DNA from: Macrostomum lignano
Taxonomy: Eukaryota
Length of the DNA stretch: 64,000 nt
Direction of reading: 5' to 3'
NCBI GenBank assembly: GCA_002269645.1
Contig: NIVC01001196.1
Span: 62,001 to 126,000, forward strand
Part shown: one piece after another, positions 1 through 64,000 of the stretch
Layout of the letters: every line of letters begins with the position of its first letter
How positions within the stretch are numbered: position 1 is the stretch's first letter
The notes under the pieces: generated by a model
The model's input: the letters and a program-made list of their open reading frames with translations, nothing else
What the model was told of the DNA's origin: nothing
The model's database searches: none
Translations under genes and position numbers: made by a program

Positions 1-81
1 CAGATCCCTACAAATCCCTGGAAGTCTGGTAAGTCTTCAGTGCATTGCTTTTATCTGCATGCAGCAGCAATACTTCAAATT

Positions 82-168
82 TGACTGACTGACTGACTGA
101 CTGACTGGCTGACTGACTGACTGACTGACTGACTGACTGACTGACTGACTGACTGACTGACTGACTGA
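82..168. repeat. (GACT)n microsatellite
   Basis: About 21 near-perfect GACT units read directly from the sequence. Confidence 0.95.
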
Positions 169-589
169 TTTATTAGTTATCTAATTCAATTATTAGTTTA
201 TTGTTGACACGAAGAGTACGAGACGAAACGCCAAGGAGCGGATAATTATGCGAAAACGAGAGCGAGGTGACAATTTAAATTGGCGTGGAATTCCGAATTA
301 TTTAAGATTTAAGACGCTAACGACGTCGTACATTTTAAGCTGATTTTTAAGATAAAATTAGTTAAATTGCGAATGTCTAGTAACGGCTGGAAAGAGGGCG
401 ATTTCGGGGCAGTGGTAGTGCGAGGACATCATAAATTTATCTAATAAATTAAACTGAAGGTATATTTTTTTCGAAGATTATATAATTCTTTGAAATGTGA
501 ATTACTTCGTACGAGCAGCAAAAGCAAAAACTAGTAGTTTTTTATTTTTTAGTTAGCATATTATTTTTCAATCCAATTGAAAAGGTAAC

Positions 590-2110
590 TGCAGGTGGAT
601 GTTCACCTGCCTCTGCTCAAGGGGGGATTGGCTTCCTGCTCTTCCCAGAAGATTCGTGATCGCTCCTCTCGATCAAAGTTTTCTCTGAGCGCATCGGTCA
701 TGCGACTCTTTAGCTCTGGAGGACATGCGCATCAATTTCATCTGTGTGTATGCGCTAAACGCACCACACATTTCCTCTGACCCATCTGAAACTGAGTGCT
801 TCTACAACCAACTAGATGCTCTGATTGACCAGCTGGCCTCCCTGGAGCTCATCATTGTCACCGGCGACTAAATGTCAACACAGTTTTTCTTTGTGAATTC
901 ATTCACTCTCTCGCGACCTGATGACGGCAAGTGGCTGCCTTCGCCAACGTCTCAGTGTTCTGATTTTTCATGGCCAATTAGTCGCAACACCCGACTCAAC
1001 TGGATTCTCTGCCCAATGTCGCAGAGAGCTCGTCTCCGGGCCATTCGTATCATCACCCTGAAATGCACCCCACCCAACCACACTTTCCTGTGCTGCAGAA
1101 TGTGCGTACGCTGGCATCTCTTCGGAAAGCCGGTGCGCCAGTCCCCTGTCCCACTAGGGTGCACTTTACAACCCTGAAATAAAATCATTTTCCTGCAGCA
1201 ACTCAAGGACTCGAAGCTCCAACTACGAAAGCTTCTCTGTAGCAGTCGCTTCCTCGGCAGCAGCCCTACCCAGGAGGCAACCGTAGCAATTTGGTGCACT
1301 TTAGAAGCCCGGCAAGGAATGCAAGCCGCAGTTACCCGGCATGGCACTACCAGCAGTGCTTCCTTCCACTGCGGCTGAAGCGCTGCAAACTGCCCACATC
1401 CAAGCTGCTGAGCGCCTACGCCGACAGCCTGGCGCTGACCTATTGCACCCCAAAGCTGCACAGAGGGCGGTGAGTCGGCTGGCTGGCGAGGGGAAGCGCG
1501 TGGGACTCCACATCAACTACGTTGAGACAGAGGTGCTGCATATTGGCATTTTCAACCCTTTTTCACTGTTTAGACAGTCGACGTAACGCCGAGTTCGCGC
1601 TTGACCTCGCCGGTAGGGTGCCTGCAGCGTGAGCAGCAGCACCTCCTCCACCGGCTGTGGGCAGTACGACTCGGCGCGGATGAGATGGCCTGCGACTGTC
1701 TGCTGGCTGACGCCGGCGCCCCGGACACTGTCGGTGGCGCGGCCTTTGTTCGCGTCCAAGCCATGAAGCGCGCCCTGTGACGCTGACTTTTGCCATCCTG
1801 AGAGCGTATTTTGTTGTTTGTTGTTGTTCACTGCTTATTCTACCGGACGGCAACACTAACGCCCCGAGAAACCAATTCAAGTATCTGGGCGTGCTGATCC
1901 CTGACCCGGATGCCATTGTCAACAACCGCAAGCAGCTGGGGTGGTGGGCCTCCTACCTTTTCGCTCCATCTTCAGCTGTCGGCTCGACAACCTGAAGCTA
2001 GGTTACCATATTCCTCTCATGCTGACCTACGGGCTGGAATTAAGCTGTTCCAATGACTGCCACTGGTGAGGCGAGCTTGAAGGCCTGCCATCGCAACATC
2101 GCTACCATCA
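590..2110 (+). mobile_element. Decayed RTE-like non-LTR retrotransposon, copy 1
   Basis: Fragmented APE/RT motifs across frames: TRLNWILCP, AVSRLAGEGKRVGLHINYVET (RT domain 6-like), FKYLGVLIPD (RT domain 7-like). Many stops and frameshifts. Collinear with the copy at 17570-20930. Confidence 0.75.
1572..1826 (-). mobile_element. Inverted RTE C-terminal fragment inserted in RTE copy 1
   Basis: Minus strand reads YALRMAKVS...AGHLIRAESYCPQPVEEVLLLTLQAPYRRGQARTRRYVDCL, typical of an RTE ORF C-terminus. Flanked by TTCACTGTTT (1562-1571) and TTCACTGCTT (1827-1836). Confidence 0.6.
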
Positions 2111-2113
2111 TAC

Positions 2114-2245
2114 TTCACATGACCTAAATTTTGTATCGCCTAAATTTCATATCACCTGAATTTCATAACGTGTAAATTTTACAACACCGAAAAATCTCTA
2201 CACGCTCCTTCACATACACTTTCAAGCGTTGTGAAATTTATAGGC
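2114..2245. mobile_element. Truncated MITE with subterminal repeats (same type as 21206-21394 and 63618-63774)
   Basis: Repeated TTTCAYA..ACCTAAA-type units with a partial inverted copy (GTTGTGAAATTT). Confidence 0.5.
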
Positions 2246-3561
2246 AAATGGAAAATTGTGGGTAATATGAAGGAGCTAGTGTGCAGATTTTTTATACGTT
2301 GTGAAGTTTAGGTCATATGAAAGCGTCTCTTTTAAATAAGCAAAAAATACAGAAGACGACAGGCATTGTTTACTGTTTCCAAAAAGACACTTCTCTTTGT
2401 CATTCTTTCTTGATTTGTTATGTTGAACAGGAAATTTCTGTATCTTTCGAGTAAACATTAAAATGTTCTTGAAGCTATTTCCACTTTAATTTTTGGAACA
2501 CTCAAACAAATAACGGAGTAAATAGGACGCAATAATAAATAAAAAGCACGGCAAACAAGAATAAAATTTGCAACAAACAATTTCTTTCTCTATAGCTGCA
2601 TGTACTTAATAAATACTATTAGTTGTTTTTAGTGAAATTTCACGTAAGTTAATAAAGAAAACACCAAAACCTCAAAACATTTAAAGCAACTTCAAATTAA
2701 ATAAAAAGTCCAGAAACCTGTGACAAAGATAAAATTCTAAATGTCTAAAAAATAATAAAATATTTCACGCAGGAATTTACACAGAATTGATTATATAGAG
2801 AATACAAAAATACAGTTTGAAAACTGACAATATATATAATACCGGGCGATGACCTTAAAATTAAGGATAATAATATTGTTACGAATTGCTATGAAAGAGT
2901 GGGAGAAGGATTTAAGGGCAAAAAAACTGGTTAAAACTATATTTTCTACTGAAGTACAAAATTCTGGATAAGTATCAAAATTTGATGTGAATTTTAAGCA
3001 GGAGTTTTCACACAGAATCGATACTATAGCTAGTGAATACAAAACGTAAACCTGACGACTTATAACTGGAGGATGACCTTATAATTTTTATAAACTTGTT
3101 ACGAATTGTTATAAAAGGGTGGGAGGTCTGGAGGATGTAAGAACACACTAAAATGATTAAAACAATTTTTTACTCTAGAGTATTAGTGACGCGGACGCCT
3201 CAGACCAAATCATCTGTTGAAGCTAGTCTTTTCAAGTTTCCAAGAGGATGAGTGAGATTCAAATGTTTCAATATTACGAGTAGCTATAGGCGCTATAGAA
3301 TCCTACTGAAAACTAGCTAATTCTCGTAACTCTTCCCTAAACTTGGTCGAAAACTTTAAGCTGTAGCACCAATAGCAGAATATTCATTTCTGTCGAACAA
3401 ACGGATAAAATAAAATTCGGTTTTGAAGCACCATTATTCTTGCAAACCTCTAATAGATCGTAGAGACTAAAAGATGAAAACGTGCCCAGTGTTTTAGTCC
3501 AAGCAACCCCGAGTCCGTCATTTGCATCTCATATTACTCAAGACGCAGCAAATGTGCTGCG

Positions 3562-4157
3562 CTATGCTCTTTGCGGCTTCATGCCAATATAGTCGTAGTC
3601 GTCCTCGTCGGGATTATTCTGGGCAGCTTTGTCGGCTTCTAGATAGTTATAGTCATCTTCGTTCTGAGGGAATGATAATTACGATTTTTTGAGAGCGCCG
3701 TTGTCAACTAAATTTAAATCGAGATAAAAAGGTTTGGTGTAGGAAATATATTTTTGATAGTTACATCTCCCGCAGACGTTGTAGGTCCATATGGACCGGT
3801 GATGCCCTTCAATGTTTAAAAAAACAATAGAAATAATTGACTTCAAGTAATTTTATTGACATATTGTAAGTGAAAAAGTGCATAATTTCCTAATCATTGT
3901 AATTGTTTTACCTCATTATAATAGTTTGTTTGAGTTTTGGGTTGCTTCAGATTCTGACGATACTGAAATGAATAATACAATTTCAAATGCAAAAAATGAG
4001 TATACGCTCGTACTAACAAAATCGAAACACCAATTTAAAATACGCAAATAAACCTTGTAGATGACAGTTCCAACTATTGCAACAGAAACTGCAATTACAG
4101 CCGAGGGAACAGCGATTGCTAAGGCGAGAATATAAGTCGGAAGAGTTTCTTTCGGAT
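3562..4157 (-). CDS. Gene A TM exon and three cytoplasmic-tail exons
   Basis: TM: TYILALAIAVPSAVIAVSVAIVGTVIYK. Tail: YRQNLKQPKTQTNYYNE / GITGPYGPTTSAGD / NEDDYNYLEADKAAQNNPDEDDYDYIGMKPQRA*. Same exon structure in gene B. Confidence 0.8.
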
Positions 4158-7100
4158 CTGAAAAATTATAAATGAAGATATTTGTGCGATTTTGAAAAGA
4201 AATTTTCTTACTGCCCTCTTAGCAAATACATGTAGCACCTATCAAATAAAAACCCTAGCTACAAGTATGTATATACGCAAACGTTTAAATCTTTTCATTT
4301 TTATTGTTTGTTTGAAATGATCGCCTACCATTTTGTGACAGTTTGCCAGTTGTTGTCGACTCCGGAGCAGAGCTGGTATCTGACACAATTTTTGAAGTTG
4401 CTGGCAGACTTGGGCTGCTGATAGCAACCCGTGCTGTGGTTGATGACGCCTGCTTTGAACTGGTTGTTGCTGGTTCTGCGTAAATTTCAAGAGCATTAGT
4501 CACGAGTAATACATCGTAGCACACACCCATATTTCAGAGAACATATGCAAAACATTTTAACGTACCAAAACTATCACCAATGCTGTACTGCAATCGAAAA
4601 CCAAGTCCGTTTGTAGTATTTCTAGCAGCATTTCCAGTTTTAAAAACTACTGTCAAGATGTTCGACAAAGTAAAAAACTTTGTAGGCCATGTGGAGGCGC
4701 CACCTTGAATTGTAACTACGGTGTCGTTTGACCCTTCGTACAAAGCAATAGAGTCAGAGTTGGACGTCAAGTTTAAGTAGATCAAGTTCGCGGAGATTTG
4801 ATTTCCAGGTTTACCGACAAACTGCCATTTGCATGACACTCCGCTTATGTAAGGCAATGTACCTACGCCTTGGTGACTGCTGACCTCACCCCTTACACCA
4901 GTTATCAGCTTGTAGCTTTCGCAAACTGAAGTAAATTTACAAAGCATATCATCTTTGAACTGAATCAGTAAAATTTACGAGTATATAGTACATGCATTGT
5001 ATTTTCCCGCTTCCGTTTGGGTTTGGGTACTGGACTGCCCAGAGCTTGCCGAGTGGGATAGGTGTGAGAGCCATGACCCTTTAGCCGTACATACATTCCG
5101 GGGCGGAAATGGGTGGGCTGGCATCCTACTGACACTCCAGCCCTACGACAAGACGGTGCAGCACTCTGCAAAAGTGCACGGTGTTTCTTGTAAATTATTT
5201 GTATAATTCAGCACTATCACACGTTCGTCCGAACTCATGAACGACACTGTACATTTTTATTTCTCAAAGAGCAAATAACCTTTTTGCAAAGGACAGATAA
5301 GTGTTTACGTTCTGCAGAATATCTCAAATACACTTGTAGTGCCTTGGTTGATCGAGGGAGTTGCAAGGGAGGGAGGGAGGTCGAGGGAGGTTAACACAAG
5401 GGAGGTGCGGATGATGACAGTGCGAGCAGGTAGCCACTCAGCAGCACCAGAGAGGTGGACACGAGTGTGAAGGCGTACAGACACTTTGCAGGCCTGAGTG
5501 AAGACTGCGACGGGGGAAAAGGATTTTGGAGATTGAAAAAATAAATGTAGAGTATACCGCTTTGTCGTACCGGGGGGGGGGTTGCTTCGCTCAGGAGTGG
5601 CTGAATTCGCTTCGCTTCTATATTTCTGTCGAATAGTAATAGTTCACTTTTATTTCACCAAATTAAGCACGCAAAAGGGTTCGAGTGCTAGAGAGGGAGA
5701 GCAGGTAGGGCGGGAGCCCGGCTAGAGCCGGACGTGCACATGATAGGGGATAGTATGGGGCTGGGTAGGGCTAAGCAACGCAGAAAAAGGAGAATCAGGT
5801 GCCTCCGCGGCTAGTAACGTGATTGGACGAGCCCAAACGAGAGAGAAACAGAAAGGGAACAGCCAAAATACAACGAGAGAACTAAAATAAAAACAAGAAT
5901 TGCAGCTGGACAGATGATGGACAGACAAGAATAAACAAGCGGCAGTGAGAGGAATGCAGGCACAGCTCACAACTTAAGTACGTTTAACTACTCTCGTAGA
6001 CACATTTTAGCAGATCCCAATGTACACAATACTCACAGGTATCTGAAGCTTCGTATTTCATCTTGATTCCGAGTGATCGTCGACTACTACTTTTCGGAAT
6101 GTATAAACGCACAGTTAGGACGTTTTCAGTTGTTATAAAATCCCGCATTGTGTCTGAGAAGCTGCTCTCAAGGGTAGCAACTTCAGAACCAAGGACTCCG
6201 TCATACAGAGTGACGCTTTCATAACGAGAAGTAAGGTTAAAAAAGGTAAAACGAGCCACCACTCGCTTTGACGGAGAGACCCTGATCACCCAGTAGCAGT
6301 CCGAGCTGATCAAGAAGCCCATAATGCCTGCAGACGAGTGGCTGGCCAGCTCTCCAGTGTCGTTGGTCAGGAGCTCCGTGCCTTGGCAGACTGGTGGTAA
6401 GTATAGGTCAATAAAAAGTGCTGCTTCAATTGGTGAAAAGGAATTCTTTTCAAGACTGTTACGAGTCTGCATCAATAGTGTCAGTGGTAAAAGCGTTCAT
6501 GAATCTATTATTTGGGCATTGCAACACATTTTACAATTTTAACAAATCAAAACTTAGTTTTATGAGCCAAAACTTAAGTCGCATTAGTTTTATGGAATTA
6601 CGAGGGGTGTTGCAAAAGTTCCGGACTACGCTCGTAGTGTTCGCTAAAGCACAATTCTTATCAGATTTGGATGAGCTTTCACCCATAAACTATTTGGTTA
6701 TTAATAAGTGCCAGGCTAAAATTTTGCATGACTAGGACAAACACAGCCTACATTAGAGCCAAGTTAAGCCTCAGGGTCTATGTTATTTCACACGATTTCA
6801 CTCGGAGAATGAGCCAACCAAAAAACCACTCAGATTTTGGTTCGAAAGAGAGTCAACGTCACTTCATAATGGCATGTCAGCACATGGGTAAGACACCAAC
6901 GCAGACTTTTAACAAAGTTTGCACTGCTTTCGGTGATCATGTGTTGGGTCGTACACAAGTGTTTGCCCATCACCGACTTGCTGCTGATGGTCAAACAAGT
7001 GTCGCTGATACTGCTTGCTCTGGCCGTCCGCGTTCCAGCACAGATGACAACAATGCGGCTGCCGTGCTCCAATATTTGGAGGCAAACCCATCTGCATGTG

Positions 7101-10100
7101 CGCGTGAAGTGGAGAGTGTGTGCGGCATTCACTACTCGTCTATGAGTTGCATTCTCCAACGCCACGGCTGGTCGAAGATTTGTGCTAAGTGGGTGCCACG
7201 AGAGCTGACAGAAGAACACAAAAAAGCACGGGTGCGATGTTCGGCAGACAACTGGGATGTATGGAACTATCTTGGTGTTGAGAACTTCAAGGAGCTTGTA
7301 ATCACAATGGACGAGACATCGCTCCTAATTTTTAATCCACTGACAAAGCAGCAGTCGATGCAGTGGGGGCCAAAGGGACGGCACCCACACAAAGGCCCTG
7401 AAGTCAGCCTGGACCCAGAACATCATGTGCACAGTGTGGTTCGATGCGTGAGGCGTGCTACTCGTTGACTACCTGCCGCAGGGCCAGACAATCAATGCCG
7501 ACTATGTGATTAACCAGCTCGAGCTACTGCGCGCTGCTGTTCTATCCAAGCGCCGAATCATGCGTCAGAAGCCGTTCATCCTTTGGGACAACGCGCGTCC
7601 GCATGCCGCTGCTCGCACTCGCGCCAAGGTGGAAAAGCTGGGCTTTCATCAGCTAAGTCACCCAGCCTACAGCCCCGACCTCGCGATTGCCGACTTCCAT
7701 CTCTTTGGTCCAATGAAGTTGCCAATGCGTGGGCAAGTTTTCACGACACGTCAGGAGGTCATTGACGCCGCTAACGCATCGCTGCACCAGCTGGACTCCA
7801 GCTTCTGGAAGGCTGGGTTTGACAATCTGATCGAACGCTATCAGAAGTGTATAGCATTGAACGGTGAATATGTGGATCGCAACAGTGCAGGGCCAGACAG
7901 AAAGAACGACATCAGTAACAGTGATAGTGATTGTTAGGGATCGATGGCATCTAGAACTTTGATACAGTGATTTATGGTGAAGGGACATTGATTAATTGCA
8001 ACGTGTTTTAAATTGTTGCTTTTTGTTCCACTTGACACTAATAAAACATATTAATGTGTTCCCTAACTGTTTTTGACCAATTGTTTTAGAATATTATCCA
8101 GAAATTTCCTTTGTTATCATTGCATTGAGAAATTTGCCTACAGGAAATCCGGAAACTTTTGCAACACCCCTCGTAGAATGCGCTTGCTTAGTGAAATTAA
8201 ATCAACAACTGAAAGCTTTGCTCACATTTTTCGGTTGTGTAGTACTGTATCTCGAATCCAGAGCCTGTTCCACCCGACATGAAATATACAAGCATCACAT
8301 TTGACTTTGAAACGATAATTCTTGAACTGACAGACTGGAAGTTACTGTGTCCGTAGTATCTTGCGATTAATGGTGAGCCTCGAATTCCTTCAGATATGCT
8401 GATATAATCACTGGAGTAGAGGCTGAATGATGTAATGTGAGCCACTACCCTGTATCCCAATGGCGCGGTAATGGTCCAGTTGCATCTCATATGTCTCAGA
8501 TAGCTAGGGGATGCAGATTTCACCTGGGAGAACAACTTTCCTTGGCTGGCTTGAAGAATTTTCTGACCATCACAGACTGGAAACCGAAGCAACGATTGTA
8601 TTTTTATATACTCTACCCTGGACATCCGCTAATTCTCTGAATAAACTCTCACTTACAGTTCTCCGCAATGCTGTACCGCATTCGTAAGCCGAAGTAATGC
8701 ACACTGTGATCTGTTGTGAACCTGACCCTCATGCTGTTTGTGGTGGATCGGTATCCGATCTCTGTCGGAATAGAAGTGCTGCTGACCAATGTTTCTGAAC
8801 CATCGTATAATGTCACTCTGTCGTAATTATTCTCTATGCTGCTACTAGTAAACCAGGCAACTACTTTTTTGCCTGGTGACACAGAAATTAACCAATTGCA
8901 TCTCATAGAGTTCAAGTAGTGCGTTGTTCCAGCGTTGGTGTGAGTAACCACTTCACCGTTGTCGGAGTCCCATTTCTGAACGCTTGGGCAAGCTAAAATG
9001 AAATGTATGATTTAAAAAACAAATAAAAGTTTCATAATGGGTTTTAATCGTAGTGAATTAGAGAAAGTCACCGAACCTTGCTCGTAATAAAATTGAATAG
9101 AAAATCCGATTGATTCATGAAGATTGTCAGTTGTAAACGAAATATGCGCGTCTCCCGAAGTCACCCAGTGTATGTTTTGGCCGAAATAGGTATTGCAATA
9201 CTGCAAATCTCTATCACTGCCAGGCTCACTGGCAGTTGAGGAAAGATTCGTTACAATTTTTAGACAGTCCCCTTTGCTAAGATAGTAGGTTTCGATAAAG
9301 AGATAGATGTAGAATCCAGGGCGTTTGGGCAGTGTCCACAGGCAGGTTAAATTGGGCGCGTATGGGGACATGCTGGTGGCATTGTAGCCCCTGTGGCTCT
9401 CGATGACTCCAGACTGGTTCGACGAATTTGCATAACTGATCGTGCCGCACGTGTTATTAACGGCTGAAAGCAGGCAGTAGTATTTGTTTTTTACGATATT
9501 TTTATTTTTAGTATAGGACATAGGTGGATTATAGTACGCATATGTATTAGAAAAGTGGTAGTGCAAATGACTTATTTTGTATGGTGCTGTTGCTATGCCT
9601 ATTTTATCGTTAATAACTGTTAATATACCTTTTTGCAATCAATTTCGTCGTTTTTGCGTTCAATTTCGGCGCGAGCGCTAGTGTGCAGTCCAAACAACTG
9701 AGCCATAGACACTGGGCAACTTTTGCGTTCAAATTCGGCCTTTTTGCGTCCTATTTCGGCAGCTTACGGCATCAAGCATACTTGCGGAGACGACTATAGG
9801 CCTGCTTTAGGAGACAAATTTTTCGTCCCACCCTCACTGAATGCGATCGAGTGAGAGTGTCTATGGCAAAAACATTCGAACTGTGCCCACAGTGCGGCCC
9901 ATGTGATTGCGCTGCCGAAATAGGACGCAAAAAGGCCGAATTTGAACGCAAATGTTGCCCAGTGTCTATGGCTCAGTTGTTTGGACTGCACACTAGCGCT
10001 CGCGCCGAAATTGAACGCAAAAACGACGAAATTGATTGCAAAAAGGTATATTTTAAGCATTTGCTATTAAAGTTAATAGACTGCCTCAATGGGCTGTTGA

Positions 10101-13047
10101 ATTTGCGTTAAAGCTTTTATTTTTGACGTCATGCATGTATTCAGCATTAAGTCTTGTCTAGAGATTTTTAAAATAGCTAATCCTTATTTTCTTACAACAA
10201 ATATTAAAAGTAGGAAGTACCATAAATACCTGTGACTAAAATACTTATTATAATTGGGGCCTCCACTTACGATATATCTGACATATCTGAAGATATATAT
10301 ATCTATCTGACGGATATCTGAGTATGAATACATTTTTCTTGTTTCTTAGTTGCTTTGCTTACCGTCATCAGTGCTTAAGGCTCTGCTTACCATTGTCAAT
10401 TTCTTGAAACCACACTGCAAAGCCTACGTAATACGGCAATACGTATTTTTAACACATATCTCCAATCACAAAGCCACTTAAGTTGGCTAAGCCTGATACA
10501 AAACGATCCAGCAAAAATTTTGTAACCAAGTAATCGACATAGTTAACATGACTTGAGTCTCAAAAAATAAAACTCACAGCTTTCTATTTCGAACTTGATT
10601 TGAAAACCCGTGGACTCATAAGCTCCATTGGAACTAAACCTGATGATGAAGTTGCCATCCACTTGATGCGCCATGTCAGTAACAGCTCTCCAGCCGCACA
10701 AATTCACATTCGAACTGCCACCATTCGTGCCTCGAGCTATCGACACGCAATCTCCATTTCCGAGAGACACGTTGCCAACGTAGAGCTGGTAAAACTTTCC
10801 GGACACCGATGGCAAGGTCCAGCTGCAGGACATGCTTGCGGCGTATAAGCTATGTTGATCGTAGCCGGGGTGGCTGACAATCATTCCGGAAGAGTTGGAA
10901 GCGTCATCAAATGAGACTGGTCCGCACGCGCTGCTGTTAGCTGGTGAAATTTTGATTAAGCAAGCAGATGACTGTCAGTTATTTCAATTTAGCTAAATAC
11001 GAGCGTAAAACCGATATAATCATTGATACACCCTAGAAATCGCACCTGCATGATAATATGATCCAATGATTCACAACAATTTATTATAGAGGTCTGCGAT
11101 CAAGTGGGGCGTGAGGGACAAAGCGCTGTCATCCCCACACCTAGATTTTACTATGGAAGGGGGCATGTACCCCTGTACGCCCTGTGGCGACGCTCCTGTC
11201 TGCGAGAATTATTCAATTGTATCAGAATAAAGCCGAGATCATGACTTCAAATCGCATCTATATGCTAATACGGTATGATCCAATGACTCACAACCGGATA
11301 ACACAGGCAAACTTACCTGATACGGTGGCATTGTACTCTAAACGAAATCCTTTTCTGGCGAATTGGCTGTTTGAATAAAAATTCACTGTCAGAATATTTG
11401 CAGACGAAACGAACTTCGGCGACTCGTAGCCAGCTGAGTCATTCGCGCTAACGACTGCAATTTCGGCTGACGTTGTCAGGCCGTCGTACAGAGTCACTCT
11501 GTCGTTTGGCGACTCGAGATCCATGTAGGTGAACCAGACTATGACTCTTTTGCCAGGTGGCGCATCGAGCTGCCAGTAGCACTGCGAGTTGCTGCTGTAG
11601 TTTGTTGTGCCGACTCCGCTGTGGCTGGCGATTTCGCCACCGGCCTCGGCTGACAGCCGCTGGAGCCCGCCGCTGCAGTCTGCGCAATGGTTGGTCCGGT
11701 TAGTGAAGGACTAATGGCTTATTGATGCTACTAGATTGAGACTACTAGAAGTAGTAAGATAAAAATATGTAAAATACAAAATTTAAATTCATACCTCAGT
11801 TTTTTTAATATCACAAAAACAATCAGTGACCATCCCATTGTGCGAAAGACCGGTTCTCAACATCTAATTTTAGAACTTCCAAATATGGCAAATGTTAACC
11901 TCAGAATTACCTTCGTCTCACCCTTTCTATTCAAAAAACTCCATCTGTCGAATGATAAAATTCCTTTCGTAACCTCATAAAAAACTTAGTTTAGGCCAAA
12001 ACCGGCTTAAATTTGTGTAGAAATGCAAGCCCAAAATCCGAGCTGGTTCGGAGCAGCCTTAAGAGAACATAAGACTTATCAAGAACTACAAGGCTACATC
12101 TCTGAGAGAAGTGCATACAGATTGATAAGAGTTTGTAAAGTCTTTGTTATTTGATTAATGAGAGCTAAGACATTACCGGTCGTGATTGATCAGTTGATTT
12201 CTGTTGATTTATTGAATTAAAGGCCCCCCTATCTAAATCCTAATCCCAATCCTAAGGGATTGGATAGGATCCATTTGGACCGATTCCGATACTCTTAGAC
12301 GATTATTGATTTGATTGACTTTTGGTACCCTCGATTAACCGATAGGGGCACAAGACTCCGACTCTGGTATTTCTTCAAGAAAACGCCCCTCTGGAGGACC
12401 TTGTCACTGTTATTAAATTGATTATAACAATATTGTTTTATAATTAGGGCGCATCTCTGATTCTGATCACTGATCTCGAAAAATACAATGACGTCGACGA
12501 ATTAAGTTGTTACGTTCACTAAAGTATTCTCATACCCGGCCGACTTCAGGATTCAAGAAACTTCGCAGGAAGCGACATCAACAAGACCAGCTCTAAGAAT
12601 CTGCCCTATAAGGATGAGAAAATTCTGTTCCCAAATTCTGTGCTCAGACTTGCGGTCTGGTCTGGAAGTGGGAGTTCGTGCGTTTGACGTTATTCTCTCT
12701 TTCTCTTCCCTTTCTCTCTAGTGTGCTAAAGCTGACTCATAATGATTAACCTCAAGGAAAATTTCAAGAGCTAAAGTAGATTAACCACAGTTATGAAAAT
12801 GCAGAAGTCAAACCGGAAAAAATGTTTGTTATAAAATGCAAGATATTAGCAGAAAACATGAGTAACTTACAGACAGCTTGACTGCTGCACATTGGCAGAA
12901 AAATCAACAAGGCACAAGCAACGAAGCCATGCTGCCAAAGTAATCTTTCTGCGACAGGAAAAATTGAAAGATGAATAATAAGCATGGTAATAACCATTTG
13001 TGTATTTAAAACCAACTATTTAACTTACTGCGTTCCTGGTAGGTCAT
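3562..13047 (-). CDS. Gene A: type I transmembrane protein with signal peptide, 7 CUB domains, Ser/Thr stalk, TM helix and Tyr-motif tail (~1018 aa)
   Basis: Hand-built GT-AG model, all phases compatible. Exons: 13047-13029, 12948-12871 (signal peptide); CUB exons 11679-11317, 10940-10578, 9463-9077, 8992-8657, 8576-8226, 6390-6037, 4925-4566; stalk 4475-4329; TM 4157-4054; tail 3962-3912, 3806-3765, 3663-3562 (TAG). Total 3057 nt. Each CUB exon is phase 1-1, has a length divisible by 3 and shows C..G.i.s...Y...C.W, D.v.lyDG and GF.l.Y motifs. The donor at 9076 (GTTCGG) is weak. Confidence 0.85.
6601..8173 (+). mobile_element. Mariner (D34D) DNA transposon, non-functional, in a gene A intron
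   Basis: TIRs CGAGGGGTGTTGCAAAAGTT(T)CCGGA at both ends; TA target duplication (6599-6600, 8174-8175). The equivalent gene B intron is short and lacks it. Confidence 0.95.
6809..7937 (+). pseudogene. Mariner transposase pseudogene
   Basis: WVPREL, ITMDET, WDNARPH, YSPDLAIADFHLF; 34 residues between the second and third D. Frameshift near 7385 and an in-frame TGA near 7450. Confidence 0.9.
9626..10048. mobile_element. MITE with ~140-bp TIRs and probable TA TSD
   Basis: 9624-9763 is the reverse complement of 9911-10050 with one mismatch seen; no coding capacity. Confidence 0.85.
10391..10423 (-). pseudogene. 33-nt remnant of a deleted CUB exon in gene A (possible in-frame micro-exon)
   Basis: Reads (C/G)FAVWFQEIDNG|GTAAGC, matching the end of the gene B exon at 60285 (GFILWFREIDSG|GTAAGC). 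Preceded by an AG; phase 1-1. Confidence 0.6.
11090..11200. repeat. Short interspersed repeat ending GGCGACGC.CCTG, related to 61130-61237
   Basis: Shared GAGGGACAAAGC...GCATGT.CCC...GGCGACGCWCCTG blocks at both sites. Confidence 0.45.
12871..13047 (-). CDS. Gene A exons 1-2: start codon and signal peptide MTYQERKRLLWQHGFVACALLIFLPMCSSQAV
   Basis: ATG at 13047, two GTAAGT donors, 80-nt intron ending TTTTCCTGTCGCAG, basic n-region, hydrophobic h-region, SSQA cleavage-like site. The phase-1 end fits the first CUB exon. Confidence 0.75.
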
Positions 13048-14468
13048 ATTAAAATATTTCAGAACTCTCTAGATTTTTCGAAATCGGGAGAAAATTCTGC
13101 TGCACTTGCTTCTGAGAGATTTTCTCACAACAAGGGTTGCTTTATACTAAAAAAGTATTAGAAACATGGATACTATTACTAGGCCTCGCATAGCGGGGCT
13201 TGACCGGGGTTTACACAGAAATTAACAAAGCATTAAACAAAGCGTCTTCAAATTGGTAGAATAAGAAAGATAAAAGAGCTTTTTTTCAATTGGGTTTCAA
13301 GGCATTCGTTTGCGCGCAAACGCAAGTAGTGCTTACGAAGCAAACAGGCTATGATTCGTGTTCACTCTACGAAGCTGAGGCCATTTTGCATGGCTAAACT
13401 TTTTGAACTTTGACAATATAGTTTTGAGTAGAATCCGTAATTCTAAACAGGTTCATAGCTAAATTAAAAGCACAGTCGTAAAAGTACAGCCGTGCAACCA
13501 TCATAAAGTTGTGGATAGCTTAAGCCATGAATTTAAACGGTTAATCAACTTGACACCAACACACAGGCTTTAAAGTCGTCTCTGGAAGCTGGATATTTTA
13601 TTGAATGAAACATGGCGGCTTCTCATCCTTTTAAATAAAGGTCGAAATGTGGCATGCAGCAGAAAACTAATCAAATGCAGTACAAACATGATGGCCATAA
13701 CCGACTCAATAATCAAAGCTCGGTGCAATTTTACTTAAACCGCGGGGAAAGGAAAAGCACAAAGACCAGAGGTGGCCGGAAACAAAACCTCTGCGCGAAG
13801 CAAAACTTGCGAACGAATTTATTGTTGCTAAGCATCGAAAGGTTGAAGAAAAAACGACAGAAAAAAATTGAGCACAAGCGGAGACTAGACATAAGAGCAC
13901 CCGCGCACGGAAGCTCCCCCCCCCCCAGTTTGAATGCCCTTACGACGCAGTTGCAAGGAAGACTTGCTTTATACTCAACAAATATATTAAAAAGTATTAG
14001 AAGCACGGATGCTAGAGGCGTTCTCTTAGCGTGCACTAATGCTTTTTCTCTCACTAAGGCTTACACAGAAATTTAAAAACAAATAAACGAACCATCTTCA
14101 AAAAGGTCGAAAGAAAAGAGATGAAAGAGCTGTTTTTTAAAGGGGTTTTAGGGCCCCACTATAGTGTGGTCTCGTATTGTAGCCGATTTTGAGCTCACAC
14201 AGAAAGAGTGCTCAAGAAGCAAACAAGGTATAATTCGCTTCAGCTCTACGAAAATAAGGCCATTTTGCTAGGCTAAACTTTTTGAACTTGGAAAACAGTT
14301 TAAGCAGAATCCGTCATTTTAAACAGATTCATAGCTGAATTAAGAATTTAGGGCACAGACTAAAGCTTGTATAATATTCATAAACGTTTTAGCTCGTAGA
14401 TAGCTTAAGCAACGAATTTAAAAGGTTTATCAACCTGACGCCAACAGAGAGGCTTTAAAGTCGTCTCC

Positions 14469-17037
14469 CGCTTCCGGACATTTGCCCTCCGGCACTTCCC
14501 CTCCGGCACTTGCCCTCCGGCACTTCCCCTCGGCGGTGTTTGCCCTCCGGACATTTGCCCTCCGGGACATTTCCCCTCCGGACATTTGCCCTCCGGACAT
14601 TTCCCCTCGGGGACATTTGCCCTCGGGGACATTTGCCCTCCGGACATTTTCCCTCCGGACATTTCCCCTCCGCACATTTCCCCTCCGCACATTTGCCCTC
14701 TGCAAATTTACCCCCTCGCACATTACTCACCTCACCTCCTCCTGTACCCACCCGTCGTTCCTCCAGCACCAACCTAATCCTCCCGCCTCTTGCATCCATC
14801 AGGTTCTTCTCCAGCCAACAACTCATCCTTTTCTAGTAAGCAATATATACCCGCGCCCTACCCTATCCCCAGCCTTACCTGTACTGTCAACAGTCTATGG
14901 CCGAAAGTCTGACCATTTTACTATATAAGTGATTGATCTTGGCTCTTAAAGAATACAAGATTCCTCCGAAAGAAATCATGGCTTTTTACATTAAGAGCTC
15001 TAAAGGCAAAGATGTTTTGGTTGAAAATGGCCGCAGGTTTTACACCGACAAGCGAGTTACAGGCGAAGGCGAGTGGCGCTGGGTCTGCGAGTTGTACAGA
15101 GGCGGCCGCTGCCGGGCCGCTGTGTATACGCTCTCTTTCCCGGACACGACGCAGCCAGCTGTCATTCGCCGGCGCCTAGGTGAACACACGCATGAAGGCG
15201 ACGATGGTAAGATCGAGCGCCTGCAAGTTTACGACCGAATTAGGACACGTGCCGGTGAGACAGTGGAGACGACTGTGCAAGTGCTGCAGGAGGCAGCGGG
15301 TGGCATGTCCGAAGCTGCAGAGGCACTTTTCTCTGTTGAAAATGCCAAGCGGACTATCCGTCGCCAGCGCGAAGGCGAGCATCTGGTACAGCCAGCCAGC
15401 CGAGGCGAGATCGTCTTCCCAGAGCGCTTCACGGTGATGGAGCTGAATGGCCGGGCAGAAGATGTGCTCAAGTGGGACAGCATTCTAGAAGAGCCAGGCA
15501 ATGAGCGCATCTTGATTTTTGCGACTGATCGCTCCATCCGTCTGCTGGGCCGAAGTGAGGAGTGGCAGGGTGATGGAACCTTTGACGCGGCGCCGGCGCT
15601 CTTCGCCCAGCTTTACAGCCTGCACGGCGACGTAAACGGGTCGCTTGAGCCGCTGGTGCTGGCGCTGCTGCCCGACAAGACGCAAGTCACGATGGAGCGG
15701 TTGTACCGCAAGGTGGGCCAGCTGGCGCAGTCAGAGTGTCCACAAAGGCTACTCACAGACTTTGAAATGGCAGCGATGAATGCAGCTCATGAGGTGTACC
15801 CCAATGTAGAGACTAGTGGGTGCTATTTTCACTTCAGCCAGGCCGTTTTCCGGCACATTCAGCAAGACCAGCGGACGCTACAGCAGTACCAGGCCAGCCA
15901 AGACAACAGGGTGCTGGCTAAGATGCTCACAGCACTGGCTTATGTGCCCCTGCCCGACATCATTGCTGCATTTGAGCTGCTGGCACAATGGCTAGCCGAC
16001 AATCACGACTGGCTTAGCGATTTAATTGATACCTACTTCGAGTCGACTTACATCGGAGCCCGGCCTCGCCGTCGTAATCAGCAGCGTCGCCCGCCACGCT
16101 TTGGCCACGAGAAGTGGAATATGTATGAGCGCGTTATGGCCGTTCGTCCCCGCACCAATAACAAGGTCGAAGGCTTCCACCAGGGCATGTCGTCCTCGCT
16201 AGCCGCATCCAATCCAACCATCTGGCGCCACACCGATTGGATAAAAAAGCAGCTGGGCCTGACCAACACCTCAATTAATGGCCTGCTAGCCGGTGCTGCA
16301 CCGACGCCCCAGCGCCAGGTATGGAAGGCGCGCGACCAGCGGCTGCAGCGATTGGCGGCGACGTACCAGCACGCCTGGCTGGAGGTGCCTGTCGAGCATG
16401 CGGACCATCCACTGCTGTGCTACCTAAGAGGCTTCGCTCACGCATATTGCACATAACTTGCATTTTTTTTCAATCGTGATTTACTTTTATTTTTGCTGAC
16501 CCGCTGACCTGTTATCACTTTCTCCCACCTCACTCACTCGCTGAACCTGCGCAATAATTATCAAGATAATACTTACTAGACGCGCTTGATAACAAAAACA
16601 ATAATACTGTTCAAAAAAACTTAACCGTTTCCTAAAAACTCAAAACTTTGTTTTAAAACTTTGCTGTTAAAAAGTTGATGAAAACCGTTATATTAATAAA
16701 TAAAACAATAATACCGTTAAGAAAAACTTCAAAGTGTCTCAAAAGCTTAAGACTTTAGACTTTTCTCTCGTAATTCTTGTACATTTGTGTACATGTACTT
16801 ACTTGTTTGGACACACACTGAAGGGAAATTTTTTTGTTTCATGATTGTGGAGAAATTTCATTTCCAGAGGGGAAATGTCTTGAGGGCAAACGTCCGGAGG
16901 GCAAATGTCCGGAGGGCAAATGTCCGGAGGGCAAATGTCCCCGAGGGCAAATGTCCTCGAGGGCAAATGTCCGGAGGGGAAATGCCGGAGGGCAAATGTC
17001 CGGAGGGCAAATGCCGGAGGGCAAATGTCCGGTAGCC
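14469..17037 (+). mobile_element. MULE (Mutator-like) DNA transposon with repeat-rich TIRs
   Basis: 9-bp TSD GTCGTCTCC (14460-14468, 17038-17046). Long TIRs built from ~15-bp units (CCGGAGGGCAAATGT and its reverse complement). One central ORF. Confidence 0.95.
14978..16456 (+). CDS. FLYWCH-MULE transposase, uninterrupted ORF
   Basis: N-terminal WRWVCELYRGGRCRA...HTHE zinc-finger-like motif. MULE core: GDGTFDAAPALFAQLYSLH, LLTDFEMAAMNA, GCYFHFSQA, RTNNKVEGFH. Confidence 0.9.
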   Translation: MAFYIKSSKGKDVLVENGRRFYTDKRVTGEGEWRWVCELYRGGRCRAAVYTLSFPDTTQPAVIRRRLGEHTHEGDDGKIERLQVYDRIRTRAGETVETTVQVLQEAAGGMSEAAEALFSVENAKRTIRRQREGEHLVQPASRGEIVFPERFTVMELNGRAEDVLKWDSILEEPGNERILIFATDRSIRLLGRSEEWQGDGTFDAAPALFAQLYSLHGDVNGSLEPLVLALLPDKTQVTMERLYRKVGQLAQSECPQRLLTDFEMAAMNAAHEVYPNVETSGCYFHFSQAVFRHIQQDQRTLQQYQASQDNRVLAKMLTALAYVPLPDIIAAFELLAQWLADNHDWLSDLIDTYFESTYIGARPRRRNQQRRPPRFGHEKWNMYERVMAVRPRTNNKVEGFHQGMSSSLAASNPTIWRHTDWIKKQLGLTNTSINGLLAGAAPTPQRQVWKARDQRLQRLAATYQHAWLEVPVEHADHPLLCYLRGFAHAYCT

Positions 17038-17569
17038 GTCGTCTCCGGAAGCTGCTTAATTGACTGAAAGATTGCGATTTCGCATCTTTTTAAATAAACA
17101 TAGAAAAGTAGCATGCAGCAGCAAACTCATTAAATACAGAACAAGCATGATAGGCATGATCGACATATTAAATAAAGCTCGGTGTAAGACCAGCGGTGGC
17201 AAGAAGCAAAACGTCTGTGCAAAACAAAAACTTGAAAGTAATTTATTTCTCCAAAAATTAAATGGTCGAAGAAATATTAAGGAAAAAACTGAGCAAAAGC
17301 GGAGAAAGGACTAAATAACTAAATAGCACACACGCACGGCAGCTCTTCCAGCCCCTCCACCCAACGCATCAACTTCAGACGCACATACACCTTTCCACGA
17401 CCAACATGGTGGGAAGAGAGACACTAAGAAAGCAAGCAATATTTAGAACGCAAGACTAGAGGAGGAACGAAAAAAAATTCCAAACACAAAACGGGGGGAG
17501 AGGACAGTAAAATACAGGACTAAAAGAAAGCAAGGAGCTAAAACTACTCGTAAAAGATCGCAGACAAGC

Positions 17570-20500
17570 AATCAGTCAATCCGCTGCCTGCACCGCTGCC
17601 CTGATGCGAAAAACAGCACAGCTGCGTTACCTGCGGCTGCTGGCCCTCGTAGAAATGAATCGCATTGCTCTTCCAAACGCCAATGTCTTTGATGTCCTCG
17701 CTCGCGATTCCCGCACGCCTGGCGTAGCTGGCACCGCCTCAGCACAGGTTGTGTATTGAAAGGTGGTTTCTCGGAAGGCCAGTCTGGTGGGGAGAGCAAA
17801 GACAATTCGCACTGGGTACAAGCTGCAGTTGAGCTCATCAGATTCCCCTGACTGCAGGGTGGAAAACAGGGGCTAGGAGGGGTATGTCTTTAGTGCAGGC
17901 TTAGGGGTCGGCCAACTCCGGCCCGCGGGCCGCATGTGGCCCGAGAAACCTCTGCATCCGGGCCTCGGGTCCATAAAAACTTAATTAAATTAAATTAAAT
18001 TAAAAGTTAATTAAAACTTACCTAAATTAATTGCAGTCCAGTTGGCTCAAGTTTAGCCTGAAATCTAAAAGCTTTATTCTTTTAATAATGTCCTTCTCTT
18101 TCTCTCCTCTCTCGTCTTCTCCTCTGGAATGCAGTTATACACTAGATTCTCTATCTAGCCATTAGGAGAAAAAAGTTTCCGACCCCTGGTCTAGTCAGTT
18201 CCGGCTGAAATGATGTTGGAGCGCATAAAGCGGACACAGCGGAGCAGCCGCACTCTTGCGGGTGCAGGACAGAATAACAACATTACGGCGCTCACCGAAT
18301 TGATTCTTCTTGGACAGTCAAACTGAAATTCAGGCTACCTTTGAACCTAGATGACGATCGTCGACAGCATCGCCCTGCCAAGGTTCGCCCGGCTGACAGC
18401 GCAAAGATTGGCCGCCGTAGCATTGCCCAGCATCCGGCTAAAAGATGAGCTCCACAGGGAAGCTCCAAGGCAGGTCTCACAGCAGCAGCAGAAAGTCGCA
18501 GCAGTTGACTCGGGCCCAGCTCAGCCTTGCAAAAAGTAGACGCTGTAGCCACGCAGCAACCGCTGTGCACGTCGAATAGCCAAGTGGTGTAACACGCGGT
18601 ATTTGGCAGCACCAAAAAAAACGAAGGCCCCGTGAGGCAGTGATCGCTTTATTTATGCAAGTTGAAGTTAAGCCTGCGATGTACATAGAGAGCGAACGTA
18701 TATTAAATCAATACGATGATTCAGCTAATTGTTTGTCACGATTGCTAACAGTTCAGACTGCCTCTAAGGCAAGGAATAAAATATTACACACGAGTCCCCA
18801 GTCTGCCGTCACCGGAGCTGATGAATGCTGCAGACTCGACTGTCGCGACAGACGATGCTGCATGAGAAAGTTGATGGGCTGGCAAATCTGAGTTTGAGTC
18901 GGCTTCAAAGCTTTGCCTTGTTGCAAACGATCGCCATGTGTTCCACATGCTGGAACGAGCCAAAGGGTGCAGTTCTCGTAACATCACTCTGAAATACATC
19001 CCATCCAACCACACTCTCCTGCCGCAGACTGGAGCTACGCTGGCATCGCTTCGGGAAGCCGGCCAGTCCCCTGCCCTGCTAGGGTGCAATTAACATCTCT
19101 GAGATCAAATCAAATTCCTGCAATAACTCAAGTACTCCGTTCTCCACCTTGACAGCAGCTACGACCACAGCTTCTCTGCAGCAGTCGCTTCCTCGGCAGC
19201 TGCGCTCCCAGGAGGCAACTGTATAGCAATCAGGTGCACTCTGAAACTCTCATCCGGACAACATCAGAGCCCGGCAAGAAATGCCAGCTGCAGTTTCGCG
19301 GCGTGGCACTGCCAGCAGTGCTCCCTTCCACCGCGGCTAAAGCGCTGCAAACTGCCACATACAAGCTTCTGAGCCGTCTACCAAAGAAGCTGTGACGAAG
19401 ATCCATGATGCTGATACTGACAACTGCCGTCATGCTGCGGCCTGGTGCACCATCGACTGCTTCACTGGACGGCGACCCCCACATAATGCTATCATCAAAG
19501 CTGATTCCATCCAGAACCATCTACAGCCGATTGCGGGCCACTTCTATCCAGTGGAATATGGAATGCCCCAGCTCCCAGCGATGCTGTTTGCAATGCCCCA
19601 GCTGCCTGTCCATCCGACTTCGATTTCGCTCCGATCTCCATGGATAAAGTCTCCAAAGCCCAAAGAACCTTGCGGACTGATGCAGCAGCGGGAATCGATG
19701 ACATCTCACCGCGTGTCCTGAAGATGCCCGAGCTGCTATTGTACCGGTCATCAACGGAATCCTCAACCACTCCTGTCGCCTGGGTGGGGCTCAACTGCTA
19801 GTGTCCCAGAGTGCCCCAGAGCGATGGAGAACTTCTAAGATAGTGGCCATTCCCAAGAAGAGCAACTCCAGCGGCCTGAAAAACTTGCGTGGCATCGCCC
19901 TGGAGTGCACTCTGGCCAAATTCCTTCACGCCAGTCTTCGCAACCGCATTCAATCCATCTTCAACCAGAGGCTTCTCAACATCTAGAGTGGCTTCAGACC
20001 TGGACGGTCAACAGCAAAATAAGTCACTGCGATCCTCTGCGTCATTGACACCTGCGAAGCGAGCTTAAAGGTGGTGCCAGTTTTCTTTGTAGATTTATGC
20101 AAAAAATTTGACTCCGTCAGCCGGGCGGCCATTTTCTGGCTACTACAGCAACATGGAGTTCCTCAGCTGCTGGTCCAAGCAATCATGGACCTTAACAACT
20201 CGCCCAAGGCTTTTGTCTAGACTGACCACAGCCCTACAGCGCTGAATTTGTCACCACCTCCAGGGTCTTGCAAGACGACGTCTTATTCTCATTTGTATTG
20301 GTCATCCGGATCGACTACGTGTACGTCATGCAGCTGGCTCTCCACGACGAAGATGGCTATGAAGTGGTGCCTTGCCGCAGCTCCTGCTTTCCCTGTGTCA
20401 AACTGACCAGCCTCGCCTACGCCGACAATGTGGCGCTGAACTGTTGCAGCCCCGAAGCTGCGCAGAGGGCGGTGAGTCGGCTGGCTGACGAGGGGAAACG

Positions 20501-20930
20501 CGTGGGGCTCCACATCAACTACGGCAAGACAGGAGTGCTGCATTTTAGCATTTTCCAACCCTTTTTTCACTGCTTTTCTAGCGGACGGCCACACCGGTGC
20601 TGACACACGGGTTGGAGGCTGTTCCTATAACTGCCACTCGCGATGCGAGCTTGAAGGCCTGTCATCACCACCTCCTGCGCAATGCCCATTGCATAGCTGG
20701 TTTCCTAAACGCCTGAGCAACGCACAGCTGGTGACCTGGACCCGCAAGCCGCCTTTGGGTCGCACCCTGCAGAGTCGACACCAGATGTTTATCGGCCACA
20801 GCGCCTGCGCTCACGCACGGGACACCAGGCCCCCGCTCGCCGACCTGCTGCTCAGCCCGGCCTGTGGAAGGCTCCGCCGGGGCCAAGCTCGCTGCAAAAC
20901 TTTGCAGCACTGACTGACACTTTCTCTCAG
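17570..20930 (+). mobile_element. Decayed RTE-like non-LTR retrotransposon, copy 2
   Basis: RT motifs WRTSKIVAIPKK...LRGIAL, SGFRPGRST, FVDLCKKFDSV, GVLQDDVL, LAYADNVAL, GLHINYGKT; C-terminal GRLRRGQAR. Multiple stops and frameshifts. Confidence 0.85.
17902..18188. mobile_element. hAT-type MITE inside RTE copy 2
   Basis: Ends TAGGGGTCGGCCAACT / AGTTTCCGACCCCTG and a subterminal GGCCCGCGGGCCGCATGTGGCCC palindrome typical of hAT MITEs. No clean 8-bp TSD found. Confidence 0.6.
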
Positions 20931-21205
20931 ATGTACAACCGGGCTCGTACAGGCTCAGTATCTTACCCCTAAATCTGCAGCTAGGCTGGACTCAGCTGTT
21001 TAATAGTAATAATAATAACAATATTAATAGTAAAAGTACTATTTTATTGACTAATTTTCTAAACTTCTAAAAGTCTATTACAACCTTCGATACCGTATGG
21101 GGTGTTGGACCGCGCAAACAAGATGAACTTGGTCCCTCACAATTACTCTCCAATCCTCCGATATATCCAGTCTCCTTTCTATGGCTTGTTATTTTAAATA
21201 TAGGT

Positions 21206-21394
21206 TTTCACAAGACCTATATTTCACAACGCCAAAGCACATGATTTCACATCGCCTAAATTTCATGTCACCTAAATTCAGATCACCTAAATTTTACAAC
21301 ATCTAAAATCTCAGAAAGCTCCTTCACATTTTGGCTGAAATTTAGACGTGAAGTATGTTGATTTTAGGTGTCATGAAATTTAGGTCGTGTGAAA
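21206..21394. mobile_element. MITE with subterminal tandem repeats
   Basis: TTTCACAAGACCTATATTTC ... GAAATTTAGGTCGTGTGAAA inverted ends with internal repeated units. Confidence 0.6.
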
Positions 21395-22538
21395 GCATCC
21401 ATTCTAAATAGTCAAAAAATTCTGCAGAAGACATTGTTTAGCTACTGTTTCCGAAAAGACGCTTCTCCTTTTCATGCTTTCTTTCTTTGTTATGTTAAAC
21501 GGGAAATTTCAGTATTTTTGGAGTAGATATTAATAATGTTCTTGTAATTTCGACTTTAATTAGAACACTCAAACGAATAACGAAAAAAAATAGGAAGAAA
21601 TAATTATTAAAAAGCACAGCAAACAAGAATAAAATTAGCAGGAAACAATTTGTTTCTAGCTCGTATATACTTATTACTATAGTCAGTGGTTGTGAAATTT
21701 CGCGGGATAGTTTTAATTCAGGGAACATCAAAGCCTCAAAACATTTGAAGCAACTTCATGAGAGAGAAAGTCTTTAAAGCTGCGACAAAGATAAAAAATT
21801 GAATATCAAAACCTTGGATAGTAATTTCATGCAGGAATTTACACAGAATTGAATATACAGAGAATAAAACATTATATTTCAAACCTGACAATTCATTGTG
21901 TCTGGGCAATGACTTAAAAATTTGAATGAAATATGTTACGAACTGTTAAGAAAGTGTGGGAGGAGAATGCGATAACAGGAAAAATTGATTAAAACAATGT
22001 TTCTACTCAAGTTAAAAAGTCTGAAAATGGAAAAAAATGAGTGAGACAGTTATACAGAATCTATAATAGCTAGAGTAAATACAAAAATTTCTTGCAAACT
22101 TGACGACTTAAAGCTGCATGATAGCCTTATAATTTTTATGAAATTGTTACAAACTGTTATAATAAGGTGGGATGACTCATGGAGGAGGATGTAAGAACAC
22201 ATAAGAAGGAATAAAACAATGATAGCTTAACAAGTGACGTCTGAGACCGGGAGCTGACCTTTATAATAATCCTTATTTCCATCGAGCAAACAGATAAAAA
22301 TATACTTAAATATACTTATAAATACTTTATATACTTAATATAAAAATATACTACTTTCAGTTTTAAAGCACCATAATGCTTGCAAACCTGGGTTGGAGTA
22401 GCTTGTGTATTTTCGTGTACTTGTACGAGCCTATGAAATATTTACTGGCTATTATAAGTAAAAGTTGAAAACGTGCCCAGTGTTTTTTGTCTAAACAGTC
22501 GACGCAAACAACCTCTAGCCCTGCCTTCGCATCTCATA

Positions 22539-25500
22539 TTATTTAAATGTGCTGAGCTGTGGGTCTCCTTGCGAAAACGTGCCAATAGAGTCGTAGTAGT
22601 CGTCCTCGCCGAGATTCCTCTGTGTAGTGTTGTATAATTTGTCGGCTACTGAATAGTCGTTTTCATTCTGAAAGAATAATAATTTCAGTTTTTAGGGAGC
22701 TGTTGTCGACTTAGTCAAAACTACTTATAGGTAAAATATTGCGGGAAATATGATAGTTACATCTCCAGCTGACGTTGTCTCAGGTGCATATGAACCGTCT
22801 CTAACCTGAAATATTTGTTAGAAACGTAATTGAAATTTAAATACTCGTAGCATCATTTGCAAGTGTGAGAGTGCATGACAGCAAAATCGTGAATTTCAGA
22901 CCTCGGTATTAGAATAAGTTGGAGTTTTGAGTCGCTTCAGATTCTGAAGATACTAAAATGATTGAAATATTTTCAAATGGTGTAAATATTAAATTAATTA
23001 AATGAAATTAAAGAACATTACTTCAAAATTCGCAAATAAAACCTTGTGGATGACAATTCCAACAATTGCAGCATTAATTGCAACTGCAGCCGAGGGAACA
23101 GCGATTGCTAAGACGAGAACATAAGTCGGAAAAGATTCTTTGGCTTCTGAAAAACCATGGATGAGTCGATTTGTGTCATTTTGTAAAGAAATTTACTAGC
23201 TGCGCTATTAGCAAATAGCACTCATCCAATATATTTCAGTGTTTTATTGTTTCAATAATTTAATGTTTACTACACTATGCACGCAAACGTTTAAATCTTT
23301 TTATATTGGTAAAGTTGCTCGCTTGGCAAGTACGATAAATAGGAAAGCGAAAATCAACATTTGTAGCGATGCGTTTCGCACGAAACTGTGCATCTTCAGG
23401 CTAGGTATATTTTGAGCAAAAAACGAGTGAGAACGGCAATAAATACAGAATTTTGGGGTTATAAATTCAATCAATATTTCTGAAAATGAGGGAAGGGGGC
23501 ACTGGCTGTACATTAGGCCTATTATTCTTCTAACTATTTCGACTACCATTACGTCCCTGGACTTCGCCTCTCGACTTTTGGACAAACATGTACTTTAAAT
23601 AATAAATATTAAATATTGATTGAATTTATAACCCCAAAATTCTGTATTTATTGCCGTTCTCACTCGTTTTTTGCTCAAAATATACCTAGCCTGAAGATGC
23701 ACAGTTACGTGCGAAACGCGTCGCTATAAATGTTGATTTTCGCCTTCCTCTTTTGATATAATTAGCTAAGTTTGCTTGAAATGAATCTCCTACCCGTTTG
23801 TGACAGTTTTTTAGTTGTTGCCGACTCCGGAGCAGAACTTGTTTCTGGTATCATTTTTGAAGTTGTTTGCAAACTTGGGCTGCTGACAACAGCCCGTGTT
23901 GTAGTTGGCGTCGTCTGCTTTGAACTAGTTGTTGCCGGTTCTGCGAAATTTTAAGAACATTAGTTTTAAGTAAGTTATATTTAACACGAGCATATGTAAC
24001 GTCGTAACACTTACAATATTACAGAGAACATCAACAAAACATTGTTTGAAATGAATTGCCTACCTGTTTGGGATAGTTTTCCACCAGTTGTAGCCAACTC
24101 AGGAGCAGAGCTTGTTTCTGGTATAACTTTTGCAGTTGATGGCAAATTTGGACTGCTGAAAACAGCGCGTGCTGTGGTAGGTCGAGACGGCTGCTCTGAA
24201 CTGGTTGTTGCTGGCACTGCGGATTTTTTAGAACGTTGTTTAGGAATAATGCGTCGTAGCACTTCCTTACTATTACAGAGAAAATAAACATGAAGAAATT
24301 AGTAAAACTTAATCAGCATGTAGCAAAGCATTAATGTAAGTTTAAATAGACATATTTTAGCAGACCCAATATAGTAAAACAAATACTCACAGTTATCGGC
24401 AGCTTCGTATTTCATTTTGATTCCGAGTGATCGATAGCTACTCTCTGGAATGTGTAGATGCACGGTCAAGACGTTTTCTGTCGTTATGAAATCCCGCGTT
24501 GTGTCCGAGAAGTTGCTCGATAGGGTGGCCAGAACTGTTGACCCATTGGCTCCATCAAACAGAGTGACGCTTTCATAGCGGGAAGTAATGTTAAAAAAGG
24601 TAAAGCGAGCCACCACTCGCTTTGACGGAGAGACCCTGATCACCCAGTAGCAGTCCGAGCTTATCAAGAAGCCCATAATGCCTGCAGACGAATGGCTGGC
24701 CAGCTCTCCAGTGTCGTTGGTCAGGAGCTCCGTGCCTTGACAAACTGTTGTTAAGTATAGGTCAACAACAAATGAAAAAAGTGCAACTGATGAAAATAAG
24801 AATCGAATTTATTTTAGCTTCTAATACTGTAACATGCATTCGTCAATAGTGTAAACTGCATAAGCGTACATATGCATCTATCGTTTGGCAATGCAAATTT
24901 TTTTACGAGCGTATAGTTTTACGGTGAAGTTGTTTAACTAAAAGCTTCAAACGCATTTCCTTACTGGGACTATGCTGCGCTGGATTTTCAAAATAATTAA
25001 GTCGCACATGAAAGCCTTGCTCACATTTTTCCGTTGTGTTGTACTTCATTCCGAAGCCAGAGCCTGTTCGACTATATATATAGGTATCCGTCACAAAATA
25101 TACAAGCATCGCATTTGACTTGGAAACAAAAATTCTTGAACTGACAGACTGAAATTTAAAGCTTCCGTCGTAACTTCCAATTGTCAGTGAGCGATTTGGG
25201 TGAAGTCCATCATATATTGCGACATAGTCCTTGTAGTAGAGACTGAATGATTTAAACTGAGCCACTACGCTGTATCCCAAAGGCGCGATAATACTCCAGT
25301 AGCACATCATACCGTTCAGATAGTTTGGGGATGATGAGTCATTATGGTCGAAAAACTCGCCTTGGCTGGCGTTAAGAATCTTCCAACCGTCGCAGACTGG
25401 AAAAAAATGAAAGTATTAATTTTTTATTCTATATCCTGCTCTCTATGCTCCTTATAGCTCGTAATTTATTGAATAAGTTCTAACTTACAGTTCTCAGCAA

Positions 25501-26353
25501 TGCTGTATCGAATTCGAAACCCGTAGTAATGTCCAGTGGCATCTGTTGTGAACCTGACCCTCATGTTGCTTGTGGTGGACAGGTATCCGACCTCTGTCGT
25601 AATAGAAGTGCTGTTGGCCAAAGTTTTTGAACCGCTGAGACCATCGTACAATGTGACTCTGTCGTACGAATACCGGTAATACTGTCTGCTAATACGAGGA
25701 GTAAACCAGGCGATTACTTTTTTGCCTGGCGACACAGAAATTAACCAATCGCATGTCATATTGTTTAAGTAGTGCGTTTTTTCGGGATTGGTGTGACTAA
25801 CTACTTCACCGTTGTCGGAGTCCCATTTCTGGACGCTTGGACATGCTAAAATGATGTTTATGATTAAAGAAAGAAAAAAATTCTTCTTGGGTTCTTATCG
25901 TTAAACGTGAATTAGAGAAGGTCACCAAACCTTGCTCATAGTAAAACTGAATAGAGAATCCGATCGATTCATGAAGATTGTCCGCTGTGAAAGAAATATG
26001 TGCGTCTCCTGTTGTAATCCAGTGTACTTTTGTACAGTAATAGTAGGTACTGCAAAACTGCAAATCTCTATCACTGCCAGGCTCACTGGAATTTGAGGAG
26101 TGCCTTGTTACAATTTTTAGGCAGTCCCCTATGCCAAGGTCGCAGGTTTTGATAAAGAGATTGATGTAGAATCCAGGGCGTTTGGGAAGTGTCCACAGGC
26201 AGGTTAAATTCGGCGCGTATAAGGACATTATGTAACCCTGATATGGCACGCTGTTGTACAAGTCCTGGCCGTAGCCTTTGTGGCTCTCGATGACTCCAGA
26301 CACTTTCGATGAATTTGCATAAATGATCGTGCCACAGGTATTATTATTTACAT
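22539..26353 (-). CDS. Gene B (paralog of gene A), 3' exon block: 4 CUB exons, 2 Ser/Thr stalk exons, TM helix, tail
   Basis: Exons: CUB 26353-25931, 25845-25489, 25396-25025, 24744-24391; stalk 24216-24064 and 23940-23794; TM 23146-23043 (TYVLVLAIAVPSAAVAINAAIVGIVIHK); tail 22952-22902, 22805-22761, 22667-22539 (TAA). All GT-AG, phase-compatible and collinear with gene A. Confidence 0.85.
23341..23750. mobile_element. MITE with ~140-bp TIRs in the gene B stalk-TM intron
   Basis: 23341-23479 is the reverse complement of ~23612-23750 with few mismatches; absent from the equivalent ~170-bp gene A intron. Confidence 0.8.
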
Positions 26354-27051
26354 CTGAAAGCAGACAAAGTTATCGTTATATGTACGCATATATGTTACTG
26401 AAGGTGGTCCTTCTGCTTCAGTGCGAATTGGCTTATCTTGTGCGTGGTGTGTGCTCATATTATTTTTGGCATTGTTGCGCGACAGTCCGTTAATAAATTC
26501 GCTAATATTTTATGTTGGAGTTTAACTTACTGATAGGGACAATTTAAGTTTATATTTTAATTCTCTGTGACCACAGTTGGAAGGAAGCCGAGAAAAAATT
26601 TTTGGCACAGTTTCCAGACAGTTTCCGTTTCGTGCCATGAGGGTCTAAAAAATTGTATGACTTGATAACCCTAGCTGTGAGGCTTCAGGGCTGATTTCTC
26701 TAAGACGAAACCTCATTTCTAATATATTAGACAATAAACTAATAAAACGAGATATAAGGATTAGTGGTGCAGAAGGGAAGGTGAAGTGCTAAGCCGCGAG
26801 TTTAACTTGTACTTATACGAACAGAATGAACAGGTTAGTTGTATTATCTATGGTAACAAGCGTAAATTAACGATTGAGATTATCTGTGGGGAAGAGCGTG
26901 GTAGATGAAGGGAGTCGGCTAACTGAAAAATACAAGGCTGAATTGCAAAACAGAAAGTACAAATAATTGGAGGATGGAATTCCGACAGGCTCGGGGGGCC
27001 AACAGGTAACGATAGATAGAGGGGATTGTGAACGGTAAAACAGTAGAATGA

Positions 27052-27744
27052 TTAACTTGTGACTGTAAGTATTCGGTTATTTAGTTCAGTTCCGGCGTCA
27101 AAAATTCCGTCACGGATTGTTTGCCGGCGTATGGTGCACTTGTCTCGGGGTGATTGGCCAGTCGGCGGGCCGGCAGGTGGACCGGCAGGTGGACTGGTAG
27201 GTGGACTGGCAGGCGGGCCGGCAGGCGGGCCGGCAGGCAGGCCGGCAGGCGGGCCGGCAGGCGGGCCGGCAGGCGGGCCGGCAGGCGGGCCGGCAGGCGG
27301 GCCGGCAGGCGGGCCGGCAGGCGGGCCGGCAGGCGGGCCGGCAGGCGGGCCGGCAGGCGGGCCGGCAGGCGGGCCGGCAGGCGGGCCGGCAGGCGGGCCG
27401 TTGATGTCGCACTCGAGGGGTTCGAGGTGTCCGATGGATCGCCGGACATTGTGGCCAGACACGGTGCGGATGGTCACATAGCGGACGACAACGGTTGGGT
27501 CCGGATGCAGCTGCAGAATCCGGCACACTTTCCATGTCGCTCGAGGCGTAGGTTCAGCCAGCAGACAGGCTTGGCCGGGTTGAAAGCTGATGCCGTCGCT
27601 GGTGTGCTGTCTGTGGGGACCTTGTAGATGGACTGACCGGAGATGGCTGAGGTACTCCTGTCTCCACCGGCCCCAGAACTCGTTAAGGATGGCGTCGCGG
27701 CGGCGATGTAGAGCTCGGAGGCGGTCAGCAGTGGAAGTACCGAC
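27052..27744 (-). mobile_element. BEL/Pao retrotransposon fragment, 3' part (post-integrase region)
   Basis: RRRDAILNEFWGRWRQEYLSHLR...PRATWKVCRILQLHP...VRRSIGHLEPLECD. Joins 34460-34850 in frame once the P-like element and one TSD are removed. Confidence 0.85.
27163..27400 (-). repeat. 12-bp tandem repeat encoding (PPAG)n in the BEL ORF
   Basis: About 13 perfect GCCGGCAGGCGG units plus about 7 degenerate units, in frame. Confidence 0.95.
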
Positions 27745-29013
27745 CAAGGACCACTAGAAGTTACCGTTGTATCAGGACGCAACACTCGTAAATATTGTAA
27801 AATTATTTGAAGGCCCGCTTGTTTACGTGTATTTATCGGTACTTGCCTTCAAAAAAGCATCTACTCGACTTAAGTCGACTGTTTTAAAGAAGCATACACT
27901 ACATTTGAGCCTCAGAAGCTTCATATAATATGTGTATTTATAGTTTATTTAGGCTGTAATCTAGATATTTTGAGTAATTATATCATTAAATGCAACTCGT
28001 TTTAATATTTCCTAGGCCCCCTAAGGTTTTATGCAGACAGCAGATACTGCTAGTCATAGTACTGAGAATTCAACAAAGCTTGAGAAAAGGTCAAAGGATC
28101 AGAAGGGCTTCTAACTAACTTACTATCAACCAGAAAGTAATTTAACCAGTAGGTCTATATTATTTTATAACTTATAAGCTTAGCCTTTACACTTTAGCTA
28201 GCTATGACAGGCTATCATATGACATTAGGCCTATCATACTGAAACTCCAACAGCTACTAGGCCTATGCCTAGGCCTACCATGATTATTAGGCCTAGTTAT
28301 TATTATTATTAATATTATTATTAGGCCTATTATTATTATTACTGAAGACTAGGACTAATTCATGTACTCATGCTTGATGTTAGTATCAGACAAGTTAAAT
28401 GATAGTTTATTTGTTTTTAATGTATCCAACCAATAAGATGTTGCTTTAGCTAACTAACCTATGCTTTTTATTCTTTTGTCCTTTTGTAGCAGACATATTT
28501 TAGCATATTAAAAGTTGGTTTCCCACTAGAAACAACAAGGCTAAAGTTTATTATACTGGCTTTTCAATTTCTTTAGGCCTATTTATTTTTGTGTTGAAAA
28601 CACTATTTTTTCCAATTTTTATCAGTGTAATAATATTGTAATGTATTACTGTCTTGAAGACATTTGCAGCACCTATTTTTAATGTCAAATAGCAGCTTTT
28701 CAATTGTGTTAGGTACAATTTTTTAAAAGGCCTTTATTTATTAATATTGGTGTTTTTTTAGAAGAAAAAATATTTCTGCTACTTTTTTATTTGTTTTTCT
28801 TTTATTACCAGTTTGTGTTCACTTTCAAATCTGTGCATTAATATAATACACAGTTATTCACTTATTAAAACCCTTTTTGGCTTTCATTTGTTTTTTCATA
28901 GTTTATGTTTTGGGTCTAATATTTTAAAATGTAAAGTGAGATAACTGAAATGTTTCAATTTTTTGGTTTATAAATCTAACAATTTCAGTGTACTCACAAA
29001 AAATTATCAAACC

Positions 29014-32000
29014 ATGCCCATGAAATGTTGCATACCATCTTGTAGAAGTAACTATCGCAATGAAGAGAAGGTAGCTATATTTGGCTTTCCTAAAGATGAG
29101 GCTGAGCATTGCCGATGGATTAATGCATTGCCATCGTCTATTAAGGTGAATAAAATGACCTTTTAATGAGTTACTTTATTCTTTAAAAGTAAATAATTGA
29201 GATCAATATAATTTTTGAATAATTAAAATGTATAGTAAAAATAATTAACTTTCTAAAGTTTATATATCAATTGTAGAATGTCTCTAAGTTCATGGGCATT
29301 TGCCGAAAGCATTGGGAAGATGATGCCCCCATGGTAAAAGTCAAGCGGTTCACAAGACCTAGGGACATACATGTGCAACCTCCAAAATTCGGTCAGCCGT
29401 GCGACTTAGTTTTAACAAAAATGCGACGTAGTTTTTGGCCAAAAATGCGACTTACATTTAAAAAAACCCGAAAGCAAAATTAACGCAACTTTGGGTAAAC
29501 GGCAGGAGTAACTATGACTGTTTTATTAAGCTAAAATGCCTCGTCAGCTACTTAGTACTACTCTTTAGGTTATTTTTGGGTGGGCATTTTTGCGACTTCC
29601 TTGATTGGCCGCCAAATCGGTCGGCCGGATCGGCCGACTCGGCCGACTGTTGCGCATGTATGCCTAGGGACCCACCTTCTATTTTTCAATTTGCTAAGAA
29701 AAGTGATATGCGCCAAACATATCCAAGTAAGTTAACAATATGCCCTATCATATAGCATGTTATATAACCTATAGCTCAGGTAAAGTTGGATTGCCTTTTA
29801 TAATGTGTTGTTGTTTGTAATTCAAAAATATTTTTAGAGAAGTCAAGGCAGGCTGTTAAAAGAGGCATTTCCCTGTCACAGCGTGGTCAAGAACCAGATC
29901 AAATGCCTGCATTTAACAAAGCCGATCGAATCTGTTCGTGGAATGCTTTCCAAGTTGCTGCTTTAGCTCTTCCCTTCTTAGTTGGCTGGCTTGTGCAAGT
30001 TTCGGATTCGAATGTTTTGTTCTTGACCATATTTGAACGTGCAGTTGAATTCTATATCTGTGTTAATAGTGACTTCACTGTTGAAGCCTATCGACAGAAC
30101 AGTGTTGTCAAGGTAACTGACCTCCTAGGATTTCAATGGAAACTAGAACGCTTTAGTCAACTTGAAGCTATTGTCAATAGGGTCAAACAGGCCCCATTGA
30201 CAATTAGTGATGAGATCAAGTCTAGTGTGGCAACCATTCGAAAGTTACCATGTAGCTCCAAGCAACTGTTTCTTCTTCGTCAACTGGAATTGTCCTTATC
30301 ATCAAATGGGCACTATTATAATTCATCAGACATTTTAACAGCCATGAAGATCTTCCTATCTGGCACTAATGCTTATCGGTCAGCAAGGCACCTTATGACT
30401 CTACCGCATGCTACAACTCTAAAGCGTCATCTTGGTGGTCTTGGTAATGTTGGAACAGACTTAGATTGTAAGACCATTGTGAGCACACATTTTGGCCAAC
30501 TGACTCCGTCACAGAAGTTGTGTACTGTTATTTTTGATGAAGTATACGTTTTACCATCAGCTCGTTTCCGAGGTGGACATACAGTTGGCTATGCTGAGGA
30601 TGTACCAACACAATTGGCTCGTACTATCCTAGCCTTAATGATAAAACCATTCATGGGAGCCCAATCATTTGTGGCTAGGCTGATTCCTGTTTATAGTTTA
30701 AAACCCAACTTCTTGTTCCAACAAATTGTAAAACTAATTAGGGTTATTCATCAATGCAATGGGCAGGTTGTAAGTCTTATTTGTGACAATCATTTCATCA
30801 ACCGTATCTGCTACCAGAAGTTTCAGTTTGACAACATGGATGCACCCTGGAAGGCAATTAACCCAGTAGATCAAAGCCTACCTTTGTTTCTATTATATGA
30901 CACAGTTCATCTATTGAAAAACATTCGCAATAATTGGTATACTCAAGGCTCAAAGATTATTGACTTTCAACTTTTACCAGAAGGGCCTATTTGTCAAGCT
31001 AATTGGAATGATATTATAGATATTGAGCAGAAATCACAGCTTCATGTTGTTCGACCTACAACACTTAGTCCACAATCATGCCATCCATCTCCATTGGAAC
31101 GTCAGAAGGTATCTTTAGTTCTTCAAGTTTTTAATGAAAAGACAATTGCTGCTCTTCAACTTCATGGGTTTTATGGTACAGCCACTTTTATAGATTTTAT
31201 CCTTAAGTTTTGGAAAGTGGTTAATGTAAAATCAACAACATCTCATATGCAGCTGCATGATGATACACGTAGTCCAATTTTCTCTGAAGAGTCAAGCAAT
31301 CTTAAGTTACTAAGTATGTTTGCCGAAGTATTAGAACGGATGCCTGGAGGTCGAGGACCTGGACGTTTACAATCGCTTACTTCGGAAACTCGCAAGGCTG
31401 CTATACAGACATCAAAAGGGCTGGTTGAACTGAGCAGATATTTACTAAAAGACTGTAAATTTTCCTATGTGTTATTAGGTAAGAATAAGTGTATACCAGT
31501 AAGTAGTGAAAGTTGATTTAGATAAAAGTACCTTTTCAAAGTAAGTGAGTCATTTAATTTTTATTTATACACATTCTCTAGGTGAGCTTCAATCAGACAG
31601 ACTTGAAGGAGAATTTTCTATTTACAGACAAGGACATGGGGGCTGCTATTATATATCAGTTGAGCAGATAATGCTCTCAGCCCGCCTACGAAGAATGCAA
31701 CTGTATGCAGACCTGCAAATTGATGCACCATCTATGAACTGCCAAGCACAAGACAGCTGTTGTACTGGCACAATGTCATTTGAAGAGATTGAGTTAATTG
31801 ATAATTTGCCAGGCCAAATTGAAGAGGTATCACTGGATGAAAGAGTAACTCTGTATTATATCTGCGGCTATATTTCAATGAAGGAGTCATTAGAAGTGCC
31901 TGAAGTATTTCCTGCTCAAACTGTACAGGCACCAGATAGTGAGTTTACTAACCTTTTATCTAGAGGAAAATTGCAACATCCTCCTGAATGGCTAATTGTC

Positions 32001-32246
32001 TATGCATCAATGTGCTACTCACTCTTTGGTATGATGTCACTGAAGTGTGCCAGACATACAATTCGCCTTTTTCTATATACTTTTGAGTCACTTGTTGACT
32101 TTGATATTCAAAAGGATCAACTATCATCTATTGCTCGCCGGCTTGCAAATACTTTTTTCAAAGGCCTAGTGCGTAAGTCATCAGAGATACCTCGGCATAC
32201 TTTCAATGCCAATGGACGTAGACTACGTAAACTACAACATGAATGA
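29014..32246 (+). pseudogene. Four-exon THAP/P-type transposase interrupted by a MITE in exon 2
   Basis: THAP C2CH domain: MKCCIPSC...FGFPKDE...WINALP | NVSKFMGICRKHW...RD[MITE]PPSIF. Catalytic core: IFDEVY, LICDNHFINR, YDTVHLLKNIRNNW, LG|ELQSDRLEGEFSIYRQ. GT-AG introns near 29146-29276, 29726-29837 and 31480-31581; phases are compatible. Confidence 0.9.
29366..29662. mobile_element. 297-bp MITE (CA...TG ends, 8-bp TSD)
   Basis: TIR CATACATGTGCAAC / GTTGCGCATGTATG; TSD CCTAGGGA (29358-29365, 29663-29670). Removing it restores the THAP reading frame. Confidence 0.9.
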
Positions 32247-32421
32247 TTTGCTACATTCTTTATTATCACACTCTGGCTAGTTGACCAATTGCTGGCATAC
32301 TCAGATGTATTTCTTGAAGCCCATGAATTTTTTATATACTTTGGGGATAGCTATAATTTATTGCAAGCTTTTGTATCAATTTAAGTTTGCTTAAGTTAGT
32401 TGAGTCTATTAAAAAGTTTGA

Positions 32422-32645
32422 ACAGTTTTGTTCATATTTTTGGAGGCATCTATTTAATTACTTACAGGATAACATTCTACTGTTTGTTAGAAAGTTGTTG
32501 ACAGTTTTGTCAAATGTACAGTTTTGTTCATATTTTTGTAGGCATCTATTTAATTACTTACAGGCTAACATTCTACTGTTTGTTAGAAAATTGTTGACAG
32601 TTTTGTCAAATGTACAGTTTTGTTTATAATTTTGTAGGCATCTAT
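32422..32645. repeat. 96-bp tandem repeat (~2.3 copies) in the P-like element 3' region
   Basis: ACAGTTTTG unit starts at 32422, 32518 and 32614. Confidence 0.85.
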
Positions 32646-34459
32646 TACCCTTTACATGCAAAAATTGTTTTTAAAAGTCATTAATAAGTCTGTTGATTAT
32701 TTTTTTGTATTCTAGTTACCTGATTGTTGATTTTATAGCTAAGTGAAGTTAAATGCTTCAAAATTGGTTGAGCTATGCTGTTTAAGTAAATCATTTACCA
32801 ATACCACTTTAGAACAAGACACTCATTTTTGTTATACTGAATAGAATTATAGAATTAGATTAGATTTGATTTGGATTAGATTAATTATATCATTTCACTA
32901 AGCTGAAGTTATATGTTCAAAACTGAAGTCAAGGGTAAAGGAGTACTATTTTTTACCATACATTAGAATGACAAATAGGAAAAAAACATCTTAGTCTAAA
33001 GACAAATATAGTTTTACACAGTGTTATAGACAATGTGTAAACAATGTGTAAGATTTATTTGTTTGTTTAACTAGCATTCCTAGCAACATGGCTTATAGTT
33101 TGTTATAGTTTTTTGTTGTCAATACAGCAATATATTAGAGTATATAAATTCACAATTGAATATACTTTGAAGTCTAAATGTGTATAATTCTCTTTCCTTA
33201 TTTATTAGGCCTAAGACAATTCTGTATAGCCGGATGTATACCATTTATAGACTTATCTAAAGCTATTGTTCTAACTATCTTTATACAAGATTGTAAACCT
33301 TATCTTGTTTTTCATCAGTGCAATAAGTAGGTTGTTAGTCTTGTCATTGACAATTATTTTATGAACCATATTGTTTACAAATGTTGCAGATTGACGGTTG
33401 AGATGTTTGTTTAGTTTAACTACAGTTTCTTATTATCATTACCTTTATATCCATATTCAATGTACTTTAATTTGTTAGTTTGTCAGTTTCATGTTAGTTA
33501 AACCAGCTGTGATTTGATGGTTTAAGCTTTGTTTCATACATATTAGGTTATAGAGAAAATGTATTCATTTACTCAAAACAAGGCTTGTTTTGTTGTTCAT
33601 TGCAAAGCAGGTATTTATTAATCCCAAATTGGTTTCATTTCAGGTGTGCCAAATCATCCAATCTAGATGTTCATCCATCAATGTCTGCTGAGCTAACATG
33701 GTGAAGTACTGTGATTCATTATGCTTTGTGATTTTAAGAGATTTTTTAGACAGAATGACTTGATTGGTATGAAAGTTTAAGTTTAAAATACATTGGCTTA
33801 TTGTTGCTTTTTGACTTTGTTTTCTTATTTCGCATGTATTCTTTATGAAATTAGAGGTTTTTATATCGAAATTGAACTTAAATACAAATAAAGTTGTGCT
33901 ACTGTACAAGTTTTATTTGACTCCTACTGTTCATTTGAACAGCAAAAGAAAGATTATGAATGTTGGAGTTCTTGTTGGGCAGGTGTGCCAAGATTTCAAA
34001 AATACTGCGCCTTTCTGATTTTTATAATACTGGTTTTTGATAGTGAAGTGACGCCTTTGCAGCCCACTGAACTCTGTACAGATTATCCGCTTTATAAAGC
34101 TTCCAACTACAGAGTATGTTGTATGGTCTGCTACTTTATCGAGACTAGGAGGCAATAATTGAAGTAACTGAAACTTTATTCATTTTGTATGCAATGAAAT
34201 ATTGTGTATTGCCGTTACTTTACTGTACGCCCGCCGCTCCTACATGTAGATATAGCGCTAAAGTTTGTTATATGTTTAAGAGAACAAAATTTCGAGCAAC
34301 CTGGCGAAAAAATTATCTTTCAAAGTGCAACCAGTCCGGAGTTATGAGCATTTAAAGTTAAGCTGCAATGCAAACAAGCGGGCCTTCAAATAATTTTGCA
34401 ATATTTACGAGTGTTGCGTCCTGATACAACGGTAACTTCTAGTGGTCCTTGGTACCGAC

Positions 34460-34850
34460 AAGCAGGAAGGTTTCGTTGTGAACCGGAAGTAACAGGTGAG
34501 GGCCAACCCCGAGGAGGTGAGCCGGAGTCAGCGGTGACGGATCGGCCGGGTCGTTGGAGACGGTGGTCAGCGGCCGGCAGTTAAGAATGGCCTCGATCTT
34601 GACGAGGAGAGTGTGTAGTTCCTTATCGGAGATGCGCTTGCGCCAGAGGGCAGGACGAACACTGGACTTTGTGAGGGCGACGAGGCGCTCGACCGCCCCT
34701 TGGTGCCAGGGGGCTCGGACTGGCGCGAACTTGAACATCAGGGGTCGCGTGGCGGCGAGTGGTCGGAGGTTGTTGTGGAGCTTTTTCTAGAAGTCGATGG
34801 CGATGTGGTTCTCTACGAACTTTCCTGCGGCTTGGAAGGCTGGGCAAGTT
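34460..34850 (-). mobile_element. BEL/Pao retrotransposon fragment, integrase core
   Basis: FKFAPVRAPWHQGAVERLVALTK...EAILNCRPLT...LTPAHLL, characteristic of BEL/Pao integrase. Confidence 0.85.
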
Positions 34851-35125
34851 TGCTGAGAACACTGAGGAGAACTGATCACTGCAGATTGTCGAAAGGATCA
34901 TTTCAATCTGCAGAGGGGACAAGCTGTAAACTGCTGAGGCAGTTTCTCAAGACTTATGGGCGTATAGCTGCAAACTGCTGAATGGATAACTGAGAACTGA
35001 TTGGGGGGGGGGGCAGACTTCTGACGATAATAACTTTTGAAGATTAATTGCAATTTGTTGGAGGAATTACTGCGGACTGCTGAGTGAATTATTTTTGTTT
35101 GCTGAGGGGACAATTCAAGCCCTAA
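34850..35125 (+). repeat. Fragment of the Helitron-like unit interior in opposite orientation to the main array
   Basis: Reverse complement matches the CCTCAGCAGTTTGCAG / GAATTGTCCCCTCAGC / ACTCAGCAGTCCGCAG blocks seen at ~40490-40700, 41450 and 53360. Confidence 0.65.
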
Positions 35126-35360
35126 TTTTAATGGACCGTGGGTTGAGTTGCAGAGAATAACAAAAACGTGAGGAGGCCTCACTGGCTCACGCCAATATAT
35201 TTAATGCCAAAGTTGGGGTGGGTGTAACCACCCTAAGCACGCACACGCTACAGCGCTAAACCCCAACCCCCCAAACCAGCCAGACGTGCACATCTAAGTG
35301 CACGCGCATCAACAAGCCAGACTACACTACTTTCCCCCTAGAAGCAAGACAGTTCCAGAG

Positions 35361-38300
35361 TCAAGCAAAGCCCGCCATGTATAAGTCAGGTGGCCGCTGC
35401 TCTCTCGCCGACCGCCGCGGAACCGTGACCGGCTCGGCCGGTGCCGCCGGCTGCTCCTCGGGTGCCTCGTCTGCCTGCAGCTCGGGCCAGAAGGTCACCG
35501 CGTCGCCGCCAGGATCGACCGCCAGCCCATGCGGCTCAGCGGCGGTGCCGTCGTTGTTGGAGTCGGCAGCCGGCGGCTGGTGGTCTGCTACGGCCGGAAG
35601 CTCCAGTGACGCCCGCCGCTGCACGAAGCGCTTGAGGCGGTCGTGGTGCACCAACAGCCGGCGCCTGCGGCCGGTCTCGTCCTGGATGCGGTAATTGACC
35701 TCGCCCAGGCGCCTCAGGACTCGGTACGGCCCCTTCCACATGGCGCTCAAACACCGCGTCTGGCCACGCTTGACGACGGAGTTGCGCAGCATTACGAGCT
35801 GGCCCTCTTCGAACTGTACGAACCGAGAGTCCTGGTTGGCCAGCCGCTTGCGCTCGGCCTGGGCGCTCCGCAGTCGGCCGTGCACCGCGTCGAAAGCGCT
35901 CTGCAGGTTCTCCTGAGTCCGCCGCAGGAAGCCGTGATGTCCACTGTCGGCTGCCGGCCGGTCGCCGCTTATCAGCCAGCTGTCAAGATCCAGCCTCGGT
36001 GACCAGCCGTGGAGGACCTGGTACGGACTGAGGCCGGTGGTGCTGTGCACGGAGGTGTTGTAGGCCCAGGTCACATACGGCAGCTTGCTGTCCCAATCCT
36101 GCTGGTTCTCGGCCAAAGTCGTCGCCAGCATATCGCCGAGCGTCCGGTTGCCTCGCTCGACGATTCCGCTGCCGCTCGGATGAAACGGCGACGTGCGCGT
36201 CTTTTCGACGCCCAGCTTCTCGCAGAGCCGGCCGAACACCTCGCTCTCGAATTGCCGTCCCTGGTCACTGTGCAGCACCTGAGGAGCGCCGTGACGATGA
36301 ACCACCGACTTGAGCAGTGCATCCGCCACCGTAACCGCGTCGATCGCCGCCAGGGCTGCCGTCTCCATCCACTTGGGAAAGGCGTCGCACATGTTTAGGA
36401 TGTACGCCTTGCCATCAGTCGTACGCGGAAGCGGCCCTTTGATGTCAATCTGCACCAGCTGCCATGGAGCCGTCGGCTGGCACGTCGACTGTAGCGGCGC
36501 TTTCTGCGGCTTGGTTGGACTCTTCTTGGCCAGGCAGACCGCACAGCTGGCCACCCAGTTCTCGACGTCCCGTCGCAGACCAGGCCACCAGCAGCGCTCA
36601 GACAATCTCGCTCCGGTCCTGTCGACGCCGAGGTGTCCGCTCTGGTCCCACGAGTGCGCCTGCTGCAGGAAATGTGGCCGCAGGTGACCGGGAATGACTG
36701 GCCGGCCACCGACCAGCAGGACTCCCGCCGAGCTCACCGAGGCCTCGTCCAGCAGCTCGCGAACCTGCGCCGCCCATGAATCGGACAGGCTGTCAATCCC
36801 TTCGGTCAGCGCCTGGAACGTTTTGCTCAGCAGCGGGTCTTGCAGTTGCTCCTCTTGCAGGCGGCTGTCGTCCCACCGAGGCTGCAGGCGCGTGCCGGCC
36901 ACCCGGCTCAGCGCATCCGGCACGACGTTGTCCCTGCCAGGCCGGTACAGCAGCTCGAACGAAAACTGCTGCAGCGTCGAAAGCCATCGCACCAGCCGAC
37001 CTTCGGGGTCCTTCGTTGCCAGCAGACCTTGCAGTGGCCGGTGGTCCGAGTAGACTCTGAAGCTCGGGACACTCAGCAGGTATGTCCTGAAATGCTTCAG
37101 ACTCCAGACCAGCGCCAGCAGCTCGCGGTCGGTCGCTGAGTAGTTGCGCTCGGCCTTGTTGAGGGTGCGAGAGGCGAACGTCACAGGCAGCTCGGCATCA
37201 CTGTGCAGTTGGCTGAGCACCGCGCCGACGGCGAACTGACTGCTGTCGCAGCTGAGCACGAACTGCTTGGTGAAATCCGGCAGCCTCAGCACCGGAGCCG
37301 TGGTCAGCCGGTCCTTCAACTCGCGGAACGCTCGCTCGCAGTCGCTGCTCCACGCGAAGTCCCTCGATTTCACGCTGACGTCGTGCAGGACCCTCGCCGT
37401 CTGGCTGAAGCCTGGGATGAACCGGCGGTAGAAACCCAGCATTCCAAGAAACCGCTTCACCTCCTCGGTCATCGTTGGGCTGGGCATGCTGCGAATGGCC
37501 TCGACCTTGCCGGGATCCGGTGCGATGCCCTGCTCGCTGATCAGGTGTCCCAGGTACAGCACCCGGCGATGGCCGAACGCGCTCTTGGCCTTGTGCAGCT
37601 TGAGTTCCGCGTCTCGCAACCGCTTAAAAACTTCCGCCAGCCTCTCCAAGTGCTCGTCAAACGTCCTGCTGAAGACAATGATGTCGTCGATATAAGTCAG
37701 CACGGACTCCCAAGACAGGCCGGACATCACCAGCTCCATGAGCCGCTGGAACGTCGCCGGGGCATTGCACATCCCGAAGCCCATCTTGCAGAATTGCATC
37801 AGGCCGCGCGTCGAATAGAAAGCCGTCTTGTACCGGTCCTCCTCCGCCACCTCCACCTGGTGGTAGCCCTGCCGGCAGTCGATGGTGGAGAACCAGGAGC
37901 ATCCAACAAGCGCATCCATGGCCTGCTGCAGGTGCGGCAGCGGGTACGCATCCTTGACCGTGCAGGCGTTAAACTGCCGCCAGTCCGTGCACAGTCTGAT
38001 GTCGCCGTTCTTCTTGCGGACCACCAGCAGGTTGCTGGCACAGGGCGATGTCGACGGTTCGATGATGCCGCTTTCCAGCATCTGACCGATCTTCTTGTCC
38101 ACCTTGTCTCGCACAGACAGCGGCAGCCGGCGCTGGACCTGCCGGTGTGGCCGCGCTCATGGCTCCAGCTCGATTTGGTGCTGCAGCAACGCCGTCGTGC
38201 CCAGGTCGTACTCGTGCCTGGCGAACAGGTCCTCGTTGCTCTCCAACAGCTGTCGCAGCCTTGCAGCATCCGGTTCGGGCAGCTCCGCGTTGATGTTCCA

Positions 38301-39075
38301 ACCGACGGGGTTCTCCTGGGCCGCCTCCTGGCGACCGTCCCCGTCTGTCATCGCGCCTTCGAACGTGCCGACCGCCTTGTTGGCGTACAGCAGCACGGGC
38401 TCCTCTGCCAGGTTGCACATTTTCACCGGGATGCGGCAGCCGTCCGAGACCACCAGCACGCGGGCCGGCAGGACGGCAGTGGACTTCACGAAGTCCTCAG
38501 ACGGCTCAAAGACTCCCTGCTCGCCGCTGGAATCCACCTTGAGCCACACCAGCTTCTCGCTGCGGGCGGGCAGCTCCGTAGTTGCCGCCACACGCGCACC
38601 AGGACACTCGGTACCAGGCGACAGTCTGCTCGAGCCGGTTCGCTGCTGAAAGGCACAGCTGTGCCGTCGAACCTGACGACGCCTTCTTTAATGTCAATGG
38701 TCATCGCCTGCGACACCTCGCCGATGAAGTCCATGCCGATGATCAGGCTGGGCTGGATGCCGTCCACGACTGTGAAGCAATGACGCACGCGGATGGTCTG
38801 GCCGATCGAAAAATCCGCTGCTGACAGGCCAAGGCAGCGCAGCCGAGATCCGTCGACAGCCGTCGGCCGCGCACCGATGTCGGTGGAGTCGATCTTGCAC
38901 GGCAATCTGTCGAATAGTGACTTGTCCATCAACGAAACTTGCGCGCCGGTGTCGAGCAGAGCAGGCGCTGACACGCTGCCAAAGTGCACCTTCACGAAGA
39001 CTGAAGGCGCTGATCTGAGGGCCCCTTTTGAGCGAGTCGGTGCTGGCCCCAGGCTGCCGACCCTCAGAAGTTTCC
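35361..39075 (-). pseudogene. pol: Gypsy Pol (protease, RT, RNase H, integrase) with one frameshift and one nonsense codon
   Basis: LLDTGAQVS, YIDD, ERNYSATDRELLA, H..GH...C..C zinc finger, SDQGRQF, ERGNRTL, WKGPYRV. Frameshift near 38590 and in-frame TGA at 38157-38159. Confidence 0.92.
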
Positions 39076-39076
39076 C
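39034..39076 (-). promoter_or_regulatory. Candidate -1 programmed ribosomal frameshift signal (gag-pol)
   Basis: G GGA AAC heptamer in the gag frame (39076-39070), 6-nt spacer, then a GGGTCGG...CCGACTC 7-bp stem. The protease ORF is in the -1 frame. Confidence 0.75.
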
Positions 39077-39858
39077 TGCGGCTGACCAGTTGGTGTCGGG
39101 CACACCGCGGCGGAGTGACCCTTGCCTGAGCACCGGCTGCAGCGGCTGCCGATCGCCTTTGGGCACCGCCTAGCGATGTTCCCCGGCTCAACGCAGCTGA
39201 AGCACTTAATGGGTCCCTTTTGACGCCTGTCTCTTCCGGGTGGTCCCGTTCGCACGCTGGCTGTCAGCTGCTGCATCTGCTGCTCCAGCTGGATCAGCCG
39301 TCTGTCTTTTACCGACACCGCGGCTGATGAGGCTGTAGTTGCGTGGCTCACCAGCTCAAGCTGCGCAGCTCTGTCGACGATGGCGGCCAGCGAACACGAG
39401 TCCGCGTCCTGGTCCTTCAACAGCGCATCTCTTACGGCAGATGGCAGGAGGCGCATCAGGCGAAACTTCACGTCCTTTTCCCGCGCCGCCACGGAGTTGT
39501 CCAGGCGGGCCCGAAGGTGGAGAAGCTTCAGACTGTAGGCGAGCTCCCTCAGCGACTCGTTGGGCTGTCGCTTTCGCTCTTCAAACTTCTCCATTGCTCT
39601 GTAGCAGCTCAGACTGTTGCTGAAGCACTCGATCAGCTTCTCCTTCAGCCTTTCATAGCTGGCTGACACGTCTGCCGGCTGCTCCCAGACGAAGATTTGC
39701 GCTTTTCCTGTCACTAGCAGTCTCAGCTTCTTTGCCTTCTTCTTGTCGTCCCATTCACAGTCGTCGGCGAAGTCTTCAAACGTGCTTAGCCACATTCTCA
39801 CGTTGGAGTCGCCGCTGAACTTTGGAGGCAATAAACTGGCTTGCTCTGATTTGGCCAT
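39064..39858 (-). CDS. gag: Gypsy Gag
   Basis: MAKSEQASLLPPKFSGDSNVRMWL...; two C-terminal zinc knuckles, CFSCVEPGNIARRC (degenerate) and CSRCSGKGHSAAVC. Confidence 0.85.
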   Translation of the reverse strand: MAKSEQASLLPPKFSGDSNVRMWLSTFEDFADDCEWDDKKKAKKLRLLVTGKAQIFVWEQPADVSASYERLKEKLIECFSNSLSCYRAMEKFEERKRQPNESLRELAYSLKLLHLRARLDNSVAAREKDVKFRLMRLLPSAVRDALLKDQDADSCSLAAIVDRAAQLELVSHATTASSAAVSVKDRRLIQLEQQMQQLTASVRTGPPGRDRRQKGPIKCFSCVEPGNIARRCPKAIGSRCSRCSGKGHSAAVCPTPTGQPQGNF

Positions 39859-39865
39859 ACTGAGA

Positions 39866-39877
39866 CCGCTGCCACCA
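39866..39877 (-). promoter_or_regulatory. Gypsy primer binding site, tRNA-Leu-like
   Basis: TGGTGGCAGCGG is complementary to the ...CCGCTGCCACCA 3' end known for eukaryotic tRNA-Leu. Confidence 0.7.
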
Positions 39878-40117
39878 GTGTAAGACCGTGGGTTGAGTTG
39901 TCTATAAGCAGTTTTGCACAGTCGCTGAGCAAATCTCACTAATCTCCGAGCAGTTCTGCAGTAGCAAATCTCTAAGCAGTTGTACACCAATTTTACTAAG
40001 ACTAAAAAGTTCTAAAAAGTTACATTTCTTTATGTTTGAAATTTGCAATTTCAATTCATTTATAGTTCTTTTAAGGATTATTCCTTATTTTCAAATTCTC
40101 ACCAGATTAGCACTATT

Positions 40118-40440
40118 CTCCCATATTAGCAGCACACCCCCATATTAGCCGCACACCTCCATATTAGCTGCACACCCCCATATTAGCCGCACACTCCCAG
40201 ATTAGCCCCACTTCCCCCAGATTAGCCGCACACTCCCAGATTAGCCCCACTTCCCCCAGATTAGCACTCAGCCCAAATTAGCACTCAGCCCAGATTAGCA
40301 CTCAGCCCAGATTAGCACTCAGCACAAATTAGCCCTCAGCCCAGATTAGCCCTCAGCCCAGATTAGCACTCAGCCCAGATTAGCCCTCAGCCCAGATTAG
40401 CCCTCAGCCCAGATTAGCACTCAGCCCAGATTAGCACCGC
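40118..40440. repeat. ATTAGC-core minisatellite (19-20-bp units changing to 17-bp units)
   Basis: ATTAGCCGCACACCCCCAT-type units followed by ATTAGCACTCAGCCCAG units. Confidence 0.9.
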
Positions 40441-42000
40441 TCGACAGATTACCGCCGCTTCCCAGATAATTTCCACCTCCCAGAATTGTCCCCTCAGCAA
40501 GGTACAATTATTCACAGTTAGATATCCTCCTCAGAAGTCTGCCATTATTATCCTAGCAGTCTGCAGCTATCCCCTAGGCAGTTTGCAGCTTATATGCTCA
40601 TAAGTCTCGAGAAACTAACTAACGTCAGCAGTTTGCAGTTTGTCCCCTTTGCAGTCTGCAATGATCTCTTCAACAATCTGCCATTCCCCTCAGCAATCTG
40701 CAGTCAATTCATTTGCAGTCAGCAAGTGTTTCCTTAATAATTCTCATTTATCCCCTCAGCAGTCTGCAGTTCTCTCAGCTGGCCCCTCAGTATTCTCAGC
40801 AAACTGCAATGATCTTTTCAATGATTTAAAAATTTGCTCAGCATTTACTACGGCTCACTAATCAATTTTCGATACATATTGGCAGTCTTGCGCAACTCAG
40901 CATTTAGCAATACCTCAGCAGTTTAGCTGCTTAGCAGCATCGTCTGCAACTTAGCAGCCTATGTATGACTGCATTGTACGGCTCACTGATTAGCACTGCT
41001 CTAGAAGCTTAACGCAGCCCCAGAAAAAGTATCTTTAAATTTAAATGTTTAATGCCTGCATGACAATGATTATTCTCACAGGTCACAAAGATAAATTCGC
41101 TGCTTCAACGCAGACTCGAACTGCCGACCTTCTGCTTGGCCTATGCCTGTTATTGCCTGTCTACAGTAACAGGCATAGCTAGGCTAAGCCTGGCTATAGT
41201 GCCTATTGACAGATGGTCAAAAAATCCTTATATTTTACCTTATACAAATTCAGTTTAGTAACTTTAGCAGTTCGAAGTTAACGTTTCTCAGCCTCCCCCC
41301 AGAAATCGGCAGTTATCCCGACAAAAACCTGAAATTAGCTATCCCTTTTAATCCCGCAAAACAGACTGCAGTAGTACTCTTAGCAGCCTGCAGTTATCCA
41401 CTTTGCCGTCTACAACTTTCATTAACATCAGCAAACTACAATAATTCACTCAGCAGTCCGCAGTTATCGCCTCAACAACGTGCACTTACTACTTCACCGT
41501 TATTATCCACTTAAGACTCTCTAAATAGTTATCCCCTCAGCAGTTTGCAGCTATACACTCGTAAGTCTGGAGGAACTACCTCAGCAATCAGTATCAGTAT
41601 CGGTATCAGCATCAGTATCCTCAGCAAACTGCAATGATCCTTTCAACAATGTAGAAATTAGCTCAGCATTGTATGGCTTACTAATCGATTTTCGATACAT
41701 ATCGGCAATCTTTTGCACCACTCAGCATTTAGCAATACCTCAGCAGTTTAGCAGCATTGTCTGCAGTTAAGTAATTTAATTAATACTTCCATAGACCTAG
41801 ATAATAACAATTAATGGGATCTTAGGATTTTACAAATCAAATCAAATTTGCTTAAAGGCTTGTGCGAGTAGCAAAAATAAATTATTGTAATTAATAAAAA
41901 AATTTTAATTGCTCAGGCAATAGATAATTAATCAAGCAATTCTCAAAATAGTCGAAGCACAAGCTACTAATGAATGAATTTGTTTAATTTTAATTATCCG

Positions 42001-42079
42001 CTGGGGAGGCGGACTCGAACCTTGGACCTTACGCCTAGCCTAAACCTAGTCCTAGTGCCTACACTGCGGCTATTCCGCC
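42001..42079 (-). other. tRNA-derived (SINE-head-like) Pol III cassette; copies at 48521-48597, 53876-53955, 54484-54563, 59148-59226
   Basis: Minus strand GGCGGAATAGCCGCAGTGTAGG...AAGGTTCGAGTCCGCC has an A-box-like motif and a consensus B box. The T-stem does not pair fully, so it is not called a tRNA gene. Confidence 0.6.
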
Positions 42080-42685
42080 TACTGATCGGAGGGCGCAAAA
42101 ATCAGCCATATATGCTTCGGCACTGCAGTCAAATACATAGCAGTGATAGGCTGCTCAGTGTGCACAGGTTGTATGCAGGCAGAGCCAATGCACAGTTAAG
42201 TGAAATCTATAAATAGCAATTGTCTATGCAGTCCGCCAGTCAGCCAGGGTCAGAATGTACACACGCAGCCACTGAGCATTATTTTCCTCTCCCTTATTGC
42301 AGCCAGTATTGAGGCGTACACAGTGAACAGAGAAAAGTTGTGGCGCAATCTTAATTGGAATTGAAATTCAGTTAGTGAGATTTTGACCTTTTCTAGCCGC
42401 CCATTGAAAGCAATGGGAAAACTCGTTTTTCGAATATTTAACCAACTTCCCATTCGAATTTTTCAATGCAACTACACCCACACAATCTCACAAAAATTTT
42501 GAGTTGAATAAAGCAAGTTGAAAAAAATCGGTTCAGGCATTCAGGCGGGAATACCGGTCAAACAGACAAAATAGTATAATTTTGGTGAAAACGCAATCAA
42601 AATCGGTGAAGAATTGCTCACTCTAGAGTGTTATGGACAAGCAAGCATACAAATATTAGAGATTTAGTATATTTAGATATTGTGA

Positions 42686-43049
42686 CTAGCTAGTTAGAGC
42701 TGGCTGCCAGCAGCCAGAATAATTTTTTTATTGCCCCCCTTTAAGTGGAGCGGAGTGAGTTTTCTTATCAGTTGGCTCTGGCGCAATCAATTAAAATTGG
42801 CAGTGAAGTTTCTGGCTGATAAAATTTGCATTGAAAAAGGCCATTTAAAACAGCTTTTCGAATATTTAATCCCTTTAGCATTGAAGCAGATACAAGAAAT
42901 TTTAACCATACAATCCCAGGCTGATTACGAATCTTTTGGCGAAAACGCGATCAAAATCGGTGAAGAATTGCTCACTCTAGAGCGTTATGGACAAGCAAGC
43001 AAGCAAGCAAGCATACAAATATTAGAGATTTAGTATATTTAGAAGAAGA
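42686..43049 (-). mobile_element. Short Helitron-like unit S1
   Basis: 5' TC end at 43049; 3' hairpin CTGGCTG-CTGG-CAGCCAG followed by CTCTAACTAGCTAG|T. Confidence 0.7.
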
Positions 43050-43584
43050 CTAGCCATTTAGCCCCCCGCTGGGGAGCCTTGAAAATGACACCAATTGGTT
43101 TTTATTTTGGCACAAGAGTAACCTTACTATAATCATCCAAAATTTTGATTTCCAATAATCAAAAATTACCTTTTCTCATTTTGGCAGAAATAAATTCTCA
43201 TTAATCCGAATTTTATTAGCCAAAAAAGTTTCGTTTATCAGCTCAAAACCCTTTCTACGTAAATCAGCAAATAGTGCTTATCCTTTCAAGCACAAACTCT
43301 TGATACATATCGTCACTGGCCGGGGCATATTCTGATCCGCAGCAGGAGCTCAATATGCAAATCCCTGACGCCCTTAGACTCTCTCTATATATTAGCCTAA
43401 ATCAAAGGATCAAAACAGCGCAAAGGATTAAATGCGCTGGTATTTCCTATTAGCAGAAATCAGCATCACTTGTGTGTACTTTTTCATTATCTGAATTACA
43501 TGAGCTACTTGAGCCGTACTACCTGACTATCTGACAATCGCCCAACAACCTAACACCCCCCAAAAACATTCAGCCATCGTCCAT

Positions 43585-44700
43585 GAGCTTTGACATCTCA
43601 GCAATTCCCCCAGTAAGCCTTGATATCTCACAATTCCCCCAGTAAGCCTTGAAATCTCAGCATTCCACCAGTAAGCATTGAGATCTCAGCAATACCCCCA
43701 GTAAGCCTTGACATCTCAGCAATTCCCCCAGTAAGCCTTGACATCTCAGAAATTCCCCCAGTAAGCCTTGACATCTCAGCAATTCCCCCAGTAAGCCTTG
43801 AGATCTCAGCAATACCCCCAGTAAGCCTTGACGTCTGAGGAATTCCCCCAGTAAGCCTTGAAATCTCAGCATTCCCCCAGTAAGCCTTGAGATCTCAGAA
43901 ATTATCCCAGTAAGTTTGGAGATCTCAGCATTTCCCCCAGTAAGCCTTGACATCTCAGCAATTCCCCCAGTAAGCCTTGACATCTCACAATTCCCCCAGT
44001 AAGCCTTGAAATCTCAGCATTCCGCCAGTAAGCATTGAGATCTCAGAAATTATCCCAGTAAGTTTTGAGATCTCAGCAATTCCCCCAGTAAGCCTTGACA
44101 TCTCAGAAATTCCCCCAGTAAGCCTTGACATCTCAGCAATTCCCCCAGTAAGCCTTGAGATCTCAGCAATACCCCCAGTAAGCCTTGACGTCTGAGGAAT
44201 TCCCCCAGTAAGCCTTGAAATCTCAGCAATTCCCCCAGTAAGCCTTGAGATCTCAGAAATTATCCCAGTAAGTTTGGAGATCTCAGCATTTCCCCCAGTA
44301 AGCCTTGACATCTCAGCAATTCCCCCAGTAAGCCTTGACATCTCAGCAATTCCCCCAGTAAGCCTTGAAATCTCAGCATTCCGCCAGTAAGCATTGAGAT
44401 CTCAGAAATTATCCCAGTAAGTTTTGAGATCTCAGCAATTCCCCCAGTAAGCCTTGACATCTCAGAAATTCCCCCAGTAAGCCTTGACATCTCAGCAATT
44501 CCCTCAGTAAGCCTTGACATTTTAGCAATTCCCCCAGTAAGCTCTGAGATCTCAGCAATTCCCCCAGTAAGCCTTGACATCTCAGCAATTCCCCCAGTAA
44601 GCCTTGACATCTCAGTAAGCATAGAAATCTTAGCAATTCCCAGTAGGACTTGACATTTTAGCAATTCCCAGAAAGCCTTGACATCTCAGCAATACTTAGT
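43585..44700. repeat. 30-bp minisatellite (CCCCCAGTAAGCCTTGACATCTCAGCAATT)n; also at ~50215-50770 and ~56155-56740
   Basis: Read directly; it generates the spurious 10-aa-periodic ORFs (MSRLTGGIAE...). Confidence 0.95.
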
Positions 44701-44703
44701 AGG

Positions 44704-46412
44704 TGTAGAGAAAACTAACGATTGAATTATGAGATATTTAATTGGAGTTAAATTGAATCTAAGATAAGCCAGTAAGTGGGCGCAGGGCCCAAACAAGTAT
44801 ATTTATACCAGACATTAACTTAGGGGGTTTGAATTGCAGATAATAAAGAGAGGGGTGGAGTGCGCGACTAAATAGAGAGGCGAGAATGGAGAACCAATCA
44901 GAACGCAGCAAGGGAGAGAGAGATAAGAATAACAAGATTGAGCTAGACAGAGAGAGAGAAAACGGAGTAAACAGAGACAATTGAAGGTGAACTAAGAAAT
45001 GACTAGGAAAGTCGCGACACTCCCCCCAAAAAAATGGAACATTTTTTGAATTTTCGAGTACCATTACCAATTGAAATTAATGAGTTAAAATTAGGTCGAA
45101 TTAAATTGAAAAACACATTCACAATAAATGGTGTATAAAACGATTTGAAAAATACATAATGACTAAGAATTTGAATACAAAAACAGTAGAGCGAATGCAA
45201 ATATTTAGACCGAATTTTAAACTTAGATTTTTATTGAGTAGTTTTTGAACCATAGCAATGAGAAGACTGAAAAGACTGAATATATCCGCCCTCCCCCCTA
45301 AAAATTAATTTAATTTTTTACATTGTGACTACATGGTGAAAGAAAAAATTGAATGACGAATTAACGAGGCGATCTGGCAGGCGATGAGCGAAGAGACGAT
45401 CCGGCAGGCGATGAGCGAAGAGACGATCCGGCAGGCGATGAGCAAAGAGACGATCCGGCAGGCGAGCCCCGAGGCGCCCCGGCCGAGAATTTGAACCGAG
45501 AGAGACCGAGGACACCGCAGGACGCACCCCGGCAGACGATGAGCGAAGAGACGATCCGGAAGGCGAGCGAAGAGACGATCCGGCAGGCGAGCCCCGCGGC
45601 GCCCCGGCAGAGAATTGGAAACCGAGAGAGACCGAGGACACCGCAGGACGCACCCCCGGCAGACGACGAGCGAAGAGACGATCCGGAAGGCGAGCGAAGA
45701 GACGATCCGGCAGGCGAGCCCCGCGGCGCCCCGGCAGAGAATCTGAACCGAGAGAGACCGAGGACACCGCAGGACGCACCCCCGGCAGACGATGAGCGAA
45801 GAGACGATCCGGCAGGCGAGCCCTGAGGTGCCCCGGCCGAGAATTTGAGACCGAGAGAGACCGAGGACACCGCAGGACGCACCCCCGGCAGACGAAGCGA
45901 TGAGGCCGACAGACGAAGCGATGAGGCCGACAGACGAAGCGATGAGGCCGACAGACGAAGCGATGAGGCCGACAAACGAAGCGATGAGGCCGACAGACGG
46001 GATGACGAGATGACTGGTGGAGGGTTACGACTATGACGATGGCATGGCCTTTGCCAGCCTTACTGAATTGACTTAATTATTTTACATTGGGCGCCATGTA
46101 GAGAAAACTAACGATTGAATTATGAGATATTTAATTGGAGTTAAATTGAATCTAAGATAAGCCAGTAAGTGGGCGCAGGGCCCAAACAAGTATATTTATA
46201 CCAGACATTAACTTAGGGGGTTTGAATTGCAGATAATAAAGAGAGGGGTGGAGTGCGCGACTAAATAGAGAGGCGAGAATGGAGAACCAATCAGAACGCA
46301 GCAAGGGAGAGAGAGATAAGAATAACAAGATTGAGCTAGACAGAGAGAGAGAAAACGGAGTAAACAGAGACAATTGAAGGTGAACTAAGAAATGACTAGG
46401 AAAGTCGCGACA
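44704..46412 (-). mobile_element. Non-coding TRIM-like LTR retrotransposon (1709 bp)
   Basis: Two apparently identical 316-bp LTRs (44704-45019, 46097-46412; TG...CA), 5-bp TSD GTAGG, PBS TGGCGCCCAA (46096-46087), PPT GGGGGGAG (45027-45020). Interior is AT-rich sequence plus tandem repeats. Confidence 0.93.
45370..46000. repeat. Tandem repeats inside the TRIM (~120-bp units and a 21-bp unit x5)
   Basis: GATGAGCGAAGAGACGATCCGGCAGGC...GAGGACACCGCAGGACGCACC units, then (GACGAAGCGATGAGGCCGACA)x5. Confidence 0.9.
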
Positions 46413-49400
46413 GTAGGACTTGACATCTCAGCAATTCCCCCATTAAGCCTCGACATTGCAGCAATTCTCACAGCGCAGTAATTAGCCTTGACATCCCAAC
46501 AACCCAACTCCCCTCTCCCAAGAATTCAGCAATTCCCTTATAAGCCTTGACAACTCAGCTATTCCCCCATGAGATTTGATATCTTAGCAAGTATTTAATT
46601 GATTGTTGACAGCGGTTAATCTATGATTGAACCAAAACTGACCCTAAGCCCCCAAACCTACCCATAAGTAAGTCTTGGCATGTTAGCAATTTCCACTACG
46701 AGCCTTGAGCCTCAGCATTAAAGTAACTTCCTCATAAGCTTTTAAATCTAAATTTCACCGGAAGCCTTGACCTGTCAGCAATTCGCCGTAGAGCCAAAGC
46801 ATTTAAGTAATTCGCCCCAAGAGCCTTTAATCTTAGCAATTCCTCGATGGATCATTGATGGTTGTCACGACGATCGCTCTATAATTTAACCAAAACCATA
46901 ACCCTTAACCTGTAGTCGAATTTCAGCAATTTTCCAATGAGCTTTGGAAATGTTAGCAATTTCCCCATGAGCCTGAAAATTGAGTGACTAACCATTTGAT
47001 ATCTTGGCACTTGCATTTCAACAATTAATTTCAGCAATTTCACAAATGAACCTTGAATTCAAAGCAATTCTCCCCAGAATGACATAATTATAGCAATTCC
47101 CCTTTGTCTTGATATCTTTTAAATCCTTCCATGAGTATTGATATATCACAGCAATTTGCCATACCAGCATTATGCTCGTAGCAATAGTCTTAGAAGTCTT
47201 AACAGTCTTAGCAATTCCCGATGAGACTTTTACTTTCGACAGGGCGCTTTATTTGATTGACATGATGATTCTTGTTCGTTTTTTCTTGCCTTTGCGTTTT
47301 CTTCTCTTTAAAAGAAGTTTATATTAAAAAATACAATATTTCACTATAGCTTTCTGCAGTTTAGCAATGGTTCACCAGCAGATTAGCAATGCAGTTTAGC
47401 AATGGTTCACCAGCACTGTTTTGCACAATCAGTGAGCAGATGGCCACTAATCTTTGCATATGGCCATATTGCTTCTGCATAATCAAAACCATTTAAAATG
47501 TTTTTGCAACTTGCAGGGTAAATTTAATCTCCTTACATATTTATTATTTTATTATATGCGTCGACAGATTAGCACTGCTCTCCCCGATTAGCGCTGCTCA
47601 CCCAGATTAGCAATACCCTTTGCAAATTAGCACTTACAGCAGATAAGCACTGCTCTTGAAGCTTAGCGTAGCCCCAGCGAAAGTATATATAAAATAAAAT
47701 GTTAAAAATTTGCATGAATTCCCATAGGAAACAATGATTATTTTCACAAAGATAAATTCGCTGCTTCAATGTAGACTCGAACTGCCGACCTTCTACTAAA
47801 AGCCTTATACTATTCTAGAAGTTTAGTAACTTCGCACTTTAAAGTTAACCCCCTCCCCCCAGAAATCGGCAGTTATCCCCACAACAACCTGAAATAGCTA
47901 TCCCTTCTAATCCCGCAAACAGACTGCAGTCATACTCTTAGCAGCCTGCAGGTACTACTGTCTACAACTTTCATTAGCATCGGCAAACTACAATAATTCA
48001 CTCAGCAGTCCGCAGTTACTTGTATCCCCTCAACAACTTGCTCTGCTATACACTCATAAGTCTGGAGGAATACCTCAGCAGTTTTTTTCAATTTTTCCCA
48101 TTGCAGTCTGCATGAATGAGTCTTCTCAGCAATGATTCTTTCAGTATTCTGAAAATTTTCTCAGCATTTAGTAGGGCTCACTAATCAATTTTCGATACAT
48201 ATCGGCAGTCTTTTGCGCAGCTCAGCATTTAGCAGTACCTTCAGCTGTTTAGCTATTTAGCAGCATCGTCTGCAATTCGGGAGCAGTAATACACGAATCA
48301 GTTTTTTACAAATCAAATTTTAAAATGCACTGGCTGAAATCAAATCAAATTCAAATTGACAAAATCAAATTTGTTTAGCAACTTGTGCTGAATAGCAAAA
48401 ATATTGTGCTGAATAGCAAATATAATTCATTGAGTGTGGCTTACTAATTAATAAAAAATGATTCAATTAGTTGAGGCGCTAGGTATAAATGAACTCATTT
48501 ATTTAATTTTAATTATCGGCCGGCGAGGCGGACTCGAACCTTGGACCTTACGCCTAGCCTAAACCTATCCTAGTGCCTACACTGCGGCTATTCCGCCTAC
48601 TGATGGGAGGGCGCAAAAATCAGCCATATATGCTTAGACATTGCGGTCAAATACATAGCAGTGATAGGCTGCTCAGTGTGTACAGGTTTGGTGCCGGCAG
48701 AGCCGTTCAGCCAAGGTCAGAAGAATGTACACACGCAGCCACTGAGCATTATTTTATTTCAATACTTTTAAAATGCACTGGCTGATTTCTCTCTCCCTCC
48801 AGAGTGCCTGCGCAATGCTTGGCACACTGCCTCCACCTAAAAAGCTCAGAGTCAGTTTATAGCGAGAATATGCAGTACGCAGTTGTGGCGCAATCATTTA
48901 GAATTGGAATTCAGCCAGTCAATAATTCAACGTTGCTTGGCCTTCCATTAAAAAACATTTAGAAAAACTTGTTTTTCGAATATTTAATCCCTTTAGCATT
49001 GAAGCAGATTAAAGAAATTTTAGCTGTCCTCTTTCCAGATAATTACAAAACTTTTGGCAAAAACGCAATTAAAATTGGTCAATTGGTTCGATCTCTAGAG
49101 CGCTACACGAATACACGAATACTAACACAAAATCTGTTCGAGTGAACGTCACACGAAGCAGCTATGACATAATTAAATATGCAGGCAGTCAGTATCAGTC
49201 TAAATTAAAGTTTGCTATATGGTTACGCAATTTCTGCCTTTTAACTTGGCACAGTGTTATCAAATTGTTGTGATGCAATCTTTATCAGAATCAGAATTCA
49301 GCCAGCCAGTTTTTTCTCTAGCATTCGTATAGTGCACTTCAAGTCAAAAGAGCTGCTTGACCTTTGCAAAAAACATGTTTTTCGAATATTTAATCCCTTT

Positions 49401-49700
49401 AGCATTGAAGCAGATACAAGAAATTTTAACCATACAATCCCAGGCTGATTACAAATCTTTTGGCGAAAACGCGATCAAAATCGGTGAAGAATTGCTCACT
49501 CTAGAGCGTTATGGACAAACATACAAACAAACCTTAGAGATTTAGTATATTTAGATTGCTCACTCTAGAGCGTTATGGACATTCATTCAAACATACAAAC
49601 CTTAGAGATTTAGTATATTTAGATTAAGTATATTTAGATGGACAAACATACAAACCTTAGAGATTTAGTATATTTAGATTAGAGATTTAGTATATTTAGA

Positions 49701-52700
49701 CTAGCCATTTAGCCCCCCGCTGGGGAGCCCTAAAATGACACCAATTGGTTTTTATTTTGACACAAGAGTAACCTTACTATAATTATCCAAAATGTTGATT
49801 TCCATTAATCAAAAATTACCTTTTCTCATTTTGGCAAAAATAAATTGCCATGAATCAGAACTTTCATTAGCCAAAAAAGTTTCCTTCATCAGCCCAAAAC
49901 CCTTTCTCAATCAGCAAATAGTGCTGATCCTTTCAAGCACAAACTCTTAGTGCATATCGTCGCTGGCCGGGGCATATTCTTATCCGCAGCAAATATGCAA
50001 ATCACTGACGGCCTTAGACCCTCTCTTTTAATTAGCCTAAATCAAAGAATGAAACCTTTAATAAATGCGCTGGTATTTCCTATTAGCAGAAATCAGCATC
50101 ACTTGTGTGTACTATTTCAATATCTGAACTACATGAGCTACTTCAGCCGTACTACCTGACTATCTGACAATCGCCCAACAACCTAACACCCCTAACAATT
50201 CAGCCATCGTCCATGAGCCTTGTCATCTTAGCAATTCCCCCCAGTAAGCCTTGTCATCTTAGCAATTCCCCCAGTAAGCCTTGAAATCTCAGCAATTCCC
50301 CAAGTAAGCCTTGACAAGAATTGCTAAGAATTGCTAAGAATACTTAGCTAACAATTGCTAATACTTGCTAAGAATTGCTGAGAAGCCTCGAGATCTCAGC
50401 AATCCCCCCAGTAAGCATTGACATCTCAGCGATTCTCCCAGTAAGCCTTTGAAATCTTAGCAATTCCCCCAGAAAGAATTCACATCTTAGCAATTGCCGC
50501 AGTAAGCCTTGAAATCGCTGCAATTCCCCCAGTAAGCCTTAAAATCTCAGCAATTTCCCCAATAAGCCTTGACATCTTAGGAATTCCCCCAGTAAGCCTT
50601 GAAATCTAAGCATTTCCCCAGTAAGCCTTGAAATCTCAGCATTCCCCCAGAAAGCCTTCACATTTTAGCAATTCCCAGTAAGACTTGACATCTTAGCAAT
50701 TCCCAGTAAGACTTGACATCTCAGCAGTTCCCCCATTAAGCATCGACATCGCAGCAATTAAACTCGAGCCTTGACATCTACGCAGTTCTCTCAGCTGAGT
50801 AAGCCTTGACATCCCAACAACCCAACTCCCCTCCCCCAAGAATTCAGCAATCCCCTTATGAGCCTTGATATCTCTGCAATTTCTTCATAAGCCTTGTCAA
50901 CTCAGTGATTCCATTCATGAGCTTTGATATCTTAGCAACTCCTATCTTAGCAAGTCTTTAGTTGATGGTTAACAGAGTGGTTATTCTATGATTGAACCAA
51001 AACTGACCCTAAGCCCCTAACCCTAACCCATAAGTGAGTCTTGGCATGTTAGCAATCTCCCCCGTGAGCCTTGAGCCTGAGCATTTAAGTAACTTCCTCA
51101 TAAGCTTTGAAATCTAAATTTCACCGAAAGCCTTGAACTGTCAGCAATTCCCTAAGAGCCAAAGCATATAACTAATTCGCCCCTTTAATCTTTGAAATTC
51201 CTTGATGAATCATTTATGATTGACACGACGATCACTCTATAATTAAACTCAAACCCTAACCCTTAACTGCAGCCGAGTCACAGCATTTCAGCAACCCCCC
51301 CTCTCAGCCCAAGAATTTCAGCAATTCCCCAATGAGCTTTTGAAATCTTAGCAATTTTCCCATGAGCATGAAACTTTAGCGACTAACCTTTTGATATCTT
51401 GGCACTTTCACATGAGTCTCATGGTTGAAAACTAACCCTGCCAAGTCACAGCATTTCAGCAATTCCCACCGTAAACCACAGCATTTCAACAAATACCCAA
51501 TGAACCTTGACATTTCGTGAAGTTCAGCTATTCGCTTTAGGAGCCTTTGAAATCTCAGTCATTCCCCCGTGAACCTTAGCATCTCAGCAATACCCAAGAG
51601 TCACAGCCTACAGCATTACAGGGATCCCCCGTGACCTTTGAAATCTCAGCTATTCCCCAATGAGCCTTGATATCTCAGCAACTCCTATTTGAGCCACAAA
51701 ATTTCGGCATTATGAGCAGGTACTGCAATCACAACAATCCCCCTGAGCATTGAGCCTCATTATAATTCGGATATCCCCCCACGAGCCTTTACAACTTAGC
51801 AATTCCCCAATGAGTATTTAATGTTAGACAGGCCTATTCATTTATATGGTTTACGTCTTACTCTTACCCTAACAATGTCGGCAATTCCCTCAAGAGCCAC
51901 AGCATTCCAGAAATTATCTCCATGAGCCTTGACAGCAAATAATGAGCCTTGATACCTCAGCAATTTCTCAAATGAACTTTTAAATCAAAGCAATTCTGCC
52001 CAGAATCACATCAGTATAGGAATTTCCCTCTGAGACTTGACAAGACATCTCAGAATTTCTCTCATGGGCCTTGATCTGGCCCATGGCCCAGTAAGCCTTG
52101 AAATCTCAATAATTCCCCAGTAAGCCTTGACATCTCAGAAATTCCCTCATTAAGATCGACATCGCAGCAATTGAACTTAAGCTTTGAAATCAAAGCAATT
52201 CTCCCCAGAATCACATCATTATAGCAATTACCGCTGAGCCTTGAGATCTTAGAAATTCTCCCATGAGTCTTGATATCACAGAAATTTTCCATACCAGCCT
52301 TGACATCTTAGCAATTCACATTGAGTATTTTATTCTCGACAGACCGCTTCTTTTATGGTTGACATGATGATTCTTTTGTCGCTTTTATCTTGTGTTGAGT
52401 TTTCTTCTGGTTAAAGTAGCATTTATTAAAAACTTACAGTGGTTTACCATCACTTTAGCAATGGTTTACCATCACTTTAGCGATGGTTCACCAGCAATTT
52501 AGCAATGGTTCACCAGCAGTTTAGCAATGGTTCACCGGCACTGTTCCGCAAAATCTGGGAGCAGATGGCTACTGATCTCCATATGCTTCTCAATAATCGA
52601 AACCATTTGAAATGTTTGCAACTTGCAGTTTAAAATTGATTTGCAATTCTCTTGCATATTTATTAATTCATTGTACGTCAGATTAGCACTGCTCACCCAG

Positions 52701-55627
52701 ATTAGACCCTTTGCAAATTAGCACTTACAGCAGATTAGCACTGCTCTAGAAGACTAACGCAGCTCCAACAAAAGTATCTTTAAATTTAAGTGTTTACCAT
52801 CTCCATGAATCTGCATAGGATGCAATTATTATTGTCACAGGTCACAAAGATAAATTCGCTGCTTCAATGCAGGCTCGAACTGCTGACATCAAAGCATTCT
52901 GTTTGCTTCTGCTTGATACTGCCTGCCTACTGCGGCTATTGTGCCTATTGACATGTGGTCGAAATAATCTAGTTTAGCAACTTCAGCCGTTTGAAGTTAA
53001 CCCCCGGAAATCGGCATTTATCCCCACAACAACCTGAAATTATCCCTTCATCTAATCCCGCAAAAAGACTGCAGTTATTTCTTAGCAGCCGGCATTTATC
53101 ATCCACTTTGCATTTTAAAACTTTTATTAAAATTAAGAATGCATACCCTCAGCGGCATAGAATTGTCCCCTTAGCCAAAAATATTTCACTTAGCAGCCGC
53201 AGAAATCCCCTAAACAACTTGTACTTAATCTTCCACAGTAAATATCCACTCAAAACTCAATAGTTAGTTATAAGCCTCAGAAGTCTGCCATTATCCTCTA
53301 ATTAGTCCGCAGTTTTCCCTCTCAGCAGTCTGCAGCTATACGCTCATACGTCTGGAGGAACTACCTCAGCAGTTTGCAGTTGTTTCCCCTTTGCAATCTG
53401 CAATGATCCCTTCGACAGTCTGCAGTTCCCCTCAGCAGTCTGCAGTCATTTCATTTTCAGTCTACAACTGTACCATTAACGATTTTCATTCATTCTCTCA
53501 GCAGCCTGCAGTTCTCCTCTCGGCCGGCTCCTCAGTCTCCTCTGCGAACTGCAATTTGCTCAGCATTTTACGGCTCACTATTAAATTTTCGATACTCACC
53601 ATTTAGCAATACCTTCAGCAGTTTTTTTTCAGAATCGTCTGCAGTTTAGCAATTTCATACTTTCATGGAGCTGGGAAATATACCCATTGATTGGACCAGT
53701 ACGCTCGTAATACATGTACTCGAAGCAGTTTTTACAAATCAAATTTGCTTAGCGACTTGTGCCAAATAGCAAAAATACATGTAGTTCATTAAGTGTGCCT
53801 TGTTAATTAAGCATAATAGTTCCAATTAGTCAAAGCACAAGCTAAAATGAAATAATTAGTTCAATTTTAATTGTCCGCTGCTAGGCAGACTCGAACCTGG
53901 GACCTTACACCTATCCTAAACCTTGTCCTAGTGCCTACAGTGCTGCTACTCCGCCTATTGATCGGAGGGCGACAAAATCAGCCATATATGCTTTGGCACT
54001 GCAGTCAAATACACGGCAGTGATAGGCTGCTTAGTGCACGGTTGTATGCAGGCAGAGCCAATGCGCAGTTAAGTGAAATCTATAAATTAGATTTTTAAGT
54101 CTGGAGGAACTAATTCACAGTCTGCAGTTCTTCTCTGGCTGGCACCGAAGTCCCCTCAGAAAACTGCAATTTGCTCAGAATTATACGGCTCACTAATCAA
54201 TTTTCGATACATATCGGCAGTCTTGAAAAGCTCAGCATTTAGCAGCATTGTCTGCAGTTTAGTAATTTCGTACTTTTAAGGAGCTAGACAATACCCATTG
54301 ATGGGATCAGTTATACTCGAAGCAGTTTTAACAAATCAAATTTGATTAGTGGCTTGTGCCGAGTAGCAAAAAATGAATTGCGAATTAATAAAAAAATGTT
54401 TCAATTGAAATTAAATAAAAAATGTTTCAATTAGTCCAGGCACAAGCTATAAATTATTGAATTATTTGAATTTTTATTATCCGCCGGGGAGGCAGACTCG
54501 AACCTTGGACCTTACGTCTAGCCTAAACCTAGTCCTAAGTGCCTACACTGCGGCTACTCCGCCTATTGATGGGAGGACAACAAAATCAGCCATATATGCT
54601 TCAGAACTGCAGTTAAAATACATAGCAGTGATAGGCTGCTCAGTGTGTAGGCGTGCAGGCGGAGCAAATGCACAGTTGATTGAGTGAAATCTAAGGCTGC
54701 TCAGTGTGTAGGCGTGCAGGCGGAGCCAATGCACAGTTGATTGAGTGAAATCTAAGGCTGCTCAGTGTGTAGGCGTGCAGGCGGAGCCAATGCACAGTTG
54801 ATTGAGTGAAATCTATAAATAGCAATTTTCTATGGAGTCCGCCAGTCAGAGCCAGGGTCAGAATGTACACACGCAGCCACTGAGCATTTTTTCCCCTTGC
54901 ACACTGCAACCAGTATTGAAGCTTACACAGTGGAGAGAGAAAAGTTATGGCGCAATCATAATTGGAATTTGAATTCAGCCAGTCCAGTCAAGAATTTATC
55001 CTAGTTTGCCCTACCATTAAAAGCATTGGGAAAACTCGTTTTTCGAATATTTAATACCTTTAGCATTAAAGCCAATTAAAGAAATTTTAACTGTCTTCTT
55101 TCCAGATAATTACAAATCTTTTCGTAAAAACGCGATTAAAATTGGTCAATCGGTTCGATCTCTTGAACGTTACACGAATACTAACACAAATTCTCTTCGA
55201 GGGAAAGTCACACGAAGCAGCTATGACATAATCAAATACTCAGGCAGTCAGCATCAGTCTCAATTAAAGTTAGCAATATGGTTACGCAATTTCTGTCTTT
55301 CAACTTGGCACAGTGTTTTCAACTTGTTGTGATGCAATCTTTATCAAAATCAGAATTTAGTCAGTCGGTTTTTTCTCTAGCATTCTTACAGCGCATTTCA
55401 AGTCGAAAGAGCTGCTTGACCTTTACAAAAAAGCATGTTTTTCGAATATTTAATCCCTTTAGCATTGGAGCAGATTATAGAAATTTTAACTGTCTTCTTT
55501 CCAGACAATTTTGAATCTTTTGGCGAAAACGCGATCAAAATCGGTGAAGAACTGCTCGCTCTAGAGCGTTATGGACATTCATTCATTCAAGCATACAAAC
55601 AAACCTTAGAGATTTAGTATATTTAGA
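49701..55627 (-). mobile_element. Non-autonomous Helitron-like unit H2
   Basis: Same termini as H1 (TC at 55627; hairpin and CTAG at 49704-49701). Internal duplication around 53300-54900 and a 61-bp unit x3 at 54634-54816. Confidence 0.72.
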
Positions 55628-58600
55628 CTAGCCATTTAGCCCCCCTCTGGGGAGCCTTGAAAATGACATCAATTGGTTTTTATTTTGGCACAACAGCAAC
55701 CTTACTATAATTACCCAAAATGTTGATTTCCATTAATCAAAAATTACCTTTTCTCACGTTTGAAAAATAAGTTGCCATGAATAAGAACTTTCATTAGCCA
55801 AAAAGTTTCGTTTATCAGCCCAAAACCCTTTCTCAATCAGCAAATAGTGCTTATCCGTTCAAGCACAAACTCTTAGTGAATATCGTCACTGGCCGGGGCA
55901 TATTCTGATCCACAGCAGGAGCTCAAAATGCAAATCCCTGACGGCCTTAGACCCTCTCTGTTTATTAGCCTAAATCAAAGAATCAAACATTTAATAAATG
56001 CGCTGGTATTTCCTATTAGCAGAAATCAGCATCACTTGTGTGTACTATTTCATTATCTGAAATACATAAGCTACTTGAGCCGTACTACCTGACTATCTGA
56101 CAATCGCCCAATAACCTATTACCCCCCCCCCCCCCCAAAATTCAGCCATCGTCCATGAGCCTTGACATATCAGCGATTCCCCTGTAAGCCTTGACATATC
56201 AGCAATTCCCCCAGTAAGCCTTGGCATATCAGCAATTCCCCCAGTAAGCCTTGAAATCTCAGAAATTGCCCCAGTAAGCCTTGACATATCACCAATTCCC
56301 TTAGTAAGCCTTGAGATCTCAGAAATTCCCCCCATAAGCTCTGAGATCTCAGCGATTGCCCCCGGTAAGCCTCGACATCTCAGCAATTCCCCCAGTAAGC
56401 CTTGACATCTCAGCAATTCCCCCAGTAAGCCTTGAAATCTCAGCTTTCCCCCAGTAAGCATTGAAATCTTAGCAATTCCCAGTAAGACTTGACATCTCAG
56501 CATTTCCCCAGTAAGCCTTGACATATCAGCAATTCCCTTAGTAAGCCTTGAGATCTCAGAAATCCCCCCCATAAGCTCTGAGATCTCAGCAATTGCCCCC
56601 GGTAAGTCTTGACATCTCAGCAATTCCCCCAGTAAGCCTTGACATCTCAGCAGTTATCCTATTAAGCCTCGACATCACAGCAATTAAACTCGAGCCTTGA
56701 CATCACGCAATTCTCCCAGCGCAGTAAGCCTTGACATACCAGCAACCCAACTCCCTTTTCCCGAGAATTCAGCAATACCCTTATAAGCCTTGATAACTCA
56801 GCAATTTCTTTATTACCTTTGTCAACAGAGCGATTCCACAATGAACTTTGATTATATCTAAACAAGTCTTTAATTAATGGTCACCCTTACCCATAAGTGA
56901 GTCTTGGCGTGTTGGCAATTTCCACCATAAGCCTTGAGCCTCAGCATTAAAGTAACTTCCTCATAAATAAGCTTTGTAATCAGAATTTCACCGAAAGCCT
57001 TGACCTGTCAGCAATTCCCCGTAGTAGAGCCAAAGCATTTAAGTTTTCCCCCCAAGAGCATTTAATCTTAGCAACTCCTCGATGGATCATTAATGATTGT
57101 CACGACGATCGCTCTATAATTGAACCAAAACCATAACCCTTGTAGTAGAATTTCAGCAATTCTCCAATGAGCTTTGGAAATGTTAGCAATTTCCCCATGA
57201 GCCTGAAAATTGAGTGACTAACCTTTTGATATCTTGGCACTTGCATTTCAACAATTTATTTCTTCAATTTCACAAATGAACCTTGAAATCAAAGCAATTC
57301 TCCGCAGAATGACATAATTATTGCAATTCCCCCTGAGCCTTGAGATCTTATAAATTCTACCGTGAGTCTTGATATCACAGCAATTTCCCATACCAGTATT
57401 ATGCTCGTAGCAATAGTCTTAGCAGTCTTAACAGTCTAAGCAATCCCCGATGAGACTTTTACGTTCGACAGGGCGCTTCATTTATGATTGATATGATGAT
57501 TCTTGTTTGCTTTTTCTTGCGTTGCGTTTTCTTCTCTTTAAAAGTTTTTATTAAAAAAATTACAATATTTTACCATAGCTTTCCGCAGTTTAGCAATGGT
57601 TCACCAGCATTTCAGCAATGGTTCACCAGCATTTCAGCAATTCTTCACCAGCAGGTTAGCAATGCTTCACCAGTAGTTTAACAATGCTTCACCAGCATTT
57701 CAGCAAAGGTTCACCAGCATTTCAGCAATGATTTACCAGCATTTCAGCAATGGTTCACCAGCAGTTTAGCAATGCTTCACCAGCATTTTGCATTAGCTAC
57801 ATGGTTCACCAGCATTTCAGCAATGCTTCACCAGTAGTTTAATAATGCTTCACCAGCAGTTTAGCAATGGTTCACCAGCAGTTTAGCACTGCTTCACCAG
57901 CAGTATAAAAATGCTTCACCAGCAGTTTAGCAATGATTCACCAGCACTGTTTTGCACAATCAGTGAGCAGATGGCCACTAATCTTTGCTTATTGCCATAT
58001 TGCTTCTGGATAATCGAAACCATATGAAATGCTTTGTCAACTTGCAGGTTAAAGTTGATATGTAATTTCCTTACATATTTATTATTTTATTTTATACATC
58101 AGATTAGCACTGCTCTCCCCGATTAGCGCTGCTCTTAAAGCTTAGCGTAGCCCCAGCAAAAGTATCTACAAAATGAAAATGCTAAAAATTTGCATGAATC
58201 CTCATAGGAAACAATGATTATTGTCACAAAGATAAATTCGCTGCTTCATTACAGACTCGAACTGCCGACCTTCTGCTAAAAGCCTTATACTATTCAAGAA
58301 GCTTAGTAACTTCGGCAGTTACTAAAACTTCTAATTCAAGATTCAAGATTCAAACTAAATTCAAGAAGTTAAGTAACTTCGGCAGTTTGAAGTTACCCCC
58401 CCCCCCCAGAAATCGGCAGTTATCTCCACAACATCCTGAAATTAGCTATCACTTCTAATCCCACAAACAGACTGCAGTCATACTCTTAGCAGCCTGCAGA
58501 TATCCACTGTGCCGTCTACAACTTTCATTAACATCAGCAAACTACAATACTTCACTCAGCAGTCCGCAGTTATCCACTCAACAACTTGCAATTAATTCTT

Positions 58601-60126
58601 CACAGCTATTATCCACTTTAAACTCTGTAGATAGTTATCCCCTCAACAGTCTGCTGCTATGCACTCATAAGTGTGGAGGAACTACCTCAGCAGTTTGTTC
58701 CTTTTTTCCCTTTGCAGTCTGCATGAATGATCCCTTTGACAATCTGCAGTTCCCCTCAGCATCTTCTGTTCTCCTTTTCAATAATCTTCCAATCTTCCAA
58801 TAATCTAAAAATGTGCACAGCATTTTCGGCTCACTAAACAATTTTCAGTACATATCGGCATTCTTAAAAAGCTCAAAATTTAGCAATACCTTTAAGCAAT
58901 TTTAACAGCATGGTCTGCAGTTTAATAGCAATTTCATACTTTCATGGTGCGAGGCAGTACTCGTTGATGGGATCAGTAATGCACGAAGCAGTTTTTTAAA
59001 ATCAAATTTTATAAGTGGCTTGTGCCAAGTAGCAAAAATTATTTGCTAATTAATAAAAAATGTTGCATTTAAAATTAATAAAAAATATGTTATATTTAGT
59101 CGAGTCACAAGCTACAAATGAATGAATTTACTTTTTATAATTATCCACCGGGGAGGCGGACTCGAACATTGGACCTTACGCCTAGCCTAAACCTAGTCCT
59201 AGTGCCTAAACTGCGGCTATTCCGCCTACTGATGGAAGGGCGCAAAAATCAGACATATATGCTTCGGCACTGCAGTCAAATACATAGCAGTGATAGCCTG
59301 CTCAGTGTGCACAGTTTTGGTGCTGGCAGAGCCATTGCACAGTTAAGTAAATCTCTCAATTTCAATACTTTTAAAATGCACTGGCTGATTTCTCTCTCCC
59401 TCCAGAGTGCCTGCGCAATGCTTGGCACACTGCCTCCTGCTGAAAAGCTCAGAGTCAGTTTATAGCGAGACTATGCAGTACGCAGTTGTGGCGCAATCAT
59501 TTAGAATTGGAATGCAGCCAGTCAAGAATTCAACGCTGCTTGGCCTTCCATAAGCATTTAGATAAACTTGTTTTTCGAATATTTAATACCTTTAGCATTG
59601 AAGCAGATAAAAGAAATTTTAGCTGTCCTCTTTCCAGATAATTACAAAACTTTCGGCGAAAACGCGATCAAAATTGGTCAAGAATTGCAGTCTGTAGAGC
59701 GTTACGAAAAACAGATCTTTGACGCTTAAAGAGCTCGCTGCTAGCCTCCAGAATAATTTTATTTTTGACCCCTGGTATGGTTGCGCAATTTAAATAGAGT
59801 AATAATCTGGGCAGTGGGGCCCATGAGTTTTCTGATCAGTTCGCTCTGGCGCAATCATTAAAATTGGCTGTGAAATTTCTCGCTGATAAAATTTTGCAGT
59901 GAATTCGCCCATTTAAAACAGTTTTTCGAATATTTAATCCCTTTAGCATTGAAGCAGATTAAAGAAATTTTAACTGTCTTCTTTCCAGACAATTTCGAAT
60001 ATTTTGGCGAAAACGCGATCAAAATCGGTGAAGAATTGCAATCTCTAGAGCGTTATGGACAAGCAAGCAAGCAAGCAAGCATACAAATATTAGAGATTTA
60101 GTATATGTAGAAGATAGATAGATAGA
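55628..60126 (-). mobile_element. Non-autonomous Helitron-like unit H3
   Basis: 3' hairpin GCTCCCC-AGA-GGGGGGC and CTAG at 55631-55628; 5' end A|TCTATCTATCTATCTTCTACATATAC near 60126. Confidence 0.7.
57585..57950. repeat. 22-bp minisatellite (GTTTAGCAATGGTTCACCAGCA)n
   Basis: About 16 variant units; only a few units at the equivalent sites in H1 (~47360) and H2 (~52440). Confidence 0.9.
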
Positions 60127-60284
60127 TGGAAGAAGAAGAAATCTAATATATATTAGTATATTAGAATAGGGCTTTTCAATAGAATCACTCTCCAAGGGAC
60201 GCCATCCAAAGAGCGCCATCGCTATCCAAAGGGGAATATTATGCGGCTTAAATTTTCATATTTAAAAATTTAGGCTTTGCTTAC

Positions 60285-60644
60285 CACTGTCAATTTCTCG
60301 AAACCACAATATAAAACCATTCGCATTGGCACTGTCCGTGTTAAGCCGCACTGTGGCCGTGTTTGCAGAGGTTATAATAAGCCCTGAGCTGGGAATAAAC
60401 CATGATCTAGAGCTTCCAGCACTGAACAGAACTACTGAACCGTTTGAGCCATCAAACACTGTCACTGTATCATTTTTACGTACAGAAAGGGACATAAAAC
60501 GAAAGACGATTCTCTGTCCGACAGGAGCGTTTACGTTCCAGTAGCAGTCCATGTTGTTTAAATAAGGACCACTAGTAGCACCGTAGTGACTCTTTATTAG
60601 ACCTCCCCTTTTCGTTGCTGTCACGTTTCCTGTTCCGAGACAAG
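60285..60644 (-). CDS. CUB-domain exon, probably an upstream exon of gene B
   Basis: 360 nt, phase 1-1, TTTTCAG acceptor, GTAAGC donor. Reads CLGTGNVTATKRGGLIKSHYGATSGPYLNNMDCYWNV...GFILWFREIDSG. Its 3' end matches the gene A remnant at 10391-10423. Confidence 0.85.
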
Positions 60645-62708
60645 CTGAAAATAAAGTATTTATGTATAGATGTGAAAACTTTCAACCAGGATCCTATTTC
60701 AGTCATGGATAATTAAATTGGTTCAAGTAGAAGGACGCTACACTCGAAAACTGTGAAAATTTGAATGCAAAAGCGCTAGCATCGTCGAAACGGGAAGTTT
60801 CCATTTGCTCACTGAGCAAGTTTGTGAATTTTCAGTGGTTGTTTTAGGTGTTTTAATGCTATCTTTGTTAAAAATAAGAAAAAATTTTCAAAAGAAAACA
60901 AATAAAAAATATTCTCAGCAAAGCCTTTGCCGTGGACTTTATGATGGGGTGGGGGGGCAAAGCCAAGAGTTCAACCTGTACATGTACATGACTAAATTCC
61001 TACATTTCCATTATTTTGATAATCGTGTTGTCAGACCTCATTTTGGCGCCGCAGGCACTCATTTTGGCGCCGTAGGCGCTATATTTTAACGCCCTAAGGA
61101 AAAATTATTGATTTCAACAACGAGTCACAAGCTAGGTGGGATAGAGGAGGGACAAAGCATTGGCATGTCCCCCAATAGCTTTTACTGGGTGGGACATGTC
61201 CCCCTGCCCCCCCCCCCCCCGGCGGCGACGCACCTGATTTTCAGACATAACAGGAATTAAAAAGTCTCATACGCAACCAGATTAGCCACTCAAGAATCAG
61301 GCGCCGGCTTTTTTTCGGTGCCAAAATGAAGCTTAGAAAAGTATTAGCTGGTACTGGATAGGGACAATGGTAGATTGTCTAGTGTCTTGCAGAGTTAAAC
61401 GACAGGAACACTGTATATAGCGGTGTTTTTTTTCCAGGAAATCAACCTCCTAAAATTTACACGATCTTTGAGTTTTACGTCCTGCTATATACAGTGGTCC
61501 TTGCTTAAACGATGGTCATAGACACTCGTGCGCTACGATGCAGCATACTACTCAAGTGCATTGTCATAATAGTAGATTACCTAGTATGTAACTGGGCTGA
61601 ATAGCTCGTAATGGCCGAATAACGTGCGCGAGTGTTCTGGTGATTATTCAACGAAGTTGCATACTATGTAAGCGCACTGTATATACACTTATGCCTGGCA
61701 CTGATGTCATTATTCCAAACTTTTTACTATAAGATAAAATAATAGCACTACGTATATATTCATTTCCAAAGTACCAAAGCCGTACAATTTCAATTTTAAG
61801 CCACTGGAAAATGAGGAATTTCAGCTTAATTAAAGCTGCAGCAAAACATAAATTATGTGAATTTGAAAAAAATGATGTAATTAGAAGGACAAAATGGTAG
61901 ATGGATAGGTACATTTAGAGTTAATACGTCAGTTTGAGGCAGGTATTCTGACTCTAACTGTTTTAACCCCCCCCCCCCCCTGCGCCGGCCTGGCCTCGCT
62001 TTGGTGGGTTGATGGGGTGCTGGTGCTCTGCGTACAAAATGGTCCTGCACCATGTTCAGCATGGTGGGGGGTGCAAACTCGTCAGGGCTTCGTGGTGGCA
62101 CTCCGTTAAAGGCCTGACGGAGAAAGACCTGAATGCTGAACATGGTGTAGGACCATTGTATAATATGCAAACATGCCTGGTTTCAAGCCTTGAAGGAAAA
62201 ATCACGATGTTGGCGGTGTCAGCTCGTCCGGGCCGCGTGGTGGCACTCCGTTGAAGGTCCCGAAGGTCGCCTGTATGTCTACAGGTCAGCCTAGAGGGTC
62301 CCCATCGTCCATTTCATTCACCGATTATGTCCAATGACTGAATTGTGCATGCAAAAGAGGATTATTCCATTTCGGTTTTGGGAACGCAGCCGTCTCTGAG
62401 ATGCCGATCGGGTGCTTTTGTTGAAGATCTCGACGGTCGCTGCCGATGCTCCAGACGGTGATGAAGGGGACCCTGGTGTCTGGGATGCTGAGAACAAAGG
62501 CCTCTACGACTGATATGAATAGTTTGTTGAGCCGACGTGGTTTCATGAAGAGATTTTGTGAGCAGAAAAATGTTGCCAATGTTGGTGGCTTTTGCCACCA
62601 GACACCCCGAGGAGAATCGTTGAATATCTCGACGATGCCGATTTTCGTGATACTCAAAGTTGCTTCATCGAATAGAGCGGAAAATTTTAGCCCGTTTTCT
62701 GGATTTTC

Positions 62709-63476
62709 ATGACAATTGATTGAATATTTTTGGAGATCCAGGCAAAGGATTATAGAAAAACTGCAGCAGCCTATTCGATTGGATGCTGAAGCAAATTATC
62801 ATGTTTATCTTAATGATTTTACAGGTTGGTCGAATGTTCCCAATGTGGCCCTGGCTAATAACAAATTCTATTACAAATGGAAATATGTGACAGCAGATGT
62901 TATTTCCCTTCCCGTAAGCACACAGGGAGTGGATACTTATAATTACTTCTTGGAAATGTTTTTACTAAGCGAAAACATTTTGAGGCACCGGATCCAAGTA
63001 GACCAGAGAATAAACTGTTCCCTGCTAAACTATCCCATGATCTCACTGTGATGAGAGTTGTCTTACAAGTTCATAAGGATGCTGAGATTGATTTTAAAAA
63101 TGACACATGGTACAGAGAGATGGGTTTAGAAGCAAAAGTTTACAAAGAAGGTTTGTACTTAGCTCCAAATTTTGCCGACATAGTAAAAAGTTTAAATATT
63201 TTAATTCGTAGCAATTTGAGTCTTCATTGGGTCTTAAAAGTTGTACTTTTTAATATTTCAAACTCTGTTGCTGGCGGTCATATGTTAGTGGAGAAACCCA
63301 ATCCAGTGAAGAGAGTTGCTCTGAGTAATAAAGAAATCAATGAGATTGCTCTGAAGTTTGAAACAGAGGATGGAGATGGAGTGGATTTTAATGGTGAAGA
63401 GTTTGCGTTAACGATTGCAATCGAGAGGATGCAATTCACTATACAAGTAGTTAATTTTTTTATGAAAACGCGATGA
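62709..63476 (+). pseudogene. Polinton/adintovirus-like minor capsid (penton) gene, frameshifted
   Basis: Motif order PIRLD..NYHVYL..F..W..VPNV..ANNKFYY / ISLP...Y / VLQV...IDF...MGLEAKVY..G / DI...NILIRSNL / LFNI..SV..GH.LVEKP / INEI.L..E.EDG..VDFNGE...LTI resembles, from recall, the Polinton minor capsid jelly-roll consensus. Frameshifts near 62715 and 62960. Confidence 0.6.
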
Positions 63477-63617
63477 AAATTGGTTGCGGCTTTATACCAG
63501 AATGTACTTGGGTAAAAATCTCTTAATATACACAGGGTTGTGTGCGTGGGGGAAGTATTATTCGAAGGCAAGGAGCATGAAGGAAAAGCTTGGCGGAGAG
63601 AGAAGAAAACGGGTCGC

Positions 63618-63774
63618 TTTCATAAGACCGAAATTTCACATCGTAGAAAACTTAATACAATAAGGAGCATGCAGAATTTTCGGCGTTGTGAAATTTCGGT
63701 CTTATGAAGTTTCGGTCATGTGAAGGGCTCTGTATTTTGAGTTTTCGGCGTTGTGAAATTTCGGTCTTATGAAA
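63618..63774. mobile_element. MITE with 23-bp perfect TIRs and an internal repeat
   Basis: TTTCATAAGACCGAAATTTCACA at 63618-63640 and its exact reverse complement at 63752-63774. Confidence 0.75.
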
Positions 63775-64000
63775 CCCCCCCCCAAAAAAAAACTCTGTCC
63801 TGTGCTACTCGTAAAAATAGCCTTGTGGCAAAAGCTTACCACGTGTGCTAAAATAGCCTAGTGGTAGAAGCGTTCTGTGCGGAAAGGAAATTCGATCGCA
63901 TTGCTACTGGCTTTAATTGCGAAGAGAGACCAAATCGCGAGACCAGATCGTGAGACCAGTTGGTCCTGAGAAGTGGTCTTGGTCTTGGGATTTGGTTTTG

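Follow-up and report, generated by a model that had tools for sequence, protein, structure and literature searches.

We found that a locus in the flatworm Macrostomum lignano, which we call G1, is an intact protein-coding gene. It lies in a 64-kb stretch of contig NIVC01001196.1, which we analyzed in full (the window). The predicted product is a type I single-pass membrane glycoprotein with seven divergent CUB beta-sandwich domains, presumably located at the cell surface. On balance, G1 is probably a ligand-binding surface receptor from a family that is specific to M. lignano, and its tail would carry a motif that serves either endocytosis or phosphotyrosine signalling. We view the G1 family as a lineage-specific receptor family, rather than as a new kind of system.

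M. lignano is a model flatworm that is amenable to transgenesis and RNAi, and to our knowledge, hardly any work has addressed the surface receptors that are particular to its lineage. The locus offers a complete and testable model of a seven-CUB receptor. It also makes changes in the family visible: there is a segmental tandem duplication, whole CUB exons were gained or lost in frame, and a fossil of one lost exon remains.

The G1 gene model

We rebuilt the gene model independently and obtained the same 1018-amino-acid open frame as the original prediction. Its 14 exons run along the minus strand from 13047 to 3562 (Table 1), with GT-AG borders at each of the 13 introns. The coding sequence has 3057 nt and its lone stop codon is at the end. 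Phase 1 is the entry phase of every CUB exon and also of the exons for the stalk and the transmembrane helix.

Independent gene predictions in public databases, either 100% identical to G1 or from close paralogs, confirm three of the junctions. These are the CUB1/CUB2 junction (in P0062), the CUB3/CUB4 junction (in P0017), and the junction between the signal peptide and CUB1 (in paralogs P0178 and P0181). Exon 13 has an annotated counterpart in paralogs P0003 (L001 27899-27946) and P0004, which is the neighboring copy G2. The least certain part of the model is the 19-nt exon 1 and the 80-nt intron that follows it, because exon 1 is not covered by the annotation of any homolog. An unspliced in-frame ATG at about 12997 is an alternative start and also gives a hydrophobic N-terminus. 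Scans of the 64-kb window for Rfam families and for tRNAs found none.

Table 1. Exons of G1 and other features in the window
Feature	Position	Strand	Details
G1 exon 1	13029..13047	-	19 nt; ATG start, MTYQER; donor gtaagt
G1 exon 2, predicted signal peptide	12871..12948	-	KRLLWQHGFVACALLIFLPMCSSQAV; phase 1 at end; frame and CUB1 junction matched in paralogs P0178 and P0181
G1 exon 3, CUB1 (aa 34-153)	11317..11679	-	phase 1-1; same as P0062
G1 exon 4, CUB2 (aa 155-274)	10578..10940	-	four-Cys subtype; same as P0062
G1 exon 5, CUB3 (aa 276-403)	9077..9463	-	four-Cys subtype; evolves slowly; same as P0017
G1 exon 6, CUB4 (aa 405-515)	8657..8992	-	sole full E-D-D acidic triad; evolves fast
G1 exon 7, CUB5 (aa 517-632)	8226..8576	-	evolves fast
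G1 exon 8, CUB6 (aa 634-750)	6037..6390	-	most conserved domain; dN/dS 0.18-0.40
G1 exon 9, CUB7 (aa 752-870)	4566..4925	-	
G1 exon 10, Ser/Thr-rich stalk	4329..4475	-	48 aa; S+T 22/48
G1 exon 11, predicted transmembrane helix (aa ~928-953)	4054..4157	-	phase 1 to 0
G1 exon 12, juxtamembrane tail	3912..3962	-	YRQNLKQPKTQTNYYNE
G1 exon 13, tail	3765..3806	-	42 nt; GITGPYGPTTSAGD; weak acceptor
G1 exon 14, acidic Tyr-rich C-terminus and stop	3562..3663	-	NEDDYNYL...DEDDYDYIGMKPQRA
Remnant of deleted CUB-B exon (3' end), intron 4	10391..10427	-	VGFAVWFQEIDNG, then donor gtaagc
Foldback/MITE-like insertion, intron 4	9622..10052	.	two 142-nt arms, 99.3% complementary
Mariner-like DNA transposon, intron 7	6600..8176	+	terminal inverted repeats; transposase frame broken
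G2, tandem paralog	22539..26353	-	10 exons; translation is exactly UniProt A0A1I8G8E9 (P0004)
Orphan intact CUB exon, CUB-B type	60285..60644	-	phase 1-1; AG/GT splice sites

Architecture of the protein

Pfam's CUB model (PF00431) matches seven stretches of the G1 protein (E = 7.3e-62, 207 bits versus a cut-off of 21.4). CUB_2 matches as well, and no other family was found at E ≤ 0.01 (no EGF and no LDLa). The N-terminus (MTYQERKRLLWQHGFVACALLIFLPMCSSQAV, then Y) has a hydrophobic core, with a Kyte-Doolittle value of ~1.8 across 19 amino acids. The second and last hydrophobic segment (amino acids 928-953, up to 2.6) is the transmembrane helix, and it is followed by an acidic, tyrosine-rich tail of 65 amino acids. 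Pfam and hydrophobicity thus agree with the predicted order of signal peptide, seven CUB domains, stalk, transmembrane helix, and tail, and with the absence of further modules. The protein has 18 N-glycosylation sequons, and the Ser/Thr-rich stalk is putatively O-glycosylatable.

The first cysteine pair is kept in all seven CUB domains, while the second pair is present in CUB2 and CUB3 only. CUB domains with two cysteines are known, so the missing second pairs do not exclude membership in the CUB family. Pairwise identity among the seven domains is just 12-38%, which makes the array old; each of its positions is conserved between paralogs. The low identity also led us to reject a recent internal duplication of domains as its source. 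For paralog P0003, AlphaFold2 (with an alignment of 6 sequences) modelled the domains as all-beta, the stalk and the tail as disordered, and the transmembrane segment as a single helix, at low confidence (pLDDT 49.9).

Only CUB4 has the complete acidic Glu-Asp-Asp triad; in each of the other six domains, one or two of the residues are missing. Thus, the triad of the Ca2+-binding, ligand-recognition subtype of CUB (as in cubilin, C1r/C1s, and MASP) is found in one domain and not in G1 as a whole. In G2 and P0003, the Glu of the CUB4 triad is missing too. As this triad is typical of ligand-binding CUB domains, its scarcity speaks against a ligand-binding role.

Family members and public annotation

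An exhaustive HMMER search with full-length paralog P0003 as the query gave 617 matches, of which 30 are named. The matches with at least 57% identity were all from M. lignano, and all others, including cubilin-like giant proteins and bacterial CUB proteins, had at most 37% identity. This fits the original prediction of a lineage-specific CUB-only family, and the multi-copy family of G1 appears to occur only in M. lignano. Because the matches outside M. lignano are so distant, G1 seems to have no characterized 1:1 ortholog. We rejected horizontal transfer from the bacteria among the top matches, as these are 26-27% identical and their high scores are due to many repeats. A word-indexed search gave 6 matches only; the low-complexity stalk possibly filled its candidate list. 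Using CUB2-3 as the query yielded extra fragments, but no transcript-derived (Logan) proteins.

The protein sets contain at least 6-8 distinct copies, and M. lignano's polyploidy may account for part of this number. Family members differ by whole phase-1 CUB exons and have at least 5 to 9 CUB domains. Their layout is CUB 1-2-(A-B)-3-4-5-6-(7), one or more stalk exons, a transmembrane exon, and a tyrosine-rich tail in three exons, with all CUB exons in phase 1-1. G1 fits this layout.

The original prediction had allowed for prior annotation. UniProt has G1 only as two exact fragments (A0A1I8G727 and A0A1I8G774), and it has the neighboring G2 as A0A1I8G8E9. Other M. lignano entries for the family are A0A1I8JHG7 and A0A1I8G210 in UniProt and BOX15_Mlig034294g1 at NCBI. 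The public entries, uncharacterized CUB domain-containing proteins, are automatic predictions and mostly partial or chimeric; none is the full 1018 amino acids and none has a described function. Public models split G1 into fragments and fuse its relatives to neighboring genes, which affects any study of expression or orthology that is built on them. In the M. lignano literature and its supplements, we found no paper on the family and no expression, localization, or binding data. A search for the contig that encodes P0017 found none.

Tandem duplication and loss of exons

G2 sits 10 kb upstream of G1. Positions 1045-9476 of the window are collinear with 18976-26366, with nucleotide identity of 69-86%. 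The exons of G2 encode counterparts of CUB3, CUB4, CUB5, and CUB6 (CUB3' to CUB6'), two stalk segments, the transmembrane helix, and three tail segments. It lacks CUB7, and there is no signal peptide, CUB1, or CUB2 nearby. With a dS of ~0.33, the duplicate is old; it is truncated at the 5' end, and transposons lie between the copies.

The prediction of an expanding tandem family therefore holds in part. The collinear segments establish a tandem copy, and there is an orphan CUB exon at 60.3 kb. Expansion is unsupported, because the duplicate is old and 5'-truncated and because the copy number may partly reflect polyploidy. The orphan exon may be an upstream exon of G2, across a 34-kb intron that is filled with transposons. 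Neither flank of this 34-kb gap aligned to the 578-nt intron from L001.

The CUB-B remnant in intron 4 of G1 has 88% nucleotide identity to L001 10322-10372 and matches 'YGFAVWLQEIDN' in P0002. G1 itself appears to derive from a nine-CUB form through the deletion of two CUB exons, and in the seven-CUB form alone, CUB2 is spliced directly to CUB3. Members of the family thus diverge by two routes: segments are duplicated in tandem, and entire CUB exons, all in phase 1, are gained or lost.

Selection on the CUB domains

Overall, G1 and its paralogs are under purifying selection, with dN/dS of 0.49-0.62 between them (at dS of ~0.3). Across domains, dN/dS is 0.5-1.15 for CUB4 and CUB5 and 0.18-0.48 for CUB3 and CUB6. 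The faster evolution of CUB4 and CUB5 together, relative to CUB3 and CUB6 together, is significant (Fisher p = 0.003 and 1.4e-5). No CUB domain has dN/dS significantly above 1, so positive selection has no support in the domain-wise comparison. The analysis of dN/dS per CUB exon that the original prediction had proposed thus points to fast evolution of CUB4 and CUB5, but not to a ratio above 1.

Tyrosine motifs in the tail

Four tyrosine motifs in the tail are kept across three paralogs. G1's tail contains YNYL-x14-YDYI, or two YxxL/I motifs that are 14-17 residues apart, which is wider than the x(6-12) of a canonical ITAM. DEDDYDYI in G1 fits the hemITAM pattern DEDxYxxL with Ile at the last position, and the corresponding segments are EDDYYDSI in G2 and EFEYDYI in P0003; these patterns are short and might match by chance. 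The C-terminal acidic-Y-D-x-I of G1 also fits YxxPhi. Short motifs in the tail could be conserved for other reasons. Paralogs retain both the transmembrane helix and the tail motifs, an argument for a cytoplasmic part that is in use.

Proposed function and its alternatives

If G1 is a ligand-binding receptor, then the stalk would hold the CUB array off the membrane, and the array would bind protein or glycan ligands outside the cell. CUB3 and CUB6, which are conserved, might form a common scaffold or contact a common partner, while the fast-evolving CUB4 and CUB5 might provide copy-specific binding. The conserved tyrosines in the tail, chiefly those in the C-terminal acidic-Y-D-x-I, would link this binding with endocytosis or with phosphotyrosine signalling. 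This leads to predictions about where specificity lies (CUB4-5), which domains are the scaffold (CUB3 and CUB6), and which tail tyrosines matter.

For the signalling mode proposed for G1, the nearest analogue may be CDCP1 (Trask/gp140) of vertebrates. CDCP1 is a single-pass glycoprotein with only CUB-type domains in its ectodomain, and its short tail is phosphorylated on tyrosines by Src-family kinases. By description, the two differ in that CDCP1 has three divergent CUB-like domains, while the domains of G1 match the canonical Pfam CUB model strongly. CDCP1 was absent from the 30 named matches (out of 617) in the HMMER search, and it was also absent from our PDB searches.

A possible but less probable role is that of an endocytic or scavenger receptor in gut or protonephridial cells. 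Here G1 would be a membrane-anchored analogue of cubilin: its CUB domains would capture complexes of nutrients and their carriers, and YxxPhi would lead to uptake via AP-2. The C-terminal motif fits this idea. Also, cubilin-like proteins dominate the distant matches, and CUB4 finds its best match among solved structures in cubilin CUB5-8, where its acidic triad lines up with that of the ligand-binding CUB5. Like G1, cubilin has a long CUB array, which it uses for ligand capture. But the likeness is generic CUB similarity (25-30% identity), with the triad in one of seven domains. Cubilin has 27 CUB domains and EGF repeats, lacks a transmembrane helix, and is anchored via amnionless, whereas G1 has seven CUB domains, no EGF, and its own transmembrane helix and tail. 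Furthermore, receptors for nutrients are, as a rule, conserved and single-copy.

We are doubtful that the family consists of flatworm-specific recognition receptors, whether for immunity, allorecognition, or recognition of mating partners or gametes. Recognition or immunity had been suggested in the original prediction, and CUB4-5 do evolve fast, but with dN/dS never significantly above 1. Specificity would then come from CUB4-CUB5 and from the number of CUB domains, and the hemITAM-like DEDxYxxI would signal to Syk/Shark-type or Src-type kinases. Because all the CUB exons are in phase 1-1, exon skipping could also generate a diversity of isoforms. A recognition or immune system of this kind would be an independent invention on CUB domains; otherwise, the family is another lineage-specific receptor expansion.

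We are similarly doubtful that G1 is a structural surface-coat or secreted glycoprotein (of the glycocalyx or mucus, or associated with adhesion), with a shed ectodomain or an isoform that lacks the transmembrane helix, and no role as a receptor. The mucin-like stalk and the many sequons would suit such a role. CUB proteins are reported from marine adhesive secretomes. At one paralog locus, public prediction P0007 skips the transmembrane exon, but this may be an artefact of gene prediction, and the helix and the tail motifs are kept across paralogs.

In an even less likely role, G1 would serve ionotropic neurotransmitter receptors as an auxiliary or clustering subunit, with its CUB domains bound to the ectodomain of the channel, as with SOL-1/dSol-1, LEV-10, or NETO/SOL-2. 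NETO, SOL-2, and LEV-10 have LDLa beside their CUB domains (LEV-10 has five CUB domains plus LDLa), and LDLa is absent from G1 (Pfam, E ≤ 0.01). SOL-1/dSol-1 of C. elegans and Drosophila shares the layout of G1, as it is type I and single-pass with four CUB domains and nothing else in its ectodomain (PMC9083331). The premise in the original prediction that CUB receptors combine CUB with other modules was therefore incomplete. Compared by description, SOL-1/dSol-1 is a conserved low-copy neuronal modulator of AMPA-type receptors with four CUB domains, and SOL-1/NETO-type subunits generally are conserved and low-copy. In contrast, the G1 family is multi-copy, has seven to nine CUB domains, varies in domain number, and evolves fast in CUB4-5. 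Its mucin stalk and tyrosine-rich tail also set it apart from SOL-1, and we saw no PDZ-type C-terminus in G1. Orthology to SOL-1 is unlikely, as no relative outside M. lignano exceeds 37% identity.

Finally, it is most improbable that the G1 copy is decaying or unexpressed and that its 1018-amino-acid model is a computational construct. The acceptor of exon 13 is weak, two CUB exons are lost, and there are transposons in the introns. But the 14 exons, separated by 13 canonical introns, form one open frame, dN/dS relative to paralogs at dS of ~0.3 stays below 1, the loss of exons preserved the frame, and every insertion lies within an intron.

A complete gene for a probable seven-CUB receptor

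A stop-to-stop scan of the minus strand gave seven open blocks of ~120 codons with CUB hallmarks, and we joined these into a gene model, G1, by choosing frame-keeping GT-AG sites. The first pass had 13 exons (1004 aa). Adding a 42-nt exon gave 14 exons and a CDS of 3057 nt with a single terminal stop; at 1018 aa, this is exactly the length of the open frame originally predicted. Phase 1 is the entry phase of all CUB exons as well as of the stalk and TM exons, which makes each CUB a single symmetric 1-1 exon. Pfam identified CUB in 7 stretches (E = 7.3e-62), plus CUB_2, and no other family at E ≤ 0.01. Hydropathy gave just two hydrophobic segments, an N-terminal signal sequence and a TM helix (aa 928-953), with a 65-aa tail beyond, and Ser+Thr make up 22/48 of the stalk exon. 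The seven CUBs without other modules, the signal peptide, the mucin-like stalk, and the TM helix had all been predicted. G1 is a real, complete gene, and it had been read correctly.

In public annotation, G1 is present only as pieces: P0062 (A0A1I8G727, 241 aa) equals aa 34-274, and P0017 (A0A1I8G774, 131 aa) matches part of CUB3-CUB4 exactly. The splice junctions in both are those of our model. Two fragments of paralogs, P0178 (MCSSQTVY/CSGG) and P0181, back both the reading frame we used for the signal-peptide exon and the way it joins CUB1; several other predictions (P0002, P0179, and P0180) read this exon in the wrong frame. Although its acceptor is weak in G1, the 42-nt tail exon is annotated in P0004 and in P0003 (NCBI BOX15_Mlig034294g1), whose gene lies at the paralogous locus L001 on scaffold NIVC01002128.1, with this exon at 27899-27946. 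We found no outside support among the public predictions for the 19-nt first exon. The window carries a second copy, G2, whose translation is identical to P0004 (UniProt A0A1I8G8E9) at every residue from the entry's internal Met to the stop, which places the window in M. lignano. The family is already in the databases as fragmentary automatic predictions and is uncharacterised.

In P0007, the TM exon of the P0003 locus is left out, and in P0084 and P0160, the stalk exon is translated out of frame. Compared with P0155, the M. lignano predictions P0009 and P0156 have a family member (CUB7 and 3-4 stalk repeats) fused to a neighbouring EGF-domain TM gene. Because that gene has its own signal peptide, these are probably chimeric gene models.

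Features in the window and their positions
Feature	Position	Strand	Details
G1	13047..3562	minus
G1 42-nt tail exon	3806-3765	minus
G1 intron 8	4926-6036		GC-rich ~0.9 kb at roughly 5000-5950
B-exon remnant, G1 intron 4	10427-10391		VGFAVWFQEIDNG, then gtaagc
TM exons of G1 and G2	4054-4157; 23043-23146
G2	26353..22539	minus	10 exons
Collinear regions	1045-9476; 18976-26366		69-86% nt identity
Orphan CUB-B exon	60644-60285		phase 1-1, AG/GT sites
FLYWCH zinc-finger + MULE transposase ORF	14933-16453	plus	507 aa
15-nt tandem-repeat arrays	14473-14700; 16863-17032		TCCGGACATTTGCCC; second is its reverse complement, in opposite orientation
BEL/Pao-type fragment (DUF5641)	27055-27753		adjoins 12-nt array
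12-nt array	27164-27400		GGCGGGCCGGCA
570-aa ORF	29804-31513		weak TNP/THAP9-like RNase-H match, just under Pfam cut-off
Ty3/gypsy-type LTR retroelement	34400-40000		GC-rich, 55-63%
Its open pol frame (RT, RNase H, integrase)	35364-38156	minus	931 aa
30-nt satellite, three arrays	43586-44615; 50383-50759; 56158-56685		AGCCTTGACATCTCAGCAATTCCCCCAGTA, up to 34 copies

Taxonomic range

A word-indexed search matched only "CUB domain-containing proteins" of Macrostomum lignano. We then compared full-length P0003 exhaustively to 1.84 billion representatives and found 617 matches at E ≤ 1e-3. Seven were 57-100% identical, all from M. lignano; the others were 37% identical or less. Among the matches listed, this second tier includes cubilin-like proteins of sea urchins, a damselfly, and a tunicate; a choanoflagellate protein of 5156 aa; mussel, hemichordate, fish, and metagenome proteins; and P0018, a distant M. 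lignano multi-CUB protein (29% identity). PDB sequence searches gave only generic CUB matches (E about 6e-8). None of these three kinds of search found a 1:1 ortholog in a characterised gene. As predicted, G1 belongs to a lineage-restricted multi-CUB receptor family, where the restriction means absence from the other flatworms and animals of the libraries searched, whose protein sets include no other Macrostomum species.

The two top scorers of the second tier, and thus outside the flatworm family, come from the marine flavobacterium Aureivirga sp. CE67. They are giant multi-CUB proteins (P0008 and P0010; WP_196888738.1-like and WP_196888509.1; 3391 and 2494 aa), at 26-27% identity over 7-12 stretches. 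CUB arrays this large are unusual in bacteria.

Turnover of CUB exons and an old tandem copy

Identity among the seven G1 CUBs is only 12-38%, while each position is 52-96% identical to the matching position in paralogs, so the array is old and every position has its own identity. CUB2 and CUB3 are of the four-Cys subtype; the others retain the first disulfide pair only. Paralogs are separated by whole-exon differences. P0001/P0002 have nine CUBs in the order 1-2-A-B-3-4-5-6-7 (A and B being extra CUB exons), G1 has 1-2-3-4-5-6-7, P0003 has (...)B-3-4-5-6-7 with two stalk exons, and G2 has 3-4-5-6 with two stalk exons and no CUB7. At the place expected for A and B, intron 4 of G1 retains the final ~37 nt of the B exon plus its donor, which indicates that G1 derives from a nine-CUB form by deletion. 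At least 6-8 distinct CUB1-2 sequences occur in the protein sets, along with at least 6 distinct CUB3+ sequences. The M. lignano genome is polyploid, and some of these may be homeologs or alleles.

The unit shared by G1 and G2 (~8.4 kb) starts at the 5' edge of CUB3 and includes the 3' flank, so G2 is a 5'-truncated tandem duplicate. An expanding tandem family had been proposed. The tandem copy exists, but the duplication is old, with dS about 0.33, and the copies are separated or flanked by a MULE/FLYWCH element, a BEL/Pao fragment, a P-element/THAP9-like element, and a Ty3/gypsy element. G2 is nevertheless undamaged in its 710 codons and 9 introns, with a dN/dS of 0.49 against G1. It has therefore been under constraint, and its 5' exons probably lie elsewhere. 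At L001, the B exon sits 580 nt upstream of CUB3, so the intact orphan CUB-B exon may be G2's, spliced across a 34-kb intron. The BEL/Pao fragment and the 570-aa ORF both lie within those 34 kb.

The CUB5-CUB6 intron is 13 kb in the L001 gene (12334-25430), 1.8 kb in G1, with a mariner insertion, and 0.28 kb in G2; insertions drive intron size in this family. In contrast to the short, AT-rich introns, the GC-rich stretch of G1 intron 8 contains purine-rich tracts and a G10 run. It matched no Rfam family or tRNA and is probably another repeat insertion.

Selection

Across pairs among G1, G2, and the L001 gene, dN/dS (Nei-Gojobori) was 0.49-0.62 overall, 0.18-0.40 in CUB6, 0.33-0.48 in CUB3, 0.49-1.15 in CUB4, and 0.51-1.09 in CUB5. 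In two of the three pairs, the ratio of nonsynonymous to synonymous changes was higher in CUB4+5 than in CUB3+6 (Fisher p = 0.003 and 1.4e-5; 0.16 for the third). No region or pair was significantly above 1. The domains thus differ in relaxation or diversification, short of proven positive selection.

The TM exon, of 33 codons only and located at 27556-27654 in L001, had dN/dS of 2.2-5.0, with very low dS (0.04-0.08, versus about 0.3 elsewhere). This could reflect chance, gene conversion, or selection on the nucleotide sequence.

Proposed function

The tools identify a secretory signal followed by a CUB ectodomain open to heavy glycosylation, then a stalk, a single TM helix, and a short tail. 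An AF2 model of P0003 (pLDDT 49.9) agrees in outline only, with domains of beta structure, one helix, and disorder in the stalk and tail. CUB domains are protein- or glycan-binding modules, often Ca2+-dependent via a Glu-Asp-Asp triad, and by analogy the ectodomain would bind extracellular ligands. Of the seven CUBs, only CUB4, which aligns to cubilin CUB5 in 3kq4, has the full triad, and G2 and P0003 have lost its Glu, so Ca2+-mediated binding is not family-wide. Four tyrosine contexts in the tail are kept in three paralogs: KY.QNLK, G.Y.P.T.SA, NE..Y, and acidic-YD.I near the C-terminus. The last fits the YxxPhi sorting signal pattern, and its form in G1, DEDDYDYI, is hemITAM-like; judging from the motif, it would serve endocytosis or SH2-based signalling.

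We lean, at slightly better than even confidence, towards a ligand-binding surface receptor with a functional tyrosine tail. The closest analogue is CDCP1, a CUB-only receptor with a tyrosine-phosphorylated tail. Cubilin is closest by CUB sequence, but the family lacks cubilin's EGF domains and has a TM helix. A cubilin-like uptake receptor seems unlikely. The glycosylatable ectodomain and Ser/Thr-rich stalk would also suit a structural or shed coat glycoprotein, which we find rather doubtful beside the conserved tail tyrosines. G1 lacks the LDLa that defines NETO/LEV-10. SOL-1/dSol-1 are CUB-only type I proteins, like G1 but with four CUBs instead of seven (PMC9083331), so the original premise that known CUB proteins combine CUB with other modules was incomplete. 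Orthology to SOL-1 appears unlikely given the gap in identity, and we consider a SOL-1-like channel auxiliary subunit improbable. That G1, with its open frame, is a non-functional copy is very improbable.

Nothing at G1 or in its family points yet to an unusual mechanism. Expansions of extracellular-domain receptors restricted to one lineage are frequent among invertebrates.

Elsewhere in the window, the 15-nt arrays flanking the MULE ORF resemble the terminal inverted repeats of a Mutator-like element (14473-17032), here built from tandem repeats. The 30-nt satellite arrays fall in a region of strong negative GC skew.
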